Shown: positions 1 to 64,000 of the stretch, in pieces | Numbering within the stretch: position 1 is the stretch's first letter | How the letters are laid out: each line of letters opens with the position of its first letter | From: Bryobacterales bacterium | Lineage (GTDB): Bacteria; Acidobacteriota; Terriglobia; Bryobacterales; UBA6623 | Direction: 5' to 3' | Length of the DNA: 64,000 bases | NCBI GenBank assembly: GCA_965219605.1 | Contig: CBDCOC010000004.1 | Location: 28,000-91,999 of the forward strand | The notes under the pieces: generated by a model | The model's database searches: none | What the model was told of the DNA's origin: nothing | Seen by the model: only the letters and a program-made list of their open reading frames with translations | Translations under genes and position numbers: made by a program

Positions 1-1998
1 CAGGCCAGGGAGATCGCCGACGAGCCGCGCGGAAGGATCACGGATTACCAGTGGTCGCCTTGCGGAGGCTATCTGGCGTTCGCCGTCAGCGTCGCTCCCC
101 GCGTCAATTCGATCTTCATTTGGGATGCCGCCGATGACCGGCTGCACCAAGTCGGGGATGCCATGTTCGATGAATTCCTTCCCGCTTGGGGGGAGAAGGG
201 CGATTTCCTGTACTTTCTCAGCGACCGCGAGTTTTCGCCGCAGATCTCGACCGCGGAGTGGAATTTCGCGACGAACCGCCAGACCGGCATCTTCGCCCTC
301 GCCTTGCGCGCCGATGGCGAGCATCCGTTCCCGCCGCAGAGCGACGAAGCGGAACTGGAAGAGGAGAAGACCGAAGATCAAGGCGAGGGCGAGGGCGGGG
401 AACTGGAATCGACGGCCCCCGCAACCGGCCCGGAACCGGATGCAGGCCCGATCCGAATCGACTTCGACGGGCTCGCCGGCCGTGTGGCCCGCCTGCCTTT
501 GCCGGCCGACAACTATCGGGCCTTGATGGCGGTCGAAGGGGCCTTGCTCGTGTTGCAGGACGGGCCCTTCTATTACGGGCGGAGTGCGGGCGTTGAGCCG
601 GCGGTCAAGATCTTCGACCTTGAGAAGCGCGAGTTCAAGACCGTCACGCAGGCGGGCAGCTTCGCTCTCTCTGCCGACGGCAAGAAGCTGCTGGCCCGCA
701 AGGGGGAAAGCTTCCGGCTGGTGGACGTCAAGCCCGACGCCGAGGATGCCAAGAAGATCTCCACCAGCGGGATGGAACTCGACCTGATCCCGAGCCGCGA
801 GTGGGCCGCCATCTTCAACGAGGTGTGGCGCCGCTACCGGGATTTCTTCTATGTCGAGAACATGCACGGGTATGACTGGCAGGCCATCGGCGACCGCTAC
901 CGGCCCTGGCTGGCGCATGTCAAGCACCGCTCGGACCTCAATTACGTCATCGGCGAGATGATCGGCGAGCTGAACGTCGGCCATGCCTATATTGCCGGCG
1001 GGGATTACGAGTCTCCCGAGCGTCCGGAAGTGGCACTGGCGGGCATGGAGTTCGAACTGGATGCCGGCAGCGGGCGCTATCGCATCGCGCGCATCCTGCA
1101 AGGGCACAACGAGGAAGACGAATACCGCGCCCCCCTGACCGAGATCGGGGTCCATGCCCGCGTCGGCGATTACGTGCTCGCCATTGACGGCGAGGAGTTG
1201 CTGGCCGGCAGCAATCCGTACCGCCTGCTGCGCCACAAGGCATCCAGGCCGGTGGAACTGCTGCTCAATGACGCGCCAGGCGCGGAGGGCGCTCGCAAGA
1301 TCTCGTACCGGCCCATCGCGGACGAGTCCAACCTGCGCTATCTGGGGTGGGTGACCGCCAACCGCAAGGCGGTCGCGGACGCCACCGATGGAAAGGTCGG
1401 CTACATGCACCTGCCCGACATGAGCTCGAGCGGCATCAGCGAGTTCATCAAGTGGTACTACCCGCAGCTGCGCAAGGAAGGCTTGATCGTCGACGTGCGC
1501 GGCAACGGGGGCGGGAATGTCTCCCAGATGTTGATCGAGCGGCTGCGGCGCAAGCTGCTCGGCACCCGTTTCTCGCGCACGAACGACGACTTCCGCACGT
1601 ATCCCGGCGAAGTATTCTTGGGGCACCTGGTCTGCCTGGTGAGCGAGAACTCGGCCTCCGACGGGGACATCTTTGCGGCACGGTTCAAGCAGGCGGGCCT
1701 CGGCCCGCTGATCGGCAAGCGTTCCTGGGGGGGCGTGATCGGCATTACCTCGCACGGCCCCCTGATTGACGGCGGCGACGTGCGCGTGCCGGAGTTCGCG
1801 ACCAACGACCTCGATGGCTCTTGGATCATCGAGGGCCACGGCGTCGATCCCGACATCGTGGTCTCCAACGATGCCGAGGCTGTCATCGCCGGCCGGGACC
1901 AGCAGTTGGAGCGGGCCATCGAAGAGGTGCAGCGCAGGATTCGCGAGGAACCGCGGCAGCTTCCAAGCCGACCGCAGGACCCCGTGCGGATTCGCTGA
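1..1998 (+). CDS. Tricorn-like S41 family peptidase, C-terminal part; the 5' end lies upstream of the window
   Basis: Frame 1 is open from nt 1 with no stop, so the annotated Met at 163 is internal. The C-terminal region carries an S41 catalytic-serine context (LVCLVSENSASDGDIFAARFKQAGLGPLIGKRSWGGVIG), which is typical of tricorn protease homologs. Confidence 0.75.
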   Translation, partial: QAREIADEPRGRITDYQWSPCGGYLAFAVSVAPRVNSIFIWDAADDRLHQVGDAMFDEFLPAWGEKGDFLYFLSDREFSPQISTAEWNFATNRQTGIFALALRADGEHPFPPQSDEAELEEEKTEDQGEGEGGELESTAPATGPEPDAGPIRIDFDGLAGRVARLPLPADNYRALMAVEGALLVLQDGPFYYGRSAGVEPAVKIFDLEKREFKTVTQAGSFALSADGKKLLARKGESFRLVDVKPDAEDAKKISTSGMELDLIPSREWAAIFNEVWRRYRDFFYVENMHGYDWQAIGDRYRPWLAHVKHRSDLNYVIGEMIGELNVGHAYIAGGDYESPERPEVALAGMEFELDAGSGRYRIARILQGHNEEDEYRAPLTEIGVHARVGDYVLAIDGEELLAGSNPYRLLRHKASRPVELLLNDAPGAEGARKISYRPIADESNLRYLGWVTANRKAVADATDGKVGYMHLPDMSSSGISEFIKWYYPQLRKEGLIVDVRGNGGGNVSQMLIERLRRKLLGTRFSRTNDDFRTYPGEVFLGHLVCLVSENSASDGDIFAARFKQAGLGPLIGKRSWGGVIGITSHGPLIDGGDVRVPEFATNDLDGSWIIEGHGVDPDIVVSNDAEAVIAGRDQQLERAIEEVQRRIREEPRQLPSRPQDPVRIR

Positions 1999-2572
1999 GA
2001 CCGGGATTCGATGCCTGTCCGCTGGCAAGACTGACGGTTCAGCCAAGTCTTGAGGCCTGCGCTCTGCTTCCCGCCGGTTTGAAGCCCAGCCGCGCTCGTC
2101 CCCAGGCCACCCTGCGGCGCGCAGGGCTGGCGCTAGCGCAGCATAGGCCAAACTGGCAGTTGCTGGGGCCACGAGCTGTCAGCTACATCTCTCTAGCGGC
2201 TCTTGAACTGCTTAATGAACTGCGCGTGCAGCAGCGGCTCGATCCCCCCTTTTATGTTGGAATAGTGCCCGAACGAGGAATGGCCGCCACGCCCGTGAAG
2301 CCTCTGCCAGCACGGTCGCAGCTGGCGCTAGCCAGCGCTGCGACAACTCACAGTTTCCTGCCCGCCGCAGTGCAGGTAGGAGTGTGCCAAGGGGGCCTGG
2401 CCAGGCCCCCTTGGCAGCGACGGGTCGGACCGTTCCCCCCTCGGATTCTAGGTCCGTCTCTGAGCTTGGTCGGCCCGTCGCACCCATTCCTGCGCGTCCT
2501 GCACGGAAGCGTGGGTACAGACCCGTATCGCAAAAGGATAGGAATACAGGTAGGACCACACCCACTCCCATC

Positions 2573-3358
2573 GTAGTCGCCGGCATCGATGTCGGCAAGG
2601 CGTACCTGGACGCCCGCCTGCTCGACACCGGCCTCGACCGCCGCTATGCAAACACCAAAAGCGGTCGCCGCGCTCTGTGCAACTGGCTGCGCAAGCAGGG
2701 CGTCACTCGCGCTGTCTTCGAACCCACCGGGCGTTACCACCGCCAACTGCACCAATGCCTGGCTGCAGCTGGCTTGGAGACTGTCCTTGTCAATCCCTTG
2801 CGCTCGCGGCGCTTCGCCGAAGCGCTCGGCCAACTCGCCAAGAACGACCGCGTTGATGCGACCATGCTGGCTCGTTTCGGTCGTCTCGCTGACTTGCAAG
2901 CGACCCCGCCACAAGCCGATAACCTGCAACTTCTCCAGGATTTGCTTGTCGCTCGCCGCAAGCTTATCGAACAACTCGGCACCCTGCGCAAGCTGACCGC
3001 CGCACTCAACCCGCAAGCGGCGCGCCGCTTGACCAAGCCGCTCGCCAGCTTGCAGGCCGCCCGCGCCGCCTGCGACCGTGACCTACAAACTTGCCTAGCC
3101 GCCGATGCCGTGCTTGCTCGCCGCGCTGAGATTATCCAGTCCATCCCCGGCTGCGGCCCGCTCAACGCTGCCTGCCTCTGCGCTGCCATGCCCGAACTCG
3201 GCTCGCTCGGCCGCCGCCCGGCCGCCGCGCTACTCGGGCTGGCTCCCTTCGACCGCGATTCCGGCCAACGGCGCGGCACTCGCTCGATGCGCGGCGGGCG
3301 CGCCCAGCCGCGCCACTTGCTCTACATGGCCGCCCTGTCTGCCAGGTACATTTTTTAG
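2573..3358 (+). pseudogene. IS110-family transposase, N-terminal fragment (DEDD/RuvC-like domain), truncated by ISAs1 insertion at 3344/3345
   Basis: Motif IGIDVGK plus a Transposase_20-like middle region. The ORF terminates inside the ISAs1 left inverted repeat immediately after YMAALSA. Confidence 0.75.
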
Positions 3359-5552
3359 TCGGTGCATGCTGCGTGTGAGGGGAGCGGATCGCGTCTGGTG
3401 AGGCTAGTGGAGCAGCGCGCAGGAGTCCGCACAACTCGTTGCGCAGGCGCTGGCGCAGTATTGGCTGGGCTTGGACCGGGTGGCTGGGCCGAGTAGGCGC
3501 AGCGGGAGTGTTGCCAGCACGGTGCGGCTGCATTGGACGGGGCTGGGGCCGGGCTAGTGGCGGGGTGGTTGTAGCAGGCAGTCGAGGGCCTCCTGCGGGC
3601 GGGCCGCGAAATGGCGGTTAGCCTGCGGCAGGTAGCGGAATTGCGGCAGGCCGCGGATGATCGAGATGGCGGTGTTGGTCAGGCAGGCCAGATTGCGCGG
3701 CAAGTCGCGCACATACACGCGGCAGCGGTCCTCGTCGTAGGTGAAGTCGCGCACGTAGTGCAGGCGGTTTTCGATGTGCCAGTGCTTGCGCAGCAGTTGC
3801 GCGAGTTGCGCGGGCGTGGCTTGCGCAGGACTCAGCGAAGTCAGCGCGTAGGTCACTTCGGTGCTGCACTTGCCGGTCTTGACGTGCGTGCGTCGGCGCT
3901 CGACGCGGATCGCCTGCTGACGACCGTACAGCTTGGCAGAGCCATCCCAAGCCGCAGCGCTGATGTCCTTGACTTGGTAGCTGCGGTGCTCGCTACGGCC
4001 ATGCTTGCGGTCGCTGGTTTCCACCAGCGGGCAGTCGCTGAAGTCCATGCTGCGCAGGTCGGCGAGGATGGTTGGCTGGTTGCCCTTGATGGCGGTGATC
4101 AGGTACTCGGCCTGGCACTCGTCGAGCACGCAGCGCGCCGTCTTGTGCTGGGCGTGCAGCGCGTCGCCGGTCACCACGCGGCCCTGCAGCGGCAGTTGCC
4201 GGGCCAAGTCGCAGAAGGCCGGGATCTCGTTGCTCTTGCTGTCGATCTCGAGCTGCCCCAGCACCACGCCGCTATCCTGTTCCACGGCCGCGAGCAGCAT
4301 GCGGCGCCCCCGCTTGGTCTGCTTCGAAGCCCCGCGCACGTCCTTGCCATCCAAGCTCACTGCGGGCAGCTGCGCCGGCCCGCTGCCGGTCGCCGGCGCC
4401 GCGTCCGCCGCTGGCCGGGCTTGGATGTGCGCGCTCTGCTGGCCGGCCCAAGCGCGCGTGGCTTGTTCCAGCGTCTGCGGCTCCAAGCTCGCCAAGATGT
4501 TGTGGAAGGTGGTGATCGAAGGACTCGTGTAGCAGTCCTTGCTGGGGCTGCGGAAACACTCCACCGCCGCCCGCTGGCCCTGGTCCAGCAAGGCTGCGAA
4601 CTGGGCGCAAGCGGTCACGCCGCGGTAGCCGCACAGGCGCGCCGCCACGGCCAGTGTCAGCACGCAGCGTAGTTCGTAGCGCTTGCCGCGAGCGTGCCGG
4701 TACTCGGGCACCTCGCCCAGAAACTCGAACAGACTGCGCAGCGTCTGCGCGTCCGGTGGTTGGCTGCGCTCGGGCCCCGCCCAGCACGGATCGTCCGCGC
4801 TGTGGGCCAGTTGCTGCGCCGCATGAGCTTGCACTTCGTACACAAACACCTCCTTGGGTTGACCGTGGCGGCGCCACTGCGGCCTGGCCGCCGGCACGCG
4901 CGCGTAACCGCCGCTCTGCCCCAGCCAGCGCCAGTTGGCGGCCCGGTAGCACGTGCCGGCGAAGCGTTGCTTGTCGACGAACGACTCCGCCAGCAGGATC
5001 GGGAAGCCATGCGCCGCCAGCATGTCGTCCGACAGCCGCCGCACACTCAAGCCCAGCACGCGCGAGGCCAGATTGGGCTGGCCCTGCCAGGCGGGCAGAA
5101 TCACAAAGCGCGAGTTCTGCAACACCAGGTGCAGGCGCTGGCGCCGCTGCTGCGCGCTCCAGCCGATCCAGCGGTCGCGGGCCGCCAGCTTGAGCGCGGC
5201 GGCCTGCCAGCCCAGCAAAGCGATCCACTGCTCGCCGAGCGTGGCCACTTGGCGCAGGGCCTTGCCGAACAGGCCCGTGAACGACAGATAGTGGTGGGCC
5301 GCCATCAAGCGATCCCAGCGCCGGTGCTCGCGCGCCCCCTGCGTGGGACGCACGCGCACCGTGCGCAAATCCAGCTCGCCCCCGCCGCTTGGCACAGCCA
5401 TTACAAGCTAGCCTGACAGATGGACAACAAAATGTCCAGCCCCCTGTGGCCCATTCCGCTCGGCAGCCGACCTGCGAGCGGCTAACCGCCAGGCACCGCC
5501 CCTATCCCTCCTGCCGTGCTCTGCCTCAAATCCGGACTAAAAAATGGTCCTG
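3343..5552. mobile_element. ISAs1-family insertion sequence (~2.2 kb) nested inside the IS110 transposase gene
   Basis: Imperfect terminal inverted repeats: CAGGTACATTTTTTAGTC at 3343-3360 and its partner at 5535-5552 (reverse complement CAGGACCATTTTTTAGTC). A flanking direct repeat CCCTGTCTGC(CA) lies at 3332-3344 and 5552-5564, giving a 10-13 bp target-site duplication whose exact length depends on where the repeat ends. One transposase ORF lies inside. Confidence 0.8.
3554..5401 (-). CDS. ISAs1-family DDE transposase with N-terminal DUF4338-like domain
   Basis: 615 aa. The C-terminal signature HWHIENRLHYVRDFTYDEDRCRV is diagnostic of ISAs1/DDE_Tnp_1. The N-terminal HHYLSFTGLFGKALRQ...WIGW block is conserved with this family. 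Confidence 0.8.
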   Translation of the reverse strand: MAVPSGGGELDLRTVRVRPTQGAREHRRWDRLMAAHHYLSFTGLFGKALRQVATLGEQWIALLGWQAAALKLAARDRWIGWSAQQRRQRLHLVLQNSRFVILPAWQGQPNLASRVLGLSVRRLSDDMLAAHGFPILLAESFVDKQRFAGTCYRAANWRWLGQSGGYARVPAARPQWRRHGQPKEVFVYEVQAHAAQQLAHSADDPCWAGPERSQPPDAQTLRSLFEFLGEVPEYRHARGKRYELRCVLTLAVAARLCGYRGVTACAQFAALLDQGQRAAVECFRSPSKDCYTSPSITTFHNILASLEPQTLEQATRAWAGQQSAHIQARPAADAAPATGSGPAQLPAVSLDGKDVRGASKQTKRGRRMLLAAVEQDSGVVLGQLEIDSKSNEIPAFCDLARQLPLQGRVVTGDALHAQHKTARCVLDECQAEYLITAIKGNQPTILADLRSMDFSDCPLVETSDRKHGRSEHRSYQVKDISAAAWDGSAKLYGRQQAIRVERRRTHVKTGKCSTEVTYALTSLSPAQATPAQLAQLLRKHWHIENRLHYVRDFTYDEDRCRVYVRDLPRNLACLTNTAISIIRGLPQFRYLPQANRHFAARPQEALDCLLQPPRH

Positions 5553-5564
5553 CCCTGTCTGCCA

Positions 5565-5844
5565 CCCGCCGCCAGCCCGTCGCCCAAGCCTGCTAGTGGC
5601 TAACGGCAAGTTCCACAAGCTCGCCCTCGTGGCTGTCATGCGCCGCTTGGCCTGCCTGCTCGACACCCTCTTGCGCGAAGCGCGAAGATCGCCTCTGGCA
5701 ACCCGAACCGCCCGCACGCCCTGCCGAGGCCCTCGCATGAATTGCCTGCTCCTCGCTGCCCGGCACTCCACGCCAGGCCCCCTCGCCTGCCACTGGCGCC
5801 CTCTTTTCCCGCTCCTGCCGCTTGACTTTCAACACGGAAGCTCT
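5565..5844 (+). pseudogene. IS110-family transposase C-terminal fragment plus element right end
   Basis: KLALVAVMRRLACLLDTLLRE matches the IS110-family C-terminus (KVALVAxMRKLL..LNAMLR). The nucleotide sequence is ~90% identical to the block at 42961-43189. Confidence 0.7.
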
Positions 5845-6100
5845 CGGATTGGTTGCTTTGCTGTGAAACTGCTAGACGCGGGGATGCAACAACCCCCACC
5901 CCGCTGTTGCGGGCTGACAACGTCTTAGGTCCGTTGCGAAGCGAAGACGAGTCGCGTCGATCTCAGGGGCAGTCCCGATTTATGGACCAAGGCAGCGGAT
6001 CACGGAATCCACTCTACCTCGCACCAACGGACAGCGGCACTCTCTTGAGTGCTCCTCGCAGTACACACAGTTTCATGCCCTCGGGGTGATTGCCCGCCGC

Positions 6101-7366
6101 TCATGGTTGTTTCTTATTTCGGCGAGACAGCCCAGGGAGCAACAGCGTGGAAGGAAGCGCCACACGATCTGTGGGGGCGAGTCGTTGAACTGATCGGGAC
6201 CGCACCTTGTTTTCCGAATTGAGAATTGCAAATTCTCGTTCCTTCATGAGTCTTATGATCACTTGGTCCAAATCGGAGAAGCGCGCCGCTGTTTGGTTCG
6301 CAAGCATGTGCCGCAACACGTCTATTGTGACGGGCTGTTCAGACACCAGCGCAAACAGCTCCTTGGGAAGAGAATCCAGTAGCTCTGTTCGCATGTTCTC
6401 TTCATCGAGTTCACCGAATTTGAACAATGGCAGGGTCTCCGAGACTTTCAAGGCATCCCAGCCCAGCATCCCGAATCCACCTTGTCCGTAATGTTCAAAG
6501 ATATTATGAATGTCCCAATGCTGTTGAATCATCACGTCACGTGCCGTTGGATGTCTTGAAAGATGGAGAAACCACAAGGCTCGCCTCGACTGCTGTGGCC
6601 GAATGAAGAAAGGCGTATCGTACGTTGCGCCGGTTATGTTCCGGGCGTGCTGGCGCAGCGTTCTTTGTACAAGCGCCCTGCCGCCGTCTCCGTCTCTTTG
6701 CTGTATCAGTTTGTAAATCTGAGAATCGGTTAACTGAAGCGGTGCTACCCCCTTGGCCATCGATGGAGTTTCCGCCAGATGGTTAACCAGTGCATCCGCC
6801 GCAAATGTGAGTATCACCTCGGCAGCAGGGAGTTCGCTAAAAATTCGGGACACGAGCGAGAGTTGCACCTGCGAGAACCCGGTCTGATCGAGAAGGAAAA
6901 TTGCACGTCTCGAGCGAGGTTGTCGTTGCCGAACCGATGAAATAATGCTCTCGATTTCCTGTTCGAAGGGTCCGTTTCTGACAACTATCCTGTCGTCATC
7001 GACATGATGGCCACGCTCACCGAGGACTTTTCGAAGATGGTCTGTGTGCGCTTGCTCCTTATCGACAAAGTAGAACCTGCAATCGATATGCAGATGCTTT
7101 GTGCGCCTCTCGTTCAGCCTGCCGCCTGCCGCTTCGGCTTCTTCGAGCATGATCAGGGGCGTACCCGAAACCTCGGTAGTCGCGTCAAGGAACAAGCCTC
7201 CGCCCGCAAACCCGTCAATAAGGTCGAGTTTGAACCCCTCTCGGACTGGATTGACGTTCAATCTGTCGAAGTATGCCCGAAGATAGCTGCGCAAAACCTT
7301 CAGTTTCGCTTTGCTATGCGTTTCAATGGACGGCGGTGGGCCGTCAGGGTGCCATTTGAACGGCAT
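6101..7366 (-). CDS. tcmP: Three-Cys-motif partner protein TcmP (TIGR04474-like)
   Basis: 421 aa. The N-terminus W..DG.PP...HSKAKL..L..YL..Y plus LDLIDGFAGGG is a glycine-rich Rossmann/SAM-like motif. The gene overlaps the DUF5131 gene upstream by 23 bp, which is the canonical pairing for this family. Confidence 0.65.
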   Translation of the reverse strand: MPFKWHPDGPPPSIETHSKAKLKVLRSYLRAYFDRLNVNPVREGFKLDLIDGFAGGGLFLDATTEVSGTPLIMLEEAEAAGGRLNERRTKHLHIDCRFYFVDKEQAHTDHLRKVLGERGHHVDDDRIVVRNGPFEQEIESIISSVRQRQPRSRRAIFLLDQTGFSQVQLSLVSRIFSELPAAEVILTFAADALVNHLAETPSMAKGVAPLQLTDSQIYKLIQQRDGDGGRALVQRTLRQHARNITGATYDTPFFIRPQQSRRALWFLHLSRHPTARDVMIQQHWDIHNIFEHYGQGGFGMLGWDALKVSETLPLFKFGELDEENMRTELLDSLPKELFALVSEQPVTIDVLRHMLANQTAARFSDLDQVIIRLMKEREFAILNSENKVRSRSVQRLAPTDRVALPSTLLLPGLSRRNKKQP

Positions 7367-8105
7367 GGTTGTCCTTCTCGGTCAACAGCGCGGGCATTGC
7401 GCTATGCTCCATCCCCTCCAACTTGCGGCCACCGGCCTTCGGCGTTTGCCCGCCCCACTGCTTGAAGAAGAACGGCACGCCAGAACGGGAGCAGAGGTCG
7501 CGTATGTCCAAGACCCACTCCAACTGCATGGGGCGGGCTTGTGGGCCGCTTTCTCCTCCGACGATTACCCAAGAAATTCCGCTTAGGTCGATCTTTCCGA
7601 TGGGGCCCAAGAGCGGCTCAATCGAGAGGAATCGCACCGCGGCCGGTGCAGTTCGCAAATGTTCGATTCTTGCCGTTGCCGAGCTATCCTCAACGGACAC
7701 TCCGCACCAGATGTGGTCGGGAGCTGAACCGTCGGTGTACCGATGCCGCAGATAGCTTCTCATAAGTGAGCTGCGCTTTGTCAAGATCTGATAGACATGC
7801 CTGTCTACCGTTTCCATCGTTTCGAATACGCTGTCTACCAAACTCCGCTCTACCTTCTTGTGAAACAAGTCGCTCATGGAATTAACGAATATCATTCGTG
7901 GCTTGCGCCATCGTGCGGGCTGGTCGAGCCGCGACGGCCACTGTCGAAGATCGAAACCTTGCTCGTAGGGGTGCCCGGAAACGCCGCGCCAGCGCTCGGC
8001 GAAGCGCGCTGCGTAACAGTGGTCGCAGCCACGGGTGATCTTCGTGCAACCGGTCACCGGATTCCAAGTTGCATCGGTCCATTCAATTGCAGACTTAGCG
8101 CTCAT
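7344..8105 (-). CDS. Phage Gp37/Gp68 family protein (DUF5131) with three-Cys CxxxxxxxxCxxC motif
   Basis: 253 aa. IEWTDATWNPVTGCTKITRGCDHCYA and KPRMIFVNSMSDLFHKKV are hallmark blocks of PF07505. The gene is translationally coupled to tcmP. Confidence 0.85.
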   Translation of the reverse strand: MSAKSAIEWTDATWNPVTGCTKITRGCDHCYAARFAERWRGVSGHPYEQGFDLRQWPSRLDQPARWRKPRMIFVNSMSDLFHKKVERSLVDSVFETMETVDRHVYQILTKRSSLMRSYLRHRYTDGSAPDHIWCGVSVEDSSATARIEHLRTAPAAVRFLSIEPLLGPIGKIDLSGISWVIVGGESGPQARPMQLEWVLDIRDLCSRSGVPFFFKQWGGQTPKAGGRKLEGMEHSAMPALLTEKDNHAVQMAP

Positions 8106-8142
8106 GATACAATTGCCGGGTCAGTTTGAACTTGAGCACGCC

Positions 8143-8419
8143 CTAGTCTCGCAGAGCGGAGGCAGGATCGTTTTGTGTTTTTACGCTACCGCACCAAGGC
8201 TGTTCTTGGCCACCAGCGCCCACCCGCATGGTTCGCTTGGACATCAGATCGGCCTCGGTGAGTCCGAGCGCTGCCTCGCGTGCGGCCACCCAGACCGGCA
8301 TCGACCGAGCTGCGACGAGCGCGATCCACCGCCCCGCATAACGCAGCATCGTTGATTCCCTTGCGATCAGCCAACCGGGCAAACGCCTTGGTCCTGAATG
8401 TCCGCAATCTACGTCCCAC
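8143..8419 (-). pseudogene. Degraded RelE/HigB-like (DUF1044-type) toxin gene, frameshifted
   Basis: Two overlapping minus-strand reading frames carry TKAFARLADRKGINDAALCGAV...VDAGLGG. This resembles DUF1044 toxins (TKWFARWAKKEGLSDAALCEAV...IDADLGGG). There is no intact ORF. Confidence 0.35.
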
Positions 8420-8782
8420 CGATCACCGCTTATTCTATAGCACCGAGTGCGGTCTCTGTCATTCCAGCCTCGCTGGTACCAGCGTCCTTGTGTCGTGTCG
8501 TTGCCGACGTGACCAGAACGCCCGCTGCGATTATGCGCCGTTCCTTCGTATCCGTATCGCCGGCAATGCGACCGCTATCGCCGCCTGCCAGCCTTGTGCC
8601 GCCGAGAGGAGCGGGCCGGTCGGAAGCAGGCGCGGGAGCTTCGGGCGGCCCGTGAAAGAGGCCGCCTCCAATAGACTTCTTTGCGGGGAAGGCCATCTAC
8701 CGCGTCAGAATTCCGTTAGGAATCTGGAGTTCTAGGCAGCGGGGGGTTGCGCCGGGGGCGGACTCTGGGTAGCTTGTGCGGC

Positions 8783-9405
8783 TCAGATCCGATTGCGTCG
8801 CCGCAGGGCGGCATGGGAATTGTCACGCTGCAAGGGAGACGGCCTGCTAGCGGGCTGGGGCTCGAGTCTGGCGAAGGCCAGTGGCAGTTCGGGCAGCGTG
8901 CCGCAGAGGAGGCGGACATAGTCGGGCTGGCGCAGGTTAGCGACAAGCGCCACCTGGGCTGGTTGGTCCTGCATGTCGCGGCTCAAATGGGCACTCCCGA
9001 CACGGCGGCGCAAGCTTTGCTTGGCGCGGGCGAAGAACTGCTCCAAAACGTTGTTGGTGCGGGCCACAACCGCCACTACGCGCCCCTGCTGGTCGTGCAG
9101 CACAGGCTGGCCGCAGAGTTGGGAGCGTAGCGCTCCAAGTAGTCCAGCAAGATGGCGGCGGGTGGTTGCTCAGCAGCACGGGCGGGGTAGCTTACGGACT
9201 CGTTGGCGCAGGCTGTGGTGGTAGCGTTGGCAGGCGGCGGCAATGGCTCGCAGGCGCGTGGCTTGGGCGGCGGGGGAGAGCGGTTCGGGGCGCGGGCCTT
9301 GGCCGTGCGGCAGGTCGCGGGGGAGAGGCGCAGGATGTCGCGCAACTCGCAGAACAGCGCCTGGCGGTGCGTGAGTCGACGCACAGCCGCGGCGGCCTGT
9401 TGCAA
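8783..9405 (-). pseudogene. Transposase remnant, possibly IS5/IS1182-like, frameshifted
   Basis: Minus-strand fragments include TNNVLEQFFARAKQSLRRRVG. This resembles the IS5-family C-terminal block E.FF.KLK.FRR[VI]A.RY.K. Several frames are broken. Confidence 0.3.
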
Positions 9406-9819
9406 GGCTTGGAAATCGTGCCAAGCGCTGGCGACGCCCCGCAGCAGTACTTAGGAGCAGCGCATACCGTGTGCCCATACGTTACCCCGAGCGCCTGCAA
9501 AGGAGCGCACAGGCGGGCCAACTCGCCAAGTACGGGATCTGCCCCGGCACAGCGTTGGTGCCGGGGCGCACTGGCTTGGCCGCAGTGTGCGGCATGCACA
9601 ACGGTTATGGCGGACCAGCACTCCCCTCGTTAGTTCGCCAGCCGGCCCGTGCCCAAGCAGCGCCCAAGCGCGGAGCGTCGTGGCACGACCGTTGCCGCGG
9701 CTAGCAGGGTCCGGTCAGCCAGCGCAGGCCGACCCGGTTAGCGCGGCCGCAGAAATTTTCGGCTGGGGACGCGGGCAGCGTTGTTGCTATGGGGCGCGTG
9801 CCGCCAAGGGCAGCCGGCA

Positions 9820-11541
9820 CTACAGCCCCCACACAGTGATCGGCAGTTCGCCCGCTTGCGGCTCGTGGCGGAACAAGCGCTCGTCCCACGAGCGGTCCGG
9901 CCGTGAGTCGAAAATCAGCAAGTGCCCCGTTTCCGCCCCGCAGCGGTCCATGTACTTGGCCGTCTGCTGGCGCCCTTCACGCAGCAAGCTCTCCCAGCCG
10001 ACTTTGTCCCGGCGCACCTTGCACTCGATGACATACTTGCGCGAACTCACTTGGCTCCCTCCGCTGCGGCCCCACTCGATCAACAAGTCCGTGCGCCCGC
10101 GGCCCACCGCGTACTCGCGCCCGATGCGCCCGCCGCTGTTGACCACCCGCTGCAGATAGGCATGCAGCACCAATTGCGGCCCGGCCTCGGCGTGCCGGTA
10201 GCGCTCCACCCACGACTCGGCGTGCTCGCGGAAATACCCCTGGAACGCGCTCAGCAGCCCCGCCACATCCAAGCCGCCGTCGGCCTGCACGTACCACTCC
10301 GGCTTGACTTGCAGCTCAAGCCCCGATTGCAGTGCTGCGGTCAGCTCGCGCGGTACCACTTCGGCATAGATCGGGTTCGCCATGCGCACTTCGTCCTTGG
10401 CGGCCACCAAGCCCAGATCGCGCACATACTCCAAGTCGCGCAGCGAGTAGTCCCAATCCGCAGACCCGGCCAGCATGGGCAGGATCACGCGCCGCACGCG
10501 CTCTTCGCGCAGCTTGTCCGCGAGTTGGTCGAGGTGCGTCACGCGGCGCACAATCAGCGCTTCCTTGGCCGCCTCGATCGCTGGCACGCCGACGGGCCGC
10601 GCCGGGGCCGTACCAAGCTTGGCCCGGAAGCAAGCCTCATATGCCAAGGCGTTGACCAGCCACGGCTGGCCACAGGTCAGCGCCCACAGGCGCTCGACCG
10701 CCGCCGGCGCGAAGGCTTGCCCGCGCTCGGCCGTGTACTGCACTAGCAAGGACTGCACCTCGTCTGCTGAGAAATCCCCGAGGCGCAGCGACTCGGCCTT
10801 GATGTTGAAGGCACTGCCGCCCCTGACGTTGGCCCCCTCCCGGCTGGAATAGATCTGGTAGTCGCGCACGTCCCGCACGCCGCACAGGATCACGCTTTGC
10901 GGGAAATGCTGCGGCCGCATGTCGTAGCGCGCGCGCAACTGGCGCAGCACCGAGATCAGAGTGTCGCCGACCAGGGCATCGATCTCGTCCAGTAGCAGGA
11001 CCAAGGGCCGCGCCTCGCGCTCCGCCCAGCGCGTGAGGCATTCGGCCAGGCAGGCGTCCGGCCCGCACTCGGCCGCCAGGGCCGCCTTGGACTGCTCCAC
11101 GAAGCCGTCCTGCAACACACGCCGTGCGCGCGTGCCCATCTCCGTTAGGATGGTCTGCATGGCGCGCGCCGTATTCTCCTTGGCCGCTTGGCCGCCTTCG
11201 ACATTCACGTACAGGCAGCGATATTCGCCCGTCGCATTGAGTCGGTCTTGCAGTGCCAGCAAGGTCGAGGTCTTGCCCGTCTGGCGCGGCGCGTGCAGCA
11301 CGAAGTAGCGCCGGTCGGCGATCAGTTCGAGAATTTCGTCCAGTTGAATGCGGTCCAGCGGCGGGATGCAGTAGTGGCGCTGCGCCTCGACTGGGCCTTC
11401 CAGGTTGAACTTGCGCACGCCAGCTTGAGTATGGCACGCAGCGCCGACGAGCAGCAAGCGCGGCGGCCCGGCCAGAGTTCCGGCCACCCCGGCTGGGCGA
11501 GCACCAGACGCCGGTGCCGGCCCCACTCCCCACGACAACAA
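9820..11541 (-). CDS. AAA+ ATPase with C-terminal PD-(D/E)XK nuclease-like domain. The true start is probably near 11418 (VRKFNLEG...).
   Basis: Walker A HAPRQTGKTSTL and a Walker B-like LLLDEIDAL. The C-terminus has GRTDLLIE...YVIECKVRRDK, a D...E.K nuclease motif. The architecture resembles the AAA-ATPase_like/PDDEXK_9 family. Confidence 0.7.
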   Translation of the reverse strand: MLSWGVGPAPASGARPAGVAGTLAGPPRLLLVGAACHTQAGVRKFNLEGPVEAQRHYCIPPLDRIQLDEILELIADRRYFVLHAPRQTGKTSTLLALQDRLNATGEYRCLYVNVEGGQAAKENTARAMQTILTEMGTRARRVLQDGFVEQSKAALAAECGPDACLAECLTRWAEREARPLVLLLDEIDALVGDTLISVLRQLRARYDMRPQHFPQSVILCGVRDVRDYQIYSSREGANVRGGSAFNIKAESLRLGDFSADEVQSLLVQYTAERGQAFAPAAVERLWALTCGQPWLVNALAYEACFRAKLGTAPARPVGVPAIEAAKEALIVRRVTHLDQLADKLREERVRRVILPMLAGSADWDYSLRDLEYVRDLGLVAAKDEVRMANPIYAEVVPRELTAALQSGLELQVKPEWYVQADGGLDVAGLLSAFQGYFREHAESWVERYRHAEAGPQLVLHAYLQRVVNSGGRIGREYAVGRGRTDLLIEWGRSGGSQVSSRKYVIECKVRRDKVGWESLLREGRQQTAKYMDRCGAETGHLLIFDSRPDRSWDERLFRHEPQAGELPITVWGL

Positions 11542-11849
11542 GGCCCCGCCTGATGCTCAGCCCGAAACTCAAATCCTCCAGCCCGGGCGTGAGCAGTGAC
11601 TGGAAAATTATAATTGTCGCCGACGTAAATTTTGGGGCTTATAAGGATCGGTTGACAGATCTGCCGATCTTCGCCAGCTTTCTGCCCTCGTTGCGATCCC
11701 CGTCCAGCACGGCGGCAATCATGGGTTCCTCCTACTCGGCCAGCAGTTCGATCAAGCGCTCAGCCCTTGCCACCCACCGCAGCGATTCCCTTGCTGCATC
11801 GAGACCCGCCAAGGTTTCCGGCGACGGGAGCCGGCCCGCTGGCAGCTAT

Positions 11850-11879
11850 TGCCGCTTGACTTTCAACACGGAAGCTCTG
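11850..11879 (+). repeat. Solo 30-bp copy of the IS110-family right end (TGCCGCTTGACTTTCAACACGGAAGCTCT)
   Basis: This is identical to the terminal 30 bp of the IS110 element at 5815-5844 and nearly identical to 43160-43189. No adjacent transposase sequence is present. Confidence 0.7.
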
Positions 11880-12080
11880 CAGAGAAGAGCGAGACCGGCA
11901 AGCTTTTCAATCCATCCTTAATAAGCACCAAATAATTCTAAGGTCGCCTTCCGCATGGGATCCCGAGACAGGGTTCCGGTCCGTTTGACAATAGACATGC
12001 TCAAGCCTCTCCGAAATCCGTGTACTTCGCGTTCAGAGACATGCTCAGGATACCTCTTTGCGTGTTGCGATCCAGCAGCG

Positions 12081-12460
12081 TCATGGCCGCCAAGCGCCCG
12101 CTGTGTTGATCGTCACCGCCCGCTCGAATTTGCAAACGCCGCTGCGCGGCCTACTTGCACACCGCCGCGAACAGCCCCGGTTCACCGGTGTACAGCACAC
12201 GGTCGTGCTGTGCCCACAGTAGCTCATCAGCTCATCCACACTCCCCCATCTCTGCTGCCCGGCGAAGATCGCGTACACGCCCCCGAGTCCGCCGGCTGGT
12301 CGATCAGGCGGTAATAGCCGCGCATGGCAGACAAGTCCTGTTGTGCTGCACTGAGAAAGGACTTGCGCGGAGCGGCGGTTTGGATCTGCACGCTCTGTAG
12401 CAGCCTCCGACTCCAGCGTACATCGCCCAGCGGGGCCGCTCTGAATTCCTGCTGCACGCA
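12081..12460 (-). pseudogene. IS4-family (Tn5/IS50-like) transposase N-terminal remnant
   Basis: LGDVRWSRRLLQSVQIQTAAPRKSFLSAAQQDLSAMRGYYRLIDQ aligns with the Tn5 Tnp N-terminus (LGDPRRTARLVNVAAQLAKYSGKSITISSEGSEAMQEGAYRFIRN). Downstream frames are broken. Confidence 0.5.
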
Positions 12461-12777
12461 CTCGCCGGAGGCCCGCCGCGGGCAAGCCCAACTCGGCGTG
12501 CCAGTTACGCTCCAGTCATGCAGTCAGATCGCCCCCCGGCCGTGCGGACGATGCACTGCCAGTTGGCGGTTGCCAGCGAACCGCCACGCTGCTCTTGGGC
12601 CACAAAAGCCTCCACGAGCAGGGGCGGTAGCCGTAGCGCCGTATACCGTCGGCGGGCAACTACCGCAGCGCCAGTGCCTTGGGGGACATATTGCGCACTG
12701 CACGCCGGGTCCGATCAAAAAGCGATTCAGTCCTTGCGCTCTGTTTTCTGCAGGCAGCGTGCGCGCTCCAAGCGGGC

Positions 12778-13284
12778 CTAGCGCTTGCTCCTTCTCGATC
12801 GTGCGCGGCTGCCGCTGGCAAGTCTCGTCGGCTCCGTCTCGGTCGCGGGGGTGCCGCCTGCAAACGCGGCGAGGACAAATGCGGCGAGTACGCACAGCGC
12901 GCCGATCGGGACCAGATAGATCCCGATTCCCGGATCAGCGCCGTACAAGCCGAAACCTCCGAGGAAAAAGCCGCCGGGCAGCAGCACGGTGCCCGCTAGG
13001 AGCAGGCGCGAAACCTGCAGTAGACTCGCATGGCGTCCTCCTAGCAGCGCCGATGTCACGCCGAAGACGATGTTGATCAGGGCGAGGAGCGCGCCGTGGG
13101 CGTGCCCCAGCGTGAACAGCAGCCGCCGCGTCTCGTAGGCCTCTTCGAGATACCATCCGGCCTTGAACCCGTGAAACCCTTCCAGCGCGAGGCCCCCGGC
13201 GGCGAACGCGGCGAGCGCCAGCCAGCCGAAACGCACGTGTTTTCTGGCCAGGGATGCGACGGGTTGCGACATTGTCGGGGGCAT
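12778..13284 (-). CDS. Small polytopic membrane protein (hypothetical)
   Basis: 168 aa with about 4 predicted hydrophobic helices. It is co-directional with the cytochrome gene and separated from it by 10 bp. Confidence 0.5.
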   Translation of the reverse strand: MPPTMSQPVASLARKHVRFGWLALAAFAAGGLALEGFHGFKAGWYLEEAYETRRLLFTLGHAHGALLALINIVFGVTSALLGGRHASLLQVSRLLLAGTVLLPGGFFLGGFGLYGADPGIGIYLVPIGALCVLAAFVLAAFAGGTPATETEPTRLASGSRARSRRSKR

Positions 13285-13294
13285 GCGATTAGAC

Positions 13295-15256
13295 CTATTC
13301 GACCAAATGAACCGGACGGTCGTCCCGTTCCGCGAGTAACTTGCGGATCAATTCCGCGTTGGTGCTGCCGTCAGCGGCGAAAAAGGGCGCTGGCAACTCT
13401 TGGGAACCCGGCCTCCAGGCCTCGACAGTCCGGGCCGCTGCCGCCTGCCGCCGGGCCGGGGGATGCAGGAAGTCGTAAGCGAAGTCAGCGCCCCCGAGCA
13501 ATTTCTGCATCGACCGCCCGGCAATGAACCGCACGGCATCGTAGGGGTCGTCCAGCAAGGGGGCAAGCAGCGGCACCTGCCAGGCCGAGCCCGAGGCCTC
13601 GAGAGCCGGCTGCCAGCTGAAGTGCCAGGCTGTGAGCGCCCGGGTTCCGGCATCTCCCCGCAGCAGCCAGACGGGCGCGGCAGGCAGGTGCCGTTGCTCG
13701 TCGTCCAAGGCTGGCGCGGCGATGCCGTACCAGTCGCCGAGGTGCTCTGCGGTCCATCCCAAGGGGCGGTCCAGATGGCAAAAGTTGCAGGCGTTCGGGC
13801 GCCCTGCGGAGAGATCGGCCGCGACAGACGGGCTGGACACCCGATGGCTGCGGGAGGCTTTGAGCAGCCCGTAGCTCGTATGCGGAAGATGGCAGTTCTG
13901 GCAGCGGCTGCCCGCGGACGGCGCTGCATGGTGCGTGTGGGCGGTCAGGGACCCGGCAAGTTCGGCATGGCACTGCGTGCAGGCTGCGTCGCCTCGCATG
14001 CCGGCCTTGAGCCGGTCGTCCGGTTCGCTCTCGTGAATCGAGTGGCAAGACAAGCAAGAAAACTCGCCCCCTGCGAAGCAGGGCGACTCGATCAGTCCGT
14101 TGTATTCCCGGCCGACGACCCGGATCTCGCCGTCGCGCCAGAACCATTCGTCGAGCAACCCCGGCCGCTCCCGCACGAACTGCTCCATGAGTGGTGATTC
14201 GGCGAGTGTCTTGGGCTGCACCACATAGGCCGTCTCGCCAAGGTCATCCCCGGGGCGGTACGGCGCGCCGTCCACGAAGGAGGCAGCCCAGTCCTCGCCG
14301 TTGTATTGCGTGTGGAGAGAGTGGCACTGCCCGCACACCTCTCCTGCCCGGGGCGGGCCGAGCGTGCGCGGTTGGGTGACGCTTGCGTCGGGATGGCCGC
14401 CGATGTAGTGACGGTAGCGCTTGACCGGATTGCGGTTCAGGGCGGCGTGCTCCGCCGCCGGGCCGTGGCAAGCCTCGCATGCTATGCCGGCCTCCGCGAG
14501 CCGCGTGTCCGGCGGGCCTTGGCCGCCGGGCTCGTATCGCGGGCGCCCTCCGGTGGCATGGCACGGAAGGCAGTCGCGGTTCCAGACCTTGCGCGGTTCG
14601 AGCAGGTTCGGCGGTGTCAGGAACACCGAAACACGAGGCACCCAGCGCCGCTCCTCTATCAGGTACGCGAATGGCAGCATGTAAAGCTCGCGACCTTTGC
14701 CGGAGGGGTACCAATAGAGCTGGTAGTGGTGTGACCCGGTGGACATCACAATGCGTCGGGTCACCCGCGGGATCGTGCTGGCGAATTGCCGGGCTTGTGC
14801 AAAGTCTCCCTTTTGCGCCAGCGCCAGGGCTTGGTCGACCATGTCCGGGTCGGCTAGTTCAACCCAGAAACTTCCGCCCGAGCGAAACAAGCGATAGGGC
14901 CGGCCGTCGAAGTAGAGCGTCAAATCCTCGAAATCGGCCAAGACGGTCTCTTCGGTGACGACTTGGGTCATGGTGCGGTGGAAGCCTTCGTGCCAGCTCG
15001 CGTGCTGGCGGGGGTGACAAGGGAGGCATGTGTCGGAGGATGCGTAGCCGGTCGCACTGCGGTCTCCTGCATCGCGCAGAGACAAGGGCCTCTGCGGGAG
15101 AGGAGCGTCCGCTGGCGGATCCCAGTAGGCCACGCCAGCCGCCACGGCCGCCCCCAGCGCCAAGGACAGGGCCAACGATCCGGGACCCGGGGCAAGGCGG
15201 TTCACAACGAGGATCGCCAGCGCGCAGGCAGCCAGGAGCAGTGCGATCTCTAGCAT
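13295..15256 (-). CDS. Multihaem c-type cytochrome (8 CxxCH) with N-terminal membrane anchor and C-terminal HEAT-like region
   Basis: CxxCH motifs: CLPCH (twice), CEACH, CGQCH, CLSCH, CTQCH, CQNCH and CNFCH. The protein has an N-terminal hydrophobic segment. Confidence 0.8.
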   Translation of the reverse strand: MLEIALLLAACALAILVVNRLAPGPGSLALSLALGAAVAAGVAYWDPPADAPLPQRPLSLRDAGDRSATGYASSDTCLPCHPRQHASWHEGFHRTMTQVVTEETVLADFEDLTLYFDGRPYRLFRSGGSFWVELADPDMVDQALALAQKGDFAQARQFASTIPRVTRRIVMSTGSHHYQLYWYPSGKGRELYMLPFAYLIEERRWVPRVSVFLTPPNLLEPRKVWNRDCLPCHATGGRPRYEPGGQGPPDTRLAEAGIACEACHGPAAEHAALNRNPVKRYRHYIGGHPDASVTQPRTLGPPRAGEVCGQCHSLHTQYNGEDWAASFVDGAPYRPGDDLGETAYVVQPKTLAESPLMEQFVRERPGLLDEWFWRDGEIRVVGREYNGLIESPCFAGGEFSCLSCHSIHESEPDDRLKAGMRGDAACTQCHAELAGSLTAHTHHAAPSAGSRCQNCHLPHTSYGLLKASRSHRVSSPSVAADLSAGRPNACNFCHLDRPLGWTAEHLGDWYGIAAPALDDEQRHLPAAPVWLLRGDAGTRALTAWHFSWQPALEASGSAWQVPLLAPLLDDPYDAVRFIAGRSMQKLLGGADFAYDFLHPPARRQAAAARTVEAWRPGSQELPAPFFAADGSTNAELIRKLLAERDDRPVHLVE

Positions 15257-15400
15257 CCGAAAACCTCATCGTCTCGCCTGCCCGCGGATGCCCTTATGGC
15301 GGTGAGGTGATGAGCAATTCCATCCTACACAGCAGGCGCCGGGCTGCTCTCGGGCCGCGGTCCTTCGCGCGGGCGCTGCAAGACTCGCCCTGCGGCCGCC

Positions 15401-17974
15401 GTGGCCCGAATATCCCGCCAGTTTTGCGGTCAGACGGGAGACAGGGCCCCCAGCTGGGGCCATGCGCGCGCAGGGGTGGATTCCTGCCGGAACGCTCCGG
15501 CACTTCCGTCGGCCTTCGGTCCGTTCCGGCCTGCTGTTATACTCCGTTCCAAGGCATTCGCCCAACGTTTCTTGATGCTGCGATCACTCCTCACTTGCAT
15601 CCCTGTCCTGCTGGGTGCTTGGACTGGCATTGCCGCAGCGCCGATAGAGACACTGACACGCTGCGAGAACCTTTCGGGGTGGTCCGGGCGCACAGAGCTG
15701 TCTGATAACGCCCAAGAGGGCAGTGCCGCCGTTGCTGTCTCGATACCCGCCGGGGAGCTTGGGGCGATTTCTTACGATTTCTCCGGATCAGGGCTGAACG
15801 TTACGGACAGGCACAGCCTGAGCTTCTGGTGGCAGGCAGAGGGGGATGCCCTGCGTGATTTCCGGATCCGAGTTCGTGACTACCCGCGGGCCGGTGGCAG
15901 GCCGATCGAATACCGCGTATGGTCGGGAGAGACGCCGCCTCGCGGCTGGCAACTTGCAGTCGTAGAACTGGCGCGGCCCTCTGCTGTCGCGGCCGGCCAG
16001 AATCCGACTGAAGCCCGCCGCTCCGTCACGTTTCGAGCCGTGACCAAGCAAGATTCAGGCGCTCGACTGCTCATCGACCATATCGTCTCCATGGAGCGCA
16101 CATTTTCCTGGCGAGTGCGGGCTCCCCGCCGGGTACAGCCGGTAGCGCTGCCGGGCTTGCTCAAATCCGGCCGGGCCCGCTGGTATTTTCCGATCGAATT
16201 CGAAAATCACGCATCCGCGGCCTTGCCGATCTCGGTGAGCCATGACGGGCAGATCCTGTGGAGCCAGATCTTGCCGCTGGGTGCCAGAGAGGCCCTCGTG
16301 CCCATCCCGCCCGCACTGCTCGATGAGCAGGAGGGGCCGGAGCGAATTCTGATCGCGGCCCAAGTGGCCGGCTACGGGCACAGTCGGAGGCGCTGGCTGG
16401 CAGACTTGCGGCAAGGCGGGGTCTCGCGAACTTGGGAGCAGTTTGTCTCTGCCAGCCAAGCCGGAACGGAACCGATCCTGCCCGATTTTTCCTACGCGGG
16501 CTACCACTACTTCCGGAAGAGGGTTCCCGACGCCATCCATCCAGTCTTCGATGTCACCCGTTACGGGGCGGTGCCCGATGACGACCGCTCGGATCAGGCT
16601 GCGATCGCCAGCGCCATTGCCGCGGCCGAGGCCAATGGCAGCGGCATCGTCTTCTTTCCGCCAGGAGAGTTCTTGGTCAACACCGATGCCGACCGGGACG
16701 CCAGCGGCGCATTGACCCCGATCTACATCCGCGGCAGCAGGATTGTCCTGCGCGGCAGCGGAAGCCGACAGGGCGGCACGGTCATCCGCCAGGTCAACCA
16801 CATGCCGCCAACCGGCAACAATCTATGGTCATCTCCCTACATGTTCAACGCCAGGCCGTCCAGCACATCGTCCCGCGCGCTGGCGAGGGTTACGCAGAAC
16901 GCCGGGCGCGAGACATTCTGGCTCGAAGTCAACAGCAGTGCCAGGCTGAGCTTGGGCCAGCGGGTTCAGGTGCGGATGAACAGCATCGCCGCGGTCGACG
17001 AGTTCCTCGTCCCCCGTTCGCCGGACGACCTCAACCCATTGCTCCGGGCCAGAGGCCTCGACATCCGCGAACTGCACAGCATTGCAGAGATCCAAGGCAA
17101 TCGCATCCGCCTGGCTGAACCCCTCCACGCCAATGTGAACTCCGAGCATGGCTGGAGCGTGCATTCTTTTCCGCATTTGGAAGAGATCGGCATAGAAGAC
17201 ATCAGCTTTCATGGCTCGTTCCTAGAGAAATTCGTGCATCACAAGAATGCCATCCATGACGGCGGCTGGAGCCTGCTCAGGTTCAACCGTTGCGTGAATT
17301 GCTGGATTCGGCGCACATCGTTTGCTAACACCAATCGCGCGGTGAACATAACGAGCAGTGCGGCCGTGTCCGTCTACCACGTGACGCTGGCAGGCAACCT
17401 AGGCCATGCTGCCATTAACAGCCAGGAAAGTTACGGCATATGGACGGGCCTCTCCGAAGATCTTGCAGGCCACCTTCACGGCGCCGGCACGAGCCACGGT
17501 GCCACGGGAACCGTCTTCTGGTGTTTTGACATGCACCCGGGGCAGTCGCTCGACATCCACAAGACCAAGCCGTCCTATGCGAACTTGTACGACCAAGTTG
17601 CCGGCGGCAGGCTTTATGGCAGCAGCGGCGGCGGCGTCCCTCCGCACCACCTCAGGCATCTGGTGTTCTGGAATTTCAACCACGGGGGAGATGACCGCTA
17701 CTACGACTTTTGGCAAGGCTACCTCCGCTTTCTGCACCCCATTGTCGTGGGATTCCATGGCAATCCGGCCACCTTCAACACGCGGAGCTTGGAGATCCTT
17801 GAATCGAATGGCACGGCCGTCGAGCCGGCATCATTGTTCGCGGCGCAGCTGCGCTTGCGTCTCTCCTCCGCTCCCGCCTGGCTGGAAGACCTCCGCCGGG
17901 AATGGAAAATGTTGCGGGATACGCCGCTGCCAAGCTTTCCGATACCGGATTTCGCGGTGTCCCGGCCGGAATAG
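15401..17974 (+). CDS. Secreted right-handed beta-helix (pectate-lyase-fold) protein. The likely start is Met ~15578 (MLRSLLTCIPVLLGAWTGIAAAP signal).
   Basis: The signal peptide is followed by YGAVPDDDRSDQAAIASAIAAAEANGSGIVFFPPGEFLV, which is characteristic of the Pectate_lyase_3 / GH55-like beta-helix N-cap. Confidence 0.6.
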   Translation: MARISRQFCGQTGDRAPSWGHARAGVDSCRNAPALPSAFGPFRPAVILRSKAFAQRFLMLRSLLTCIPVLLGAWTGIAAAPIETLTRCENLSGWSGRTELSDNAQEGSAAVAVSIPAGELGAISYDFSGSGLNVTDRHSLSFWWQAEGDALRDFRIRVRDYPRAGGRPIEYRVWSGETPPRGWQLAVVELARPSAVAAGQNPTEARRSVTFRAVTKQDSGARLLIDHIVSMERTFSWRVRAPRRVQPVALPGLLKSGRARWYFPIEFENHASAALPISVSHDGQILWSQILPLGAREALVPIPPALLDEQEGPERILIAAQVAGYGHSRRRWLADLRQGGVSRTWEQFVSASQAGTEPILPDFSYAGYHYFRKRVPDAIHPVFDVTRYGAVPDDDRSDQAAIASAIAAAEANGSGIVFFPPGEFLVNTDADRDASGALTPIYIRGSRIVLRGSGSRQGGTVIRQVNHMPPTGNNLWSSPYMFNARPSSTSSRALARVTQNAGRETFWLEVNSSARLSLGQRVQVRMNSIAAVDEFLVPRSPDDLNPLLRARGLDIRELHSIAEIQGNRIRLAEPLHANVNSEHGWSVHSFPHLEEIGIEDISFHGSFLEKFVHHKNAIHDGGWSLLRFNRCVNCWIRRTSFANTNRAVNITSSAAVSVYHVTLAGNLGHAAINSQESYGIWTGLSEDLAGHLHGAGTSHGATGTVFWCFDMHPGQSLDIHKTKPSYANLYDQVAGGRLYGSSGGGVPPHHLRHLVFWNFNHGGDDRYYDFWQGYLRFLHPIVVGFHGNPATFNTRSLEILESNGTAVEPASLFAAQLRLRLSSAPAWLEDLRREWKMLRDTPLPSFPIPDFAVSRPE

Positions 17975-18397
17975 GCCTCTTCATTGTCTGGGTCTTCGCA
18001 TGGCCAGCTTACGGTAAGAGCGCGGGCCGCAGCCGCAATCTCGCCATGGCTGGGAGCGCCGCAGGCGCAACCGCTGCCCAAGCGACCGAACACTGCCAGT
18101 CCCGGACATCGGCCAGCACGCCATCCACCCATGCGACCGCCGAAGCATGGGCCGAGCATGTCGCCCGGGCCGGGATCGGGCGTGCGCGCTTGACAGCCCC
18201 TGCCGCAGTTGGTGCGGGCTACGGTTTGGCCGGCACGCTCTCAGAACGTTTTCGTTGTTGCCTCACACTGGCAGCTACACGCCTAGGGCCGGCCGCTGGG
18301 GGCAGGGTTCGAAGGAGAATCCAATCGTGATCTGGACCTGATTCTTGGATAGGTGTGGATCGGCGTCCGTGGCCCATCCCCTGCAGCAGAAGCTCGC

Positions 18398-18710
18398 ATG
18401 GCCAAGCCGGTCTCGATGGTCGAACTGGCAAGCGAGGAGCTGCAGCTGTTGGAGCGGCGTGTGCAGTCTCCGACCGCTTCCCAGCGGGAACGCCTGCGGG
18501 CATGCATCGTGCTGTGGCGGTCTGACGGCTGTTCGCTGCGCCAAGCGGCCTGGCAATTCGGCGTGAGCGCGCCCTGCGTCCGCAAGTGGTCTCAGCACCT
18601 CGACCAACAGGGGCTGACGGGCCTGCTCGCCCGGCCGGGCCGGGGCGTGAAGCGCTCGATTCTGGGAGCCACTGTGCGGAAGATCATCGAGATGGCTGGC
18701 GTAAGATCCC
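18398..18710 (+). pseudogene. IS630-family transposase N-terminal HTH fragment, truncated at the TIR-element junction
   Basis: GCSLRQAAWQFGVSAPCVRKWSQHLDQQGLTGLLARPGRG matches the HTH_Tnp_IS630-type N-terminal domain. No DDE domain follows. Confidence 0.6.
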
Positions 18711-20003
18711 CAGGGAAATTCAATGTTCGCGGTGCGGAGTTGAGTGGCAAAGCAGGTCGCGGCGTGGGACTGGACAAACAGGCTGCAGGACTCGGATTCT
18801 GCCCCCTCGGGCGGCTCATGGCTGCTGGCCAGCAGCCCCTCAGCGCCTCGCTTCGACTCCCCAACCTTGTGCGGACTGAACATTGAATTTGCCTGGAGTA
18901 AAAAATGCACCCGCTGCAGAAAAATGTGGTATCCTGCTCGCTGCACGGTCCCGGCGCCACGTTTGCTCTGCTGGGATCGTCCAAGGAGTACCCTCATGCC
19001 AAAGCAATCCCCCCCCCCCCCCCCCGGAGATTCTGATACTTCGCGGGCGGCGGCGCTCGTTAAACGGTCGCCGACACTCGCCGTCGCGCTGGCAACCCTG
19101 ATCCTCGCCGCCCCGCTCGCGCTCCATGCCCAAACCCCACCCCCAATGCAATGCACGCTTCAGGATGCTAGGATGACGCAGTTCTGGCCAACGCCTGGCA
19201 GCCCTCTCCAAGAAGGTGGTGATGTCATCCTTAGCGTCCATTTCCCGAATAACTGCCTAGCCCACGCCAAGCCACTGACGGTCTGCTTGGACGTGTGGGA
19301 CACAACCGCCTGCCCTCTTGGAGCGGATCCGAGCCAGTGTGACGGGCGCATACGCGGCAATGCCGGGATTCTGCTGAGCCAAAATCTCGGCTGGGTGAAA
19401 GCCGGTGGCCCGAGGATCTGCAACACGAGGCTCCTTGAGGGATTCGAAATGAACGGGGTAACCCAAGCTATCACCTCGGCACAGCTTCTGATCAACACTT
19501 TTAACGACACCACCAAGGCCAACCGGCAGAACCATATCCTTGCCGTGATGTACGACCCGTTTCTTCAGATCGTGCACATTCCCATCATCGACAATGACTG
19601 AGGACTGCCAGCAAGCACGCAAAGTGTAGCTCCTTGCGCCCGGCTGCGGCTGAACGTGTTTTCCTGCAAGGCGCCGGGTAGAGGAGTTCGTCCCCGCTAT
19701 CGAAGACGAGCGGGTGCCAAACACGTACAGCGCGCGGCCGAGGCCTTCGGGCGCGATCTCGCTGACCGCTGCGCGGAAGCGGTCCAGTGTGCCGAGTGCA
19801 TCGCCAAGAACGGCAGCCGCATGTGCTTTTCCGAATTTCGCCAGCAGGGCCTGTGCGTCGGCTCGGGAGTGGCATGCGCACCGGGCCCTGCTGCCGCGAT
19901 CACATCGCCGGCTCAATGTACCGGTGGCTCGTCGCGCTTGTCACCCCTCAGCGCCTCGCTTCGACTCCCCAACCTTGTGCGGACCGAACATTGAATTTGC
20001 CTG
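18711..20003. mobile_element. 1.29-kb non-autonomous TIR-bounded element flanked by a 27-bp direct repeat. It carries the poly-C secreted-protein gene and an internal duplicate of its right end (18837-18895).
   Basis: Left TIR CAGGGAAATTCAATGTTCG at 18711-18729 and right TIR CGAACATTGAATTTGCCTG at 19985-20003, matching at 18 of 19 positions. The flanks TCATCGAGATGGCTGGCGTAAGATCCC at 18684-18710 and 20004-20030 are identical 27-mers. Confidence 0.6.
18996..19601 (+). CDS. Small secreted cysteine-containing protein of unknown function; poly-C tract at codons 5-10
   Basis: MPKQSPPPPPGDSDTSRAAALVKRSPTLAVALATLILAAPLALHA forms a signal peptide. The region has lower GC than its surroundings. A 17-nt C homopolymer lies at 19009-19025. 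Confidence 0.5.
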   Translation: MPKQSPPPPPGDSDTSRAAALVKRSPTLAVALATLILAAPLALHAQTPPPMQCTLQDARMTQFWPTPGSPLQEGGDVILSVHFPNNCLAHAKPLTVCLDVWDTTACPLGADPSQCDGRIRGNAGILLSQNLGWVKAGGPRICNTRLLEGFEMNGVTQAITSAQLLINTFNDTTKANRQNHILAVMYDPFLQIVHIPIIDND

Positions 20004-20121
20004 TCATCGAGATGGCTGGCGTAAGATCCCGCTTTACGGTGTGCTACACTTCCGCTGTTGCCAGTGGGGGCGACACTCTGGATTGTCGGATCTCAGTCGC
20101 TTCGATATCCAGACATGCTAT

Positions 20122-20365
20122 TTAGTGCCTGCGACAAAAGCATCTATGTCATTGTATTCAAAACGGTTATGTGCAATCGACGCAGGCCAAGATTCGGCAC
20201 GAGGAGGCCCGTTGGACCGAATCCGGCCCGGTAGCTGCGATCTTCGCCTGACGACAACCCACTGCGCATCGGGTAGCCTGCTCCAAGAAGCCTTTATTCC
20301 GTTCACCAATCGGCCCGTTTTGCTAGCGGAGATCGGATTTTAGGGGGTTTTGTCTCAGGCACTAT
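20122..20365. mobile_element. MITE-like element, copy a (~244 bp)
   Basis: TIR AGTGCCTGCGACAAAA ... TTTTGTCTCAGGCACT. The flanking duplication is ATTT if the TIR starts at AGTGC, or TATTTA if it starts at GTGC. The element is ~85% identical to copies at 41917-42156 and 44417-44640. Confidence 0.7.
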
Positions 20366-20392
20366 TTAGACTGTAAAAGGAGAGTATGCAAG

Positions 20393-23300
20393 ATGCGCAG
20401 GATTATACGCAACTTGAGCCTGCTCGCTGTTGCGGCACTGCTGGCAAGCACCCCAGTGATGCGACTTGATGCGCAGGTTCTCAAGGGCCAGATTCTCGGG
20501 ACCATTACCGATCCGTCGGGTGCGGTGATTCCCGGGGCAGCCATCACCCTGATGGAGACGAACACGAACGCCGCGCGCGCAGGCGAGACCAATGAGAGCG
20601 GCCTGTACGTGTTCCCCAATCTTGACCCGGGCATGTACCGGGTCGAAGTCGCTTCCGACGGATTCAGCACCTCGGTGCGAGGGGGCGTTGAGTTGCAGCC
20701 GAACTCGACCGTGCGAGTCGACTTGGAACTGACGCCTGGCGCGGTGACCGAGACCGTCACCGTGACCGGCGCCCCGCCGGTGTTGCAGACCGACCGCTCC
20801 GACACCAGCGTCAAGATCGAGAACAAGCAGCTCAAGGAGCTGCCCCTGCTCTTCAACCGCAATTACCAGGGACTGCTGGCCACCGTGCCCGGCGTGGGTC
20901 GGCTGACACGTCCGCACTCGCAGTTCTACAACTCGCAGGATTCGCTGGCGGTGCGTGTCAACGGCCAAGGGCGCCAGTACAACAACTTCCAGATCGAAGG
21001 GATCGAGAACAAGATCGACAACGGCAACCTGACGGCGTTGGTGCCACCCGCGGAAGCGATCCAGACGGTCGACATTTCCACTTCCAACTTCGACCCTGAA
21101 TTCGGCAATGCCGGCGGATCCGTCGTGAATGTCACGCTCCGCTCGGGAACCAACGAATTCCACGGAAGCGTGTTCGCCTTCCATCGCAACGAGAACGCCC
21201 AAGCTACGCAGGTCTTCGCAACGAGCAAGGCGCACACCGTGTACAACCAGTTCGGCTTCACGGCAGGCGGCCCCATCATTCGCAACAAGATGTTCATCTT
21301 CGGCGATTACCAAGGCAGTCGTGACCACCTCGGCCAGGTCGAGCTGGACCGCATCCCGACCACCCCGTTCCGCACGGGCGATTTCTCGGGCGAAGGGGCC
21401 ACGATCTACGACCCTCTGACCGGTGACAGCGAGGGTAACGGACGCACCGCTTTCATGGGCAACACGCTCCCGGCGAGCCGCATCAGCCCGATCGCGGCGG
21501 CGATGGTCGGCTTCATCCCGCAGCCCAACCGTCCCGGGGAGATCGGTTCCCGCAACCAGGAGATCCCGGTCGTCCGCATCAAGAACATCAATGCATTCGA
21601 CGTGAAGTACGACTATGTCGTGAACCCCAGCGGGAGGCTGACGTTCCGCTATAGCTACCAGAAGGCGACGGTGACGGATTGCGGCCTCTACGGCCCCAAT
21701 TGCGGCATCTACGGCGGCCCGCGCAACAACGGCTTTTCCGGAAGCGGCCCGGCACGGACGCAGAGCCCGATGCTTTCCTATTCGCACGTGTTCTCGCCGA
21801 CGTTCGTCTGGGAGGGCCGCTTCGGCATCGTCCGCAATCGCAACGACGCCATCAATGCCGACACCGGCTTGCGGACATCCGAGGAAATCGGTATCCCCGG
21901 CGTCAACATCAACGAGTGGACAAGCGGCCTCTCCGAGGTTCGGGTCAACGGCTTGGACCGGCCTCTGGTCGGCTTCTCGCCATCCCTGCCGTGGGCGCGG
22001 TCGGTCACGTTCTTCGGCATTGTCAACAACTTCACCAAGACGTTCGGTAACCACGTGACGCGCTTCGGGTTCGAGGTGCGGCGAGAGCGCAACGACCTGC
22101 TGCAGACGCAAACGTTCAACCCGCGCGGCCGGTTCACCTTCGCGCGCGGCCAGACCGCCTGCAACGCCGAGTGCGACGGGCCCAACCAGACGCTGGGCAT
22201 CGCCAACGCCTTCGCCGCCTTCCTGCTTGACCAGCCGGGCGGCCACGGCCGCGACTTGGATGTCCAGTTCCCGACGCGGCGCGAGCTGATTCTGGCGGGG
22301 TACATCCAAGACAAGTGGCAGGCCAGCTCGAAGCTCACGTTCGATTTCGGCTTGCGCCTGGAGCGCGAGAACCCCTCCAAGCCGCGCTTCCCCGGCAGCT
22401 ACTCGAACTACAATCCGCTCACGAATGCGCTGGAGCTGAGCGGCATCGGCGGCCGGCCGGAGGACAACGGCATCCGGCCGGACCTCGGGTGGGGGCCGCG
22501 CCTCGGCATCGCATACCGTCTGAACGACAAGACCGTGCTGCGCACGGGCTACGGCATTAGCTTCATCAACCGCATCATGGGGCAGCAGAACTTCCCGGTC
22601 AAGCAGAACAACGCCTTCGTGGCGCCGAACTCGTTCACCGCGTCGGGCGCCATGGCCGAGGGATTCCCCGCGTTCCAAGCGTTCGCCATCCCCGACAACG
22701 GGCTGATCGACTTGAGCGCGCCGGAGAACGCCCTCTTTGCGCGGCAGAACTTCAACTGGGTCAACCCAGACATGAGGCGGCCCTATGTGCAGAGCTGGAA
22801 TTTCGCGATCCAGCGCACGCTGGTCTACGACTTCACGCTGGATCTGGCGTACGTCGGTAACCACGGCGTCAACAACCAGAGCAATTGGGAGTACAACGCC
22901 GCGACCACGCCGGGCACGGGCAATGCGACCCGTCCGCTCAACGTCCTCTTCGGGCGCACGCAGAACACCAGCACGCGGATCGGCACGCACACCTATTACA
23001 ACTCGCTGCAGATGAAGATCAACCGCCGCTTCAGCCAGGGCTTCTCGATGACGAACGCCTACACTTGGAGCAAGGGCCTGAACTTCAGCGACGACACGGG
23101 CGGGCTGCAGGTCGACGGCATCACCGGCGCGTTCCACACCAACAAGGGGCGCACGAACCAAGACCGCCGGCACACGTGGGTGTCGAGCTACACCTACGAA
23201 CTGCCGTTCGGCAAGGGCAAGCGGTTCCTGAAGAGCGGGCCCGGACGCTGGCTGTTCGGCGACTGGCAGTTGCAGGGCATCGTGAGCGCCATGAGCGGCG

Positions 23301-23719
23301 AGCCCTTTACTGTCACCGCGCCCGGCTCGACGCTGAACGCCGCCGGCAACAGCCAGCGCGCCGACGTGGTTGGCACGCCGACCCGCATTGGGGAAATCGC
23401 GGGGCCGAACGGGACCGCTCTGTGGTTCACGACCGACGCCTTCGCCGTGCCGAAGCAGGACACCCTCGGCGATGCCGGCCGCGAGATCCTGGACGGGCCG
23501 GGCCTGTTCAACTGGGACTTCTCGGTGTTCCGGCGCTTTCCGGTCGCGGCCTTGGGCGAGAGCGCGGCTCTGACGTTCCGTCTGGAGTCGTTCAACTTCA
23601 CCAACACACCGCACTTCAACAATCCCAACGGGGACGTTTCCAATCGCAATTTCGGACGCGTGCAGAGCGCCGCCTCGGATCAGCGGCAGTTCCAGTTCGG
23701 GTTGACGTTGCGATTCTAG
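20393..23719 (+). CDS. TonB-dependent receptor with N-terminal carboxypeptidase-regulatory-like domain (Acidobacteria type)
   Basis: 1108 aa. The signal peptide is followed by QVLKGQILGTITDPSGAVIPGAAITL...ETNESGLYVFPNLDPGMYRVEV (CarbopepD_reg-like). Plug and barrel regions follow, and the C-terminus ends in F (QFGLTLRF). Confidence 0.85.
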   Translation: MRRIIRNLSLLAVAALLASTPVMRLDAQVLKGQILGTITDPSGAVIPGAAITLMETNTNAARAGETNESGLYVFPNLDPGMYRVEVASDGFSTSVRGGVELQPNSTVRVDLELTPGAVTETVTVTGAPPVLQTDRSDTSVKIENKQLKELPLLFNRNYQGLLATVPGVGRLTRPHSQFYNSQDSLAVRVNGQGRQYNNFQIEGIENKIDNGNLTALVPPAEAIQTVDISTSNFDPEFGNAGGSVVNVTLRSGTNEFHGSVFAFHRNENAQATQVFATSKAHTVYNQFGFTAGGPIIRNKMFIFGDYQGSRDHLGQVELDRIPTTPFRTGDFSGEGATIYDPLTGDSEGNGRTAFMGNTLPASRISPIAAAMVGFIPQPNRPGEIGSRNQEIPVVRIKNINAFDVKYDYVVNPSGRLTFRYSYQKATVTDCGLYGPNCGIYGGPRNNGFSGSGPARTQSPMLSYSHVFSPTFVWEGRFGIVRNRNDAINADTGLRTSEEIGIPGVNINEWTSGLSEVRVNGLDRPLVGFSPSLPWARSVTFFGIVNNFTKTFGNHVTRFGFEVRRERNDLLQTQTFNPRGRFTFARGQTACNAECDGPNQTLGIANAFAAFLLDQPGGHGRDLDVQFPTRRELILAGYIQDKWQASSKLTFDFGLRLERENPSKPRFPGSYSNYNPLTNALELSGIGGRPEDNGIRPDLGWGPRLGIAYRLNDKTVLRTGYGISFINRIMGQQNFPVKQNNAFVAPNSFTASGAMAEGFPAFQAFAIPDNGLIDLSAPENALFARQNFNWVNPDMRRPYVQSWNFAIQRTLVYDFTLDLAYVGNHGVNNQSNWEYNAATTPGTGNATRPLNVLFGRTQNTSTRIGTHTYYNSLQMKINRRFSQGFSMTNAYTWSKGLNFSDDTGGLQVDGITGAFHTNKGRTNQDRRHTWVSSYTYELPFGKGKRFLKSGPGRWLFGDWQLQGIVSAMSGEPFTVTAPGSTLNAAGNSQRADVVGTPTRIGEIAGPNGTALWFTTDAFAVPKQDTLGDAGREILDGPGLFNWDFSVFRRFPVAALGESAALTFRLESFNFTNTPHFNNPNGDVSNRNFGRVQSAASDQRQFQFGLTLRF

Positions 23720-23810
23720 GGCGGGTGCCTGCCCGCTCACGTCGCGGGGCGGGATCTTGCCTCGCGGCCTTGTGACTCACAGGCGTGCGGCAAGCTGTTA
23801 AGCTTGTCGC

Positions 23811-26126
23811 ATGCCTACGACTGCTTGCTTGATGCGGCGCCGGCCGGCCCCTGCAACCGTCCTGCTGCCGCTGCTCGCGGCCCTCGTTGTGTCCGTCCTG
23901 CCCGCCCAGTCGCCCGAGGCCCAAGCGGGCGCCCCGGCGCTTGTCACCGAGGCCACGCTCGCTGCGGCGCACACATTGTCCCCGGTCATCATGGCCGATG
24001 CTGCCAGCTGGGAAGTGCGCCGGACGCGAGCTTCGCAGGAAGGTTTCGACTTCTACATCGACGCCTTGGTCGGATCATTCCAGTTCGGCAGTTTCGGAGT
24101 CGAGAGAGCCTTGAATGGATTATTCCTGCCCATAAGCCTGCCTGGGGCGTTTTCTCACGGGGATCCCGCCGGCACCAATCCTTCCGCAGGCTTGCTGTCT
24201 TGGTCCGGCCGCGCTCTCGCGCGCGACGTCAGCGGGAACGAGACCGAGGGGCACGCTGTCATCGGCGAGGTGGAGATTTCGATCGCAAGCTATGCGGACC
24301 CGCACGCCAGCATTTCGCTCCTCGACTTGGTCGATCTCAACACAGGCGCGTCAAGAGCGGCAATCGGATGGGCCGAGGTGCCGGTGCGAGACGGAGTGTT
24401 CAGCGCAGTAGCGGCCGGCGAAGGGGTGCAAGGCCGGTTCTACGGCCAAAGACATGTCGGTGCCGGGGGCATCTTTCGGGCAGACGGGCTTGCCGGTGCG
24501 TTCGGCGCCCAGCGCGAGCATCCTGAGATGCTCGGAGGCGTAGTCGTGCCCCACGGCCCGTTTGCCGGCGCCTCAAACGCGGCGACCCGGCTCATGGGCG
24601 TTGTGTTGGAGGGGCCGCCGGTGCTCCACGAAGCGGTGCTTGGACGGCAGGGCGGTTGGTTTTCCCCCTCGGGCCCTCGACCCGTGCTGGAAGCAGACTC
24701 GATGGAAGGAGCGTTTGCCGTGCTGGAAGCAGACGCGGGGGAAGGAGCGTTTGACATCGGCGCGATGGGCTTGCGGGTGCATGGTGTTGTGGAGAGCGAG
24801 GAAGCGCTGCACGGCGCGATGTCCATGACAGTCCGGCTTGATCTGGGCTTTGACGAATTGCCACCTGCCGCGTTGGTCTCGCGCATTGACGCGCTAGCTG
24901 GCCGAAGCGGGCAGGCGGGATATTCGGTGATCACCAACACGGCCGGGTTCGATGCCCCGCAGGGGGGCGAGCTGTTGCCGGCGGGCCCCGATGCGACTAC
25001 AACGCTAACCGCTGGCGGGTTCGGGCGCTTGGCGAATCCGGCGGGGAGCGTTGGCCGCTGGAGCGGCGTGCTGCAGGCGGAAGACACCAGTGACTCCCGC
25101 GGGCAGGGAAACCAGGTTCGCGGGGCTGTCTCGATCAGCGTGCATCTCGAGTCCGAGCCGAAAGTAGTCGTCGAGTTTTCCAATCTAGCCTACCAAGGCG
25201 TGACGCGTACCCGCGAGGACATCTCCTGGACATCGATCCCGCTCTCTAAGGGCAACTTCGTTGTCGAGGATGGCGCCAACCTGCTGCGGGGAGCCTTTGC
25301 CGGAGCGGACGGCGCGAACGTGGCCGGCATCTTCGAATGGGAAGGGCTGTCGGGAGGATTCGCCGCCTCTGCCACGAGCCGAGACGTTCCGCCGCCACCA
25401 CGCCGACAGGCCGCCTCTAGCCCCGCCGCTGAAGACGTTCAGCTGCTAGTGAGCGCTCCTCTGCTCACTCCTGCCGGGGGTGGCAGTGCTGCCGCTGCCA
25501 ATGCGCAGGTCGCAGCCATCGAGAGACTGCTGGTCGGTGCGCGGCCCGAAGATCCCAGCGGCGTGGCAACCGAAGGCGTACAGGTCGAGCGACTGCACCA
25601 TGCGGAAGGCGCGGCGGGGAATGCCGCATCTTCTGTCCGTAGCTTTATCCGCGGTTTTGGAGGGTGGCTGGAGGAAGGCTACTTCGGCGCGGCTGGCAGC
25701 TATAGCGTCGGCGAAGACCCCGTCGGCCATCGCTTGTCGTCCGCAGCGATGATGGTGGGCGCCGGCTCTGCGTCCAATCCGCCCGCGGTGGATGCCACTT
25801 GGGCAGGCGAGATGGTAGGCATCGACATCAGCCGGTCGGCAACCGACGGAAACTTGGTTCGCGGCCGCGCCAGTGTCCGTCTGCGCAGCGCAGCTCACCT
25901 GCAGGCGACGGTTGCCTTCACGGAAATCGTCGACCTGACGGGCGGCCAAGGTCGGGGCGATATGGAGTGGCGCGGCATTCCGGTATTCGACGGCTATTTC
26001 GAGTCTGCCAGCTCGCACAGCCAGATTGCGGCGAGATTCTTGGGCCGTGACCACCGCGAGGTGGCCGGCACGTTTGAATGGAACATGATCCAAGGCGCGT
26101 TCGGCGCCCGGATTACAGAACCGTAG
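23811..26126 (+). CDS. Secreted protein with repeated TbpB-like beta-barrel/handle domains
   Basis: Recurrent motifs GRFYGQRHVGAGGIF...GAFGAQR, NVAGIFEWEGLSGGFAA and ARFLGRDHREVAGTFEWNMIQGAFGAR resemble the transferrin-binding protein B (TbpB_B_D) C-terminal barrel signature FYG..A.E.AG.F. The signal peptide is type I with no lipobox. Confidence 0.55.
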   Translation: MPTTACLMRRRPAPATVLLPLLAALVVSVLPAQSPEAQAGAPALVTEATLAAAHTLSPVIMADAASWEVRRTRASQEGFDFYIDALVGSFQFGSFGVERALNGLFLPISLPGAFSHGDPAGTNPSAGLLSWSGRALARDVSGNETEGHAVIGEVEISIASYADPHASISLLDLVDLNTGASRAAIGWAEVPVRDGVFSAVAAGEGVQGRFYGQRHVGAGGIFRADGLAGAFGAQREHPEMLGGVVVPHGPFAGASNAATRLMGVVLEGPPVLHEAVLGRQGGWFSPSGPRPVLEADSMEGAFAVLEADAGEGAFDIGAMGLRVHGVVESEEALHGAMSMTVRLDLGFDELPPAALVSRIDALAGRSGQAGYSVITNTAGFDAPQGGELLPAGPDATTTLTAGGFGRLANPAGSVGRWSGVLQAEDTSDSRGQGNQVRGAVSISVHLESEPKVVVEFSNLAYQGVTRTREDISWTSIPLSKGNFVVEDGANLLRGAFAGADGANVAGIFEWEGLSGGFAASATSRDVPPPPRRQAASSPAAEDVQLLVSAPLLTPAGGGSAAAANAQVAAIERLLVGARPEDPSGVATEGVQVERLHHAEGAAGNAASSVRSFIRGFGGWLEEGYFGAAGSYSVGEDPVGHRLSSAAMMVGAGSASNPPAVDATWAGEMVGIDISRSATDGNLVRGRASVRLRSAAHLQATVAFTEIVDLTGGQGRGDMEWRGIPVFDGYFESASSHSQIAARFLGRDHREVAGTFEWNMIQGAFGARITEP

Positions 26127-26194
26127 CGTCACGGGTACGACGGCGCACGGGGCGTTGCCTTGCCAGCCTGTGACACCGGCGGCCGCCCGGCCCT

Positions 26195-26710
26195 TCAATA
26201 GACTGGCGTCCCGTAAGGGACGGGCGTTTCGACTCGCCGAATCTCGCTAACGCCGGCAATCTTCCAAGTACTCCCCGCGGCCTCGAGGTAAACCTGCTGG
26301 ACCTCGTTGCGGTCCGCGTAGACATACTCCACCCGCACCCGGGCCTTGCTGCCGGACTTCTCGGGCGCGTTCATGGCGATCCCCTTGATATCCTCGTTGC
26401 GCTCCCGGAGGAACTCTGAGAAGCGTTCGGCGCCCATTTCCTCCATGCTCTGGCGAAGCGTGCGTTCCAGATGTCCCGCATAGCATGCCAGATAGTCATG
26501 CACCAGGCCATCGCGGGCCGCATCCAGCATGGCGTAGATGACATCGCGCGGCTCGTCGGATGCATTGGAATCGCCATGGCCGAAAAAACTGCTGCCGGCG
26601 CTGCCGCCAAAGCCGAGGGAATCGAAACCGCCCCGATACCAAGCGATGGTGGCTAAGCCGGCAAGGATGAAGATGGCTGTCAGGACTTGCGCCTTGGCGT
26701 CCTTGCTCAT
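26195..26710 (-). CDS. Membrane-anchored hypothetical protein co-operonic with hflK
   Basis: 171 aa with an N-terminal transmembrane segment (VLTAIFILAGLATIAW). The start overlaps the hflK stop by 4 bp. Confidence 0.5.
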   Translation of the reverse strand: MSKDAKAQVLTAIFILAGLATIAWYRGGFDSLGFGGSAGSSFFGHGDSNASDEPRDVIYAMLDAARDGLVHDYLACYAGHLERTLRQSMEEMGAERFSEFLRERNEDIKGIAMNAPEKSGSKARVRVEYVYADRNEVQQVYLEAAGSTWKIAGVSEIRRVETPVPYGTPVY

Positions 26711-27696
26711 GGCGCTGCTTGGCGGCCGCTGCCTCGCCGGACGATATTCAGGTCTAGGTTGCCGTTCTCGTCCACGATGGTCTTGCGCAGGCGCGGCAAG
26801 ATCTCTTCCATCGTCTCGAGGAACAGCCGGCTGCGCGTCACCTCGGGGTTGCGGGCGTATTCGGCTGCCAGTTTCTCGAACCGGGCGGCATCCCCGCGCG
26901 CCTGCTGGATACGGCGCTCGCGGTAGCCCTGGGCTGCCGACAGCATCTGCTGCGCCCGGCCCCTGGCCCGGGGGAGAAGGTCATTGGCGTAGCCCTGGGC
27001 CTCGTTGACGATCCGCGCCGCGTCGGCGCGCGCCGACGCGACGTCCCGGAACGCGTCGGCCGCCTCGGCGGGGGGCGTCACCGAGCGGATATTCACCGTT
27101 GAGACCAGCACGCCCAGCTCGTGACGGTCGATCAGCTCTTGCGCGTGCCGGCGCACCGCCTCTTGGATCGCGATCTTCTCCGTGGTCAGGACCTCGTCCA
27201 CCGCCCGCGCGGAGATCTGCCGCCCGAGAGATGCCTCCACCGCGTTGGCGACGGCCCGGTCCACTGCGGCCGCGCGGAAAAGGTACCTTGCCGGCTCGGC
27301 AATGCTGTACTGCGCGACCGCCCGGACGCCGAGGATGTTCTGGTCTCCGCTGAGAAACTGCGCAAGCGCCGGATCGGCGGGCAGGGCATTGGCCTCGTCG
27401 GCAAGCTCCCCGCCGATGAACGCGCGCTTCAGCTCGCGGACCTTCAGCTTGCGGACCCGGCCTACCGGACGCGGCCAGTGCCAGCCCACGCCCGGCATGA
27501 CGCGATCATCCGCCAGCGCGCCGAAAGTCGTGAGCACGGCCTGCTGCTCCGTGCGCACCACGTAGATGCCCGAGGCCAGCCACAGTGCCGCCAGCGCAGC
27601 TGCCAGGCGGGGCCCGGAGATCTGCCGCAGAGCAGCGGTGAGGCGCCCGGGCGCTGCGCCGGCCGCCGACGGCCGCGGGTGCGCGTGTTCGTGCAT
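26707..27696 (-). CDS. hflK: Protease modulator HflK (SPFH/band-7)
   Basis: 329 aa. An N-terminal transmembrane segment is followed by an SPFH core and a coiled-coil C-terminus (ADAARIVNEAQGYANDLLPRARG). Confidence 0.8.
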   Translation of the reverse strand: MHEHAHPRPSAAGAAPGRLTAALRQISGPRLAAALAALWLASGIYVVRTEQQAVLTTFGALADDRVMPGVGWHWPRPVGRVRKLKVRELKRAFIGGELADEANALPADPALAQFLSGDQNILGVRAVAQYSIAEPARYLFRAAAVDRAVANAVEASLGRQISARAVDEVLTTEKIAIQEAVRRHAQELIDRHELGVLVSTVNIRSVTPPAEAADAFRDVASARADAARIVNEAQGYANDLLPRARGRAQQMLSAAQGYRERRIQQARGDAARFEKLAAEYARNPEVTRSRLFLETMEEILPRLRKTIVDENGNLDLNIVRRGSGRQAAP

Positions 27697-27705
27697 TGGC
27701 CGCTG

Positions 27706-28482
27706 CTATTGCCCCTTGGTCAGCAGCCGCAGCAGTTCTGAATCGGCGCTGAGGATCACGGTCGTATCTTTGTCCAGGGCCTTGCGGTAGGCCTCCAGCG
27801 TGCGGGTCAGCTTGAACAAAGACTGGTTGCGGGAGTAGGCCGCGCCGTAGACGCGAGCGGCCGCCGCGTCGCCCTCGCCCTTCGTCGTCTCGGCCTCCTT
27901 GTAGGCCTTGGCCAGGATCTCCTCCCGCTGCCGGTCGGCCTCGGCCCGGATGCGCAGGGCCTGCTCCTCGCCCTCGGCGCGGTACTGCCGGGCGATCCGC
28001 TCGCGCTCGGCGCGCATGCGCGCGTACACGCTCTGTTTGTTCTGCTCGGGAAGGTTCAGGCGCTTGAGGCGCACGTCCGCGATGCGGATGCCGTACTCCG
28101 CCAAGGCTGCCGCTCCGCTGCGGGCGGCCAGCTGGTCGAGCACTTGTTCCGCCTTGACCGGTACTGGCGCGGCCGACACGATTTCTTCCAGGTCGAGACC
28201 GGCGATCGTCGCTGCCAGGCCTGACCAGACCAGGTCGTGCAGCCGCATCTCGGCCGCCCTCTCGTTGCCCACGGCCTGCACGAAAGACTGCGGGTCGGCG
28301 ATTTGCCACAAGGCGTAGGTGTCGATGCTGAGGTTCTTCTTGTCCTTGGTCAGAAACTCGGAGCGCGGCGGGTTGTAGACGCGCAGGCGCCGGTCGAACC
28401 GCTGCACTTGATGCAGCAGGGGCGCCTTGAAGCGCAGGCCGGCCTCGGTCACGGTGCGGATCGGCTTGCCGAACTGCGTCAC
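27706..28482 (-). CDS. hflC: Protease modulator HflC (SPFH). It begins at GTG and lacks the usual N-terminal TM helix, so the 5' end may be frameshifted.
   Basis: FGKPIRTVTEAGLRFKAPLL..DRRLRVYNP..FLTKDKKNLSIDTYALWQIADPQSF aligns with E. coli HflC residues ~30-120. The in-frame upstream region has no ATG, and a hydrophobic stretch sits in another frame. Confidence 0.7.
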   Translation of the reverse strand: MTQFGKPIRTVTEAGLRFKAPLLHQVQRFDRRLRVYNPPRSEFLTKDKKNLSIDTYALWQIADPQSFVQAVGNERAAEMRLHDLVWSGLAATIAGLDLEEIVSAAPVPVKAEQVLDQLAARSGAAALAEYGIRIADVRLKRLNLPEQNKQSVYARMRAERERIARQYRAEGEEQALRIRAEADRQREEILAKAYKEAETTKGEGDAAAARVYGAAYSRNQSLFKLTRTLEAYRKALDKDTTVILSADSELLRLLTKGQ

Positions 28483-28760
28483 CAGGACGAATTCGGTCTC
28501 TCGTACGGTGAAGAGGGAGGACCAAGCCAGTCGCGCCCCCGGGCGGGGCCCGGATCATTCGGTTGGAAACACGTGGCTTGGCGTAGAATCAGAGCGGAGG
28601 GTTCCGGCAGTCAAGCCCCGTAATTTCATTGGTGCAGTATTTGCCCCAAAGCCAGTCTGGGTCCGGGCGAGCGATCATTCACTAGCGAGGTTTCTTCGGA
28701 AGCACTCCTCAACACCAGCATTGCAGAGCAATTGCCAACCCGGGCCGGGGCCTTCCGTGT

Positions 28761-30182
28761 GTGAGACAGGAGCAGCAGGAGGGAGATATGGCAAGAGAGC
28801 AGCCGGAGCGGGACCTGCCGGTGCAGCGCCCGCAGGTGGCGGGGGTGGACCTCGGCAGCCGCGAGCACTGGGCCTGCGGGCCGCCACGTGCGGACGGCAG
28901 GCCCAACGTGCGCACGTTCGGCACGACCACCGCGCAGTTGGACGCGTTGGCGGACTGGCTGGCGGCCGAAGGCGTGGAATCGGTGGCGCTGGAGAGCACG
29001 TATGTGTACTGGATCCCATTGCACGAGTTGCTGGAGGAGCGCGGTTTCGAGGTGTTGCTGGTCAATGCGCGGCAGTTGAAGAACGTGCCGGGGCGCAAGA
29101 CCGACATGCTGGACTGCCAGTGGCTACAGCGGCTGCACAGTTGCGGCCTGCTGCGGGGCTCGTTCCGGCCGCCCGAGACGGTGACGCAGCTGCGGGCGCT
29201 GCACCGGCAGTGGCAGAGCTTGGTGGCGGAGCGCACGCGCTGCGTGCAATGGATGCAGCGGGCGCTGGATCAGATGAACGTGCAGGTGCATCGGGCGGTG
29301 ACGGATCTGACGGGGCAGACAGGCATGGCGATCGTGCGTGCGATCGTGGCGGGGCAGCGCGATGCGGAGCAGTTGGCGCAGTTGCGCTCGGGGCGCTGCA
29401 AGCACACGGAGGAGCAGTTCGTGGAGTACCTGAGCGGCAACTGGCGGGAGGAGCACCTGTTCAACCTGCGCAGTGCGCTGCGGCTGTACGACGCGGTGCA
29501 GGCCGAGATGGACGGTTACGAGCAGAAGCTGCAAGAGGATCTGCAGCAGCAGGCGGGCGAGGAATGCAGCGCGGAGGAGTGTCCGCGGCACCCGAACGCG
29601 GCCAAGGAGAAAGCCATCCGAAGGCGGGGTGAGCAGCCGCTGCGGACGGCGCTGTACCGCTACGCGAGCGTGGATCTGACGCGCATCGACGGGATTAGCG
29701 CGGGGGCGGCGCGCACGATCCTGACCGAGGTGGGGACGGATCTGGGGTCGTTTCCGAGCGAGCGGCATTTCACGAGCTGGCTGGGCCTGGCGCCGCGGCA
29801 CGCGGTATCGGGCGGGCAGCAGTTGGCGGGCAAGCGGCAGCGCGGGCTGGGAGCGACGCGCACGTCGAACGCGCTGCGCATGGCGGCGACGGCGCTGATC
29901 CGGTCCAAGTCGGCGCTGGGGGCGGCGCTGCGCCGCAAGGCGCGGCACAAGGGGATGAAGACGGCGGTGTTCGCCACCGCCCGCAAGCTGGCGGTGTTGG
30001 TATACCGCATGCTGCGCTTCGGCCAGGACTACGTTGACGAGGGCGAGGCGGCCTACGAGCAGCGCCATCGCCAACGGACCTTGGCCTACCTCAAAACGAC
30101 AGCTAAGGATCTCGGCTACCAGCTGCTTCCCGACACTGCACAAACTGCTTCCCGGGACGCTGTGGGGGCAGGGGCGGGCTAG
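28761..30182 (+). CDS. IS110-family transposase (second, distinct element; IS1111-like subgroup is a guess)
   Basis: 473 aa. The N-terminal VAGVDLGSREHWA (DEDD domain) is followed by a Transposase_20 region (LDLTRIDGISAGAARTILTEVG..FPSERHFTSWLGLAP). The likely start is Met 28788. Confidence 0.8.
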   Translation: MRQEQQEGDMAREQPERDLPVQRPQVAGVDLGSREHWACGPPRADGRPNVRTFGTTTAQLDALADWLAAEGVESVALESTYVYWIPLHELLEERGFEVLLVNARQLKNVPGRKTDMLDCQWLQRLHSCGLLRGSFRPPETVTQLRALHRQWQSLVAERTRCVQWMQRALDQMNVQVHRAVTDLTGQTGMAIVRAIVAGQRDAEQLAQLRSGRCKHTEEQFVEYLSGNWREEHLFNLRSALRLYDAVQAEMDGYEQKLQEDLQQQAGEECSAEECPRHPNAAKEKAIRRRGEQPLRTALYRYASVDLTRIDGISAGAARTILTEVGTDLGSFPSERHFTSWLGLAPRHAVSGGQQLAGKRQRGLGATRTSNALRMAATALIRSKSALGAALRRKARHKGMKTAVFATARKLAVLVYRMLRFGQDYVDEGEAAYEQRHRQRTLAYLKTTAKDLGYQLLPDTAQTASRDAVGAGAG

Positions 30183-30345
30183 GGTGTTTCACACCAGCTG
30201 CTTCCCGACACTGCACAAACTGCTTCCCGGGACGCTGTGGGGGCAGGGGCGGGCTAGGGTGTTTCACACCAGCTGCTTCCCGACACTGCACAAACTGCTT
30301 CCCGGGACGCTGTGGGGGCAGGGGCGGGCTAGGGTGTTTCACACC
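30121..30345. repeat. Perfect 3 x 75-bp tandem direct repeat spanning the 3' end of the IS110 transposase gene
   Basis: The unit AGCTGCTTCCCGACACTGCACAAACTGCTTCCCGGGACGCTGTGGGGGCAGGGGCGGGCTAGGGTGTTTCACACC is repeated exactly at 30121, 30196 and 30271. The transposase stop codon TAG lies inside unit 1. Confidence 0.9.
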
Positions 30346-30479
30346 AGGACCAGGGCTGCCAGCCCAAGCAGGTGCTTGCGATAGCGCGCGGACAGTCCGC
30401 GCCAGGCGAGCGGGGCCCGGTGGCGGCGGTCGAGCGCGTGCGAGCCGTGCTCGCGGGCATGGTGGTGGTCATGCATGGT

Positions 30480-33400
30480 CTATTCCCCCAGTGCGGCCGG
30501 TTCGAACGGCGGCGGAGGCTGCTGCGTCCGGGTCGCGGGCGGCGCGAGCAGCACGCCTTCCTCCATGGCCCACAGCGTGCGGCGCCCCCCGGAAGAGTCG
30601 ATGATGAGCTTCTTGCGCCCGGGCAGGATTTCTTCCATGGCCTCTAGGTACAGGCGCGTGGAGGTCGGGCCGGGAGCCGTGCGATAGGCCGTCTCCAACT
30701 GTTGGAAGCGAGACGCGTCGCCGCCGGCTCGATCTCTGCGGCTGGCCATGTAGCCTTCGGCCTCTCGCACCAGCGCTTCGCCTTGGCCGCGGGCAAGCGC
30801 GACCTGCTCGTTGGCGTAGCCTTCGGCCTCGTTGATCATCCGGACCTTTTCCTCCAAGGCCCCGGCAACCTGGCGGAAGGCATCGACGACCTCTACCGAC
30901 GGATGCATGTCTTGGAAGCGCACCTGGCGCACGCGCACTCCAGTGCCATAGGTCGCGAATCTCTGCTGCAGCTCTTCAGCGGCGCGCTGCTCGGCCGCGC
31001 GCCGCCCGCTGGTCAAGAGCGCGTCGAGCGCGACCGTGTTGACCACGCTGCGCAGCGCTGCTTCCGAGGCGGCGCGGATGACGGCCTCGGCGTCCAGTTG
31101 CCGGAAGATGTAATCGGCGGGCCGCTCGATGTCGTAATGCACCACGGCGGTCATCTCGATCATGTTCTGGTCGCCTGTCAGCATCAGGGTCTCTTCGTCT
31201 TCGAGCTGGATGCGGCCGTCCCGGTGCTGGATGTTCCACTCGTAGGCTGGCGGCTGGCTGAACGCCGTGGACTGCGCGGTGCGAAAGCCGATCTCAACGG
31301 CGCGGATTTCCCGTGCGCGGACGCGCGTCAAGCGGTCAACGGGCCATGGCAGCTTGACATGCAGGCCCGGTTCCTTATCGGGCAGCACCCGGCGCCCGAA
31401 ACGCTCGACCACGCCAACTTCCTCGGTGCGGACCGTGAAGACTGCCGTGGACGCCCACAGTGCGAGCAGGGCGGCCGTGGCGGGCTTGGCCAGCAGGTTG
31501 CGGTTTTCGATCAGCCAGGCGAAGCCGGCGGCCGGATCGACGCTGCGCAGCACGTTCAGGGCCGACTGCCAGAGTGGGGTGCTCCCGAGCTGGGCGCGCA
31601 GCCGGCCCCAGCGCGAGGCCTGGCCTGCCGGCCGCTCGACGCGCAGCAGGCGCACCGAGTTGAGCATGACGAAGATCGAGGAGACTTGGTGGACGCCGGC
31701 AGCGAGAGCCGGCCCCATCCAGCCGATGCCGGCGATGTAGACGGCGACGACATTCACCACTCCGGCGAAGAGGATGATGTTCTGCCACACGGTCGTAACT
31801 GCCCGCTTGGAAACCCCGAACAGCTTGGGCAGCTTGCCGATACCCGGGTTGAGGTCCACGACATCGGCCGCCTCGGCCGCGATGTCGGCCCCGGATCCGC
31901 AAATGGCGACGCCCACATTGGCCGCCGCCAGGGCGGGTGCGTCGTTGACGCCATCTCCGACCATGGCGACCTTGCGGCCTTGGGACTGCAGCTGCTTGAT
32001 GCGGTCAAGCTTTTGCTCTGGCAGCAGTTCGGCTTCCACGTGCGTGATGCCGATCACGCGGGCCATCGCATCCGCCGCCTTGCGGCGGTCTCCGGTGAGC
32101 AGGATGATGTTGCTGATGCCCAGATCTTCGATCTCATGGATCGCGGCATGGGCGCCATGGCGCGGCGTGTCGCGCAACAGAATGGCGCCAGCGCAGCGGT
32201 CGCCGCGGGCGACCAGCACAGGAGTCGCGCCGGCGCGGTCGGAGGCAGACAGGTAGCTCTCGAGACCGCAGATGCCGTGATCGTTCAGGAACGCCTCGTT
32301 CCCGGCGCGGACGATGTGTCCGCCGTGCAGGCATTGGGCTCCGCGCCCCGGCACGATCTGCGCGTCTTGGAATTCCCCGACGGCAAGGCCGCGCTGCTCG
32401 GCGGCGCGCACGACAACCTTGGCCAGAGGGTGGTCCGAGCTTGCTTCCGCGACCGCCCCCAGTGCGAGCACCTGCTCCTCGGTGTGGCCCGGAGCGGCCA
32501 GGATATCGACGATCTCGAACTCCCCGGTGGTCAAGGTGCCGGTCTTGTCGAAGACGATGGTGTCGATCTGGGAGGCCGCCTGCACGACCTGTCCGCCCCG
32601 GGCAAGCAGCCCCCGGCGCGCCAAGCCGCCGATGGCGGCGACCATCGCGGCTGGCGTGGCTAGGATCAGAGCGCAGGGGCAGCCGACGATCAGGACGGCC
32701 ACGGCTCGGCGCGTGCGCTCGGCTGTCTCGACATCGCTCGAGAGCAGGTACACCGCGCCGGCTGCCAGCAGGATGGCAGGCAGGAAGTAACGGGCATAGC
32801 GGTCGGCCGCCCTCACCACCGGTGCCGTGCGATGGTCGCGGGCCTCTTCTACCAAGTGAATCAGGCGCGCCAGCGTGGACTCCTCGGCGGCATGCGTCAC
32901 CCGGATGTGGAGCAAGCCGTGACCGTTGAGGGTGCCCGAAAACACCTCGTCGCCCGCACCCTTGTCGCGGGGCACGGATTCGCCGGTGATCGGGCTCTCG
33001 TCGACCGATGATGCGCCCCGTTCGACCGTGCCGTCAGCAGCGATGCGCTCGCCGGCCCGGACGACAATCACGTCGTCGGGGTCCAAGTTCTCGACATGGA
33101 CTTCGACCTCCTTGCCTGCGCGCAGCACGCGGGCGTGGTGCGGCAGCTGGTCCACGAAGCGGTGGATCGCCCGTTCTGTCCGCCCGGCAGCCCAGGCCTC
33201 CAGACCCTCGCCCAGCAGCATGATGAACATAGCCTCGGCGGCAGCGAGGTACTCGCCGATGGCGAGGGCGGCGCCGGCAGCGATCACGATCGCGAGATCC
33301 GCCGAGATCTTGCGGTCGAGCAGTTCGGCAATCGCCCGGTAGAAGGTCTTGTATCCTGCCAGCACTGCCAGCAGGATCGCGGTGTCGATGCCAAGCAGGG

Positions 33401-33521
33401 AATCGAAGAGGCCCGATAGGTTCAGGAGCAGCAGGACGCCGACGACCGCCGTGAACCCGACGTACTTGACCTGTTCCCGGCGGTCGCGATTAATCGCGTG
33501 GTCCTCGGAGACTACATGCAC
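30480..33521 (-). CDS. P1B-type (heavy-metal) P-type ATPase fused to a C-terminal SPFH/HflK-like domain
   Basis: 1013 aa with no stop between domains. The ATPase hallmarks are CPC (VGCPCALILATP), DKTGTLT and GDGVNDAPAL, and the protein has no N-terminal metal-binding domain. After a TM linker, the C-terminal ~330 aa form an SPFH domain with the HflK-like coiled coil RMINEAEGYANEQVALARGQGEA. Confidence 0.75.
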   Translation of the reverse strand: MHVVSEDHAINRDRREQVKYVGFTAVVGVLLLLNLSGLFDSLLGIDTAILLAVLAGYKTFYRAIAELLDRKISADLAIVIAAGAALAIGEYLAAAEAMFIMLLGEGLEAWAAGRTERAIHRFVDQLPHHARVLRAGKEVEVHVENLDPDDVIVVRAGERIAADGTVERGASSVDESPITGESVPRDKGAGDEVFSGTLNGHGLLHIRVTHAAEESTLARLIHLVEEARDHRTAPVVRAADRYARYFLPAILLAAGAVYLLSSDVETAERTRRAVAVLIVGCPCALILATPAAMVAAIGGLARRGLLARGGQVVQAASQIDTIVFDKTGTLTTGEFEIVDILAAPGHTEEQVLALGAVAEASSDHPLAKVVVRAAEQRGLAVGEFQDAQIVPGRGAQCLHGGHIVRAGNEAFLNDHGICGLESYLSASDRAGATPVLVARGDRCAGAILLRDTPRHGAHAAIHEIEDLGISNIILLTGDRRKAADAMARVIGITHVEAELLPEQKLDRIKQLQSQGRKVAMVGDGVNDAPALAAANVGVAICGSGADIAAEAADVVDLNPGIGKLPKLFGVSKRAVTTVWQNIILFAGVVNVVAVYIAGIGWMGPALAAGVHQVSSIFVMLNSVRLLRVERPAGQASRWGRLRAQLGSTPLWQSALNVLRSVDPAAGFAWLIENRNLLAKPATAALLALWASTAVFTVRTEEVGVVERFGRRVLPDKEPGLHVKLPWPVDRLTRVRAREIRAVEIGFRTAQSTAFSQPPAYEWNIQHRDGRIQLEDEETLMLTGDQNMIEMTAVVHYDIERPADYIFRQLDAEAVIRAASEAALRSVVNTVALDALLTSGRRAAEQRAAEELQQRFATYGTGVRVRQVRFQDMHPSVEVVDAFRQVAGALEEKVRMINEAEGYANEQVALARGQGEALVREAEGYMASRRDRAGGDASRFQQLETAYRTAPGPTSTRLYLEAMEEILPGRKKLIIDSSGGRRTLWAMEEGVLLAPPATRTQQPPPPFEPAALGE

Positions 33522-33699
33522 AGGTAGACAAAGATAGCAGAGGCGGTCGCTTTCCGAGCATGTGTGCCCTGCTGGAAGCTCCTACTGCTGAGGTGCAGCC
33601 AGTGTGCGGTGCTTGCCGCCTCGTAACTGCCCGCTACTAAGCAGCGCAGCACCTTGCCGGCATGCCGAAGCCGAGGCAGGTGGCTCGCAATCCGCCTGA

Positions 33700-36600
33700 T
33701 CAGCCGCCGCGCTGCAACTCGGCCTGCTTGAGCACCCACTCGCGAATTACGCCGTAACCGCGGTCGCTCGCCTCGTAGCGAACGCCGCCCTGGTGCCCGT
33801 CTTCCTCGCCGGATTGAATGTTCAGCGGCTTGCGCAGGAACTTACTGCTCTCCACGTCGTGCAGGTCGACGCGCTCTTGCATGCGCCGGTAATTGCCCAG
33901 CAGCGCCTCGGGCGGGATGTAGCCGGCTGCGTCCGGAGCCTCCAAGTACAGCGTCGGCACGCGCCCCGGCACGCCGTGGCAAGAGATGCAGGCGCGGTTG
34001 TCCCGCGGATCGATGCGCGTCATCTCTGTGAACACGTAGTCGCGGAAGTGAATGATGTCGGCGATCCACTCGTCGGTGTCGGATAGCGGGCGGACAGCGC
34101 TGCCAGGTTGCCCGCGGCTGCCTTCGCTGATGATCTCGCGCAAGCGCTTGCCGTAGATCTTGTCATCGCTGTTGAGGATGTTCTGGATGCGGTTGCGGTA
34201 GACCGGGCTCGGTTCGTGCTCGATCCAGGCCGCCAGGGCCCGCAACACCTCGGGGTGGCGCCGCAGGGCGGTCTTGTTGGCGAGCGCGATTGCCTGCTTG
34301 CGCACGCTCTCGGGGGAGTCCGCGGCGAACCAGGCCGTGAACATACCGATCAATCTGTCCTTGGCCTCCTTGATGGGGTCGATCACGTCCACGCCCAGCT
34401 CGTCCGTAGTGAACAGCGAGCCGGCGATCTCGCCGGGCTCGATCTTCAGGTAGTCCAGCCCGAAAATGTAGTTGGGCTCGGCTTCGTCGCTGGCCCCGAC
34501 CATGCGGAAGGTCAGCCGGTTGCGCCCCTCGCGGAACTCATGCACGCCCAGCGACACGGGGCCAAGCGCGGTGAGCTGCGCGCGGTAGAGGTCGATGGCG
34601 CCTCCGATGCCCTCGCCGTTGAGGAACGGCTGGACGATGCCCATTTCGCGGTCGTGCAGGAACGCTGCGACAAGCTCGTAACGGCCGGCTGCGGGCGCAT
34701 GCACGCCGAATGTGAGCTCATTTCCCGGCAGTCCTTCGCGCCACCACAGGACGGTGTTCAGGCTTGCCAGGCCGTCCGGCACGAGTTGCTTGGTCGTCCG
34801 CCCGCCAGTCAGATCCAAAACCTCCAGATCCTCGCCCTCGGTTGCGCCTTTGACGGCCTCTTCAAGCGTCGGCCCGGTTTCTTGGTAGCGAAGCATCCAT
34901 TCGGTTGACGGCAGCCAGAAGAGCGCGTCCCCGCCGACATGGTCGAAGGCGGAGCGACGGTGGAGCGTGGGGTTGTCGCCTAGGACCTTGCCCAGCAGCG
35001 CCGCCCTCCCGCCTTGCGCCGCGGAGCGGCCCCGCGCGCCGGGAGCCGGCCGGCCGAGCAGGTGCGTCGCGGCGGCGATCGGAGGCTGCCGCCCTGCCGG
35101 GACGAGCAGCCTGAAGAACTCGCGCTCGGTCTCCGCGCTATCCTCTCCCTCGCCGAATTGCCAGCGCACCCGGGACAGGAAACGGACGAGCGCCTCGGCA
35201 TCGGCCTGGCGTCCGGCCGCGAGGAATGCGTCCAGCTTGGCGAGCAGCGGCCGGATCGTGCCGGCATCGCCGCGGAGTCGCAGGGCGCTGGGATTGGACA
35301 GCGCCTTGGCCGCCGCCGCGACCTGTTCCAAATCGTCGCCTTGCAGGAGTTGCAGCAGGTGTCCCTGCAACGGAGCTGAATTCACGTTGGCGGCCCCTTG
35401 TAGCGCGATAGAGCGCCACGGCACCTGCCCGTCGTCGCTGCGCGTCTGGTAGACGTTGAGCAGGATGTCCCCGATCAGCTCGGTCGCGCCCGGTGTCGAA
35501 TAGCCGAGCTGGCCCGGGCCGCCATCGCCCCCGCGCTCCTCGAAATGGGTCGCCGCGACAGCCGCTAGGCGCTGCTCGAGCCGGTCACGGCGGATCCCCT
35601 CGCGCGAGCGGGCCGCCGCCAGCATCTGGTACAGGTCCTCCAACTCGCGATACTGCTGCGCGCGGTTGTCCCGGCCGGTCTGATTCGCGATCTGGCCGTT
35701 GACGATGAGCATGGAGGCGGTCGAGTAGCGCATCGCGTTCTCGACGTGGCCATTCCGCTCCGGGCGGAGCAGAGCACTGACCCAAGCGCGGTTGATGCGC
35801 TGCCGCAAGGGCGGGTTCCAGACCCACTGGCGCCAGGCCGACTTGAACGCATAGGCCCGCACGCCGGGGAAGGGATCCCGCATGGCGGCGGCGAGCAGGG
35901 AGGCCAGTTCGTTACGATCCACTCGCGAGCCCGGCCCGGCGAGATCGGCCCGCATGGTCAGCGCCTGCAGGACCGACTGGCGTGCGCGCTCGTCCCCGCC
36001 GCGGTAGGCGGCCAGCGCGGCCGGCCAGCCTTGGTCATCCAGAAGTAGCTGGCGCAAGGACCAAAAGGCCGCCTCGCGACAGGCCTTGACCGGGTCGGAC
36101 AGGCCTGCGACCAGCGCTGGAATGCCGCTGGCGGCCAGCGCTCCGCCTATGCCGAGATAGCCGTAGTAGCGGACTTGGGGCATTTCGTCCGCGCTGGCGT
36201 CGATCATCAGGTCGGCAAAGTCGGCCCTTCCGGTGGCTTGCAGCGCTCGCGCGCGCGACAGCCGTTGCAGCGGGGATTCGCCGGGTTGCGGTTCGAACTC
36301 GCTGCGCTCGAACGGCCGGGCATCGCCCGGGAACAGGCGGCTGAGGGCGCGGATGACATAGGCGTTGGTGACGAAGCCGGTCTGCGCCGAGCGGTTCCAG
36401 AGGCCGTACTCGAATTGCTTGCCGAGCAGCCACTGCACGGCGCGCCGGACGGGCGGGCTGTCCGGGCCGTGGCCCGCGGCTCGCAGCGCGATCAGGGATA
36501 CCGCCGTGGGCGCCGGATCCCCGTCCTCGTCGATCCGCTGCCAGGAGTCCGCGGCTTGGTCATGCACGCCCAGGTCGAATCCCCACGACCCGTCCTCCTG

Positions 36601-38628
36601 CTGCAATGCCAGCAGCCGCCGCAGGTCGCGCTCGGCTTGCTTCCGGAACGCCGGCAGCAGTTCTCGCCCGCGCCTGCCCAGCTCCGAGTCCGCGTCCAGC
36701 CCGGCCAGTTCCTCGCGCGGCAGCAGGTCGTGGAAAAACTCGATGCGGTGCCCAAGGTCGTCAACCACCTTGAGCCGTGCGTCGCCGGTCGCGACGATCT
36801 TCTCGGCCTTTTCCAGCAGTCCGGCGAGATACTTCTCCTCGCCGCTGTCGCGCCATGCCCGCTCAAGGATCTCGGCCGCAAACTTGAAAACCACGTTCGG
36901 GCCGAAGTTCGAACCCTTGCCGGCGGCGTTGATGCCCTGCGGGTCGTTGGTTTGCAGCACGTAGTTAGCGGTGCGCCTCTGCTGGTAGGAGTGCAGCCTC
37001 TTGGGCTTGAAGGTGCGCTCGTGCAGCACCACATTGCGGCCGGCCACCCGGCTGCCCGCAGGCGCGTCGCCCAAATCGTTGGGGGCCAGGGACGTGTTGA
37101 CAGCGGCGTCCACGAGCTCGTTCGTCGGGCGCAGGCTCTCGTACATCGTGTTGACGAGCCTGCGGTGGTTCTGGACCGTTCCGTCCGGGCGGTAGCCATG
37201 CCGCAGGGCATCGGCGACGCCCCAGACCCCGCTCTGGGTGTGGCAGCTCATGCAGTTCTCCCCGAACAGGCTCGAGCCGTCCCGCACGCGGCGGTGGACA
37301 GCGATGTTGCGCGGGCGGTGGATCAGCCACGCATCGATCTCGGCCAGGTGGTAGTAGATGGATTGGCGCAGCGCCTGCTGCGGGTTGTCGAACGGGGCCG
37401 GCTCGGTCAGGCGCACTTCCAGCTCGTAGCCCGGCTGGTTGGCTTCCACCCGGAGGTAATACGTGCCGCCGGGATGCACGCGCCGGGTGACGAATGAGCG
37501 GAAGTTGTCGTCTTGCTGGTGGATGCGCTCGTTCACGTCGCGGCCGTCGTAATAGGTGTAAACCTGCTCCGGGCCCGGGATGACCTCGGTGTCGGGATGG
37601 ATGTAGGGCACGGCCTCGCTGTTGCCGAAGTCCTCGCGCTTGGCCGCCTCGCGGTGTTCCAGATCCCGGGCGCTGGGCGCGCCCGGCTTGTAGACCCGGA
37701 TGCGCGCGCTGACGACCGGTTCGGCCATCTGCAGGTTGGCTGTCAGTAGCTTGACCTTGTCGCCCCTGTAGACGAACCGGTACCAATCGTCGGGCGAGTT
37801 CCCGGAAGCGGCGTTGTCGAAGTACTCGAGTTCGTCGGAGCCGCCGATGACGCGCAGGACTTGGTCGGCGTTGCCCGCCGCGAAAGGCAGCGCGACAGAC
37901 TCTTCGGGAGTGTTGTTGGGCTCGGTCTCGAGCACGATGTCGCCCGCGGCCGTGAGGGGTACCGGTGTGACAGCGATACGGATTCCTAGCGCCGCTATGG
38001 CTGGTGTCGGTGCTGGCGGGGTGGCCGCAAGCCGGGCAAGGCCGCTGTCGCGATGGTATGGCGCGGAGGGCCAAGGGGCTTCGGTGATGGTCGCCAGCGC
38101 CAGTTCGTAAGGGCCGCTGCGCGGAGCCTTGTAGACCATGTACAGATCCGGGTCCAAGGCATGCAGGACCTTGGTCCAGCCGTTGGCCTCGCCCCGGACG
38201 AGGTCGCCCCGGTGCATTGGCGCATCGCTTGCGGCGGCATCTTGCGGGCCTCGCCACCGCACGGAGATGCGGCCGTTCTCGGGAAGCTTTCCCGGGCTGT
38301 TGATGCCCACCTGGATCTGCACCGCCTGCCCCTTGGCTAGCTCCCACGAGCGCGTCCATAGCCCGTCGAACGGGACGGTCTCGCCGAATGCTGTTCCGGA
38401 CAGGAGGGCGCAGAGGCATGCGGCGAGCAATTGCCGCTGGCCGCCGCGCCGGGCGCTGCGCTGCGTCCGGAAGACTTGGTTCATGGCGAGAGATTGTCCG
38501 GCAAGCGAGGAGGTGCGACAACTCCGCGCGGCGCGGCTTGCGGGTTTGCCGCCTGCCGGCCGCCCGGAGTGAATTCCTGCAAAGCGCATTTTCCTGCCAA
38601 TCGCCGCGCAGCGGAGCGGTTGGCACAT
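33700..38628 (-). CDS. Very large secreted multidomain protein with two c-haem motifs, HEAT-like and prenyltransferase/terpene-cyclase-like repeats. The likely start is Met ~38487.
   Basis: 1642 aa. The signal peptide is QRQLLAACLCALLSGTAFG. Haem motifs are CMSCH and CISCH. QQEDGSWGFDLG is a squalene-cyclase-like repeat. The C-terminal block RACISCHGVPG..LHDVESSKFLRKPL resembles Planctomycete cytochrome C-type domains. Confidence 0.55.
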   Translation of the reverse strand: MCQPLRCAAIGRKMRFAGIHSGRPAGGKPASRAARSCRTSSLAGQSLAMNQVFRTQRSARRGGQRQLLAACLCALLSGTAFGETVPFDGLWTRSWELAKGQAVQIQVGINSPGKLPENGRISVRWRGPQDAAASDAPMHRGDLVRGEANGWTKVLHALDPDLYMVYKAPRSGPYELALATITEAPWPSAPYHRDSGLARLAATPPAPTPAIAALGIRIAVTPVPLTAAGDIVLETEPNNTPEESVALPFAAGNADQVLRVIGGSDELEYFDNAASGNSPDDWYRFVYRGDKVKLLTANLQMAEPVVSARIRVYKPGAPSARDLEHREAAKREDFGNSEAVPYIHPDTEVIPGPEQVYTYYDGRDVNERIHQQDDNFRSFVTRRVHPGGTYYLRVEANQPGYELEVRLTEPAPFDNPQQALRQSIYYHLAEIDAWLIHRPRNIAVHRRVRDGSSLFGENCMSCHTQSGVWGVADALRHGYRPDGTVQNHRRLVNTMYESLRPTNELVDAAVNTSLAPNDLGDAPAGSRVAGRNVVLHERTFKPKRLHSYQQRRTANYVLQTNDPQGINAAGKGSNFGPNVVFKFAAEILERAWRDSGEEKYLAGLLEKAEKIVATGDARLKVVDDLGHRIEFFHDLLPREELAGLDADSELGRRGRELLPAFRKQAERDLRRLLALQQEDGSWGFDLGVHDQAADSWQRIDEDGDPAPTAVSLIALRAAGHGPDSPPVRRAVQWLLGKQFEYGLWNRSAQTGFVTNAYVIRALSRLFPGDARPFERSEFEPQPGESPLQRLSRARALQATGRADFADLMIDASADEMPQVRYYGYLGIGGALAASGIPALVAGLSDPVKACREAAFWSLRQLLLDDQGWPAALAAYRGGDERARQSVLQALTMRADLAGPGSRVDRNELASLLAAAMRDPFPGVRAYAFKSAWRQWVWNPPLRQRINRAWVSALLRPERNGHVENAMRYSTASMLIVNGQIANQTGRDNRAQQYRELEDLYQMLAAARSREGIRRDRLEQRLAAVAATHFEERGGDGGPGQLGYSTPGATELIGDILLNVYQTRSDDGQVPWRSIALQGAANVNSAPLQGHLLQLLQGDDLEQVAAAAKALSNPSALRLRGDAGTIRPLLAKLDAFLAAGRQADAEALVRFLSRVRWQFGEGEDSAETEREFFRLLVPAGRQPPIAAATHLLGRPAPGARGRSAAQGGRAALLGKVLGDNPTLHRRSAFDHVGGDALFWLPSTEWMLRYQETGPTLEEAVKGATEGEDLEVLDLTGGRTTKQLVPDGLASLNTVLWWREGLPGNELTFGVHAPAAGRYELVAAFLHDREMGIVQPFLNGEGIGGAIDLYRAQLTALGPVSLGVHEFREGRNRLTFRMVGASDEAEPNYIFGLDYLKIEPGEIAGSLFTTDELGVDVIDPIKEAKDRLIGMFTAWFAADSPESVRKQAIALANKTALRRHPEVLRALAAWIEHEPSPVYRNRIQNILNSDDKIYGKRLREIISEGSRGQPGSAVRPLSDTDEWIADIIHFRDYVFTEMTRIDPRDNRACISCHGVPGRVPTLYLEAPDAAGYIPPEALLGNYRRMQERVDLHDVESSKFLRKPLNIQSGEEDGHQGGVRYEASDRGYGVIREWVLKQAELQRGG

Positions 38629-38752
38629 TATAAGTGCGCAGACCCGGACAAGGAGCCGAGCCCTCCGGGCGAGCGCGCGGACAGGCGCGAGTGGCGGGGA
38701 AGGGGCGGCCGAGCCGGGCCGATGCGCCAGCCCGGCCGCTCGCCAAGAGGGG

Positions 38753-39763
38753 CTAGCGGCTCCCGCCTAGCTTGGCGGAGATGTCGGCAGCAATCTGGGC
38801 GCCGTGGAAGCGGCCGTTCTCGATGAATATCTCGTTGGTGTGCATGCCCGCCACGATCACGCCGGCAAGGTAGACGCCGCTCCGGTCGCTTTCGAGAGTC
38901 TTCGGATCGGTGCGCGGTTTCCGTGCCCGCTCGTCAAAGACGATGCCGAGACTGGCTAGGAACTCCGTGTCCGGCTGATAGCCGGTCATCGCCAAGACGA
39001 AGTCGTTCTTGATCGACACAGGGCCCTCCGGGGTGTCGAGGTGCAGCTTGTCCGGCTCGATGCGCGCCACCGAGCTGCCGAGGTAGGCGCGAATTTCGCC
39101 GTGCTTGATGCGATTGGAGATGTCGGGCAGGATCCAGTACTTGATCTTGGGGCTGAGTTCCGTATGGCGGTGGACCAGAGTGACGCGGGCGCCCGCTCTG
39201 TAGCACTCCAGCGCGCAAATCGCGGCCGAGTTCTGGCCGCCGATCACCGCTACGTCGCAGCCGAAGAACGGGTGCGGCTCGTGATAGTAGTGATGCACCT
39301 TGTCCAAGTCTTCGCCGGGCACCCCCATGAGGACCGGAATGTCGTAGAACCCGGTGGCGAGGATCACCTTGCGAGCCGAGTACGCGCGGTCTTCGCCGAG
39401 GCGGTTCGTGCTGGCGACCGAGAATGCGCCGTCAGCGCCGGTCACCGCATGGACCTGCTCGTATTGCTGGATATCCAGCCGGTAGTGGCTGGCAACCCGC
39501 CGGTAGTATTTCAGCGCCTCGCCGCGCGTCGGCTTCTCGCGCACCGCGGTCATCGGGATGTCGCCGATCTCGAGCAGTTCCGGCGTGGTGAAGAAGGTCA
39601 GGTTGGTCGGGTACTTGTACAGCGAATTGACGACGCAGCCCTTCTCGATCGTCTTGACCGTGAAACCGGCCCGCTGGGCCTCGATGGCGCACGCCAGCCC
39701 GGTGGGGCCTGCGCCGACGACGATGACATCCGCGGATGCGCCTGCCGAACAGTCTGCCAACAC
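38753..39763 (-). CDS. YpdA-like FAD/NAD(P)-dependent pyridine nucleotide-disulfide oxidoreductase
   Basis: 336 aa. The FAD motif is DVIVVGAGPTGLACA and a second Rossmann motif is DVAVIGGQNSAAICA. Length and spacing fit TIGR04018. Confidence 0.7.
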   Translation of the reverse strand: MLADCSAGASADVIVVGAGPTGLACAIEAQRAGFTVKTIEKGCVVNSLYKYPTNLTFFTTPELLEIGDIPMTAVREKPTRGEALKYYRRVASHYRLDIQQYEQVHAVTGADGAFSVASTNRLGEDRAYSARKVILATGFYDIPVLMGVPGEDLDKVHHYYHEPHPFFGCDVAVIGGQNSAAICALECYRAGARVTLVHRHTELSPKIKYWILPDISNRIKHGEIRAYLGSSVARIEPDKLHLDTPEGPVSIKNDFVLAMTGYQPDTEFLASLGIVFDERARKPRTDPKTLESDRSGVYLAGVIVAGMHTNEIFIENGRFHGAQIAADISAKLGGSR

Positions 39764-39818
39764 TCAGTATAGGAATGGCTGCGGAGGCATCCGTCCCCCG
39801 CCGCTCGCCCGTGATTGC

Positions 39819-41414
39819 TCACGGCCCGAATGCGCGCTTGATGTAGCGCGCGTACTCCGGCCGGTCGCGCCACTCGTCGACATAGCGCGCGTAGCCGTCT
39901 TGCGTCATCCACCAGCGCGGCTCCGTCTCTTTGCGGTCAAAGTCGCCAGCGGGGTAATCGGCGCCGTCGGCGCTGGCTTGGACCGATGCGTTCCAAGCTT
40001 CCACCGCTGCCCGCAACCGGGCCGCCTCGCCGGGCCGGTCGGACGAGATATCGGCGGTCTCTCCCGGGTCGGCGGACAAGTCGAACACTTGGTAGGGCGC
40101 CTCGTCGGCGCTGTTGCGGACGATCTTGAGATGATTGTCGATCAACGCGATCCGCCCGCCGTGGCGGAATCCGATCGCTTGCTCGCGCCGGCCGGGTTCG
40201 CCCTCGAACAGGGGCCGCAAGTCGATGCCGTCCTGCGGCTGCAACGCTGCCTCTGGCGGCAGGCCGGCGATGGCCGCGACCGTGGGGAAGATATCCATCG
40301 TGACGCTCGGGAACTTCGTGACACGGGGTTGCCGGATGCCTTCCGGCCACTCGATAATCGCCGGAACCCGAATGCCGCCCTCGTGCAGGCTGCCCTTGAA
40401 GCCGCGCAGCCCCGCGACCGTTCCCGGCTCGATTTTGGGCAGCCCGCCGTTATCGCTGGTGAACCAAAGCACGGTGCGGCGCTCGATCTGCAACTCGCGC
40501 AAGCCGGAGCGCAGGGTGCCGATGCTGCGATCCATCGCGGCCAGTTCGCCGTAGTGGTGCCGGGAGTTTTTATCCAAGCCGGCGAAAGGGGCGCGGTCTT
40601 CCGCGGAGGCGATCCACGGGGAATGCGGGGAGCCGTACCAGATCACCGCGAAGAATGGGTTGGAGCGCTCGACCTGCCGCCGGATGAATCCCAGCGCCTC
40701 GGCAACGATCACCTCGGAAGAATCTCCTCGGTGCTGCACGAAGAGACCTTCGCGGCTCATCAGCGGATCCCGTTCGAAGAAGTTCGTCACCGACAGCCAT
40801 GTGTCGAACCCGAACACTCCCGGGTGGTGCGTGTCGTCCGCCAGGACCGGCACGCCGGGGCCCCGCAATCCGTTGAGGTGCCACTTGCCGAAGTGAGCGG
40901 TGGCGTAGCCGGCTTCGTTCAGCGCCCGCGCGATTGTCCGCTCCTGGCGCCGCAGCGCGAAGCCGTGGTCTTGCACGCCTGTGCGGTCATTGGTCCGGCC
41001 CGTCATGACGGTGGCGCGCGTGGGCGAGCAATTCGGCGCACCCGCGTAGAAGCGGTCGAACCGCAAGCCGGCCGCAGCCATGGCGTCAAGCTGCGGTGTT
41101 TGCAGGACAGGGTGGCGGTAGTAGCCGGTTTGGCCCCAGCCCATGTCGTCGGCCATCACTAGCACGAAGTTGGGCCGCGGATCGGCCGCTTGCTCGGGCG
41201 CGGCGCACCCCGAGATGCTGAGCATGGACAGGGCCAAGCTGGCCGCTCGGCAGGTTTGATAGGGTTGTGGCCGGAATCGCATGGGGGCTTCGATTCTAGC
41301 AACGGGCGGATCCGCTGCATCTGCTGCCGGGCATGGCGTCCGGGATCTCTGCTTCGATGCGCGGAGCATTCGCTTGAGGTCTGCAAAACCTTTATTCGTG
41401 GGTTCGATTCCCAC
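39819..41414 (-). CDS. Arylsulfatase family protein; the probable true start is Met ~41285 (lipoprotein-like signal LSISGC)
   Basis: Formylglycine motif CSPTRATVMTGR. Sulfatase metal-ligand blocks DDMGWG and GKWHLNG are present. Confidence 0.8.
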   Translation of the reverse strand: MGIEPTNKGFADLKRMLRASKQRSRTPCPAADAADPPVARIEAPMRFRPQPYQTCRAASLALSMLSISGCAAPEQAADPRPNFVLVMADDMGWGQTGYYRHPVLQTPQLDAMAAAGLRFDRFYAGAPNCSPTRATVMTGRTNDRTGVQDHGFALRRQERTIARALNEAGYATAHFGKWHLNGLRGPGVPVLADDTHHPGVFGFDTWLSVTNFFERDPLMSREGLFVQHRGDSSEVIVAEALGFIRRQVERSNPFFAVIWYGSPHSPWIASAEDRAPFAGLDKNSRHHYGELAAMDRSIGTLRSGLRELQIERRTVLWFTSDNGGLPKIEPGTVAGLRGFKGSLHEGGIRVPAIIEWPEGIRQPRVTKFPSVTMDIFPTVAAIAGLPPEAALQPQDGIDLRPLFEGEPGRREQAIGFRHGGRIALIDNHLKIVRNSADEAPYQVFDLSADPGETADISSDRPGEAARLRAAVEAWNASVQASADGADYPAGDFDRKETEPRWWMTQDGYARYVDEWRDRPEYARYIKRAFGP

Positions 41415-41422
41415 CCGCGCCT
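41397..41422 (+). other. tRNA 3'-end fragment: T-arm GTGGGTTCGATTCCCAC plus 3' acceptor strand CCGCGCC, with no complete tRNA
   Basis: A canonical GGTTCGATTCC T-loop with a 5-bp stem. Only a partial 5' acceptor (tGCGCGG at 41358) sits 65 nt upstream, too close for a full cloverleaf. This is interpreted as an att-site-like remnant. Confidence 0.5.
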
Positions 41423-41916
41423 CTAGGCTCTAACCCCGTGATTTGGCTATAACTACTTTTTCAATTACTTGAAGGTTCATCTCCTTGGCAAATGCGCGGA
41501 TCAGTTCGGAGCAAACTGGATTACTCCGGGGCAGTTCGGAGCGTAGGGTGGGTCCCAAAGTGGATCCCGGCGATGGCTTCTCCTTCGTCTAGTGCCTGCC
41601 AGCAGACTGTAGTCCCGTAATTCCGCGTTGGGCGGACTTCACGGGTGTACCTTATTGTCTGCAAGTCCGGCGATCAGTGCTCGCCTGTCGTTCATGTCAG
41701 CCATTCTGAAGCCGCATGGACGGAGTCGCCCGCGACAGCGTCGGCTGCACGGAGTTTGTCGTACTGCTGTCGGTGCGTACAAGGATAGGATTTGACCCAT
41801 CCCGACGACGCGCTGAGCTACATTTCTAGGCCAGCTAGCTCATCGAGCGTGCATCACGGGGTGTCTTCCAGTGCCCGGGCATGGTACCGTCAGGGGATTT
41901 ATCGTATGTCTTAGCT

Positions 41917-42156
41917 AGTGCTTGCGACAAAAGCATCCATGTCGTTGTATTCAAAACGGTTGCGTGCAATCGACGCAGGCGAAGATTAGGCGGGCAGCGG
42001 TCCGTTGGCTCGGATCCGGCCCATTAGCTGCGATCTTCGCCTGGCGGCAACCCACTACATACCGTGCAGCCTGCTCCAACAAGTCTTTACTTTGTTGACC
42101 AATCGGCCCGTCTTGCTAGTGGAGAACGGATTTTAGGGGGTTTTGTCGCAGGCACT
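41917..42156. mobile_element. MITE-like element, copy b (240 bp), ending ~30 bp upstream of the higB start
   Basis: TIR AGTGCTTGCGACAAAA ... TTTTGTCGCAGGCACT. The flanking duplication is AGCT or TAGCTA. Confidence 0.7.
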
Positions 42157-42186
42157 AGCTAGCCTCCCCTGTACATCTAGGAAATG

Positions 42187-42478
42187 GTGTGATCTGCTCG
42201 ATCCGACATGCCGGGCTAACGCGCCTGTTGGAGCGATAAGACGGCAGCAAACTGCCCCAGCAGCATCTCGGCCGGATCCGCAGGGCCTTGCAGCTTCTCG
42301 ACGCCGCCAGCCAGCCCGCCGATCTTTGCGGGGCGATGCGCGCCAAGCCACTCAGCGTTGGCCCCTGAGCCGGATACTGGTCGCTTCGAGTCACTGGAAA
42401 CCGGCGGATCGTTTTCCGTTTCGAGGAGGGTGCCGTCCACGATGTTGATTTCGTGGACTACCATGGGAAGCGCAAGCG
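42187..42478 (+). pseudogene. higB: higB-like RelE/ParE-family toxin gene with two in-frame stops (TAA near 42235 and TGA at 42361)
   Basis: The single-frame translation V/M-ICSIRHAGLTRLLER*DGSKLPQQHLGRIRRALQLLDAASQPADLCGAMRAKPLSVGP*AGYWSLRVTGNRRIVFRFEEGAVHDVDFVDYH is collinear with HigB (IKSFRHKGLKLLFEKGDSSGIRADHVKRLRLILARLDAASEVRDLNAPGNRLHKLKGDLAGHWSIRVSGNWRITFRFEDGDVEVVDYLDYH). Confidence 0.7.
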
Positions 42479-42494
42479 GCGATAGGAGGCCGGC

Positions 42495-42764
42495 ATGGGA
42501 CCGATGCAGAACTTAGAGCACCCCGGCGCGGTGATGCGCGAGTGGTGGCTGGAGGGGGCCGACCCCGCCGAAGCCGCCGACAGACTCGGTGTCGATCCCG
42601 GCACGCTGCAGCGTGTTCTCGACGGACGATGTGGCATCTCGCCGGAACTCGCCGCACTGTTGGAGGCCGGGGGATGGTCTACCGCCTCCTACTGGTTGCG
42701 GCTGCAAGCCGCGTACGACCGCGAGCAACTGTGGGAGCACAAAGCCGCGACTGCGGCCGCCTGA
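42495..42764 (+). CDS. higA: HigA-family HTH antitoxin
   Basis: LEHPGAVMREWWLEG..AADRLGVDPGTLQRVLDGRCGISPELAALLEAGGWSTASYWLRLQAAYD matches HigA/VapI (HPGEILREEFLEP...LAERLGVSRQTISELVNGKRAITPDMALRLSRFFGTTPEFWLNLQ). The true start may be Met 42534. Confidence 0.75.
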   Translation: MGPMQNLEHPGAVMREWWLEGADPAEAADRLGVDPGTLQRVLDGRCGISPELAALLEAGGWSTASYWLRLQAAYDREQLWEHKAATAAA

Positions 42765-42960
42765 TTCTGGTCTAGTCTGGGACGCGGCACGAGAGAAAGA
42801 GCCTCGGAGCTATCTGAAGTCTGCCCAACGCGGAATTGCGAGACGTAAGCATTCAGTGTGGTAGTGGTTGCGGACAGGTAGAGCAACCGAATGCGTTAAT
42901 TGCGCACGTTCGGATCTGTGGGGAGAGAGGCTCGGCAACGACCTCTCCTACCCGGCGTAT

Positions 42961-43189
42961 CTAACGGCAAGCACCACAAGGTCGCCCTCGTGGCTGTCAT
43001 GCGCCGCTTGGCCGGCCTGCTCGACACTCTCTTGCGAGAAGATCGCCTGTGGCAGCCCGAACCGCACTGCCGAGGTTGTCGTATGAACTGCCTGCTCCTC
43101 ACTGCCCGGCGCTCTACGCCAAGCCCCCTCGCCTGCCACTGGTGGCCTCTTTTCCCGCCCCTGCCGCTTGACTTGCAACACGGAAGCTC
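42961..43189 (+). mobile_element. IS110-family 3' remnant: last ~229 bp including the transposase C-terminus and right end
   Basis: ~90% nucleotide identity to 5600-5844. It encodes KVALVAVMRRLAGLLDTLLREDRLW and ends in ...TTGACTTGCAACACGGAAGCTC. Confidence 0.75.
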
Positions 43190-43325
43190 AGAATGACTCA
43201 TTTTTATCCGTTTACGACAACTGTTCGAAAGACCGAGCGTTAGCCCTGCTGAATCATGTAAACTTGCTTGCAGTGCAAGCATCCAACCGCTTGGACAGAT
43301 CCTGCACCATCGGGAGATATCGCCA

Positions 43326-43571
43326 ATGGCGAGTATTACGATCCGCAATGTCGACGATGACTTGAAAACGCGCCTGAGGGTACGCGCAGCCGAGCACCGC
43401 CGTTCCACGGAAGAGGAGGTTAGAGTCATCCTGCGCGACACTGTGGGTGGAGGACGGGCGGCCCCTAGGGATCTAGTGAAGTTCACCTGCGAATGCTTCG
43501 CGTCTCTCGGCGGCGTCGAACTCGAACTTCCCCCGCGCGGCCCGATGCGCGAGCCTCCGGAATTTTCCTGA
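43326..43571 (+). CDS. vapB: VapB/FitA-like ribbon-helix-helix antitoxin
   Basis: MASITIRNVDDDLKTRLRVRAAEHRRSTEEEVRVILRD is the classic antitoxin N-terminus. A PIN-toxin gene follows after a 10-nt gap. Confidence 0.8.
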   Translation: MASITIRNVDDDLKTRLRVRAAEHRRSTEEEVRVILRDTVGGGRAAPRDLVKFTCECFASLGGVELELPPRGPMREPPEFS

Positions 43572-43581
43572 GCATCCCCCC

Positions 43582-44034
43582 ATGCTCGTCTCGGACACGA
43601 ACGTCGCGTCCGAACTCATGCGACCCGAACCGACGCCCTCGGTTGCGGCGTGGATCGCTGACCGCGACGAGGAGGATCTGTATCTGACAGCGGTCAGCGA
43701 AGCAGAACTGCTCTATGGCGTTGCGATCATGCCGACGGGCAGACGACGATATGCGCTGGAGGCCGCCATGAGTCGATGGCTCGACCTAGGCTTCGCCGAT
43801 CGGATTCTGCCGTTCGACAGCTCCTCCGCCCGAGCTTACGCAGAAATTGCATCCCGCCGCCGCCATGCGGGTCGGCCGATAGGAGAAGCCGACTGCCAAA
43901 TCGCTGCCATTTCCCGCTCGCACGGTGCTGTGCCGGTGACACGCAACGTCCGCGATTTTGAGGACACAGGCGTCGATGTTGTCGACCCTTGGACGCTACC
44001 GCGTCAGGATTCCCTTGGGAATCTGGGTGTCTAG
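43582..44034 (+). CDS. vapC: VapC PIN-domain ribonuclease toxin (FitB-like)
   Basis: LVSDTNVASEL...TAVSEAELLYG...DSSSARAYAEI...DCQIAAISRSHGAVPVTRNVRDF shows the conserved acidic PIN residues D5, E41, D97 and D115 with equivalent spacing. Confidence 0.85.
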   Translation: MLVSDTNVASELMRPEPTPSVAAWIADRDEEDLYLTAVSEAELLYGVAIMPTGRRRYALEAAMSRWLDLGFADRILPFDSSSARAYAEIASRRRHAGRPIGEADCQIAAISRSHGAVPVTRNVRDFEDTGVDVVDPWTLPRQDSLGNLGV

Positions 44035-44416
44035 TCAGTCAGCAGGAAAGGCTGCTCAGGGTCCTGCGGCGGAGTGCGCAGTTCTCTGTTGGTCCAGCTG
44101 CCAGGGGATGCGCCGAGCAAGCGCCGGGCTGTAGCGCACAGGGGAGGTGTCACGCGAGCAGCGTACCGTGCCCAGAGCGAGCAGTCCGAAGCACTCGAAC
44201 TCGCTGGCGGTATAGAAGCGACCGTTGTGGTTCTAGCTGCGCAGGTAGGGGGCTGGAGTCGCGGAACGGAGGGGGATGGCCCGGGAAGCCTGGCCAAGGG
44301 CTGTTGCGCTGGGAGTCGCCTGACCGCGGAGAGGCCAGCCAGCACGGGCAAGAGCAATTCCGGCGCACGCCGGGGGCACGATGATAGGGTGCGCGCTTCA
44401 GCTGCAGAAGGTACAT

Positions 44417-44640
44417 AGTGCGTGCGACAAAAGCATCCATGTCATTGTATTCAAAACGGTTGCGGGCAATCGACGCAGGCGGAAATTAGGCGGGCGGCGG
44501 TCCGTTCGCACGGATCTGGCCCATTGCTGCGATCTTCGCCTGGCAGCAACCCACTGCATGTCGCGCAGCCTGCTCCAACAAGTCTTCACTTTGTTCACCA
44601 ATCGGCCCGTTTTGCTGGTGGAGAACGGATATTTCTGGGG
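44417..44640. mobile_element. MITE-like element, copy c, 3'-truncated (right TIR missing)
   Basis: The left TIR is AGTGCGTGCGACAAAAGCATCC. The internal sequence is collinear with copies a and b up to ~44630. Confidence 0.6.
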
Positions 44641-44749
44641 GAGAGATCCTCCGCGCACAGGCAAGAACTGGCCGAAGAAAGCCGGAAAGTATGGGTTCAA
44701 CCCTCAAAAAATGAGACTGTATGCGAACTCTGTAGTGATTGAAGTCGTT

Positions 44750-45652
44750 TTATATCTTAGGTTCATGAGTTTCTAACGGAATTCTGACGCGGAAGGGCAG
44801 CAGTGCCGGCGTCCGAGACTTGTAGCGCGCATAGGCGGGATACTTTTTCTCGGATAGCCGCTCCGTCATGCGGATAACTCCGAGGAGCTGCATCGACAGC
44901 AGCGCTATGCCGAGACCGGTCCAGTGCAGCCACTGCCCGGATGCGGATACCGCAAATAGATTGAATGCAGACCACATCCCGATCTCGCACAGGTATGACG
45001 GATGGCGGCTGTAGCGAAACAGGCCCGTAGTGATGAAGGGCTGGACAACCTTCTCCCCGGCGGCAACCCTGCGCTTCTTGTCCTGCTGAAAAGCCCACAT
45101 CTGCTGGTCGCTAATGGATTCGCCGCAGAAACCGGCTAGGAAGAGCAGCAGGGCAAGGCCGTCCAGCCACCCTAGCGGCTGGCTCTTCCAGACCCACGCT
45201 TGATGCACCGGCGAGGTGAAGAGCCAAGGGAGCAGCAGCTGGCTCGGCGTGAACAAGACTATGCTGAGCAGGCGATACCGGAGCGGGCCGATCCTCTCTT
45301 TCAGGGACTCCCAGCGGTAGTCCCTGTAACTCTTCCGGTAACCGCCCTTGCGGACGAAATTAAAGGTCATCCTTGCCGCCCAAAGGAACGCGAGTGCTGT
45401 CATCACGTTGACGCGAACAGCGTCGAAGCCGCCCGTCAGCACGAGTGCCAGGCAGCACGCCGGCGGGGTCAGCGCCCATAGGCGGTCCAGCCATTCGCTG
45501 CAATCGCCGGTGACCAGCGACAACGCCCACACCAGCACCACGAGGCACAGGCACAAATCCAGCGAGCTGCCGAAGGGCTGCCCGCTGAGAGGATGGCTGA
45601 TCAGATCTAGCGCGGACACTTCGGAAACCTGCCGGCGGGACTGTCCCGGCAC
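44750..45652 (-). CDS. DUF1295 family membrane protein (steroid 5-alpha-reductase / ICMT-like fold)
   Basis: The C-terminal block GLFRYSRHPSYLCEIGMW...EKKYPAYARYKSRTPALLPF is the DUF1295 signature. Multiple TM helices are present. Confidence 0.7.
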   Translation of the reverse strand: MPGQSRRQVSEVSALDLISHPLSGQPFGSSLDLCLCLVVLVWALSLVTGDCSEWLDRLWALTPPACCLALVLTGGFDAVRVNVMTALAFLWAARMTFNFVRKGGYRKSYRDYRWESLKERIGPLRYRLLSIVLFTPSQLLLPWLFTSPVHQAWVWKSQPLGWLDGLALLLFLAGFCGESISDQQMWAFQQDKKRRVAAGEKVVQPFITTGLFRYSRHPSYLCEIGMWSAFNLFAVSASGQWLHWTGLGIALLSMQLLGVIRMTERLSEKKYPAYARYKSRTPALLPFRVRIPLETHEPKI

Positions 45653-45713
45653 CGCTTCGCGCCTCGCCCGGATCGCCTGCGGCGCGGCTCCTGCCCTGAT
45701 GGCGGGCGCAGCG

Positions 45714-47402
45714 TCACGCGAGCTCCCCGCGCTTCAGCGCCTCGACCAGATATTCGGAAGCCCGCCGGGCGAGCGCCATCATGGTCAGCGTCGGGTTGAC
45801 GCACCCGATCGTGACAAAGGCCGCGCCGTCTGTGACGAACAGGTTCTTGACGTCATGGGCCTGGTTCCACCTGTTGAGCACGGACTTGCGCGGGTCATGG
45901 CCCATGCGCGCAGAGCCAACCTCGTGTGTCGCGCCGCCGGGCCAGCGCGGGGTTGTGATCTTACGAATGTCTTCGGCCCCGGCGGCGAGCAGCATTTCCT
46001 CGCCCTCGTCGGCGGAGTGCCGGAACAGGCGCATCTCGTTGTCGCCCCAAGTGACATGCATGTTCAGTGCCGGAATGCCCCAAGCGTCCTTGACGTGCGG
46101 GTCGAGCTTGACGTGATTCTCGTAGCGGGCCAGGCACTCGCTGGAGGTGCCCAGGCTGAAGCGCCAGTACGCATCGGACTCGCGCACCGCGCGCTTGAAG
46201 CCTGCCCCGAATCCGGGCACGCGGCTGATTGCGGCCGGCGAGCCATAGCTGGAGCCGTTGCGCATCTGCGCTCCGAAGCCGCGGATCATGCCGTTGGTAT
46301 GCGGGCGGTCGACGTTTAGGTAGCGCGGCAGGTAGAGTCCGTTGGGGCGCTGCGGCGGGCCGGCCCAGCGCCTGTCCTCCTTGACGGGCAGCACGCCGGA
46401 GACCCCGCCGAACATGTGGTCCATGACGTAGTGGCCCAAGGTGCCGGAAGAGTTGCAGAAGCCCTCGCCCGAATTGAGGAGGATACGCGTCGATTCGAGG
46501 GTTGAGGCCGACAAGACGACCACTCTGGCGCGAACCTTCCGCGGCGCGCGGGTCAGGCGGTCGTAGTAGGCCACGCCGTCGGCCAGGCCCGTGCCCCTGT
46601 CGGTGCTGACGTGGGACACCACGGCATCTGTCAGAACCTTGCAGTTGCCGGATTTCTCGGCATCCGCGACGGTGGTCCAAACGCTGGAGAAGTAGGAGTG
46701 GGTCACGCAGCCGTGCTCGCACGGGCCGCAGTAGTGGCAGGGCTGGCGGCCGTTGAGCGGCTGTGTCAGGATCGCAGTCCTGCCGATGGTGACATCGCGG
46801 CCGAAACGGGCGTTGACTCTCTGCTTGAAGTGCCGCTCGCCGCATGTCATCGCCATCGGCGGCTGCATGATGCTGTCCGGGAACTGCATCAGGCCGAGCG
46901 GTTCGCCGCTGAGGCCGACGTAGCGCTCGACTGTTTCGTAGTAGGGGGCCATTTCCTCGTCGGTCACGGGCCAATTCTCGCCGTAGCCGTCATGGCTGGC
47001 CGCGGAAAAGTCAAGCGGGGACAGGCGGTAGCTTTGGCGCCCCCAGGTCAGCGACCTTCCGCCGAGCTGGCGCCCGCGCGTCCACTGGAAAGGCTTGTCG
47101 GCAGGATAGGTGTAGGGATTGCGAATATCGTCTACGAACCATGAGAAATTCGACTCCCGGCAAGCGTACTTCATGCTTTGGATCGGACGGTTGCGCGCGA
47201 TCTCGGGGGATTGGCCGCGGTACTTGAGGTCGTAGGGGCGCAAGTGCTCCGTGAACTCGGCCGCGGTGGTGCGGTGGCCGGCTTCCAGCAGGGCCACCTG
47301 CAGGCCCGCCTCGGCAAGCGTCTTGGCCACCCAGCCGCCCGTCGCGCCGGAACCGACGATGACGGCGTCGAAAATGTCGTGATCCTTGGCGATGATCTGC
47401 AT
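45714..47402 (-). CDS. GMC-family FAD-dependent oxidoreductase
   Basis: The N-terminal FAD motif is FDAVIVGSGATGGWVAKTLAEAG. The C-terminal GMC_oxred_C block is HEVGSARMGHDPRKSVLNRWNQAHDVKNLFVTDGAAFVT. Confidence 0.85.
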   Translation of the reverse strand: MQIIAKDHDIFDAVIVGSGATGGWVAKTLAEAGLQVALLEAGHRTTAAEFTEHLRPYDLKYRGQSPEIARNRPIQSMKYACRESNFSWFVDDIRNPYTYPADKPFQWTRGRQLGGRSLTWGRQSYRLSPLDFSAASHDGYGENWPVTDEEMAPYYETVERYVGLSGEPLGLMQFPDSIMQPPMAMTCGERHFKQRVNARFGRDVTIGRTAILTQPLNGRQPCHYCGPCEHGCVTHSYFSSVWTTVADAEKSGNCKVLTDAVVSHVSTDRGTGLADGVAYYDRLTRAPRKVRARVVVLSASTLESTRILLNSGEGFCNSSGTLGHYVMDHMFGGVSGVLPVKEDRRWAGPPQRPNGLYLPRYLNVDRPHTNGMIRGFGAQMRNGSSYGSPAAISRVPGFGAGFKRAVRESDAYWRFSLGTSSECLARYENHVKLDPHVKDAWGIPALNMHVTWGDNEMRLFRHSADEGEEMLLAAGAEDIRKITTPRWPGGATHEVGSARMGHDPRKSVLNRWNQAHDVKNLFVTDGAAFVTIGCVNPTLTMMALARRASEYLVEALKRGELA

Positions 47403-47729
47403 GCGCCGGGCCCTCGCGCGGCCTGCCTGCTAGCCCGGCCCCGCGCTGTCTCACTCTCGCCCTTCCTGTTGAGGCTAGCAGAGTCCCAAGCACTTGCTGG
47501 CCCTCTTTTGCTCGCGCCCGCGCTCCGGATGCTCGCGAGGCGGCCTGATCGATCCGCGTGGGAGACTTGCCCCACCCGCTGACGTCTCGCCGGGCGGGGC
47601 GGGCAAGGGTTGGCGCTGGGCCGCAGGGCGTGCGCGCGGGGATCGACGGACGTAACCGGGACATGGCCGACGGGGAGAAAACCGCAGGGCGTGCGTGCGG
47701 GGATCGACGCCTGTGCCCCCGTCGGGCGG

Positions 47730-48848
47730 TTACGGCAGAAGCTCCGTCAGGCGGTCCACTTCCTGCGCGCTGTTGTAGACGTGTGGCGCGACGCGGATCC
47801 AGCCCATGCGCTCGGCCACCGATACACGCTGCTCCAACAGCGCTCGCACGGTCGCGGCGGAATCGGCGCCGCGCTTGCGGAGGGACACGATCCCCGAGCC
47901 GCTCGCGGCGGTGCGCTCTGCAGCCGCCGTGTACCCCTTGCCCAGCGCGCCGGAGAGCAGCCGGCCGGCCAAGGCGTCAATGCGGCGCGCTGCGACGTCC
48001 GGCCCGATGCGGTTCAGCAGCGCCAGCGATGCGCGCAGGCCGGCGCAGCCTGCCGAGTTCAGAGTGCCGCATTCGTAGCGGCGGGCACTTGGCTGCAGGC
48101 CGCCATCGTTGCGGTACTCCTCGAATCCCTGCAAGCTGGCCCAGCCCAGCTCGGCCGGCTCCACCAGCGGCATGACCTCGCGATCGATGTACAGGATGCC
48201 GCAGCCCTCCGGGCCGGCCAGCCACTTGTGGCCGGATGCGGCCAGCGCGTGGACGCCGCAAGCCTTGACGTCGAGCGGGAATGCGCCCATGCCCTGGACG
48301 GCATCCAGCACGAGCAGGCAGCCGCGCCGCCGGCAGATCTCGCCGACCGCGGCCAGGTCCCAGCGGAACCCGGTCAAGAAATGCACATAGCTGAGCGCGG
48401 CCAGCCGGGCGCCCTTGCAGGCTTGGTCCAGATCGTCCAGATCCAGCCGCCCCCGGCGCAGATCCAAGCTGCGGAAGCGCGCGCCGCGGCGCTGCTGCAG
48501 TTCCCGCCACGGCACGTAGTTGGCGGGGAAATCGCCGGCCAGCCCGACCACGATGTCGCTGTTGCGCCAATCGATACCGTTGGCAATGACGCACAACCCT
48601 TCCGAAGTGTTCTTGGTGATCGCGACCTCGTCCGGGCAGCAGCCGAGCATGGCTGCGGTCTCGCCGCGCAGGCCCGCGTAATCCTCGACCCACCGCTCGT
48701 AGCCATGCACGCCGTGCCGTAGCGCGACCTCGATCTGCGCCCGCATCGCTTCCGCCGCGGGCAGCGAGAGCGGGCCGATGGCGGCGTTGTTGAAATAGGC
48801 GTAGCTGGCGGTTACCGGGAAGTTCGCTCGTATCGTTGCGGTGTCCAT
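47730..48848 (-). CDS. Aminotransferase class V (PLP-dependent; cysteine desulfurase / isopenicillin-N epimerase-like)
   Basis: YFNNAAIGP is near the N-terminus. The PLP-lysine context is SGHKWLAGPEGCGILY. The protein is 372 aa. Confidence 0.8.
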   Translation of the reverse strand: MDTATIRANFPVTASYAYFNNAAIGPLSLPAAEAMRAQIEVALRHGVHGYERWVEDYAGLRGETAAMLGCCPDEVAITKNTSEGLCVIANGIDWRNSDIVVGLAGDFPANYVPWRELQQRRGARFRSLDLRRGRLDLDDLDQACKGARLAALSYVHFLTGFRWDLAAVGEICRRRGCLLVLDAVQGMGAFPLDVKACGVHALAASGHKWLAGPEGCGILYIDREVMPLVEPAELGWASLQGFEEYRNDGGLQPSARRYECGTLNSAGCAGLRASLALLNRIGPDVAARRIDALAGRLLSGALGKGYTAAAERTAASGSGIVSLRKRGADSAATVRALLEQRVSVAERMGWIRVAPHVYNSAQEVDRLTELLP

Positions 48849-48992
48849 GCGTGGCGCGGGAGAGGCAAGCCGCCGGACGGGCTTGATCCTGCCTAGTTTA
48901 GACCCCAGCCACGCGCCGAGTCGCGAGACGGTCTATACTAAACATGCCCAGCCAGCCGAATCTTCTGCCTGGCCACTGGAGGTGCGCTCGCC

Positions 48993-50009
48993 ATGACTTG
49001 GAGGGGGAAATGCCTGCCGCTCGCGCTCGCGCTGCTGGTTGCCGGCGTTCTGCCCGCCAACGACGAGGACTCGAAAGGCGGCAAGCCGAAGAACGCCAGG
49101 CAGGATGTCGAAGCGATCGGCGAGCGTGACGTCGGCAAGGGGGTCAACTTCTACTCGATCGAGAAGGAAATCGCGCTCGGCAAGCGCATGGCCCAGGACG
49201 TCGAACGCAACTCCAAGATTGTCGACGATCCCGTGATCGCCGAGTACGTGAACCGGGTGGGCCAGAACTTGGTCCGCAATTCCGATGCCAAGGTGCCGTT
49301 CACGATCAAGCTCATCGACAGCCCCGACATCAACGCTTTCGCCCTGCCGGGCGGCTTCTTCTTCGTCAATTCCGGCCTGATGCTGCGGGCTGAGAGCGAG
49401 TCCGAGCTTGCCGGCGTCATGGCGCACGAGATCGCCCACGTGGCGGCCCGCCACGGCACCCGCCAAGCCACCAAGGGCCAGCTGGTGCAGATCGCCTCGA
49501 TCCCGCTGCTGTTCATCGGCGGCTGGACGGGCTACGGCATCTACCAAGCCAGCAACTTCCTGATCCCCATGACCTTCCTGAAGTTCTCGAGACGCATGGA
49601 GTCGGAAGCCGATTTCCTGGGCGTGCAATACCTTTACAAGGCGGGATACGACCCGACCTCGTTCGTCGACTTCTTCGAAAAGATGCTGGCCGACGAGAAA
49701 CGCCGCCCGGGCACGATTTCGAAACTGTTCCGCAGCCACCCGCCGCACGGTTCGCGCATTCGCAAGACGCAGAAAAACATTGACACCCTGCTGCCGGGCA
49801 AGGCCGAGTATGTCGTCAACACCTCGGAGTTCCTGCAGGTCAAGGCCCGGCTCGAGCAGCTCGTGCTGCGCCGCAAGGAAGCCTCCGACGACCCCAGCAA
49901 GCCGCGCCTGCGGCGGACAAGTTCCGGGGGCACGATACCGACCGACGATATCGACGTGGAATCGACGGAAGAGGAAGAGGACGAGCGTCCGACGCTCAAG
50001 CGCCGCTGA
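48993..50009 (+). CDS. M48-family zinc metalloprotease (BepA/LoiP-like), secreted
   Basis: Signal peptide followed by the HEIAH zinc motif (MAHEIAHVAARH), with ESEADFLGV supplying the downstream glutamate. Confidence 0.85.
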   Translation: MTWRGKCLPLALALLVAGVLPANDEDSKGGKPKNARQDVEAIGERDVGKGVNFYSIEKEIALGKRMAQDVERNSKIVDDPVIAEYVNRVGQNLVRNSDAKVPFTIKLIDSPDINAFALPGGFFFVNSGLMLRAESESELAGVMAHEIAHVAARHGTRQATKGQLVQIASIPLLFIGGWTGYGIYQASNFLIPMTFLKFSRRMESEADFLGVQYLYKAGYDPTSFVDFFEKMLADEKRRPGTISKLFRSHPPHGSRIRKTQKNIDTLLPGKAEYVVNTSEFLQVKARLEQLVLRRKEASDDPSKPRLRRTSSGGTIPTDDIDVESTEEEEDERPTLKRR

Positions 50010-50019
50010 GCGCGCACCT

Positions 50020-51867
50020 TCAGTCGGCGTTAATGCTGCGGCCGAGATCGCGCGGTCGGTCTACGTCGCAGCCCCGCAGCACGGCCGTATGGTAGGCCAG
50101 CAGTTGCAGCGGGATGTGGGCGACCGCCGCTTGGAGCGGCTCGCGCACGGCCGGCACGCGGATCACTTCGTGAGCGTATTGGGCGATGCACGCGTCCTCC
50201 TCGTTCGCGACGCAAATGACCCGGCCTTGGCGCACCGTCACCTCCCGCACCTGGGATAGCGTTTTTTCGTAGCGCAGCCGGCTGCGAGCGTCGCCTTGGT
50301 CGACTGTGGCGATCACCACCGCGACCAGGTCCGAGCCGACGACCGCAGTGGGGCCGTGGCGCATCTCGCCGGCCGCGCAAGCCTCCGCCTGGATGCCGGA
50401 CAACTCCTTGAGCATGCGCGCCGCCTCCAGCGCGATCGGATAGTGGATGCCGCGCCCTAGGTAGAGGACTTTGCCCTCGTGGGCGAGCTGGCGCGCCACG
50501 CGCTCGCAGTCGGAGGCCAGTTCCAAGGCCGACTCGACCCGGCTGGGAAGCTCCAGCAAGTCGTGCGCGTGCCGTCGCGACATGTCGCGGGAGAGTGCGC
50601 CGCGGGCCTGGCCCAAGTACATCGCGAAGAGGTACAGCGCCGTCAGCTGCGCAGAGAAGACCTTGGTGGAGACAGCCGCCAGTTCGGGGCCGGCGTGGGT
50701 GTGGATCGCACCGCGGGCGTTGTGGGCCATCGTCGAGTCGACGGAATTGCAGATGGCGATGGTCTTCGACCCTAGTTCGTGCGCCAGCTGCTGCGCCGCC
50801 AGGGTATCGGCGGTCTCCCCGGACTTGCTGATGACCAGCGAGAGCACACCCTCGTCGATGACGGGGTCGCTGTAGCGGAACTCGCTGCCGAATTCCACCT
50901 CCACATGCACGCGGGCCAAGCCCTCGATCATGCTCTTGGCGATCAGCGCGGCATGCCACGAGCTTCCCGAGCCGATTACATTCAGGTGCTGCACTGCCCG
51001 TAGCTCGCGGAGCGTCACGCCCAACTCGTCGAACACCACGTTGCCGCTCTCCTCATCCAAGCGGCCAAGGGACGTATCCCGTATGGCGCGCGGCTGCTCG
51101 AAGATCTCCTTGAGGACGAAGTGCTTGTAGCCGCTCTTTTCCGCCAGCAGCGGATCCCACAAGACGTGATGCACCGAGCGCGTCACGCGCCGAGCGTCGG
51201 AATCCATCATCTGCACCCCGCGCGCGGTCAGGACTGCGATATCGCCGTCCTCGAGCTGGATCATGTCGCGCGTCCGGTGCAGGATGGCGGGCTTGTCCGA
51301 GGCGATGAAATTCTCGTGCTTGCCCAAGCCGACCAGCACGGGCCTGCCTAGGCGCGCCGCCACTACCTTGCCTGCCTCGTCGCTGGCAATCGCGGCGAGC
51401 GCGCAGATGCCCTCGATGTGGGCCGCCAAGCGCCGCACGGCTTCCTCGAGCGGCGCACCCTCTGCGCGCCAACGGTGGAGCAGCAGTTCCAAGGCCGCGG
51501 TGGCACCGATGGACTGCCGGCGCGCGGGGCCGGCCGGGAGCAGCTCCCGGATACCGTCGAGATTGCCTGCCTCGCCGGAAAGGACGACCGCGACGTCCCG
51601 CTTGGGCAGCTTGCCGGGCGCAGGCCGCGCAAGGTGGTGCGCTATCCAACTGGTGTGGCCCACGCCAAAGGTGCCGCGTACCGGATCGAGACGGGCCGCG
51701 GTTTCCAAATTGCGCAGGGTGCCGGTCGTGTGGCGCGAATGCAGGCGCTTGGACGAGCCGACGGAGAGCCCCGCCGAGTCGTGTCCGCCGTATTCGAGGC
51801 GGCGGAGACCGTCCAGTATGACCGCGGCCGCTTGCTTGCGCCCCGCGTATCCGACGATTCCAGCCAT
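50020..51867 (-). CDS. glmS: Glutamine--fructose-6-phosphate aminotransferase homolog with a degenerate glutaminase domain (Cys1 replaced by Ala)
   Basis: The 615-aa protein is collinear with GlmS (RLEYGGHDSAG; SIS domains; C-terminal PLQLLAYHTAVLRGCDVDRPRDLGRSI). It begins MAGIVGY rather than MCGIVGA, and the N98-G99 equivalent reads SG. The 822-aa ORF in the supplied track is an out-of-frame extension. Confidence 0.75.
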   Translation of the reverse strand: MAGIVGYAGRKQAAAVILDGLRRLEYGGHDSAGLSVGSSKRLHSRHTTGTLRNLETAARLDPVRGTFGVGHTSWIAHHLARPAPGKLPKRDVAVVLSGEAGNLDGIRELLPAGPARRQSIGATAALELLLHRWRAEGAPLEEAVRRLAAHIEGICALAAIASDEAGKVVAARLGRPVLVGLGKHENFIASDKPAILHRTRDMIQLEDGDIAVLTARGVQMMDSDARRVTRSVHHVLWDPLLAEKSGYKHFVLKEIFEQPRAIRDTSLGRLDEESGNVVFDELGVTLRELRAVQHLNVIGSGSSWHAALIAKSMIEGLARVHVEVEFGSEFRYSDPVIDEGVLSLVISKSGETADTLAAQQLAHELGSKTIAICNSVDSTMAHNARGAIHTHAGPELAAVSTKVFSAQLTALYLFAMYLGQARGALSRDMSRRHAHDLLELPSRVESALELASDCERVARQLAHEGKVLYLGRGIHYPIALEAARMLKELSGIQAEACAAGEMRHGPTAVVGSDLVAVVIATVDQGDARSRLRYEKTLSQVREVTVRQGRVICVANEEDACIAQYAHEVIRVPAVREPLQAAVAHIPLQLLAYHTAVLRGCDVDRPRDLGRSINAD

Positions 51868-51881
51868 GGCGCTCGCCCGGG

Positions 51882-52133
51882 CTAGGGACCGTCTAGCACG
51901 CTTACTTCGTAATCTTCGATCACCGGATTGGAGAGCACCTCGGCAGCTATCCGCTCCACGCGCTCGCGGGCGGCTTGGGGACTGCTGCCGGGAGCGAGCT
52001 CGATCTCGAAGAACTTGCCTTGGCGCACGTCGACGACTTCGGCGTGGCCATGCCCCTGCAGCGCCTTGGTGATGGCGCGTCCCTGCGGATCTAGCACGGT
52101 TCGTTTCGGGGCGACTCGGACGATGGCCTTCAA
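51882..52133 (-). CDS. purS: Phosphoribosylformylglycinamidine synthase subunit PurS
   Basis: 83 aa. The MKAIVRV..KRTVLDPQG..I...L...G......V..GK.FEIE pattern is typical of PurS. Confidence 0.8.
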   Translation of the reverse strand: MKAIVRVAPKRTVLDPQGRAITKALQGHGHAEVVDVRQGKFFEIELAPGSSPQAARERVERIAAEVLSNPVIEDYEVSVLDGP

Positions 52134-52258
52134 GCCCCATTATATCGGGCTGCCGCGGCGCCGGATGCTCCGATCCGTTGCGCCGGTTGCCGCGCGCGCC
52201 CGGCCCGGCGGCCCTGCACGCCTGTCTTGGCCGCGCCTTGCGCCCTGCGGCGCGAGCG

Positions 52259-53629
52259 CTACTTGCCGATGCAGAAGGTCGAGAAGATTTGCTCCAAGAT
52301 GTCGTCCACCGAGGTTGCGCCCGTGATGGCGTCCAGCGGCTGGAGAGCTTCGTACAGGTCGAGCAGCAGCATTTCGTGCGGGACGCTCGCGCGAACGCCC
52401 GCCATGGCCCGTTGCAGGCACTGCAACGCTTCGCGCAGCAAGCGCTCCTGGCGGATGTTGGTGACCAGCGCTCCCTCGTGCGACGCATCCAGGCCGGGCA
52501 GCGCGCGCTCGCGGATCCGCTCGCGCAGGCTTGCGATGCCGTCGCCCGTCTTGGCCGACACGGCGATCATTTCGTCCGCGCCGGGGCGCTGGCGCGGCAG
52601 GTCGAGTTTGTTGCCCACCAGCAGTGCCGGGCAGAGCGAGCTCGCCCGCTGCCATAATTCGTCGTCTTGGCACGCGCCGGGCTGCGACAAGTCCACGACG
52701 ACCAAGGCGCAGTCGGCCTCCTGCAAGCTCTGCCACGAGCGCTGGACGCCCTCCGCTTCGATCTCGCCAGCGGCCGCCCGGATGCCGGCGGTGTCCAGCA
52801 GTTCCACCGGCACCCCGTCGAATGACACTGTCTCGTTGATCGAGTCGCGCGTTGTGCCCGCGGCGGCGTTGACGATGGCCCTCTCGCGCCCCAAGAGACG
52901 GTTGAACAGGCTGGACTTGCCCACGTTCGGGCGGCCAATGATGGCAAGGCGCAGCCCGCCGCGCACCACCTTGCCGATACAGAAGCCGGCCGCCAAGGCG
53001 TTGACCTGCCGCTCGATCTCCGCCAGTGCCCCCGCGACCGCCGCGCTGTCCTCGACCTCTACGTCGTCCTCGGCGAAGTCAATGCCGGCCTCCAAGCGTG
53101 CAATCAGCGCTAGCAGACCCTGCTTGATGCCACGCAGCCGCTTGGACAGCGCCCCGGTTGTCTGCTGGGCGGCAAGCCTGGCTTGGTAGAGGGTGACAGA
53201 GTCGATCAGGTCGCGCACCGCCTCGGCTTGGACCAGATCCATGCGCCCGTTGCGCCAGGCGCGCCGCGTGAACTCGCCCGGCTCTGCCAGCCGGGCCCCC
53301 AGCTCGGCGGCGCGCTCGAGTGCGTGGCGCAGCACCGGCGGCGCGCCGTGGCACGAAATCTCGACCAAGTCCTCGCCGGTATAGCTGGCCGGCGCCCGGA
53401 ACAGCGTCACCAGCACTTGATCCACCACGGCGCCGGCGGCATCGACCAAGGCATCGACGGCTGTCTCGCGCGGCCGCCAGCGCTTGCGCCGCAAGAGGCC
53501 GCCGGCGATTTCAACCGCCTTGGGCCCGGAGAGACGGACCAGCCCGACCGCCGAGCGGCCGGGCGGCGTGGCGGGCGCGACGATGGTGTCCGCGGCCGCT
53601 GCCGACAGGTGCGGGTTGAGAGGTGGCAC
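52259..53629 (-). CDS. mnmE: tRNA uridine-5-carboxymethylaminomethyl modification GTPase MnmE
   Basis: G-domain motifs GRPNVGKSSL, DTAG and NKLD. The C-terminus ends in the CIGK tetrapeptide diagnostic of MnmE. Confidence 0.9.
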   Translation of the reverse strand: MPPLNPHLSAAAADTIVAPATPPGRSAVGLVRLSGPKAVEIAGGLLRRKRWRPRETAVDALVDAAGAVVDQVLVTLFRAPASYTGEDLVEISCHGAPPVLRHALERAAELGARLAEPGEFTRRAWRNGRMDLVQAEAVRDLIDSVTLYQARLAAQQTTGALSKRLRGIKQGLLALIARLEAGIDFAEDDVEVEDSAAVAGALAEIERQVNALAAGFCIGKVVRGGLRLAIIGRPNVGKSSLFNRLLGRERAIVNAAAGTTRDSINETVSFDGVPVELLDTAGIRAAAGEIEAEGVQRSWQSLQEADCALVVVDLSQPGACQDDELWQRASSLCPALLVGNKLDLPRQRPGADEMIAVSAKTGDGIASLRERIRERALPGLDASHEGALVTNIRQERLLREALQCLQRAMAGVRASVPHEMLLLDLYEALQPLDAITGATSVDDILEQIFSTFCIGK

Positions 53630-53679
53630 GGCCGATTCCGGGGGATTCCAGCCCGCCTGCTGCCGCGGGGCGGCCTGCG

Positions 53680-54186
53680 CTAGCTGTCGGTGCCGGCGCG
53701 CGTCTCGATCACCGTGTAGCGGTTCGGAGGAGTGCCCTCGGACGTTGTCGTGATCGCGTCGTCAGCGTTGAGCGTCACATGCACGATGCGCCGCTCGCGG
53801 GAAGTCATCGGACGGAACTTGTACGGCTTCCCGGTCTGCTTGACTTGCGCGGCAGCCTCGCGGGCCTTCTCGCACAGATCCGTGATCCGCTGCGTGCGGT
53901 AGTCGTTGACGTCGAAGATCAGGCGGTAGCGGTCCTCGTGCGGGACCCGCAGGGCCTCCAGCGTCAACTGCTCCAAAGCCAGCAGCAGTTCGGACCGGCG
54001 CTGGAGCAGCAGGGGCACGTCCTTGCCCTCGAAATCAACCATCAGTTCGGGCCCGATCACGGCCACCTTGCCCTGCACCTCGAATATGTCGTAGTCGAGG
54101 TCCAGATCTGCCGCTTCGAGCACTGGATTGAGGAAGTCATCGATCATCGGGCCGAGGGATTCAACCGTCCATTCGATGTCCGCCAT
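53680..54186 (-). CDS. jag: Jag/KhpB-like RNA-binding protein (KH + R3H)
   Basis: 168 aa. An R3H-like C-terminus (ERRIVHVTL) is present. The gene sits in the conserved position between yidC and mnmE. Confidence 0.75.
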   Translation of the reverse strand: MADIEWTVESLGPMIDDFLNPVLEAADLDLDYDIFEVQGKVAVIGPELMVDFEGKDVPLLLQRRSELLLALEQLTLEALRVPHEDRYRLIFDVNDYRTQRITDLCEKAREAAAQVKQTGKPYKFRPMTSRERRIVHVTLNADDAITTTSEGTPPNRYTVIETRAGTDS

Positions 54187-54195
54187 GGTTGTCTT

Positions 54196-55943
54196 TCAGC
54201 GCCCGCTGGGAGCGGCGCCAGCTTGCTTGCCGCGCTTCTTTCGCTTGCCGCGCCGCGGCTTGCGATCCAATTCTAACTGCTCTTGGGGCAGTCTGTTCAG
54301 CACGAGCTGCTGGACGATGCCGACGCAGTTGCTCGTCAGCCAGTATAGCACCAGCCCGGCTTGGAACTGGTAGAAGATGAAGCCGAACACCAGCGGCATG
54401 AACTTCATCATGCGCGCTTGCATGGCGTCGGTGGTTGGTGTTGGCGTGAGCGATTGAGACCAGAACTGTGTGGCTACCATGGCCAGCGGCAGGACCCGTA
54501 TCGGGAGTGTCTCGGGATTGGACAGGTCGGACACCCAGAGCCACTCCGCCTGGCGCATTTCGATGGCCACCGTGAGCAGCTGGTAGAAGGCGAAGAAGAA
54601 CGGCATCTGCAGCAGGATCGGCAGGCAGCCGCCCATGGGGTTTGCGTTGTGCTTCTTGTAGAGGGCCTGCAGCTCTTCGTTCTGCTTGGCCTTGCGCGGG
54701 TCGCGCATCGTCACGCCCTTGTAGCGGTTGTTGATCTCCTTGACCAGCGGCTGCAGCTGCTGCATCCTGCGCATCGACTTGGTGCTCTTGTACTTGAGCG
54801 GGAACAGGATCGTGTTGATGATGATCGTGACGATGACGATGCTCCAGCCCCAGTTGGCGGCGATGTTGGCATACACCCAGCGCAGCATCAATACCAGAGG
54901 CTCGGCGATGAAGGCGAAGAATCCGTAGTCGACGATGCCGCGGAAAGCGCCGCCGAGATCGCCGACCTCTGCCAGCGCCGCGCGGCTTTTGGGGCCGACG
55001 TACAGGCGGAAGCGGTTATCCGTCGCGCCGCCGAAAGCAGCGGCCGCGTAGGTCTGCCGCTCGCCAGGGTCGGCGCCCAGCGGCAAGATCTCGATGGCGG
55101 TGGTCTCCACGCGGAGGTCCGTCTCCGGCTCCGGGATGACGGCGGCGGTGAAGAACAGGTCGGCAATGCCCGCGAAAGCGTACGGCCCGGAATGCGTGAC
55201 GCGCTCGTCTTCGGCGTCGGCGGCGGGCACGTACTCGATATCGCCGTCGCTGTAGAAATAGGTCTGGCTATGCGTGGAATTGCCGGCTTGGGAAGTGTCG
55301 CCGAAGCCGCCCCCCCAAGCCAGCAGGTGCCGCTGCGGGCGGCCGGCCTCCGACACTTGGGTCTCGATGCGGACGACGTGCCCGCCGGCCTCGAACGAGA
55401 AGCTTTTGAGGATGCGCAGCCCCTGCTTGGAATATTCGAAGGTCAGCGTCGCGGGGGCGTTGCGCACGCGGGGGCCCGGGTTGACCGCGAACAGCGCCTC
55501 GTCCGCGCCTTCGATCAACTCCCCGCCAGGGCGCAGCAGCCGCAAGGGCATGCCGTAGCGCTTGGCCCCGCTCGCGTGGACCAAGTCAAGCGGATCGCCG
55601 CGCGCGTCGTTGTACTGCTTGAGCTGCCAGCTTGTCACGACCGCGCCGCGGTTGCTGAATTCGACGCGGTAGTTGTCACTCTCGACCACGACCAGTTGCT
55701 CGGATGCGGCCTCGACGGCGGCCTCGTCGGCTGCTATCGGGGCAGCGCTTGCCGGCCCCTGTCCCGGCACTGCTTCGGATCCGCTCCCGGGCGGTGCCTC
55801 GTCGCTGTCCGCGGGCAGTGCCGAGGCTGGCGGTTGCGTGGGTTCGGGGCGCGGGGCCAGGTAGATGTACAGGCCCATCACGGCGGCGGACAGGACAACC
55901 GCCATGAGCATGCGGCGCTGGATGAATTGTTCGTCGTTCACGG
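54196..55943 (-). CDS. yidC: Membrane protein insertase YidC; the probable start is GTG at 55943 (VNDEQFIQRRMLMAVVL...)
   Basis: An N-terminal TM segment and a large periplasmic domain are followed by the conserved 60KD_IMP core (NWGWSIVIVTIIINTILFPL...GCLPILLQMPFFFAFY...YWLTSN). Confidence 0.85.
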
Positions 55944-55945
55944 GC

Positions 55946-56248
55946 TCAGTGGTCCACCTGCCGGAAAGTCTCCGGGACTCGATCGATGCCGCCGCTCGAG
56001 AACGGGTGGCAGCGCGACAGCCGCTGGGCTGCCAGCAGCGCGCCGCGCGCCAAGCCGTGGCGCTCGATGGCCTCGCCGGCATAGTCGGAGCAGGTCGGGT
56101 GAAACCTGCAGGCCGGCGGCAGGAGCGGCGAGACCAGCGCCTTGTAGGCCCGCAGCGCCGCCAGTGCGATGGACTGCGGCACGCTGCGCCGGCAAGGGGC
56201 CGAAGGCTCAGGGGAGCCGTTGCACGGCCTTGGGCAGCATTCGGGCAA
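55946..56248 (-). CDS. yidD: Membrane protein insertion efficiency factor YidD; the true start is probably internal (~56190)
   Basis: [35 protein letters not shown]...[18 protein letters not shown] matches YidD ([26 protein letters not shown]...KRVLKCHPLHPGGDDPVP). Confidence 0.75.
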
Positions 56249-56645
56249 TCTCGTTCTCCACTTCTCGGGCCTGCGCTGCGGGGAGACCGTGGCGGGCGTG
56301 CAGCACTATGTCAAGGCCGGCCGGCAGCACATGCCAGTGCTTGCGGACGGCTTCGCGCAACAGGCGCTTGCAGCGGTTCCTGACGACGGAGTTGCCGATC
56401 TTTCGCGTGACCGTGAGGCCGACCCGGGCCGGGCGCTCCGGAGCGGCTGGCAGCGCGAAGATCGCGACTAGCCGGGAGCCGACCCGAACACCTCCATCAT
56501 AGACCGCTCGGAAGTCGGCGCGCTTGAGGATGCGCCGCTGCCTCGGAAATCCAGCGTCGACATGCGGATCTGCCGCCCGGACAGCGCTACTCGTCGCTGA
56601 CAGTGAGGCGCTTACGCCCCTTGGCGCGGCGGGCTGCGAGCACAC
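56208..56645 (-). CDS. rnpA: RNase P protein component RnpA; the true start is probably at or below 56586
   Basis: LKRADF...[28 protein letters not shown] matches the RnpA core (R.G..VSKKVG.AV.RNR.KR..RE). Confidence 0.75.
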
Positions 56646-56733
56646 GTCGTCCCCCCGGTGTTCTCATGCGGACGCGGAAGCCGTGCGTTTTGGCCCGCTT
56701 GCGCCGGTTCGGCTGGTAAGTTCTCTTCGGCAT
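56587..56733 (-). CDS. rpmH: 50S ribosomal protein L34
   Basis: [45 protein letters not shown] is near-canonical L34. Confidence 0.9.
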
Positions 56734-56847
56734 GGTCTGCCCTGTTCGTTCGGCTTCGCCCGGGCGCGCAGCGCCCCGGTTCCCTAAAGTCACAGCTTAG
56801 CACAGCGGTGCCGGCAGGAGGGAAGCGCGATTTGCCCGGATCCTGCA

Positions 56848-58211
56848 TGCGGGCTATGCTGGTTGCTCGCATGCAGCGGTTTCTGCTTGCCTTGACGCTG
56901 GCCGCCTGCCCCTTGCCGGCCCAAGTCGCGCGCCTGGCCGAAGGCGGCGCGCTGAAAATGCTCTATGACAGCCGCATGTACCCCCAGGCGGTTGTGGCCG
57001 GAGGGCGCTTGCACGCGGTCTGGCGGGGCGCCGGGGGGCTACCTTGGATTCGCTCCTACAGCCTCGCCGAGCGCAAGTTCTCCGCACCGCGCATGCTGCT
57101 AGCGGGTACCGGCATCGAGATTGACGCCGAGCGCTTCGCACGGGACCAGCACTACGCGCCGATCATCTGGGCCGACGGGGACGGTCGCCTGCATGTGGCC
57201 TTCGGCTTCCATCGCACGGCCGGCTATCACCTGGCGGCGAGCCGGCCCGGCAGCGTCGATGCTTGGGAACGGCTGCCGGAGATATCGGACTCGGTGTCCT
57301 ATCCGCAGGCGCACAGCCTCCCGGATGGCAGGACGTTGGTGTATTTCCGCGAGAGCGGCCACCTGGGGTTCTGGACCTACCGCACGTCGGACGACGGCGG
57401 CCGGACTTGGCAGGGGCTGGCGGAACCCGTGATCGATATGGATGCCCCGCCGCGCGAGTCGCCACTGGCGAGACACGCAGGGTCGTACCAGACCACGCAA
57501 GTCAGCGCAGACGGGAGCACCCTGCACATCGCCTTTATCTGGAAGGTGGAGGAGCCCATCGCCAGCCAGCGATATGGATCCGTGCTGCATGACTACACGC
57601 GCCGCCACAACCTCTACTACGTGCGGGCCGATCTCGCATCCGGCCAGGTTTTCAACGCGCGCGGCCGGCGATTGCCCAGGCCGGTGAACTTCGCCACCGC
57701 CCAGCGGCACTGCTTGGTGCTGGATACCGAGGGCGGCAGCGCATCGGTCGGCCCCTCGATCGCGCTCGGCCCCCGCGGGGAGCCGAACTTCCTGCTGCCC
57801 GTATCGGGCAAGACGCCTTACGCTTCCAAGTTCTATTTCGTCCGCATGCAGGACGGCAAGTGGGACAAGACGCCACTCGCTGCGACCGGGCACCCGTTCA
57901 ACTCGGCCCATTTAGCGGCCCGCGCTGATGGGTCTTTCCAAGCCTTCCTGATCGCCGGGGAGGGCGAGGCCAGAGAGGACACGCTGATGAACAGCTACGG
58001 CTGGGGCGATCGCGTCGAGGAGTGGGTGTCGGACAGGGGCGGCGTCCGCTGGAGGCGTTCCGAAGACCTGACCCCAGAGCCGGGGCTGCGCTACCAAGGC
58101 GTCAAATTCGTGCGGGGCGCAGACGGGCGGAGCGTGGCCGGCCTGCTGCTGTTCTACGCTTGGCAGGGAACCGGCGGCGGCTCAGCCTTCTTGCTGGACC
58201 GGCGCGACTAG
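56848..58211 (+). CDS. Secreted BNR/sialidase-fold repeat protein (BNR_4-like)
   Basis: Signal peptide MRAMLVARMQRFLLALTLAACPLPAQ. The BNR motif SDDGGRTW is present. The long ORF in the supplied track that starts at 56658 is an upstream out-of-frame extension. Confidence 0.6.
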
Positions 58212-58232
58212 CCCGCGGCTCGCCAGGCGGTT

Positions 58233-58685
58233 TCAGTCGGACTCGAGGGCGTGGATTGCCTGCACGAACTGGCGCTCGTTCTGGAAGTCGAGGTAGACCG
58301 AGGCGAAGCGAACGTAGGCCACCCGATCGACCAGCTTCAGCTCCCGCATGAGCAGTTCTCCGATCGCGCTGGTGGGGCACTCGCCGTCTAGCGACCCCGT
58401 CACCAAGGTTTCGGCCGCGCCGACCAAGGCCTCTATTTTCGCCATCGGGACGGGCCGCTTCTCGCAAGCCCGCATGATCCCTTGCAGCACCTTCTTCCGG
58501 TCGAACCGTTCGCGATGGAGATTCTTCTTTACCACCATGAAGGGAAGTTCTGCGACGCGCTCGTAGGTTGTGAAGCGGCGCTTGCAGGCCAGGCAATCAC
58601 GGCGGCGCCGAATCACTTCATCCCCCTGGGTCGTGCGGGAGTCGACCACTTTGTTATTCGGGTGGCTGCAGTAAGGACAGAGCAC
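58233..58685 (-). CDS. nrdR: Transcriptional repressor NrdR
   Basis: MLCPYCSHPNNKVVDSR...CLACKRRFTTYE zinc ribbon plus an ATP-cone domain. Confidence 0.9.
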   Translation of the reverse strand: MLCPYCSHPNNKVVDSRTTQGDEVIRRRRDCLACKRRFTTYERVAELPFMVVKKNLHRERFDRKKVLQGIMRACEKRPVPMAKIEALVGAAETLVTGSLDGECPTSAIGELLMRELKLVDRVAYVRFASVYLDFQNERQFVQAIHALESD

Positions 58686-59337
58686 GGTGAAGCGACCGGC
58701 TAGCGCCGGAACTAAAATTCTAGCCGCTTGCGCCTAGGCCTTCTTGTCACGCGCCGAAGTTGGCAGTGCGGCCAGGCAAGAGACACCGGGCGGCTTCTCG
58801 TCGGGAGTAGCCGGCCGCGCTCGCCGCTCCCCTGCATCCAGCCGTCAGCACTCGCGTACTCCAAGGACTTGGCCGCGTGCCCCGCTGCGTCGTCAGCGGC
58901 GACTCCGCCTCCGTCGCGAAGCCCGGCACTTTGCCGTCCTCCTACGCCCAAGCCCCCCTCCCGCGCGCATGGCCAGCACGTCCGGCTACGGCCGGGCCCG
59001 ATTGCCGCCACATTGCAATTCGCTGGCTGCCAGCACATCCACGCGACCCCGGAAATGTCACTCCAATCCAGATGTGGCGCACCGGGCAACGGCCTGCTTT
59101 CAAAGGCCATCGTCGGGGCCGAGGAGCGGGCCGCTCACGCGAAGTTGCGGGTCACTTTGAACGCTTGGGTCTTGGGATGCACGCTCTCGCGCTGCTGTAG
59201 ACAGCCTATGATCCCGAACTCGCAGACCGCCAGCAGTCTCTGGCAGCGCCCCGAGCGCACTGTTCCAAGACGCTGCACAAGAACTCGCTGCGGTCGCGGC
59301 CGCCCTCTGCAACAGACCGCCTGATATACTTTCGGGC

Positions 59338-61179
59338 ATGTTCGCTAGAATTGCGCTCTTGGCCGCGTTTGCCTGTGCGTCGGCCAACGCCGCCCAGCCC
59401 AACATCTTGTGGCTCAGCTCAGAGGACAACGGGCCGCAACTAGGAATCTACGGGGACGAATACGCGGACACGCCGAACCTTGACGACCTAGGCTCCAAGG
59501 GCATGATCTATCGTCATGCCTGGTCAACGGCCCCGGTGTGCGCCCCGGCGCGCACGACCATTATCAGCGGGATGTACCCCCCGTCGCTCGGAGCGCAGCA
59601 CATGCGCTCTATGACACGGCTGCCGGCCTCCATGCGCATGTTTCCCCAATACTTGCGAGACGCCGGCTATTACGCCTCCAACAACGCCAAGGAAGACTAC
59701 AACCTAGAGAAGCCCGGCAAGGTCTGGGACGAGTCCGGCGGCAAGGCGCACTGGCGCAAGCGAGCGCCGGGCCAGCCGTTCTTTTCCGTGTTCAATTTCA
59801 CGGTCACGCACGAATCCCGGATCCGCCGCCGGCCGCACGTGCCCGTTCATGACCCCGCCCGGGCGCCCGTGCCGGCCTACCATCCCGACACTGAAGAGAG
59901 CCGCGCCGACTGGGCCCAGTATTACGACAAGGTCAGCGAAATGGACGCGCTGGCAGGCCGTGTGCTGGCTGAGTTGCGCGAAGACGGGCTTGAGGAGGAA
60001 ACGATCGTCTTGTACTGGGCCGACCACGGCCCCGGCATGCCGCGCGGCAAGCGCTGGACCTACAATTCAGGCCTTCATGTCCCGCTCATCCTCTACATTC
60101 CGGAACGCTTCAAGCAGCTACGCCCGCCCGAATACGCCGCTGGCGGCGAGAGCGAGCGCTTGGTCGGTTTTGTTGACTTCGCGCCGACCGTCCTGAGCCT
60201 GGCTGGCATTGAGCCGCCCGCGCACTTGCAAGGCCACGCCTTTGCCGGGGAGTTCGTCGCGCCCCCCCAGCCCTATGCCTACGGTTTTCGCGGCAGGATG
60301 GACGAGCGCTACGACATGGTCCGCAGCGTCTCCGACGGCCGTTTCGTCTACATCCGCAACTTCATGCCCCACCGCATCTACGGACAGTACATCCAGTACA
60401 TGTTCCAGACCCCGACCACGGCGGTTTGGCACCGGCTTTACCAGGCCGGCCTGCTGCGCCCGCCGCGGACCCATTTCTGGGAAGTAAAGCCGGCCGAAGA
60501 GCTCTACGACTTGGACCGCGACCCGGACGAGACGCGCAACTTGGCATCCAGCCCCCAGTACAGCCAAGATCTCGAGCGCTTGCGGGAGGCCCGCCGCGAG
60601 TGGTCGCTTGCGATCCGCGATCTCGGCTTCCTTCCCGAGAGCGCGATTCACGCCCGGGCGGGGAATGACGCTCCGTATTCGATGGGCGCTAATCCGGGAC
60701 GCTTCCCGATGGCTCGCATCATGCGCATGGCTGAGTTGGCGTCATCCATGGAAGGCGGGGCGGAAGCTGACTTGCGCCGAGGGTTTGACGATAGCGACAG
60801 CGCGGTCCGCTATTGGGCGGCCATGGGCGCCCTCGTGCGCGGCCGCGACGGCGTGGAGGCACTCGCCGGCCCGCTGCGGGCGGCACTGGACGACGCCGAT
60901 CCCGCAGTCCGTATCGCAGCGGGCGAAGCACTCGGGCGCTATGGCCGCGAGGCCGACGCCGAACGCGCGCTGGAAGTGCTGGTGCGGCATGCCGACACCC
61001 GCCAGCACGGCCTGTTCGCTGCGATGGCCGCGCTCAACGCGCTGGACTACATGGAGGAGCGAGCCAGCCCGGCGCTGGAGCGGATCTTGGCCGTGCCGCA
61101 GGAAGATCCGCGCTATGGCTCGCGCTTTCGCCCCTACTTGCCGAACCTGATCAGCAAGATCCGGGCCGATGCGGAATAG
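59338..61179 (+). CDS. Sulfatase family protein with C-terminal HEAT-repeat domain, secreted
   Basis: Signal peptide. The formylglycine motif is CAPARTTIISGMYP. The C-terminal ~170 aa has HEAT-like repeats (DSDSAVRYWAAMGAL, DADPAVRIAAGEALG). Confidence 0.8.
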   Translation: MFARIALLAAFACASANAAQPNILWLSSEDNGPQLGIYGDEYADTPNLDDLGSKGMIYRHAWSTAPVCAPARTTIISGMYPPSLGAQHMRSMTRLPASMRMFPQYLRDAGYYASNNAKEDYNLEKPGKVWDESGGKAHWRKRAPGQPFFSVFNFTVTHESRIRRRPHVPVHDPARAPVPAYHPDTEESRADWAQYYDKVSEMDALAGRVLAELREDGLEEETIVLYWADHGPGMPRGKRWTYNSGLHVPLILYIPERFKQLRPPEYAAGGESERLVGFVDFAPTVLSLAGIEPPAHLQGHAFAGEFVAPPQPYAYGFRGRMDERYDMVRSVSDGRFVYIRNFMPHRIYGQYIQYMFQTPTTAVWHRLYQAGLLRPPRTHFWEVKPAEELYDLDRDPDETRNLASSPQYSQDLERLREARREWSLAIRDLGFLPESAIHARAGNDAPYSMGANPGRFPMARIMRMAELASSMEGGAEADLRRGFDDSDSAVRYWAAMGALVRGRDGVEALAGPLRAALDDADPAVRIAAGEALGRYGREADAERALEVLVRHADTRQHGLFAAMAALNALDYMEERASPALERILAVPQEDPRYGSRFRPYLPNLISKIRADAE

Positions 61180-61254
61180 ACGGCACGGCTGGCCTGCCAG
61201 AAGAGCAGCCGTGTTCCCGGCCCCTTTGCGGGCTTCGAGCTAGCGTAGACGCAG

Positions 61255-61974
61255 ATGCCTCTTTCTCGGAACCCGGTCCCCTTGCGCGAGCGGCTCATCT
61301 TCGCCATGGATGTGCCCGATGCGGCTTCCGCGCTTGCCTTGGCGGAGCGGCTGGGCGACTCGGTCTGGTTTTACAAGCTGGGCCTTGAGCTGTTCATGGC
61401 GGGCGGATACTTCGAACTTGTCGAGCAGCTCACGCGCCTGGGCAAGAAGGTGTTCGTGGATCTGAAGTTCTTCGACGTGCCCGAAACGGTCGGCCGGGCA
61501 GTCCGGCGGCTCAGCGGCCGGGGCGTGGCCTGTTGCACGGTGCATGGCAACGATGCGATGCTGGCCGCCGCCTGCGCCAGCCGGGGCGATGTCAAGATCT
61601 TGGCAGTCACGGCGCTGACAAGCCTGGACCGGGGCGATTTGGACGATCTTGGCTTTGCCTGCGATCCCCGCGAGCTCGTTCTCTCGCGGGCTCGGCGCGC
61701 GTTCGAGATCGGTTGCGATGGCGTGATTTCCTCGGGGCTGGAAGCTGCGGCGCTGCGCCAGCACGTAGACGATCGCCTGCTGGTCATCACGCCAGGAATT
61801 CGGCCCGTGGAAAACCGGTCGGCCGACGATCAAAAACGCACTGTCAATGTGCGCCAAGCGTTCTTGAACGGAGCTGATCACATCGTTGTGGGCCGACCGA
61901 TCCGGAATGCAGCCGACCCGCAGGCCGCGGCGGAGTCGATCCAGCGCACGATCAGCGAGGTCTTCGCCGGCTGA
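61255..61974 (+). CDS. pyrF: Orotidine 5'-phosphate decarboxylase
   Basis: FAMDVPD...KLGLELF...VFVDLKFFDVPETV...ITPGIRP is the conserved OMPdecase set (catalytic DxKxxD). Confidence 0.9.
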   Translation: MPLSRNPVPLRERLIFAMDVPDAASALALAERLGDSVWFYKLGLELFMAGGYFELVEQLTRLGKKVFVDLKFFDVPETVGRAVRRLSGRGVACCTVHGNDAMLAAACASRGDVKILAVTALTSLDRGDLDDLGFACDPRELVLSRARRAFEIGCDGVISSGLEAAALRQHVDDRLLVITPGIRPVENRSADDQKRTVNVRQAFLNGADHIVVGRPIRNAADPQAAAESIQRTISEVFAG

Positions 61975-62493
61975 AAAGTGAAGAAAAGCCATGCTGCGCT
62001 CACTGTCATCACCGCTAATCCGAAGTTCCAAGAGACTCTTCCAATGCGAAATGAGACTGAAGAGCGGGGTTGTTCCAACGGGAAGTAGACTAAAGGGCCT
62101 CGCGAGGGGATTTGGGAAGCATGGTTGCGTCAGGACAAGTCTTGGAGGGAAGGAAAGCCAATGAGCTGAAACTTCTCGCAGCGAGCCAGCGGGTTCGACT
62201 CCTGTCCGGCAAAGGTGCAGCCCAGCAGCCGCGAGTGAGTGTTGCATGGCCTCTGGTAACGCAGGTCGTGAAGCTTACGCAACGGGCGGCGAAGCGCCGG
62301 TATCGAGACTCGCAATCCTCCTTGTCGGTGCCTTCAGCGTCCATTGCCTTGGGGAGCAGCACCGCCAGAGCCGCTAAGGGCAAGGCGCTGGGGGATCGGC
62401 CGGGGACCGAGAGGAAGTGAGGCACCTGCTGTTCGCGGCTATCCGCACGAAGTAGGGCGGGACACTGCGGCAAAACGGATGCTATAGGAGACG

Positions 62494-62527
62494 GGGAGAG
62501 GAGGTCGTTACCGAGACTCCTCTCCCT
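62494..62527 (+). other. Perfect 10-bp-stem hairpin (GGGAGAGGAG ... CTCCTCTCCC, 14-nt loop) in the leader upstream of the cas-like operon
   Basis: Read directly from the sequence. No T-tract follows, so it is not a classical intrinsic terminator. Confidence 0.5.
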
Positions 62528-62655
62528 GGCCAGCCGTCTCGAGCATGCCTACAGAGGGTAGCGCGGCTGCGCCCCTTTCCCGAGTACCACCTCCCCAACT
62601 GGGTGTATCATGAATTCACTCTCACTTCTTCTGCCCGACCACCTTCAGTCGCATT

Positions 62656-63912
62656 TTGGGATCGGAAAGGAATCTGATACGCTATAGTAGTTTAATGAAA
62701 GGTGGAGATTTTCCGGTGAACGACACGCTTGATCTCAACATGATTCTGTTGGCCTGCGCCGACGACGGGCTCGACGATGGCATTCGCATTGACACCAACC
62801 TCGAACCAATAGCAGGGGAGGGTTCTCCAGTAAAGCCTGCCGTTTACGAGGGCGGCGTCTACCAAGAAGATCGCCGCTGGGCCAATCCCACTGATACTGA
62901 GCCCACCAGAGTCATCGTCATCGATAACGTCCCGTCGCAGGCCAACCGCTTGGAGGACGCTCTTCGACGGCATCGGAAGGCCACCGGTGTACCCGAATTC
63001 GTACTCGACCTCTCCGGGGTCAATGGGTTGCCTGCACATTTGCCTCGACGCCTGTCAAGCCTGTGGTTTCCGCACCGAAACGCCGATGCGTACCTTCGCG
63101 ACGCGATGCTCGGCGACATTGATTTTATGAAATCAGAAATCGGAACAGCCATCTTCGGTGCCACCGCGCAGACCTGCGGTCCGCTGATTGCTTGGTTTCC
63201 GCAGGCTCTGCTGTACGGGTTCTGGCAGTCCCATCTAGGCAAGAAACGAGCCAACACGAAGCACGCACGGGCTTGGGTGTCTGAGATTGTCGGTTGGAAT
63301 CCCGCCTCCCCCGATGTCGTCAAGGTGCTCGGCTTGAAGGGCGACCCACTTAACCTTAACACTGATGAGACGATCAACTCGAATCCTGACGACCGCACGG
63401 CGTGGACCGTCGGGGTGAAGGCAATCGAAGGCGGCAAGAAAGACAAGCTCTCGAAGATCGGCCACGGGCAGGTACCTTTCATGGAGGGCGATGCCTCGGC
63501 GGGCAGCGTTTCTTTCGTGCGGGTCACACAGCGAGCCACGGTCTCGTTCGCGCAGCTTCGCAGGATCAGTCTCGGACAGGATTCCCGCGATGGCGACACA
63601 GCGACGCGCGCTTTGCTAGTAGCGCTCGGGCTGCACGCCCACCAGTTGGCGTTTGGCAGTGGATTCACGCTTCGTTCAGGGGCAGATTTCCGCCCCCGGA
63701 ACGTCACGGGGACGTGGCTCGGTGCCAGTGCGGATGCGCAGATCTCTTTGGGTGCGGCTACTGACTCCGGGAGGCTTCTCATGCACGCTCTCGAGCACGC
63801 GAGGGCAGTTGGTGTTCCCCTAGATGGCTGGACACGCGACGAAGTAGTCCTCTCACCCAAAGACAATCTTCTAAGGGCGATCAACGCCACTTGGCCGGGG
63901 TTCGCAGACTGA
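62656..63912 (+). CDS. csb1: Putative type I-G (I-U) Cas7, Csb1/GSU0053-family
   Basis: The blocks ...PVKPAVYEGGVY...RVIVIDNVPSQANRLEDAL and ALLYGFWQSHLG...ARAWVSEIVG fit my recollection of conserved cas7_GSU0053 motifs (V.LDSVQSQANRME; ALLFG.WDS; ARALVSEIVG). This is recalled rather than aligned. The true start may be Met 62695. Confidence 0.5.
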   Translation: MGSERNLIRYSSLMKGGDFPVNDTLDLNMILLACADDGLDDGIRIDTNLEPIAGEGSPVKPAVYEGGVYQEDRRWANPTDTEPTRVIVIDNVPSQANRLEDALRRHRKATGVPEFVLDLSGVNGLPAHLPRRLSSLWFPHRNADAYLRDAMLGDIDFMKSEIGTAIFGATAQTCGPLIAWFPQALLYGFWQSHLGKKRANTKHARAWVSEIVGWNPASPDVVKVLGLKGDPLNLNTDETINSNPDDRTAWTVGVKAIEGGKKDKLSKIGHGQVPFMEGDASAGSVSFVRVTQRATVSFAQLRRISLGQDSRDGDTATRALLVALGLHAHQLAFGSGFTLRSGADFRPRNVTGTWLGASADAQISLGAATDSGRLLMHALEHARAVGVPLDGWTRDEVVLSPKDNLLRAINATWPGFAD

Positions 63913-64000
63913 TGCTTGCCATTTCGGTAGAATTCCTGCACGGCACTTTCCGTGGCGATCCCGACGGGACGGCCAAAACAGCTGTTCTGTCGCGGGGGGA
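63912..64000 (+). CDS. csb2: Start of a Csb2-like (Cas5/6 fusion) gene, truncated by the window end
   Basis: The ATG overlaps the upstream stop (TGATG). The N-terminus MLAISVEFLHGTFRGDPDG resembles the Csb2 N-terminus (hydrophobic beta-strand then GRYHATPWG). Confidence 0.4.
   Translation, partial: MLAISVEFLHGTFRGDPDGTAKTAVLSRG

What the first reader, a model, noticed from the sequence alone, without database searches (positions are those of the whole stretch)
6101..8105. Overlapping DUF5131 (Gp37/Gp68 three-Cys) plus TcmP two-gene cassette inside an IS-saturated accessory island
A 253-aa Gp37/Gp68-family protein carries the CxxxxxxxxCxxC three-Cys motif. A 421-aa TcmP-like partner overlaps it by 23 bp, which implies translational coupling. 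The TcmP N-terminus has a glycine-rich LDLIDGFAGGG loop that resembles SAM/NAD-binding motif I. The pair has no established function. It sits between a nested IS110/ISAs1 element on one side and, on the other, a degraded toxin, an IS5-like remnant and an AAA/PD-(D/E)XK nuclease gene. That position is the kind of context in which defence or nucleic-acid modification cargo accumulates. I rank it as the strongest candidate for an undescribed functional system here, for example radical-SAM-like chemistry on DNA or RNA with a SAM-binding partner.
Basis: partly seen in the sequence, partly recalled or inferred. Interest (0 to 1): 0.75.

Follow-up and report, generated by a model that had tools for sequence, protein, structure and literature searches.

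The report
Mobile radical-SAM plus methyltransferase-like gene pair
This is an intact copy of a named, horizontally mobile two-gene operon: a radical-SAM-type enzyme coupled to a methyltransferase-shaped DNA/RNA-binding partner. It is already catalogued as an untested candidate anti-phage system, so it is a good experimental target but not a new kind of system.

Summary
ORFs 7344..8105(-) (253 aa) and 6101..7366(-) (421 aa) overlap by 23 bp. They score far above cutoff for PF07505/DUF5131 (316.8 vs 28.9 bits) and TIGR04474/TcmP (183 vs 53 bits). The Cys motif is Cx6Cx2C, not Cx8Cx2C.

The pair is not undescribed:
- TcmP is named for this partnership.
- DUF5131 is a listed radical-SAM subgroup.
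- The pair matches PADLOC candidates PDC-M30/M41, which are predicted but untested.

- DUF5131 adjoins TcmP in 65/65 close loci and 23/24 distant viral loci.
- The 23-bp overlap is exact in 19/19 intact loci.
- dN/dS is 0.05-0.18.
- The roughly 55% GC cassette is foreign in hosts from ten or more phyla, apparently sponge/coral symbionts.
- 31/65 loci carry a type IIG restriction-modification gene nearby.

The most likely function is a two-enzyme SAM-dependent nucleic-acid base-modification module carried as defence-island cargo. That mechanism is inferred, not shown.

The parts
7344..8105 (-). DUF5131 / phage Gp37-Gp68 family gene (253 aa), radical-SAM-superfamily enzyme
   Evidence: ORF. PF07505 316.8 bits. 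PADLOC PDC-M30B/M41B 330 bits. PHROG 2045. Weak full-length homology to the radical SAM family TIGR04471 (E 6e-23, below the equivalog cutoff).
8016..8048 (-). Cys triad C20-x6-C27-x2-C30, followed by Y31; presumed 4Fe-4S ligands
   Evidence: Read from the translation. C20, C27, C30 and Y31 are invariant in 25 diverse DUF5131 proteins, including phage copies.
7545..7559 (-). G183-G184-E185-S186-G187, a GGE-type motif (binds the SAM amino group in radical SAM enzymes)
   Evidence: Invariant columns in alignment A3. The role is inferred from general knowledge of radical SAM enzymes.
7344..7366 (-). 23-bp overlap between the DUF5131 stop and the TcmP start
   Evidence: Coordinates. The same 23-bp overlap is present in 19 of 19 intact homologous loci.
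7372..7377 (-). SD-like GAAGGA inside the DUF5131 coding sequence, 5 nt upstream of the TcmP ATG
   Evidence: Sequence. By a simple motif count, 32 of 60 related loci have an SD-like motif before the aligned position; that count is a lower bound, because in many loci the true start lies 6 nt further upstream.
6101..7366 (-). TcmP (three-Cys-motif partner protein) gene, 421 aa
   Evidence: TIGR04474 183 bits against a cutoff of 53. PADLOC PDC-M30A E 5.7e-16 and PDC-M41A E 2.2e-12.
6482..7330 (-). TcmP residues ~13-295: class I SAM-dependent methyltransferase fold, RlmJ-like
7196..7216 (-). Motif I loop D51-G-F-A-G-G-G57 after strand beta1 (SAM-binding glycine loop)
   Evidence: D51 and G55 are invariant; G52, F53, G56 and G57 are at least 90% conserved in 131 sequences. 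The loop follows beta1 (residues 44-51) in the model. Compare RlmJ D-T-H-A-G-A-G.
6875..6889 (-). D160-Q-T-G-F164 at the end of beta4, the motif IV position, where RlmJ has D164-P-P-Y
   Evidence: D160 is invariant; Q161 and G163 are at least 90% conserved. Beta4 spans residues 155-160 in the model. The RlmJ motif and its mutagenesis are in PMC3814359.
7304..7306 (-). K21, invariant Lys in the N-terminal helix; candidate equivalent of catalytic K18 in RlmJ motif X
   Evidence: Invariant in A1. The equivalence is inferred from motif order and the fold match, not from a significant sequence alignment.
6158..6412 (-). TcmP residues ~319-403: three helices plus a beta-hairpin, a winged-helix-like domain
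   Evidence: Secondary structure of the model. Pfam PF22560 'GMT-like wHTH' passes its cutoff in the close homologs P0046 and P0108 (28 and 30.7 bits) but scores only 14 bits in the window protein.
6110..8218 (-). Block of nucleotide homology (82-88% identity) shared with cassettes in other genomes: both genes plus a 113-bp upstream leader
   Evidence: blastn of the window against L002, L005, L006 and L053. Alignment of the upstream regions.
8181..8419 (-). Decayed RelE-type toxin / XRE-HTH antitoxin pair directly upstream: truncated toxin, antitoxin with its HTH deleted
   Evidence: PF06296 36 bits on ORF 8186..8419. An intact RelE + HTH_3 pair sits at the same position in L004-L006 and L053, with partial or antitoxin-only remnants in L002, L003 and L013. 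The antitoxin N- and C-terminal remnants were read.
2384..5928 (.). Downstream flank: IS110-family transposase gene interrupted by an ISAs1 element (3554..5401)
   Evidence: Pfam DEDD_Tnp_IS110/Transposase_20 and DDE_Tnp_1. NF033542 and NF033564. The IS110 C-terminal remnant at ~5560-5700 was read from ORF 5389..5928; this is inference.

Best explanation
Identity (secure): this is an intact copy of the mobile DUF5131-TcmP operon, the pair PADLOC lists as candidate defence systems PDC-M30/M41.

Gene products:
- Gene 1 encodes a radical-SAM-superfamily enzyme. It has a Cx6Cx2C cluster motif and a GGE motif.
- Gene 2 is translationally coupled to gene 1 through a conserved 23-bp overlap. It encodes a two-domain protein: an RlmJ-like class I SAM-dependent methyltransferase fold plus a C-terminal winged-helix domain. 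The methyltransferase domain has an invariant Lys21/Asp160 pair at the motif X and motif IV positions.

Mechanism (inferred): the two proteins form a SAM-dependent nucleic-acid base-modifying module.
- TcmP supplies target recognition through its winged helix. It supplies a base-binding pocket through the methyltransferase-type active site, which is related to enzymes that act on exocyclic amines of A or G. It may itself N-methylate the base.
- DUF5131 performs 5'-deoxyadenosyl-radical chemistry on the same nucleotide, or on the group TcmP installs.
- DNA is the more likely substrate.

Biological role (inferred): accessory defence-island or mobile-element cargo. The modification would either mark or damage nucleic acid during conflict with phages or other mobile elements.

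In this window the cassette arrived by horizontal transfer together with a RelE/HTH toxin-antitoxin pair that has since decayed.
For: Shown by tools:
- Family membership.
- The Cys triad and the GGESG motif are invariant in DUF5131. DUF5131 is listed as a radical-SAM subgroup, megacluster 5-2, next to spore photoproduct lyase at 5-3 (PMC9477430). Homology to radical SAM TIGR04471 at E 6e-23.
- TcmP model at pLDDT 91. Best structural matches are the nucleic-acid base N-methyltransferases RlmJ and Trm1.
- SAM-binding motifs are retained in the RlmJ order: K21/H22, DGFAGGG, G68-S/T-P70, acidic residue 102, N131-G-x-F134, D160 (and the RlmJ contacts).
- Obligate pairing: 65/65 close loci and 23/24 distant viral loci. 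It is also seen on plasmids pCAR1.2 and pAt1D1108a and in Gordonia phage Fairfaxidum gp42/gp43.
- The overlap is conserved in 19/19 intact loci, and dN/dS is 0.05-0.18.
- Defence context: a type IIG restriction-modification gene lies within 10 kb in 31/65 loci, and in many of the 22 cluster-2 loci it abuts the TcmP stop codon. Other nearest neighbours include a Type III methyltransferase, ZacA, a Type II REase, AbiD, DrmD and PDC candidates.
- The PDC-M set was derived from genes embedded in BREX, DISARM and type I RM systems.
- In Sinorhizobium meliloti, TcmP SMa2243 is grouped in a putative transcription unit with the defence gene hna.
Against: - No experiment on either protein was found in the searchable literature.
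- The DUF5131 fold was not modelled here, and Cx6Cx2C is a non-canonical spacing.
- TcmP lacks the (D/N/S)PP(Y/F/W) motif that defines amino-methyltransferases. It gives no hit to the Pfam RlmJ model, and profile-sequence alignment to RlmJ is not significant. It could bind SAM without methylating.
- The substrate (DNA or RNA) is not determined. RlmJ and Trm1 are RNA enzymes.
- Many phages carry DUF5131 without a detectable TcmP, so the radical-SAM enzyme can act alone.
- About half of the surveyed loci, including this window, have no adjacent restriction-modification gene. I ran no background control for defence enrichment.
- No defence phenotype has been published for PDC-M30/M41.
Confidence: 0.45

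Rival explanations
1. Counter-defence rather than defence. The pair is carried by mobile elements (prophages, conjugative plasmids, islands) to put a protective modification on their own DNA. That DNA would then survive host restriction, as with orphan methyltransferases or phage Mom. The biochemistry is the same as in the best explanation, but the beneficiary is the opposite party.
For: - DUF5131 is found in 181 phage records.
- The pair is found in prophage or viral contigs.
- TcmP is on 60 plasmids, 26 of them conjugative.
- On pCAR1.2 the pair sits directly after an integrase.
- Cassette GC is foreign in 17 of 19 hosts.
Against: - In Gordonia phage Fairfaxidum the pair lies between the integrase and the immunity repressor. 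From general knowledge, actinophages usually keep lysogen-expressed defence genes at that position.
- The PADLOC candidates were found embedded inside host RM and BREX systems.
- Many chromosomal copies abut a complete type IIG enzyme that already has its own methyltransferase.
Confidence: 0.2
2. RNA modification. TcmP acts like its nearest structural relatives RlmJ and Trm1, on rRNA or tRNA. With DUF5131 it hypermodifies a host or phage RNA, either tuning translation or acting as a translation-targeting effector.
For: - The top structural matches are RNA methyltransferases: RlmJ, Trm1, TYW4, METTL16.
- From general knowledge, pairings of a radical SAM enzyme with a methyltransferase are well known in tRNA pathways (Trm5 then TYW1; MiaA then MiaB).
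Against: - The pair is sporadic, horizontally transferred and low in GC. It sits in islands next to DNA restriction-modification genes, not among translation genes.
- The RlmJ active site itself resembles DNA m6A methyltransferases (PMC3814359).
- A winged helix is more typical of DNA binding.
- The nearest radical-SAM neighbour of DUF5131 in RadicalSAM.org is the DNA enzyme spore photoproduct lyase.
Confidence: 0.12
3. DNA repair. DUF5131 is a spore-photoproduct-lyase-like radical SAM repair enzyme, and TcmP is a lesion-recognition or regulatory partner.
For: - DUF5131 clusters beside spore photoproduct lyase in RadicalSAM.org megacluster 5.
- Solo DUF5131 sits among replication and DNA-metabolism genes in mycobacteriophage TChen.
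Against: - Nothing links the family to UV or sporulation.
- The defence-island and mobile-element distribution, together with a conserved SAM-methyltransferase-like active site in the partner, is not what a repair factor would need.
Confidence: 0.06
4. In this particular genome the cassette is silent, decaying cargo. The upstream toxin-antitoxin unit that may have carried the promoter is degraded, and IS elements have replaced whatever lay downstream.
For: - The toxin is truncated and the antitoxin has lost its HTH.
- IS110 and ISAs1 lie directly downstream.
- No sigma-70-like promoter was found in 5800-8600.
- About nine of 65 related copies are visibly disrupted by insertions or frameshifts.
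Against: - Both ORFs are full length and keep every invariant residue.
- Pairwise dN/dS against the closest relative is 0.14 and 0.18.
- The conserved 113-bp leader is retained.
- The promoter scan uses an E. coli-type consensus, which may not apply to this organism.
Confidence: 0.1

Closest known systems
PADLOC phage-defence candidates PDC-M30 and PDC-M41 (Payne et al., guilt-by-embedding screen)
   Same: - There are two genes. The B component matches DUF5131 at 330 bits, and the A component matches TcmP at E 5.7e-16 (M30A) and 2.2e-12 (M41A).
- The genes are adjacent.
- Restriction-modification genes are frequent neighbours.
   Different: - The match to the A models covers only the N-terminal ~270 residues and is modest. 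This clade is a divergent branch, about 30-38% identical to the plasmid, prophage and viral copies found by alignment.
- In the window the pair is not embedded in any RM or BREX system.
- The candidates are untested, so there is no phenotype to compare.
[quoted passage not shown]
   Same: Both models are passed well above their cutoffs. The defining adjacency is present.
   Different: None in kind. This copy belongs to a tightly conserved sub-clade (60-87% identity) that has spread across phyla, with a fixed 23-bp overlap.
RlmJ, the 23S rRNA m6A2030 methyltransferase (and its homolog LPL1258/DUF519)
   Same: - The motifs come in the same order: an N-terminal helix with a conserved Lys-His, D-x-x-A-G-x-G, G-S-P-L, an acidic motif II, a G-F motif III, and Asp at the end of beta4.
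   Different: - Motif IV is DQxG(Y/F), not DPPY.
- There is no hit to the Pfam RlmJ model, and the sequence-profile alignment is not significant.
- TcmP has an extra C-terminal winged-helix domain, and in the sequences RlmJ has about 30 more residues than TcmP between the DxxAGxG loop and the GSPL motif, where its helical subdomain sits (PMC3814359).
- TcmP is always paired with a radical SAM protein and is mobile, not a housekeeping gene.
Spore photoproduct lyase and the 'radical SAM mobile pair' proteins A/B (TIGR04471/TIGR04470)
   Same: - All belong to the radical-SAM superfamily.
- DUF5131 sits in the same RadicalSAM.org megacluster as spore photoproduct lyase.
- DUF5131 aligns over almost its whole length to TIGR04471 (E 6e-23).
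- The mobile pair is likewise a sporadic, mobile two-gene unit of unknown function.
   Different: - Scores are far below the equivalog cutoffs (81 vs 355 bits), so DUF5131 is a relative, not a member.
- The cluster motif is Cx6Cx2C.
- The partner here is a methyltransferase-fold protein, not a second radical SAM enzyme.
Type IIG / type IIL restriction-modification enzymes (MmeI-like, Eco57I-like, Type ISP-C-domain proteins)
   Same: They are frequent immediate neighbours of the pair in other genomes (31/65 loci). They are SAM-dependent and act on DNA.
   Different: They are neighbours, not homologs of either gene. None is present in the window (tblastn negative). The pair also occurs without them in about half of the loci.

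Membership tests
Pfam PF07505 DUF5131 (phage Gp37/Gp68) | Score above the gathering threshold over the full model | tested here: met
   316.8 bits against 28.9; residues 5-238 cover model positions 2-243 of 243.
NCBIfam TIGR04474 TcmP | Score above the curated cutoff | tested here: met
   183 bits against 53; residues 17-287 cover model positions 2-263 of 263.
NCBIfam TIGR04474 TcmP | Encoded next to a three-Cys-motif (DUF5131) protein | tested here: met
   The genes are adjacent and overlap by 23 bp. The same linkage holds in 65/65 close loci and 23/24 viral loci.
PADLOC PDC-M30 / PDC-M41 candidate defence system | Both component HMMs matched by adjacent genes | tested here: met
   The B component scores 330 bits. 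The A component gives E 5.7e-16 (M30A) and 2.2e-12 (M41A). PADLOC's own system-level thresholds were not available.
PADLOC PDC-M30 / PDC-M41 candidate defence system | Confers protection against phage | not testable with these tools
   The 145 PDC systems are described as untested. No paper mentioning PDC-M30 or PDC-M41 was found.
Radical SAM superfamily | Three-Cys motif (canonically Cx3Cx2C) that ligates a 4Fe-4S cluster | tested here: inconclusive
   Three invariant Cys are present, but with Cx6Cx2C spacing. Cluster binding cannot be tested in silico here.
Radical SAM superfamily | SAM-binding GGE-type motif | tested here: met
   G183-G184-E185 are invariant in 25 diverse sequences.
Radical SAM superfamily | Partial or full TIM-barrel core fold | not tested
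PDB sequence and profile searches found no relative. Support is indirect: homology to TIGR04471 and the listing in RadicalSAM.org.
RlmJ family (Pfam RlmJ/DUF519) m6A methyltransferases | Class I Rossmann-like methyltransferase fold with an N-terminal motif X helix | tested here: met
   [not shown]
RlmJ family (Pfam RlmJ/DUF519) m6A methyltransferases | Motif IV D-P-P-Y | tested here: not met
   TcmP has D160-Q-x-G-(Y/F) at the end of beta4. RlmJ has 164-DPPY-167.
RlmJ family (Pfam RlmJ/DUF519) m6A methyltransferases | Detectable sequence homology to the family model | tested here: not met
   No Pfam RlmJ hit even at E up to 10. hhalign of the TcmP profile against E. coli RlmJ gives probability 5%.
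RlmJ family (Pfam RlmJ/DUF519) m6A methyltransferases | Catalytic Lys (K18) and Asp (D164) pair | tested here: inconclusive
   K21 and D160 are invariant and lie at the corresponding motif positions. The equivalence rests on topology and motif order, not on a residue-level superposition.
Type II toxin-antitoxin (RelE / XRE-HTH) upstream of the pair | Intact toxin and antitoxin genes | tested here: not met
   Only residues ~2-56 of the 120-position RelE model are matched (36 bits). The antitoxin HTH is deleted. Intact pairs exist in L004-L006 and L053.

The most novel reading that the evidence does not exclude
The pair installs a so far unknown radical-SAM-dependent hypermodified base in DNA. 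TcmP would flip out and N-methylate, or simply hold, an adenine or guanine at a short recognition site. DUF5131 would then functionalise that base or methyl group by 5'-deoxyadenosyl-radical chemistry. The mark would serve as a portable epigenetic self-label. It would travel between phyla, often with a type IIG restriction enzyme, and be read in phage-host or plasmid-host conflict.
Probability: 0.2. Interest if true: 0.8.

Novelty: new member of a known kind. Interest (0 to 1): 0.4.

Why it matters
- The DUF5131-TcmP pair is widespread. There are 972 TcmP cluster representatives at 50% identity, 181 phage records with DUF5131, and 60 plasmids with TcmP. It is catalogued as a candidate immune system, yet it has no known chemistry.
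- TcmP turns out to be an RlmJ-like methyltransferase fold fused to a winged helix. It keeps an invariant Lys/Asp pair but has a non-DPPY motif IV. This turns 'function unknown' into concrete tests: SAM binding, base modification, and K21, D160 and Cys-triad mutants.
- If the pair makes a new nucleic-acid modification, it would add a radical-SAM branch to the DNA or RNA modification systems used in microbial conflicts.
- The clade found here is also a clear case of one 2-kb cassette moving between at least ten phyla, apparently within sponge and coral microbiomes.

Tried and rejected
- Single-sequence AlphaFold of TcmP gave pLDDT 36 and was unusable. The job was repeated with a 131-sequence alignment.
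- PDB sequence and profile searches for both proteins found nothing significant.
- hhalign of the TcmP profile against the single RlmJ sequence gave probability 5%. The RlmJ relationship is therefore claimed at fold level only.
- Foldseek against viral structures (BFVD) returned only weak generic methyltransferase hits.
- The afdb50 library was unavailable.
- I tried to find what 'GMT' means in Pfam PF22560. There were no papers, and the Gamma-Mobile-Trio preprint proved unrelated. I dropped this.
- tblastn of TcmP against phage genomes found one hit. This understates its presence in phages: a Gordonia phage 'methyltransferase' passes TIGR04474, and an alignment-based scan found 24 viral loci.
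- The promoter scan found nothing. It is uninformative for this organism.
- tblastn for the recurrent type IIG, HEC-01-like and other neighbour proteins found none in the window.
- The 'IS5-like remnant' ORFs (8783..9103 and others) had no Pfam or NCBIfam hit.
- 'Common prophage structural module' is rejected. Phage copies lie in lysogeny or early-gene regions, not among structural genes.
Full report
**1. What is in the sequence**

ORF 7344..8105(-) encodes 253 aa and ORF 6101..7366(-) encodes 421 aa. They share 7344..7366, a 23-bp overlap. An SD-like GAAGGA sits inside the first gene, 5 nt before the ATG of the second.

The first protein scores 316.8 bits on Pfam PF07505/DUF5131 (cutoff 28.9).

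One detail is wrong. The cysteines are C20, C27 and C30, which gives Cx6Cx2C and not Cx8Cx2C.

GC drops to 0.55 over the pair against 0.66 in the flanks.

**2. Context in the window**

- Downstream, an IS110-family transposase gene (2384..3358) is interrupted by an ISAs1 element (3554..5401).
- Upstream, ORF 8186..8419 is a truncated RelE toxin (PF06296, 36 bits, only the first half of the model).
- The sequence between that toxin and DUF5131 keeps the N- and C-terminal ends of an XRE-type antitoxin, but the helix-turn-helix has been lost.
- The 573-aa protein at 9820..11541 has AAA_22 and AAA_35 domains.
- I could not confirm the PD-(D/E)XK nuclease label or the 'IS5-like remnant'.
- Further out are ordinary chromosomal genes: a tricorn-type protease and a multihaem cytochrome.

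**3. It is a known, named pair**

- TcmP is named for its partnership with the three-Cys protein.
- DUF5131 is listed as a subgroup of the radical SAM superfamily in RadicalSAM.org. It is megacluster 5-2, beside spore photoproduct lyase at 5-3 (PMC9477430).
- In PADLOC both proteins hit the candidate systems PDC-M30 and PDC-M41. The B component scores 330 bits, and the A component gives E 5.7e-16 and 2.2e-12.
- The PDC sets come from the 'guilt-by-embedding' screen of genes nested in BREX, DISARM and type I RM loci. That screen left 145 candidates explicitly untested (bioRxiv 10.1101/2024.01.29.577857).
- Full-text searches found no experimental work on DUF5131, TcmP or PDC-M30/M41. The only functional hint is that S. 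meliloti SMa2243 (TcmP) is listed in one putative transcription unit with the defence gene hna (PMC12445080).

'Undescribed' is therefore too strong. 'Function not established' is correct.

**4. What TcmP is**

A single-sequence AlphaFold run failed (pLDDT 36). With a 131-sequence alignment (A1, 28-87% identity to the query) the model is confident, at pLDDT 91.3 and pTM 0.91.

Residues ~13-295 form a seven-stranded class I SAM-methyltransferase fold.
- Foldseek against the PDB independently puts RlmJ chains in 11 of the top 14 places (best E 4e-7).

The conserved TcmP motifs follow the RlmJ order:

| Position | TcmP | RlmJ |
|---|---|---|
| N-terminal helix | H-S-x-A-K21-H | L-K18-H19 |
| After beta1 (motif I) | D51-G-F-A-G-G-G | D-T-H-A-G-A-G |
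| GSPL motif | G68-S/T-P-L | G-S100-P-L |
| End of beta2 (motif II) | acidic residue 102 | E118 |
| Motif III | N131-G-x-F | D143-G-F |
| End of beta4 (motif IV) | invariant D160 | D164 |

In RlmJ, H19, S100, E118, D143 and D164 contact SAM, and K18 and D164 are essential for catalysis (PMC3814359).

The differences matter:
- After D160, TcmP has Q-x-G-(Y/F) instead of P-P-Y.
- TcmP does not hit the Pfam RlmJ model.
- Profile-to-sequence alignment with RlmJ is not significant.

I therefore say TcmP works like an RlmJ-type enzyme at fold and cofactor-site level, but I do not file it as an RlmJ family member.

Residues ~319-403 form three helices plus a hairpin, a winged-helix-like domain. Pfam's 'GMT-like wHTH' model passes its cutoff in two close homologs but scores only 14 bits in the window protein.

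**5. What DUF5131 shows**

In 25 diverse sequences, including phage copies, the invariant residues include C20, C27, C30, Y31, a G183-G-E-S-G187 motif, a fourth Cys (C205) and an F-K-Q-W-G motif. The protein aligns over almost its full length to the radical SAM family TIGR04471, 'mobile pair protein A'. The E-value is 6e-23, but the score is far below that family's equivalog cutoff. Its radical-SAM nature is therefore well supported but not structurally tested here.

**6. The pair is an obligate, selected, mobile unit**

- A scan of one genome per GTDB species found 65 loci with a close TcmP (45-87% identity). All 65 also carry DUF5131. It lies directly upstream in nearly all of them. The exceptions are a few loci with an intervening insertion and one locus (L049) with a divergent copy downstream.
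- In 19 of 19 intact loci examined, the overlap is exactly 23 bp.
- dN/dS against the window copy is 0.05-0.18 wherever dS is not saturated.
- The pair's GC (0.51-0.62) is below the flanking GC in 17 of 19 hosts.
- Nucleotide homology between the window and the closest loci (82-88%) covers only 6110..8218, that is the two genes plus a 113-bp leader.
- The closest relatives carry a RelE + XRE-HTH pair just upstream: intact in L004-L006 and L053, and only partial remnants in L002, L003 and L013. The window keeps only the wreck of such a pair.
- About nine of the 65 copies are broken by insertions or frameshifts.
- Linkage persists at long range. An alignment-based scan of viral contigs found 24 TcmP relatives (24-38% identity). 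In 23 of them DUF5131 is adjacent, upstream in 20 and convergent in 3.
- On plasmids, pCAR1.2 has integrase, Gp37/Gp68 and TcmP on one strand. pAt1D1108a has the pair near ImmA/HTH, AAA and HORMA genes.
- In Gordonia phage Fairfaxidum, the gene annotated 'methyltransferase' (gp43) is convergent with DUF5131 gp42 and passes TIGR04474 at 109 bits. The pair lies between the integrase and the immunity repressor.
- Many phages carry DUF5131 with no detectable TcmP (181 records against 1 by tblastn). One example is TChen, where it lies among early genes next to an HNH endonuclease.
- None of these positions is structural, so the third refutation criterion also fails.

**7. Neighbourhood**

I clustered the flanking ORFs of the 65 loci.
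- One large recurrent neighbour is a protein of about 1,100 aa with N6_Mtase and Type_ISP_C domains. PADLOC calls it a type IIG restriction enzyme-methyltransferase. It is present in 22 loci and is usually convergent, with its stop codon within about 30 bp of the TcmP stop.
- MmeI-like enzymes occur in 7 loci.
- Eco57I/DrmMI-like enzymes occur in 3 loci, which are three copies in one MAG.
- Together, 31 of 65 loci have a type IIG enzyme within 10 kb.
- Among the other 95 nearest neighbours there are scattered hits to a Type III methyltransferase, ZacA, Type II REases, AbiD, DrmD and several PDC candidates.
- HEC-01A-type ABC ATPases occur in 4 loci.

I ran no background control, so this is association and not measured enrichment. 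It agrees with how PDC-M30/M41 were discovered. None of these neighbours is present in the window.

**8. Who carries it**

The 65 loci come from the following groups:
- Alpha- and Gammaproteobacteria
- Binatia
- Latescibacterota
- Thermodesulfobacteriota
- Dehalococcoidia and other Chloroflexota
- Gemmatimonadota
- Nitrospinota
- Acidobacteriota
- Spirochaetia
- a Synechococcus
- a candidate-phyla-radiation bin

All of them are MAGs. Many carry names that point to sponge or coral hosts (Poriferihabitaceae, Porisulfidus, and the bin prefixes CAR/COS/RHO and Plut). Reading those prefixes as sponge and coral species is my inference. It is consistent with the study that reported RM, CRISPR and TA enrichment and cross-phylum lateral transfer in sponge symbionts (PMC8163846).

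**9. How it most likely works**

Shown here:
- Membership of both families.
- A SAM-methyltransferase fold with a conserved cofactor site, plus a winged-helix domain, in TcmP.
- A conserved Cys triad and GGE motif in DUF5131.
- Obligate linkage, purifying selection and mobility.
- Frequent restriction-modification neighbours.

Inferred:
- TcmP recognises a nucleic-acid site and presents, and possibly N-methylates, a base.
- DUF5131 carries out radical chemistry on that nucleotide.
- The substrate is more likely DNA than RNA.
- The role is in conflict between host and mobile elements.

I put about 0.45 on this package.

The main rival uses the same chemistry for the opposite party. In that reading mobile elements protect their own DNA from restriction (0.2). 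RNA modification (0.12), DNA repair (0.06) and a silent decaying copy in this genome (0.1, not exclusive) remain open.

**10. Verdict**

This is a real, intact and well-conserved instance of a known but functionally uncharacterised gene pair. It is a new member of a known kind, not a new system. It is worth an experiment. The structural assignment of TcmP and the clear mutational targets make that experiment easy to design. However, the window adds no feature that sets this copy apart from the catalogued family. Interest is 0.4.

Noticed in passing
L002-L066: Close copies of the ~2.1-kb cassette (60-87% protein identity, up to 88% nucleotide identity) occur in MAGs from at least ten phyla. Many carry sponge- or coral-associated names. 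This is a striking cross-phylum transfer within one type of habitat.
   Followed up: partly
e.g. L020:11248-14613(-), L010:11272-15312(-), L061:11242-14595(-): A ~1,100-aa type IIG restriction-modification enzyme (N6_Mtase + Type_ISP_C) is present in 22 of 65 loci. It is usually convergent with TcmP, and in many loci its stop codon lies within ~30 bp of the TcmP stop. This suggests a three-gene block that travels together. It is absent from the window.
   Followed up: partly
L010:11272-15312(-): This copy of the type IIG enzyme is about 225 aa longer than its relatives. The extra length comes from several Gly/Ser/Ala-rich low-complexity insertions inside an otherwise collinear protein.
   Followed up: no
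window 2384..5928: An IS110-family (RNA-guided type) transposase gene is split by an ISAs1 element. The 615-aa ISAs1 transposase carries an N-terminal DruA-like domain (PF14236, 80.9 bits).
   Followed up: partly
L067:4737-5933(-) (Gordonia phage Fairfaxidum gp43): A phage gene annotated only as 'methyltransferase' is a TcmP family member (TIGR04474, 109 bits). It is convergent with DUF5131 gp42 and lies between the integrase and the immunity repressor. Simple tblastn had missed it, so TcmP is probably under-counted in phage genomes.
   Followed up: yes
L004, L005, L006 (one Alphaproteobacteria MAG, OZ219788/OZ219789): There are three copies of a larger repeated block in one genome: RelE/HTH TA, DUF5131, TcmP, then an Eco57I/DrmMI-like ~1,390-aa enzyme. 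In L004 an insertion separates DUF5131 from TcmP.
   Followed up: partly
L050, L054, L056, L063, L065; L013, L032, L060, L062: Several cassette copies are inactivated by 1.6-3 kb insertions inside TcmP or by frameshifts. The cassette is therefore lost as well as gained.
   Followed up: no
L026:5064-5783, L056:6614-7351, L046:8109-8867: In some Latescibacterota loci a second, ~60%-identical DUF5131 copy lies 2-4 kb upstream of the main pair. In L046 the ~59%-identical copy about 1.1 kb upstream of TcmP is the only one detected. In L026 and L056 the copy is directly preceded by a ~390-aa protein with an N-terminal zinc-ribbon and no Pfam or PADLOC hit (for example L046:5922-7127).
   Followed up: no
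window 9820..11541(-): This is a 573-aa AAA_22/AAA_35 ATPase with no NCBIfam hit and only a marginal PADLOC hit (mad8, E 0.005). Its C-terminal third is unassigned.
   Followed up: no
L070 (P. aeruginosa plasmid pS810b) and 33 other Pseudomonas plasmids: TcmP is common on large Pseudomonas plasmids. In pS810b it stands alone directly after an IS21 element, which suggests DUF5131 was displaced there.
   Followed up: partly

What the first reader, a model, noticed from the sequence alone, without database searches (positions are those of the whole stretch)
20122..20365. Novel ~240-bp MITE family, three copies (20122-20365, 41917-42156, 44417-44640)
The copies share 16-17 bp TIRs (AGTGCCTGCGACAAAA...TTTTGTC(G/T)CAGGCACT). 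Internal complementary segments (AAAACGG...CCGTTTT) predict a long hairpin. Short AT-rich or palindromic flanking duplications (ATTT/TATTTA; AGCT/TAGCTA) are present. Copy c has lost its right TIR. Copy b ends ~30 bp upstream of the higB start codon, so it may supply or disrupt the higBA promoter. Copy a sits directly upstream of the TonB-dependent receptor gene.
Basis: seen in the sequence. Interest (0 to 1): 0.55.

Follow-up and report, generated by a model that had tools for sequence, protein, structure and literature searches.

The report
Small transposon relic family in Bryobacterales
The three ~240-bp repeats are real copies of a miniature, gene-less transposon made from the two ends of an ISNCY-family insertion sequence of soil Acidobacteria (Bryobacterales); this is an ordinary kind of mobile DNA, not previously catalogued as far as I could check.

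Summary
There are three copies, all on the + strand, 82-91% identical, with unrelated flanks.

The boundaries need a small correction:
- The element is 238 bp.
- It has 15-bp terminal inverted repeats, GTGCCTGCGACAAAA...TTTTGTCGCAGGCAC.
- It is flanked by a 6-bp target duplication of the form TANNTA: TATTTA at copy a, TAGCTA at copy b.
- Copy c has lost its right end.

The MITE reading is supported, and a parent-type element was found. The same repeats and the same 6-bp TANNTA duplication bound 1.8-2.2-kb insertion sequences in Bryobacterales genomes. Each of these encodes one ISNCY-family transposase (NCBIfam NF033593).

One metagenome contig, L070, carries two things 545 bp apart:
- a fourth copy of this MITE;
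- a 1836-bp IS whose left ~145 nt and right ~95 nt align along the whole MITE.

So the MITE is that type of IS with its transposase gene deleted. It also keeps a subterminal hairpin (CGAAGAT, 46 nt, ATCTTCG) that is conserved in all five ISs examined.

- The AAAACGG/CCGTTTT long hairpin is not supported.
- No promoter was detected in the element.
- "higB" is a pseudogene.

Genome-wide copy number and an empty site could not be obtained.

Verdict: a new member of a known kind, of modest interest.

The parts
20119..20124 (.). Target-site duplication of copy a, left copy (TATTTA)
   Evidence: The same hexamer is found at 20363-20368. The 6-bp length is established by related elements.
20125..20362 (+). 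MITE copy a, 238 bp. Left repeat 20125-20139, right repeat 20348-20362 (14 of 15 complementary). Hairpin arms 20183-20193 and 20240-20250.
   Evidence: It is 100% identical, flanks included, in a second strain (L001).
20363..20368 (.). Target-site duplication of copy a, right copy (TATTTA). It lies 24 nt upstream of the ATG of the TonB-dependent receptor gene (20393-23719).
41912..41917 (.). Target-site duplication of copy b, left copy (TAGCTA)
41918..42155 (+). MITE copy b, 238 bp. Repeats 41918-41932 and 42141-42155. Hairpin arms 41976-41986 (CAGGCGAAGAT) and 42033-42043 (ATCTTCGCCTG).
42156..42161 (.). Target-site duplication of copy b, right copy (TAGCTA)
44412..44417 (.). Left flank of copy c (TACATA). 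It fits the TANNTA target, but no matching right copy was found.
44418..44641 (+). MITE copy c, truncated or degenerate at the right. The left repeat and the hairpin are present. The right repeat is lost, so this copy is probably immobile.
42189..42485 (+). Context: higB-like pseudogene downstream of copy b, with in-frame stops at 42237-42239 and 42366-42368. It is followed by an intact HTH antitoxin-like ORF at 42495-42764.
20393..23719 (+). Context: gene for a TonB-dependent receptor with a CarboxypepD_reg domain, directly downstream of copy a.

Best explanation
The repeats are copies of a 238-bp non-autonomous transposable element (a MITE). It arose by one internal deletion of an ISNCY-family insertion sequence of Bryobacterales (Acidobacteriota).

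The element keeps the IS left end, about 145 nt. That stretch runs from the 15-bp terminal repeat through a conserved subterminal hairpin to just past the transposase start codon. It also keeps the IS right end, about 95 nt. It has lost the transposase gene.

Inferred mechanism: a DDE transposase of the NF033593 type, supplied in trans by a full-length IS, binds the two GTGCCTGCGACAAAA ends and inserts the element at TANNTA sites with a 6-bp staggered cut, which produces the 6-bp duplications.

The window copies are old and diverged (82-91% identical). Copy a is fixed in two strains. Copy c has lost one end and should no longer move.

Shown here: the anatomy, the duplications, the homology to the IS ends, and co-occurrence with such an IS on one contig. 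Inferred: mobilisation in trans, and any effect on neighbouring genes.
For: 1. Three copies lie in unrelated contexts with different 6-bp duplications.

2. A genome scan with the terminal 17-mer hit Bryobacterales MAGs far above chance. There the same ends bound a 2173-bp IS (six complete copies and further partial ones in one genome) and an 1821-bp IS. Each has one 499-524-aa ORF that matches NF033593 'ISNCY family transposase' above its cut-off (E 1e-112 and 9e-124).

3. Ten of 13 paired elements have identical 6-bp flanks and one more differs at a single base; in two IS copies (L016, L019) the flanks do not match. Three with non-TA variants (GATCTA, CATCTA, TAGGTC) show that the hexamer is a duplication and not part of the repeat. 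Across 40 ends the target is T33 A39 N N T40 A36.

4. L070 holds a fourth full copy of this MITE, 88.7% identical to copy b, with flanks TAGCTA/TAGTTA. A 1836-bp IS encoding P0155 lies 545 bp away (NF033593, E 8e-129).

5. The MITE aligns to both ends of that IS:
- MITE 1-129 aligns to the IS left end at 69.7% (E 6e-10).
- MITE 182-240 aligns to the IS right end at 83% (E 9.5e-14).
- MAFFT extends these to about 145 nt and about 95 nt, which covers the whole element.
- The hairpin arms sit at positions 63 and 116 in both the MITE and the IS.

6. All four MITE copies share the same deletion junction. That means one deletion followed by spread, not independent decay.

7. There is no conserved ORF, no Rfam match and no covariation among the copies.
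Against: - No transposase of this family is encoded in the 64-kb window. Its presence elsewhere in the source genome could not be checked.
- No empty site was found. The only close strain (L001) also has copy a. Orthologous loci in related species lack the element, but their upstream DNA is not alignable.
- The best parent-like IS is only about 70-83% identical at its ends, so it is a relative of the true parent and not the parent itself.
- A metagenome scan with a 21-nt left-end pattern found only chance matches, so the family looks rare or narrowly distributed.
- Copy number in the genome is unknown.
Confidence: 0.9

Rival explanations
1. The three copies come from a local segmental duplication, not from transposition.
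For: All three copies lie within 25 kb and share the same orientation.
Against: - Similarity stops exactly at the element ends, and the flanks are unrelated.
- Each complete copy has its own 6-bp duplication.
- A fourth copy sits on an unrelated contig in the opposite orientation relative to an IS.
Confidence: 0.01
2. The repeat is a structured non-coding RNA gene or a cis-regulatory leader, for example of the TonB-dependent receptor, and only resembles a transposon.
For: As RNA, copy b folds better than shuffles: z -4.95 on the + strand and -3.44 on the - strand. Copies a and b lie just upstream of + strand genes.
Against: - There is no Rfam match, even at E<=1.
- Among the copies the covariation term is unfavourable, and only 1 of 77 pairs shows a compensatory change.
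- As DNA, copy a folds no better than shuffles (z -0.96).
- Copy c has no + strand gene directly downstream: the next gene (44750-45652) is on the - strand.
- The orthologous receptor genes in related species lack the element.
- The terminal repeats, the duplications and the homology to IS ends explain the sequence fully.
Confidence: 0.03
3. It is a MITE that also acts on its neighbours. It keeps the IS region upstream of the transposase start, and all window copies point towards the + strand. It could therefore drive or modulate transcription of the TonB-dependent receptor gene (copy a) and of the higBA remnant (copy b).
For: - The MITE retains the whole IS leader up to the transposase ATG. 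That stretch should hold the transposase promoter, unless the IS depends on outside transcription.
- Copy a separates the receptor gene from all upstream DNA, leaving only 24 nt plus the ribosome-binding site.
Against: - No sigma-70-like promoter or intrinsic terminator is found in copies a and b or in the IS leader.
- Promoter rules for Acidobacteria are poorly known, so this negative result is weak.
- The shared orientation of three copies has a chance probability of 1 in 4.
Confidence: 0.15

Closest known systems
Bacterial MITEs that are internal-deletion derivatives of an IS (the classical 'type I' MITE; examples recalled from memory are Correia/IS-related elements and IS630- or IS5-derived MITEs)
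   Same: - Small and non-coding.
- Terminal inverted repeats and target duplications identical to those of a full-length IS.
- Both ends collinear with the IS ends.
- Mostly intergenic.
   Different: The parent is an ISNCY-family IS of Bryobacterales. The target is TANNTA with a 6-bp duplication. I found no description of this family in the searchable literature, but ISfinder itself could not be queried.
ISNCY family transposases, NCBIfam NF033593 (annotated relatives include 'ISNCY-like element ISRtr6 / ISMlo5 family transposase' on rhizobial plasmids)
   Same: The transposases of the full-length relatives score 377-430 bits against a cut-off of 325. There is a weak DDE_Tnp_1 match, and the second-best model is IS5 family.
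   Different: - The window element encodes no protein.
- The annotated plasmid relatives are only 26-38% identical.
- From memory, the ISDol1 group of ISNCY has 6-7-bp duplications, which would fit. That assignment was not tested.
261-bp MITE family in other Bryobacterales MAGs (L029, L035, L043, L046, L063-L065)
   Same: - The same terminal repeats.
- The same 6-bp TANNTA duplications.
- The same left subterminal hairpin core, CGAAGAT/ATCTTCG.
   Different: The interior is unrelated. The hairpin arms are 57 nt apart instead of 46. It is an independent deletion derivative of another IS of the same group.

Membership tests
MITE (non-autonomous IS derivative) | Small size (under about 600 bp) and no coding capacity | tested here: met
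   The element is 238 bp. There are stop codons in all six frames, and no frame is conserved between copies.
MITE (non-autonomous IS derivative) | Terminal inverted repeats | tested here: met
   The repeats are 15 bp, 14 of 15 complementary in copies a and b. There are 5 ends in the window against 0.46 expected.
MITE (non-autonomous IS derivative) | Target-site duplication of fixed length at each insertion | tested here: met
   The duplication is 6 bp: TATTTA at a, TAGCTA at b, TAGCTA/TAGTTA in L070. Copy c is not testable because its right end is lost.
MITE (non-autonomous IS derivative) | Several copies at unrelated loci | tested here: met
   There are three loci in the window with unrelated flanks and a fourth on contig L070. 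The genome-wide count was not obtainable.
MITE (non-autonomous IS derivative) | Ends shared with an autonomous element that encodes the transposase | tested here: met
   The 1836-bp IS in L070 aligns to the MITE over its left ~145 nt and right ~95 nt. The same repeats and duplications occur on the ISs in L008 and L025.
MITE (non-autonomous IS derivative) | Transposase source present in the same genome | not testable with these tools
On L070 the MITE and the IS lie 545 bp apart.
MITE (non-autonomous IS derivative) | Insertion polymorphism (filled versus empty site) | tested here: inconclusive
   The close strain L001 also has copy a. The related species L059 and L060 lack it, but their upstream DNA is not alignable. 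No contigs were found for the neighbours of copies b and c.
ISNCY family IS (NCBIfam NF033593) | Encodes a transposase that scores above the model's cut-off | tested here: not met
   The window element encodes no protein, so it is a derivative and not a member. Its full-length relatives do meet the criterion, at 377, 414 and 430 bits against a cut-off of 325.
IS5 family | Transposase above the NF033578 cut-off | tested here: not met
   The relatives score 93-107 bits against a cut-off of 275.
Known RNA family (Rfam 15) | Covariance-model match | tested here: not met
   There is no match at the gathering score in the window at these sites, and none at E<=1 on copy b.

The most novel reading that the evidence does not exclude
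The left subterminal hairpin may be a cis-acting structured element that this IS group needs for transposition or for its control. That would explain why two independent MITE lineages kept about 130-145 nt of the left end.

Its features:
- The core is CGAAGAT...ATCTTCG.
- The arms are exactly 46 nt apart in five ISs whose transposases are only about 49-70% identical.
- The flanking pairs covary.
- The interior is not conserved.

If it acts as folded DNA or RNA recognised by the transposase, that would be unusual for an IS5-like DDE element.
Probability: 0.15. Interest if true: 0.55.

Novelty: new member of a known kind. Interest (0 to 1): 0.3.

Why it matters
- It adds a defined MITE family to the poorly charted mobile DNA of soil Acidobacteria, together with its parent type: an ISNCY-family IS with a 15-bp repeat, a TANNTA target and a 6-bp duplication. 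This helps annotation, because these repeats break assemblies and can be mistaken for regulatory RNAs.
- Copy a sits 24 nt from the start of a TonB-dependent receptor gene, so it may affect that gene's expression.
- The conserved hairpin with fixed spacing gives a concrete, testable cis element for a large IS group that has not been studied. The group has more than 4500 relatives in public data.
- None of this changes how such elements are understood.

Tried and rejected
1. Plasmid collection, distant BLAST with copy b: no match.
2. Viral contig scan with the left-end pattern: nothing.
3. Metagenome scan with TGCGACAAAAGCATCNATGTC: three hits, all chance matches inside unrelated AT-rich genes.
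4. A six-frame pseudo-protein of copies a and b, searched against 5.8 billion predicted proteins to catch spurious ORF calls on other copies: no hit.
5. Exact-protein look-ups for six gene products next to copies b and c, to find an empty site: none on record.
6. Orthologous TonB-receptor loci in two related species: no MITE, but the upstream DNA is not alignable, so there is no clean empty site.
7. Reading with a 2-bp or 4-bp duplication and a 16-17-bp repeat: rejected, because three IS copies carry non-TA hexamers duplicated on both sides.
9. Structured-RNA reading: no Rfam hit and no covariation among the copies.
10. Promoter and terminator scans of copies a and b and of the IS leader: nothing.
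11. The Methylotuvimicrobium plasmid relative: its ends are unlike ours, and I did not pursue it.

Full report
**Observation**

Reading the three places and aligning them confirms three related copies, all on the + strand. A local BLAST of copy b against the window finds only these three, at 100%, 90.8% and 85%. The repeat finder shows similarity confined to the element. The terminal repeat with up to 3 mismatches occurs five times against 0.46 expected, and 0 of 100 shuffles reach that number. The flanks do not align, so a segmental duplication is excluded.

**Boundaries**

Related elements settle this.

Twenty-four of these were in four Bryobacterales MAGs and one Acidobacteria MAG. Pairing the ends gave:
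- six complete copies of a 2173-bp element;
- one 1821-bp element;
- four 261-bp elements.

In ten of 13 paired elements the six bases outside GTGCC...GGCAC are identical on the two sides, and in one more (L043) they differ at a single base; in two IS copies (L016, L019) they do not match. In three elements this hexamer is GATCTA, CATCTA or TAGGTC, so the 'TA' is part of the duplication and not of the repeat.

The element is therefore 238 bp, with 15-bp repeats and a 6-bp duplication. Over 40 ends the target reads T(33) A(39) N N T(40) A(36). Window coordinates:
- a: 20125-20362, flanked by TATTTA
- b: 41918-42155, flanked by TAGCTA
- c: 44418 to about 44641, with left flank TACATA and the right end lost

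**What the large elements are**

The 2173-bp and 1821-bp elements each hold one ORF of 499-524 aa. These ORFs match NCBIfam NF033593, 'ISNCY family transposase', above its cut-off (377 and 414 bits against 325). They match the IS5 model only below its cut-off. Pfam gives a borderline DDE_Tnp_1 hit.

A protein search shows a large family: 4527 hits at E<=1e-60 among the candidates scored. The few hits that carry a name are called ISNCY family transposase of Bryobacterales. Annotated plasmid relatives (ISRtr6-like, ISMlo5-like) are only 26-38% identical. The window encodes no such protein.

The window itself comes from a relative of these MAGs. One of its genes is 76% identical in DNA to a Bryobacterales MAG. 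Its TonB-dependent receptor has 82-91% identical orthologues on Mb-sized contigs, and more distant homologues (53-70%) are named Bryobacterales, Bryobacteraceae or Acidobacteria.

**Link between the MITE and the IS**

At first only the terminal 20-27 bp matched other loci. Local alignment then showed that MITE positions 35-128 resemble the left subterminal part of the 1821-bp IS. For copy b, z was 6.6 and 0 of 500 shuffles scored as high.

To find a closer relative, I matched a short transposase relic in L003 against the 120 transposases retrieved. This relic lies next to a right end that is identical to the MITE's right end for 27 bp. The best match was P0155.

The contig that encodes P0155 (L070, 2959 bp) holds both of the following:
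- a fourth full copy of this MITE at 338-575, 88.7% identical to copy b, with flanks TAGCTA and TAGTTA;
- 545 bp away, a 1836-bp IS at 1121-2956 with the same ends.

P0155 scores 430 bits on NF033593.

BLAST aligns MITE 1-129 to the IS left end (69.7%, E 6e-10) and MITE 182-240 to the IS right end (83%, E 9.5e-14). MAFFT extends these to about 145 nt on the left, ending just past the transposase ATG, and about 95 nt on the right. Together these cover the whole element.

All four MITE copies have the same junction. This means one deletion event followed by spread. That is the classical origin of a MITE.

**A conserved hairpin**

The internal inverted repeat of the MITE (CAGGCGAAGAT...ATCTTCGCCTG) is not private to it. 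The core CGAAGAT...ATCTTCG is found in the left ends of all five ISs examined (L025, L008, P0123, P0124, P0155). Their transposases are only about 49-70% identical to one another.

The arms are exactly 46 nt apart in every IS and in the window MITE. They are 57 nt apart in the 261-bp MITEs. In the MITE and in the P0155 IS the arms start at positions 63 and 116.

On an alignment of the arms:
- 83.6% of cells pair, against 37-48% when the partner is slid.
- Five pairs change on both sides.
- The covariation score is 0.19 against 0.09, reached by 1 of 500 shuffles.

One caveat applies. The arms were located by their core motif, so only the flanking pairs and the G-C to U-A change in the L035-type MITEs (L035, L043 and L046, which share identical arms) are independent evidence.

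The function is unknown. The hairpin lies in the leader before the transposase start in four ISs, but about 300 nt upstream of it in the 2173-bp IS. That argues against simple masking of the ribosome-binding site. Its retention in two MITE lineages is compatible with a cis role in transposition. This is inference only.

**Tests of other readings**

- There is no Rfam family at the gathering score, and none at E<=1 on copy b.
- Copy b folds better than shuffles as RNA (z -4.95 on the + strand, -3.44 on the - strand). Copy a as DNA does not (z -0.96).
- The three copies give an unfavourable covariation term, with 1 compensatory pair out of 77.
- No sigma-70-type promoter or terminator is predicted in copies a and b or in the IS leader. 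This is a weak negative for an acidobacterium.

**Context**

- Copy a lies 24 nt, after its duplication, before the ATG of a gene for a TonB-dependent receptor with a CarboxypepD_reg domain. It is 100% identical over 300 nt in a second strain. It is absent upstream of the orthologues in two related species, where the upstream DNA is unrelated.
- Copy b lies 33 nt before a HigB-like frame (PF05015, E 5e-10) that has two in-frame stops. That gene is a pseudogene, and the HTH partner is intact.
- Copy c lies between a vapBC-like pair and a DUF1295 gene.
- The surrounding region is rich in mobile-element debris.

**Limits**

The remaining routes also failed: a pseudo-protein search and exact-protein look-ups for the neighbours of copies b and c. 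As a result, three things remain open:
- the genome-wide copy number;
- a transposase source in this genome;
- a filled/empty site pair.

**Verdict**

The finding is real and the MITE interpretation is right, with refined boundaries. A parent-type IS has been identified. It is a new member of a known kind, and interest is modest (0.3). The only less ordinary aspect is the hairpin with fixed spacing that is shared by the IS group and its MITEs.

Noticed in passing
window 28521-30347: This is an IS110-family element (DEDD_Tnp_IS110 / Transposase_20) that is absent from this site in the 99%-identical strain L001. It ends in three tandem 80-nt units with a 75-nt period, at 30118-30347. L001 instead has three or four copies of the same IS in a row at its left end.
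   Followed up: partly
window 5544-5843 and 42961-43190: Two copies, 87-93% identical, of a fragment that encodes the C-terminal part of an IS110-type transposase (…KVALVAVMRRLAGLLDTLLRE…). The second copy lies between MITE copies b and c.
   Followed up: partly
window 42189-42485: A HigB-like toxin frame (PF05015, E 5e-10) with two in-frame stop codons (42237-42239 and 42366-42368). The toxin is decayed, while the HTH antitoxin-like ORF at 42495-42764 is intact.
   Followed up: yes
window 43326-44034: A vapBC-like pair: a FitA-like ribbon-helix-helix antitoxin (43326-43571, E 1.5e-18) and a PIN toxin (43582-44034, E 6e-16).
   Followed up: partly
window 62196-62415 and 62656-63912: Group II intron RNA domains (Rfam RF02005, 93.5 bits) are followed by a 418-aa ORF, presumably the intron-encoded protein. 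The ORF was not checked.
   Followed up: no
window 18836-18895 and 19944-20003: Two 60-bp direct repeats, 98% identical and 1108 bp apart, lie just upstream of MITE copy a. They bracket ORFs, one of which has HTH_23/HTH_28 domains typical of transposase N-termini. This may be another mobile element or a long duplication.
   Followed up: no
L063 1888-2151, L064 1909-2172, L065 1837-2100: A 261-bp MITE abuts the right end of the P0124-type IS, and a single TAACTA hexamer lies between the two elements. This suggests that one element inserted into the other's target duplication.
   Followed up: no
L014 1929-4877 (also L023, L034, L037): In one Bryobacterales MAG the ISNCY IS is truncated: only transposase residues ~176-475 remain. 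It is joined to a 467-aa serine-recombinase gene, and this 2.95-kb composite is itself repeated at least four times at 99% identity.
   Followed up: partly
L016 3719-5887 and L019 1918-4086: Two of the six 2173-bp IS copies lack matching 6-bp flanks (TACCTA versus TAGATC, and TAGGTA versus GATCTA). This is as expected if IS copies have recombined with each other and rearranged the chromosome.
   Followed up: no
Left ends of L025, L008, L066, L069, L070 and both MITE families: The hairpin core CGAAGAT/ATCTTCG has arms exactly 46 nt apart in all five ISs, although the interior is not conserved. Its function is unknown.
   Followed up: partly

Follow-up and report, generated by a model that had tools for sequence, protein, structure and literature searches.

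A single uninterrupted reading frame joins a complete P1B-type metal ATPase to an HflK-type SPFH domain and heads an operon that also encodes HflC, a second HflK and a small membrane protein. On balance, we consider it probable that this operon specifies a metal pump built into an HflK/HflC-type scaffold, in which three SPFH paralogues would co-assemble and histidine-rich tails would collect metal, and that an insertion sequence (IS) has impaired the system in the genome studied here. The recurrence of the fusion in distant lineages indicates that it is real and old. The operon is apparently as yet undescribed, since the full-text literature, with most subscription journals outside it, yielded no description of a P-type ATPase fused to SPFH or HflK. 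The fusion gene and its parts occupy the following positions in the window, by which we mean the whole 64-kb stretch of DNA that was analyzed:

30480-33521, minus strand: fusion gene (1013 aa, GTG start) encoding a P1B-type ATPase, a cytoplasmic linker, a transmembrane helix and an HflK-type SPFH domain (open reading frame, translation, Pfam, NCBIfam, full-length homologues)
31644-33521, minus strand: ATPase module, residues 1-626, with eight membrane helices and the A, P and N domains (TIGR01525, PDB match, AF2, motif census)
32673-32681, minus strand: CPC of the ATPase, residues 281-283
32535-32549, minus strand: DKTGT of the ATPase, residues 325-329
31677-31691, minus strand: M6 motif of the ATPase, H611-Q-V-S-S615 (motif census)
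31503-31643, minus strand: cytoplasmic linker, residues 627-673 (~47 aa), Arg-rich, with three short predicted helices (AF2, conservation)
31431-31502, minus strand: residues about 674-697, forming the ninth transmembrane helix, which is an N-in membrane anchor of HflK type (AF2, E. coli HflK alignment)
30480-31430, minus strand: residues 698-1013 and the stop codon, comprising the HflK-type SPFH domain, its long coiled coil and a C-terminal segment for assembly (TIGR01933, E. coli HflK, AF2)
31152-31301, minus strand: residues about 741-790, an insertion peculiar to the fused SPFH domain in which E761, W762, Q765, H766 and G769 are invariant (alignments)

Translation of 30480-33521 contains zero internal stops, and the initial annotation, which had described a 1013-aa ATPase-SPFH frame without an intervening stop, was borne out by this translation, by the Pfam and NCBIfam models, and by the full-length homologues and related loci described below. 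Pfam places E1-E2_ATPase at residues 126-303, Hydrolase at 319-535 and Band_7 at 696-902, and the NCBIfam model ATPase-IB_hvy (TIGR01525) matches residues 75-625 with 552.6 bits, above its curated cut-off of 346.25; this score and the CPx-type CPC in M4 identify the module as a P1B-type ATPase. The CPC, DKTGT and GDGVNDAPAL motifs reported earlier are present and, together with ITGES (178-182), supply the phosphorylation, A-domain and hinge motifs of P-type ATPases, while the Pfam scan of the fusion found no N-terminal HMA domain, in agreement with the reported lack of an N-terminal metal-binding domain. Nearly all fusions keep ITGES, DKTGT, GDGxNDAP, CPC and the M6 His and, judged by these complete motifs, the fused pump is apparently catalytically competent. 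An AF2 model of the fusion, with a mean pLDDT of only 68.7, places eight helices ahead of residue 627 with moderate confidence, corresponding to the P1B membrane domain; we took this model in place of Kyte-Doolittle hydropathy, which recovered just six of the nine membrane helices. Against the PDB, Foldseek gave the modeled ATPase target TM-scores of 0.88 to ZntA (4umw) and 0.83 to sCoaT (7qbz), the latter also being the top sequence match (E 6e-100).

The linker that follows is poorly conserved in sequence among homologues and is modeled with helices at 637-645, 648-660 and 663-672; in 61 full-length fusions, the ATPase and SPFH model matches are separated by a median of 46 aa (range 25-60). 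Beyond it, an AF2 helix at 674-691, in a region that aligns to E. coli HflK residues 84-141, runs straight into the SPFH strands. The predicted topology is thus coherent, with M6 ending in the cytoplasm and leading through the Arg-rich linker and one helix to the SPFH strands. The SPFH domain has the sequence hallmarks of HflK: it matches the hflK equivalog model TIGR01933 over residues 694-978 (200.1 bits, cut-off 159.4) and aligns to residues 84-356 of E. coli HflK (7vhp/7wi3) with an E-value of 3e-37. Its coiled coil corresponds to AF2 helix 877-948, and its C-terminal motif LYLExMEEILP...K.I.D is common to the free HflK, suggesting that the fused domain has retained its assembly segments. 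The proposed physical coupling of scaffold to pump is therefore built into the polypeptide. The fused domain also carries an insertion of about 40 aa that is missing from the free HflK, HflC and E. coli HflK; in a comparison of fused copies from Acidobacteriota, Elusimicrobiota, Planctomycetota and Sumerlaeota, seven of the eight show it clearly, and AF2 confidence across it is low.

Although the fusion had been described as rare, it proved widespread. More than 115 full-length homologue clusters (58-100% identity, about 1000 aa) contain all three Pfam domains, and fusions account for 79 of the 150 best representatives after clustering at 50% identity, down to 33% identity. Named members belong, by their source names, to Acidobacteriota, Planctomycetota, Elusimicrobiota, Fervidibacterota and Sumerlaeota, and the family as sampled by these sequences is deep and diversified, spanning at least five phyla. 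A search for the same fusion in related genomes, which the initial annotation had recommended, succeeded: by tblastn the fusion matched 284 species genomes, from which 80 loci were kept, nearly all labeled Bryobacterales or other Acidobacteriota, and all 80 were colinear with the fusion and nearly full-length wherever the contig permits. Orthologs in which a stop codon or frameshift parts the ATPase from the SPFH region had been named as the sign of two separate genes; the homologues are full-length instead, and the fusion stands. Annotation of these proteins is misleading, as they are named "FtsH protease activity modulator HflK" or "Cu+-exporting ATPase". The suggested SPFH domain phylogeny, a neighbor-joining tree, gathers the HflC-type domains into one clade and leaves fused and free K-type domains unresolved, so that it cannot decide between one and several fusion events. 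The insertion common to the fused domains is better evidence than this tree for a single origin.

Signature residues in the membrane helices define the classical P1B subgroups, with YN in M5 and MxxSS in M6 for P1B-1 and Lys in M5 and DxG in M6 for P1B-2. The fusion, with M5 WQNIILFAGVVNVV and M6 AAGVHQVSSIFVMLNS, has neither of these signatures. P1B-4 pumps are marked by SPC in M4 and HEGxT in M6, and P1B-2 pumps by a Lys/Asp pair (PMC8880997); the fusion, with CPC and H-Q-V-S-S, has the His alone in common with P1B-4. Our motif census found CPC with HQ..S in 48 representatives and CPC with HE..S in 14, and ATPases with P1B-1 or P1B-2 M6 motifs appeared only lower down the fusion match list. 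At the level of motifs, then, the pump (CPC; H-Q/E-x-x-S) fits no classical P1B subgroup, matching the signatures of neither P1B-1, P1B-2 nor P1B-4, and an attempt to assign the metal from motif signatures failed for this reason. Source names such as "Cu+-exporting ATPase" are best-match labels and not evidence of the metal. A divalent transition metal (Zn, Co, Ni or Cd) seems a more probable cargo than Cu(I).

Downstream of the fusion the module continues, in order, with hflC, hflK and the gene for a 171-aa NTF2-like membrane protein, and an IS110-family element lies within it:

30345-30476, minus strand: hflC 5' fragment, codons 1-44, encoding a cytoplasmic tail rich in His, MHDHHHAREHGSH..., followed by the first half of the membrane helix (translation, gap-free alignment to orthologous hflC starts)
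27706-28527, minus strand: hflC 3' fragment, codons 45-317, with the second half of the membrane helix (TIGR01932)
26707-27696, minus strand: free hflK paralogue, 329 aa, intact (TIGR01933; third gene in related loci)
26195-26710, minus strand: gene for the 171-aa protein, an N-terminal membrane helix plus an NTF2-like domain (AF2, PDB matches; fourth gene in related loci)
28528-30344, plus strand: IS110-family insertion sequence, 1817 bp (excision restores hflC)
28788-30182, plus strand: IS110 transposase coding sequence (CDS), 464 aa, antisense to the operon (Pfam, NF033542; start codon and RBS read)
30118-30347, plus strand: perfect 3 x 75-bp tandem repeat, with an imperfect palindrome in each unit (repeat scan)

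The genes of the module are closely packed, with the hflC ATG 3 nt past the fusion stop codon, the hflK start 9 nt after the hflC stop, and the ATG of the fourth gene overlapping the hflK stop (ATGA). The hflC 3' fragment scores 204.3 bits against TIGR01932 (cut-off 134.4) and the free hflK 222.2 bits against TIGR01933. By gene order, the canonical K-C pair would consist of the fused HflK-type domain and the adjoining hflC, with the free hflK a third, extra paralogue. The initial annotation had instead listed hflK before hflC, where the actual order is the reverse, and had placed a canonical hflK-hflC pair 2 kb from the fusion, where hflC in fact begins directly after the fusion and is interrupted by the IS. 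It was right about a small membrane protein on the same strand, which is the fourth gene of the operon, and its proposal of one ancestral operon is now strongly supported by the uninterrupted fusion-hflC-hflK-171-aa arrangement in related loci. The 171-aa protein has no match in a Pfam scan, and its 959 homologues are unnamed or "hypothetical" except for one "ketosteroid isomerase-like" name and one PF12893 match. Its AF2 model (pLDDT 82.7 overall, >90 over the domain) has the alpha+beta cone fold of NTF2-like proteins, which are also its best PDB matches, with weak E-values (2.5e-4 and weaker).

The same gene order holds in nearly all 80 related loci, and uninterrupted hflC, hflK and 171-aa genes directly follow the fusion in essentially every locus long enough, the hflC reading frame opening immediately past the fusion stop in most. 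The K'-C-K order is also found in three Planctomycetota-type loci and one Sumerlaeota locus, so that fusion-C-K recurs in three phyla; in Elusimicrobiota the C-K pair lies upstream of the fusion, and the Fervidibacterota locus has a single free Band_7 gene. Since the flanking genes vary between loci, the module is self-contained. The flanks inspected, which differ by lineage, contained no conserved regulators, metallochaperones or ftsH. One Elusimicrobiota locus, a single case, is flanked by CbiQ and ABC ATPase genes. In the present genome, a promoter and terminator scan of 26000-33900 returned nothing exceeding chance, and an Rfam scan of 26000-34000 returned no match.

In this genome hflC is broken by the IS110 element, which lies antisense at codon 44/45, within the membrane helix; this hflC is not intact, whereas its orthologues are. 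In silico removal of the 1817 bp yields a gap-free, colinear and in-frame hflC, the ends of the element being ambiguous by 3 nt (CAG at both junctions). The transposase carries the DEDD_Tnp_IS110 (PF01548) and Transposase_20 (PF02371) domains and scores 248.8 bits against NF033542 (cut-off 140), and no repeat pair joins the two ends of the element as terminal inverted repeats would; these features place it in the IS110 family. Elements of this family carry a non-coding guide (bridge) RNA in one of their ends; the left end here has about 260 nt of non-coding sequence ahead of the transposase (28531-28787), with no Rfam match at E <= 0.1. Each 75-bp repeat takes in the final 65 nt of the transposase CDS with its stop codon, together with the IS right end; the array, previously listed as a feature of its own, is the right end of the element in triplicate. 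The element and its repeat had also been thought to separate two clusters. An IS lying between two operons is ruled out by the hflC start just past the fusion stop and by the excision that restores the gene. The insertion probably blocks expression of hflK and the fourth gene too, and the pump-scaffold module is likely impaired in this genome, with the fusion itself intact.

A His-rich tail is present on HflC and/or HflK in 59 of 71 related loci: HflC alone carries it in 50, HflK alone in 8 and both in 1, whereas in the other 12 neither does. In four representative clusters it occurs on the ATPase N-terminus, and some fusion linkers show a weaker His enrichment. As His-rich segments are missing from those 12 Bryobacterales loci and from most loci of other phyla, the tail is an elaboration rather than a core requirement. 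That the segment shifts among subunits yet stays cytoplasmic argues for subunits acting as one complex.

We propose that the fused K-type domain, HflC and the free HflK would assemble into one alternating K/C ring or cage, like that of E. coli HflK/C; a single ring of all three paralogues bearing the pump is the most likely arrangement. One or several pumps would be tethered within a few nanometres of the ring's membrane palisade, and the free HflK would probably take the K positions left over, the fused subunit being too bulky to fill every one. The His-rich cytoplasmic tails may act in trans as a metal-collecting or sensing element for a pump that has no N-terminal metal-binding domain of its own, carried by HflC in most Bryobacterales, by HflK in others, and by the pump N-terminus in a few fusions of other lineages. 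The stomatin SPFH cage, reported to enclose the transporters AQP1 and UT-B, provides a precedent (PMC12407830). A bolder version, which we regard as distinctly improbable, would make the K'-C-K ring a closed periplasmic vault with pumps in its membrane footprint, delivering metal into an enclosed chamber rather than the bulk periplasm. The recipients there would be the conserved Trp/His/Glu insertion in the fused SPFH domain together with the NTF2-like protein, and the His-rich tails would serve as an intake funnel. If true, the ring would enclose a compartment walled by protein, in which metal is sequestered or exported metalloproteins are loaded.

Alternatively, the HflK-type moiety and its partners may hold the pump beside FtsH as a resident client, to be turned over as metal status or damage dictates. 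The HflK and HflC models are named for FtsH modulators, and the fused domain and its two partners reach or come close to their equivalog cut-offs; E. coli HflK/C cages do hold FtsH (7vhp, 7wi3); and PMC13220708 cites a further P-type ATPase, MgtA, as a substrate of FtsH. However, ftsH was found neither in the operon nor in the inspected flanks nor within the 64-kb window, a permanent covalent tie to a degradation machine would be an odd form of regulation, and the His-rich tails and conserved periplasmic insertion are left unexplained. We consider such proteolytic control unlikely as the main function, and it is compatible with a scaffolded pump rather than exclusive of it. We give still less credence to the idea of a fused domain that acts solely in cis, oligomerizing the pump it belongs to, for instance into a homomeric ring, or regulating it, next to a housekeeping hflC/hflK pair that happens to be co-transcribed. 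These two genes do score as ordinary equivalogs, and some SPFH proteins, such as stomatin and QmcA, form homo-oligomeric cages, but K'-C-K with overlapping or near-abutting genes has been kept across distant phyla while the flanks change, and the alternation of the His-rich tail between HflC and HflK, and sometimes the pump, ties the partners to metal handling. The E. coli ring, in which HflK-type subunits alternate with HflC, likewise speaks against a homomeric arrangement. Finally, a sequencing or assembly frameshift merging adjacent ATPase and hflK genes, conceivable in a metagenome-type assembly with a poorly conserved linker, is virtually excluded by the conserved full-length reading frame, as the same architecture recurs in the homologue clusters and all 80 loci, in independent assemblies including closed chromosomes, and in distant phyla with linker length held to 25-60 aa.

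The fusion operon bears on how SPFH rings and cages, among them those of HflK/C, prohibitins, stomatins and flotillins, act on the membrane proteins inside them. Here one client, a P1B pump, is fixed by a peptide bond to a scaffold subunit and has been kept with two free paralogues in at least five phyla. It offers a natural defined system in which one can measure where clients sit, how many of them each ring holds and how the ring alters transport. Our results also flag a pump clade with membrane motifs outside the classical P1B subgroups, and suggest a possible new way of giving a P1B pump a metal-binding domain, supplied in trans by the His-rich tail of a scaffold partner.

The IS shares with the IS110 family (NF033542) the DEDD and Transposase_20 domains, the lack of terminal inverted repeats and a short identical core (CAG) at its junctions, and differs in having its right end triplicated in tandem. 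The pump resembles the P1B-4 ATPase sCoaT (7qbz; PMC8880997) in having complete catalytic motifs and no classical N-terminal metal-binding domain, and its M6 H611 aligns with the sCoaT counter-ion H657. In contrast, sCoaT-type pumps have SPC in M4 and HEGxT in M6 where the fusions have CPC and H-Q/E-x-x-S, the sCoaT release glutamate E658 is Gln in most fusions, and sCoaT does not have the C-terminal extension of about 390 aa. P1B-2 ZntA and P1B-1 CopA (4umw, 4bbj, 3rfu) share its fold (target TM-score 0.77-0.88) and the CPC in M4, whereas the M6 Asp (DxG) of ZntA and MxxSS of CopA are missing from the fusion. Nor does it have the HMA domain or, in M5, the Lys and YN generally associated with P1B-2 and P1B-1. 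The fused SPFH domain has the layout of E. coli HflK/HflC (the FtsH cage; 7vhp, 7wi3, 9cz1), with an N-in helix that leads into a periplasmic SPFH domain, then a long coiled coil and a C-terminal segment, and an HflC-type gene directly follows the K-type gene as in the E. coli hflK-hflC operon. Where E. coli HflK has a cytoplasmic N-terminal tail, however, the fusion has a whole 626-aa P1B ATPase; E. coli HflK does not have the insertion with its invariant Trp and His; the fusion operon additionally encodes a third SPFH paralogue, the free HflK; and E. coli HflK/HflC cages FtsH, whereas no ftsH lies near the fusion operon. The stomatin cage with AQP1/UT-B (PMC12407830) is, as we propose here, an SPFH oligomer associated with specific membrane transporters, but that assembly is non-covalent, eukaryotic and homo-oligomeric, whereas here client and scaffold subunit form one polypeptide, in a bacterial system of three paralogues.

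We show, from the sequence of the window, that a single polypeptide joins what reads as a catalytically complete P1B pump to a full HflK-type SPFH subunit. Its gene heads a minus-strand operon in a GC-rich (65-70%) region, which is laid out here together with the IS110-family element that it contains.

Features of the operon and of the IS110-family element
33521..30480, minus strand: fusion ORF, 1013 aa without internal stops; stop codon TAG at 30482-30480
31152-31301, minus strand: fusion-specific insertion of ~40 aa in the SPFH domain (residues ~741-790), splitting the alignment to E. coli HflK
from ATG 30476, three nt past the fusion stop, minus strand: 5' part of hflC, 44 codons, MHDHHHAREHGSH...LLGLAALVL, running into the element
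30417-30476, minus strand: His-rich tail of HflC, 8 His in 20 residues
30118-30347: perfect 3 x 75-bp tandem repeat, from within the 3' end of the transposase gene to the right end of the element
28788-30182, plus strand: IS110 transposase (PF01548 and PF02371; NF033542, 248.8 bits)
28531-28787: non-coding left end of the element, ~260 nt, ahead of the transposase gene
28527 to 27706, minus strand: 3' part of hflC, resuming at AWSSLFTVRETEFVLVTQFGKP...; TIGR01932, 204 bits
27696..26707, minus strand: free hflK, intact; TIGR01933, 222 bits
26710..26195, minus strand: 171-aa gene after hflK

Pfam places E1-E2_ATPase (residues 126-303), Hydrolase (319-535) and Band_7 (696-902) along the fusion, and both halves exceed the cut-offs of NCBIfam models, namely the heavy-metal P1B model TIGR01525 (552.6 bits, cut-off 346, residues 75-625) and the HflK equivalog TIGR01933 (200.1 bits, cut-off 159.4, residues 694-978). 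The ATPase carries the complete set of catalytic motifs (ITGES, CPC, DKTGT and GDGVNDAPAL), and the Pfam domain search found no HMA domain in the fusion. In an AF2 model built from a 52-sequence alignment (mean pLDDT 68.7), the ATPase part is predicted to form eight membrane helices (M6 at 604-626) with A, P and N domains, superposing on ZntA (4umw, target TM-score 0.88), sCoaT and CopA; a linker of three short cytoplasmic helices (637-672) leads to a ninth membrane helix (674-691), the SPFH strands and a 70-residue helix (877-948). Because P1B pumps end, and HflK starts, in the cytoplasm, this topology is coherent, and the model puts the pump in the place of HflK's N-terminal tail. The fused SPFH part aligns with E. 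coli HflK from the membrane helix to residue 356 (7vhp/7wi3, E 3e-37, in two pieces) and has in common with the free HflK the C-terminal motif LYLExMEEILP...K.I.D, whose retention fits a role for the fused subunit at a K position of a ring.

A word-indexed search with the fusion returned 120 clusters at 58-100% identity, 116 of which measure 980-1035 aa, and all listed clusters except two truncated entries contain all three Pfam domains. When the genome scan was limited to one genome per species, 284 encoded the fusion; the 80 kept as loci are labelled nearly all as Bryobacterales or other Acidobacteriota, with one Acidimicrobiia. We also searched 1.84 billion representatives, clustered at 50% identity, exhaustively with HMMER; among the best 150 matches, 79 are ATPase+SPFH fusions by our own domain HMMs, with identity to the query as low as 33%, and 61 of these are at least 950 aa long. 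Source names place members outside Acidobacteriota in Planctomycetota (including Gemmataceae), Elusimicrobiota, Candidatus Fervidibacterota and Candidatus Sumerlaeota, and the database names of fusions are 'FtsH protease activity modulator HflK' or 'Cu+-exporting ATPase'. The spacing of the ATPase and SPFH model matches is constrained, with a median of 46 aa and a range of 25-60. Since full-length fusions recur in many clusters and phyla, a frameshift joining two genes, the artefact for which the initial annotation had proposed checking the junction, is excluded. The annotation's reading of an ATPase-SPFH ORF without an intervening stop is thus confirmed, and its description of the fusion as rare was wrong, given these counts of species genomes and representatives. 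One protein in a representative cluster, P0212 (1008 aa), is a fusion with degenerate motifs (GMSGA for DKTGT, SPR for CPC and LDGAA for TGES), apparently a dead pump with its SPFH domain still attached.

Cutting out 28528-30344 (1817 bp) rejoins the two parts of hflC in frame, and the junction of the rejoined DNA is gap-free against nine orthologous loci; the IS110 element therefore sits within hflC, midway through its membrane helix, and disrupts the gene in this genome. The ends of the element are uncertain by 3 nt because CAG stands at both junctions, and a repeat-pair check found no terminal inverted repeats linking them. Each 75-bp unit has ACCAG at its start and end and an imperfect 28-nt palindrome inside; the repeat is a triplicated end of the element, for which recombinase-mediated or slipped duplication are possible origins. 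IS110 elements encode a guide (bridge) RNA in non-coding ends such as the left end here, in which no Rfam family found a match. The central points of the initial annotation stand, whereas its account of the surroundings has to be redrawn: it had placed the element between gene clusters and the repeat apart from it, and had described a canonical hflK-hflC pair, when the order is hflC followed by hflK and hflC is the gene that the element splits. No second copy of this element was found in the window; a weak tblastn match to its transposase at 2639-2878 (plus strand, 32% over 80 aa) may be the other IS110-family element counted in the initial annotation. Several further repeat families, 84-98% identical, are dispersed in the window: at 5600-5843 / 42961-43189, a pair that looks like the C-terminus of a different transposase gene, at 20123-20372 / 41916-42165 / 44416-44633 and at 18836-18895 / 19944-20003.

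Conservation of the operon, with its HflC-type gene and its second HflK-type gene, extends across phyla. In nearly all related loci that are long enough, uninterrupted hflC, hflK and the 171-aa gene follow the fusion, and in most the hflC reading frame begins immediately past the fusion stop codon. In three Planctomycetota-type loci (L082, L083 and L086) and one from Sumerlaeota (L085), two Band_7 genes follow, often with a 4-nt overlap, and in all four the first is HflC-type and the second HflK-type by NCBIfam, with some scores under the equivalog cut-offs. An Elusimicrobiota locus (L081, a MAG, JBDRQF010000017.1) has its C-K pair upstream of the fusion, with CbiQ-type and ABC-ATPase genes between (4243-5909 of the locus; ECF or cobalt-type transporter components), only a possible hint, from one locus, at the pumped metal; the Fervidibacterota locus has a single free Band_7 gene. 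Judged by gene order, the fused domain and hflC make up the canonical K-then-C pair, which leaves the free hflK as the additional member. The 171-aa gene, whose start overlaps the hflK stop, encodes a protein with no Pfam or NCBIfam match, and its 959 homologues are unnamed or 'hypothetical' but for one PF12893 match and one 'ketosteroid isomerase-like'; in the AF2 model (pLDDT 82.7) a membrane helix at the N-terminus is followed by a disordered spacer and then by a confident alpha+beta domain whose best PDB matches are NTF2-like proteins, at weak E-values.

Flanking genes vary among lineages. The upstream neighbour (33700-38628, minus strand; 1642 aa) weakly matches cytochrome c, HEAT-repeat and squalene-hopene-cyclase-C domains; only some of the closer relatives share its synteny, and it falls outside the conserved module. 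Both strands carry ORFs longer than 1100 aa at 20366-23740, which reflects the high GC content; real domain matches (CarboxypepD_reg and outer-membrane beta-barrel) occur on the plus strand only, where the protein looks TonB-dependent-receptor-like, and the 771-aa gene after it converges on the operon.

Within the insertion in the fused SPFH domain, where AF2 confidence is low, residues E761, W762, Q765, H766 and G769 are invariant across the 52-sequence fusion alignment (58-100% identity). Seven of eight fused copies that were compared, representing Acidobacteriota, Elusimicrobiota, Planctomycetota and Sumerlaeota, show the insertion clearly and the eighth (L082) only weakly; no free HflK or HflC in the comparison has it, nor does E. 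coli HflK. We interpret it as a derived character common to the fused copies, which favours one origin for the fusion. A phylogeny of the three SPFH domains had also been proposed in the initial annotation; in our neighbour-joining tree only the HflC clade separates, and the tree does not tell fused from free K-type domains.

Most Bryobacterales operons encode His-rich tails on the cytoplasmic side. With at least 6 His required ahead of the membrane helix, such a tail is found on HflC only in 50 of 71 loci, on HflK only in 8, on both in 1 and on neither in 12. In the nearest relatives the first 30-50 residues of HflC are HxH/HD repeats (for example MHDHHHTHEHSHSHDHQDGEDRHAHEHHSHGQHSHD in L001), the window's tail being ~20 codons shorter, and in some Bryobacteraceae and Solibacteraceae loci the HflC tail is short and plain and the free HflK bears the His-rich tail instead. 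Four representative clusters from other lineages have a His-rich run at the pump N-terminus, and a few fusion linkers are moderately His-enriched. Because the His-rich segment shifts between subunits yet stays cytoplasmic, it offers the best indirect evidence that the subunits may work as one complex, and it suggests a His-favouring divalent metal as cargo.

The best PDB sequence match of the fusion ATPase is sCoaT (P1B-4; 7qbz; E 6e-100), and its H611 aligns with H657 of sCoaT, an internal counter-ion (PMC8880997). Whereas sCoaT and P1B-4 pumps have SPC in M4 and HEGxT in M6, the fusion has CPC and H-Q-x-S-S. Representative fusions combine CPC with HQ..S (n = 48) or with HE..S (n = 14), and the M6 motifs MxxSS (P1B-1) and DxG (P1B-2) are confined to more distant, unfused matches. 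The clade of fused pumps has its own membrane signature, for which assigning a metal from sequence is not possible.

We propose that the three SPFH proteins would assemble as one alternating ring or cage to which the pump is tethered, with the bulky fused subunit diluted by free HflK among the K positions and the His-rich tails feeding metal to the pump or sensing it. The IS insertion, antisense to the operon, probably has a polar effect on hflK and the fourth gene. The chief competing explanation is that the scaffold recruits FtsH and so controls pump turnover; PMC13220708 cites MgtA, also a P-type ATPase, as a substrate of FtsH. Neither ftsH nor a metal regulator was found in the inspected flanks of the operon across lineages, nor an FtsH-like gene by motif search across the 64-kb window, and FtsH recruitment, although a rival, is compatible with a tethered pump and does not exclude it. 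The component parts are well known, and the sequences are already public under partial names; a full-text literature search did not find the covalent pump-scaffold fusion, the three-paralogue operon, the wandering His-rich tail or the fusion-specific insertion. For the tethered pump that we favour, the stomatin SPFH cages reported around AQP1 and UT-B (PMC12407830) provide a precedent for an SPFH cage enclosing transporters.
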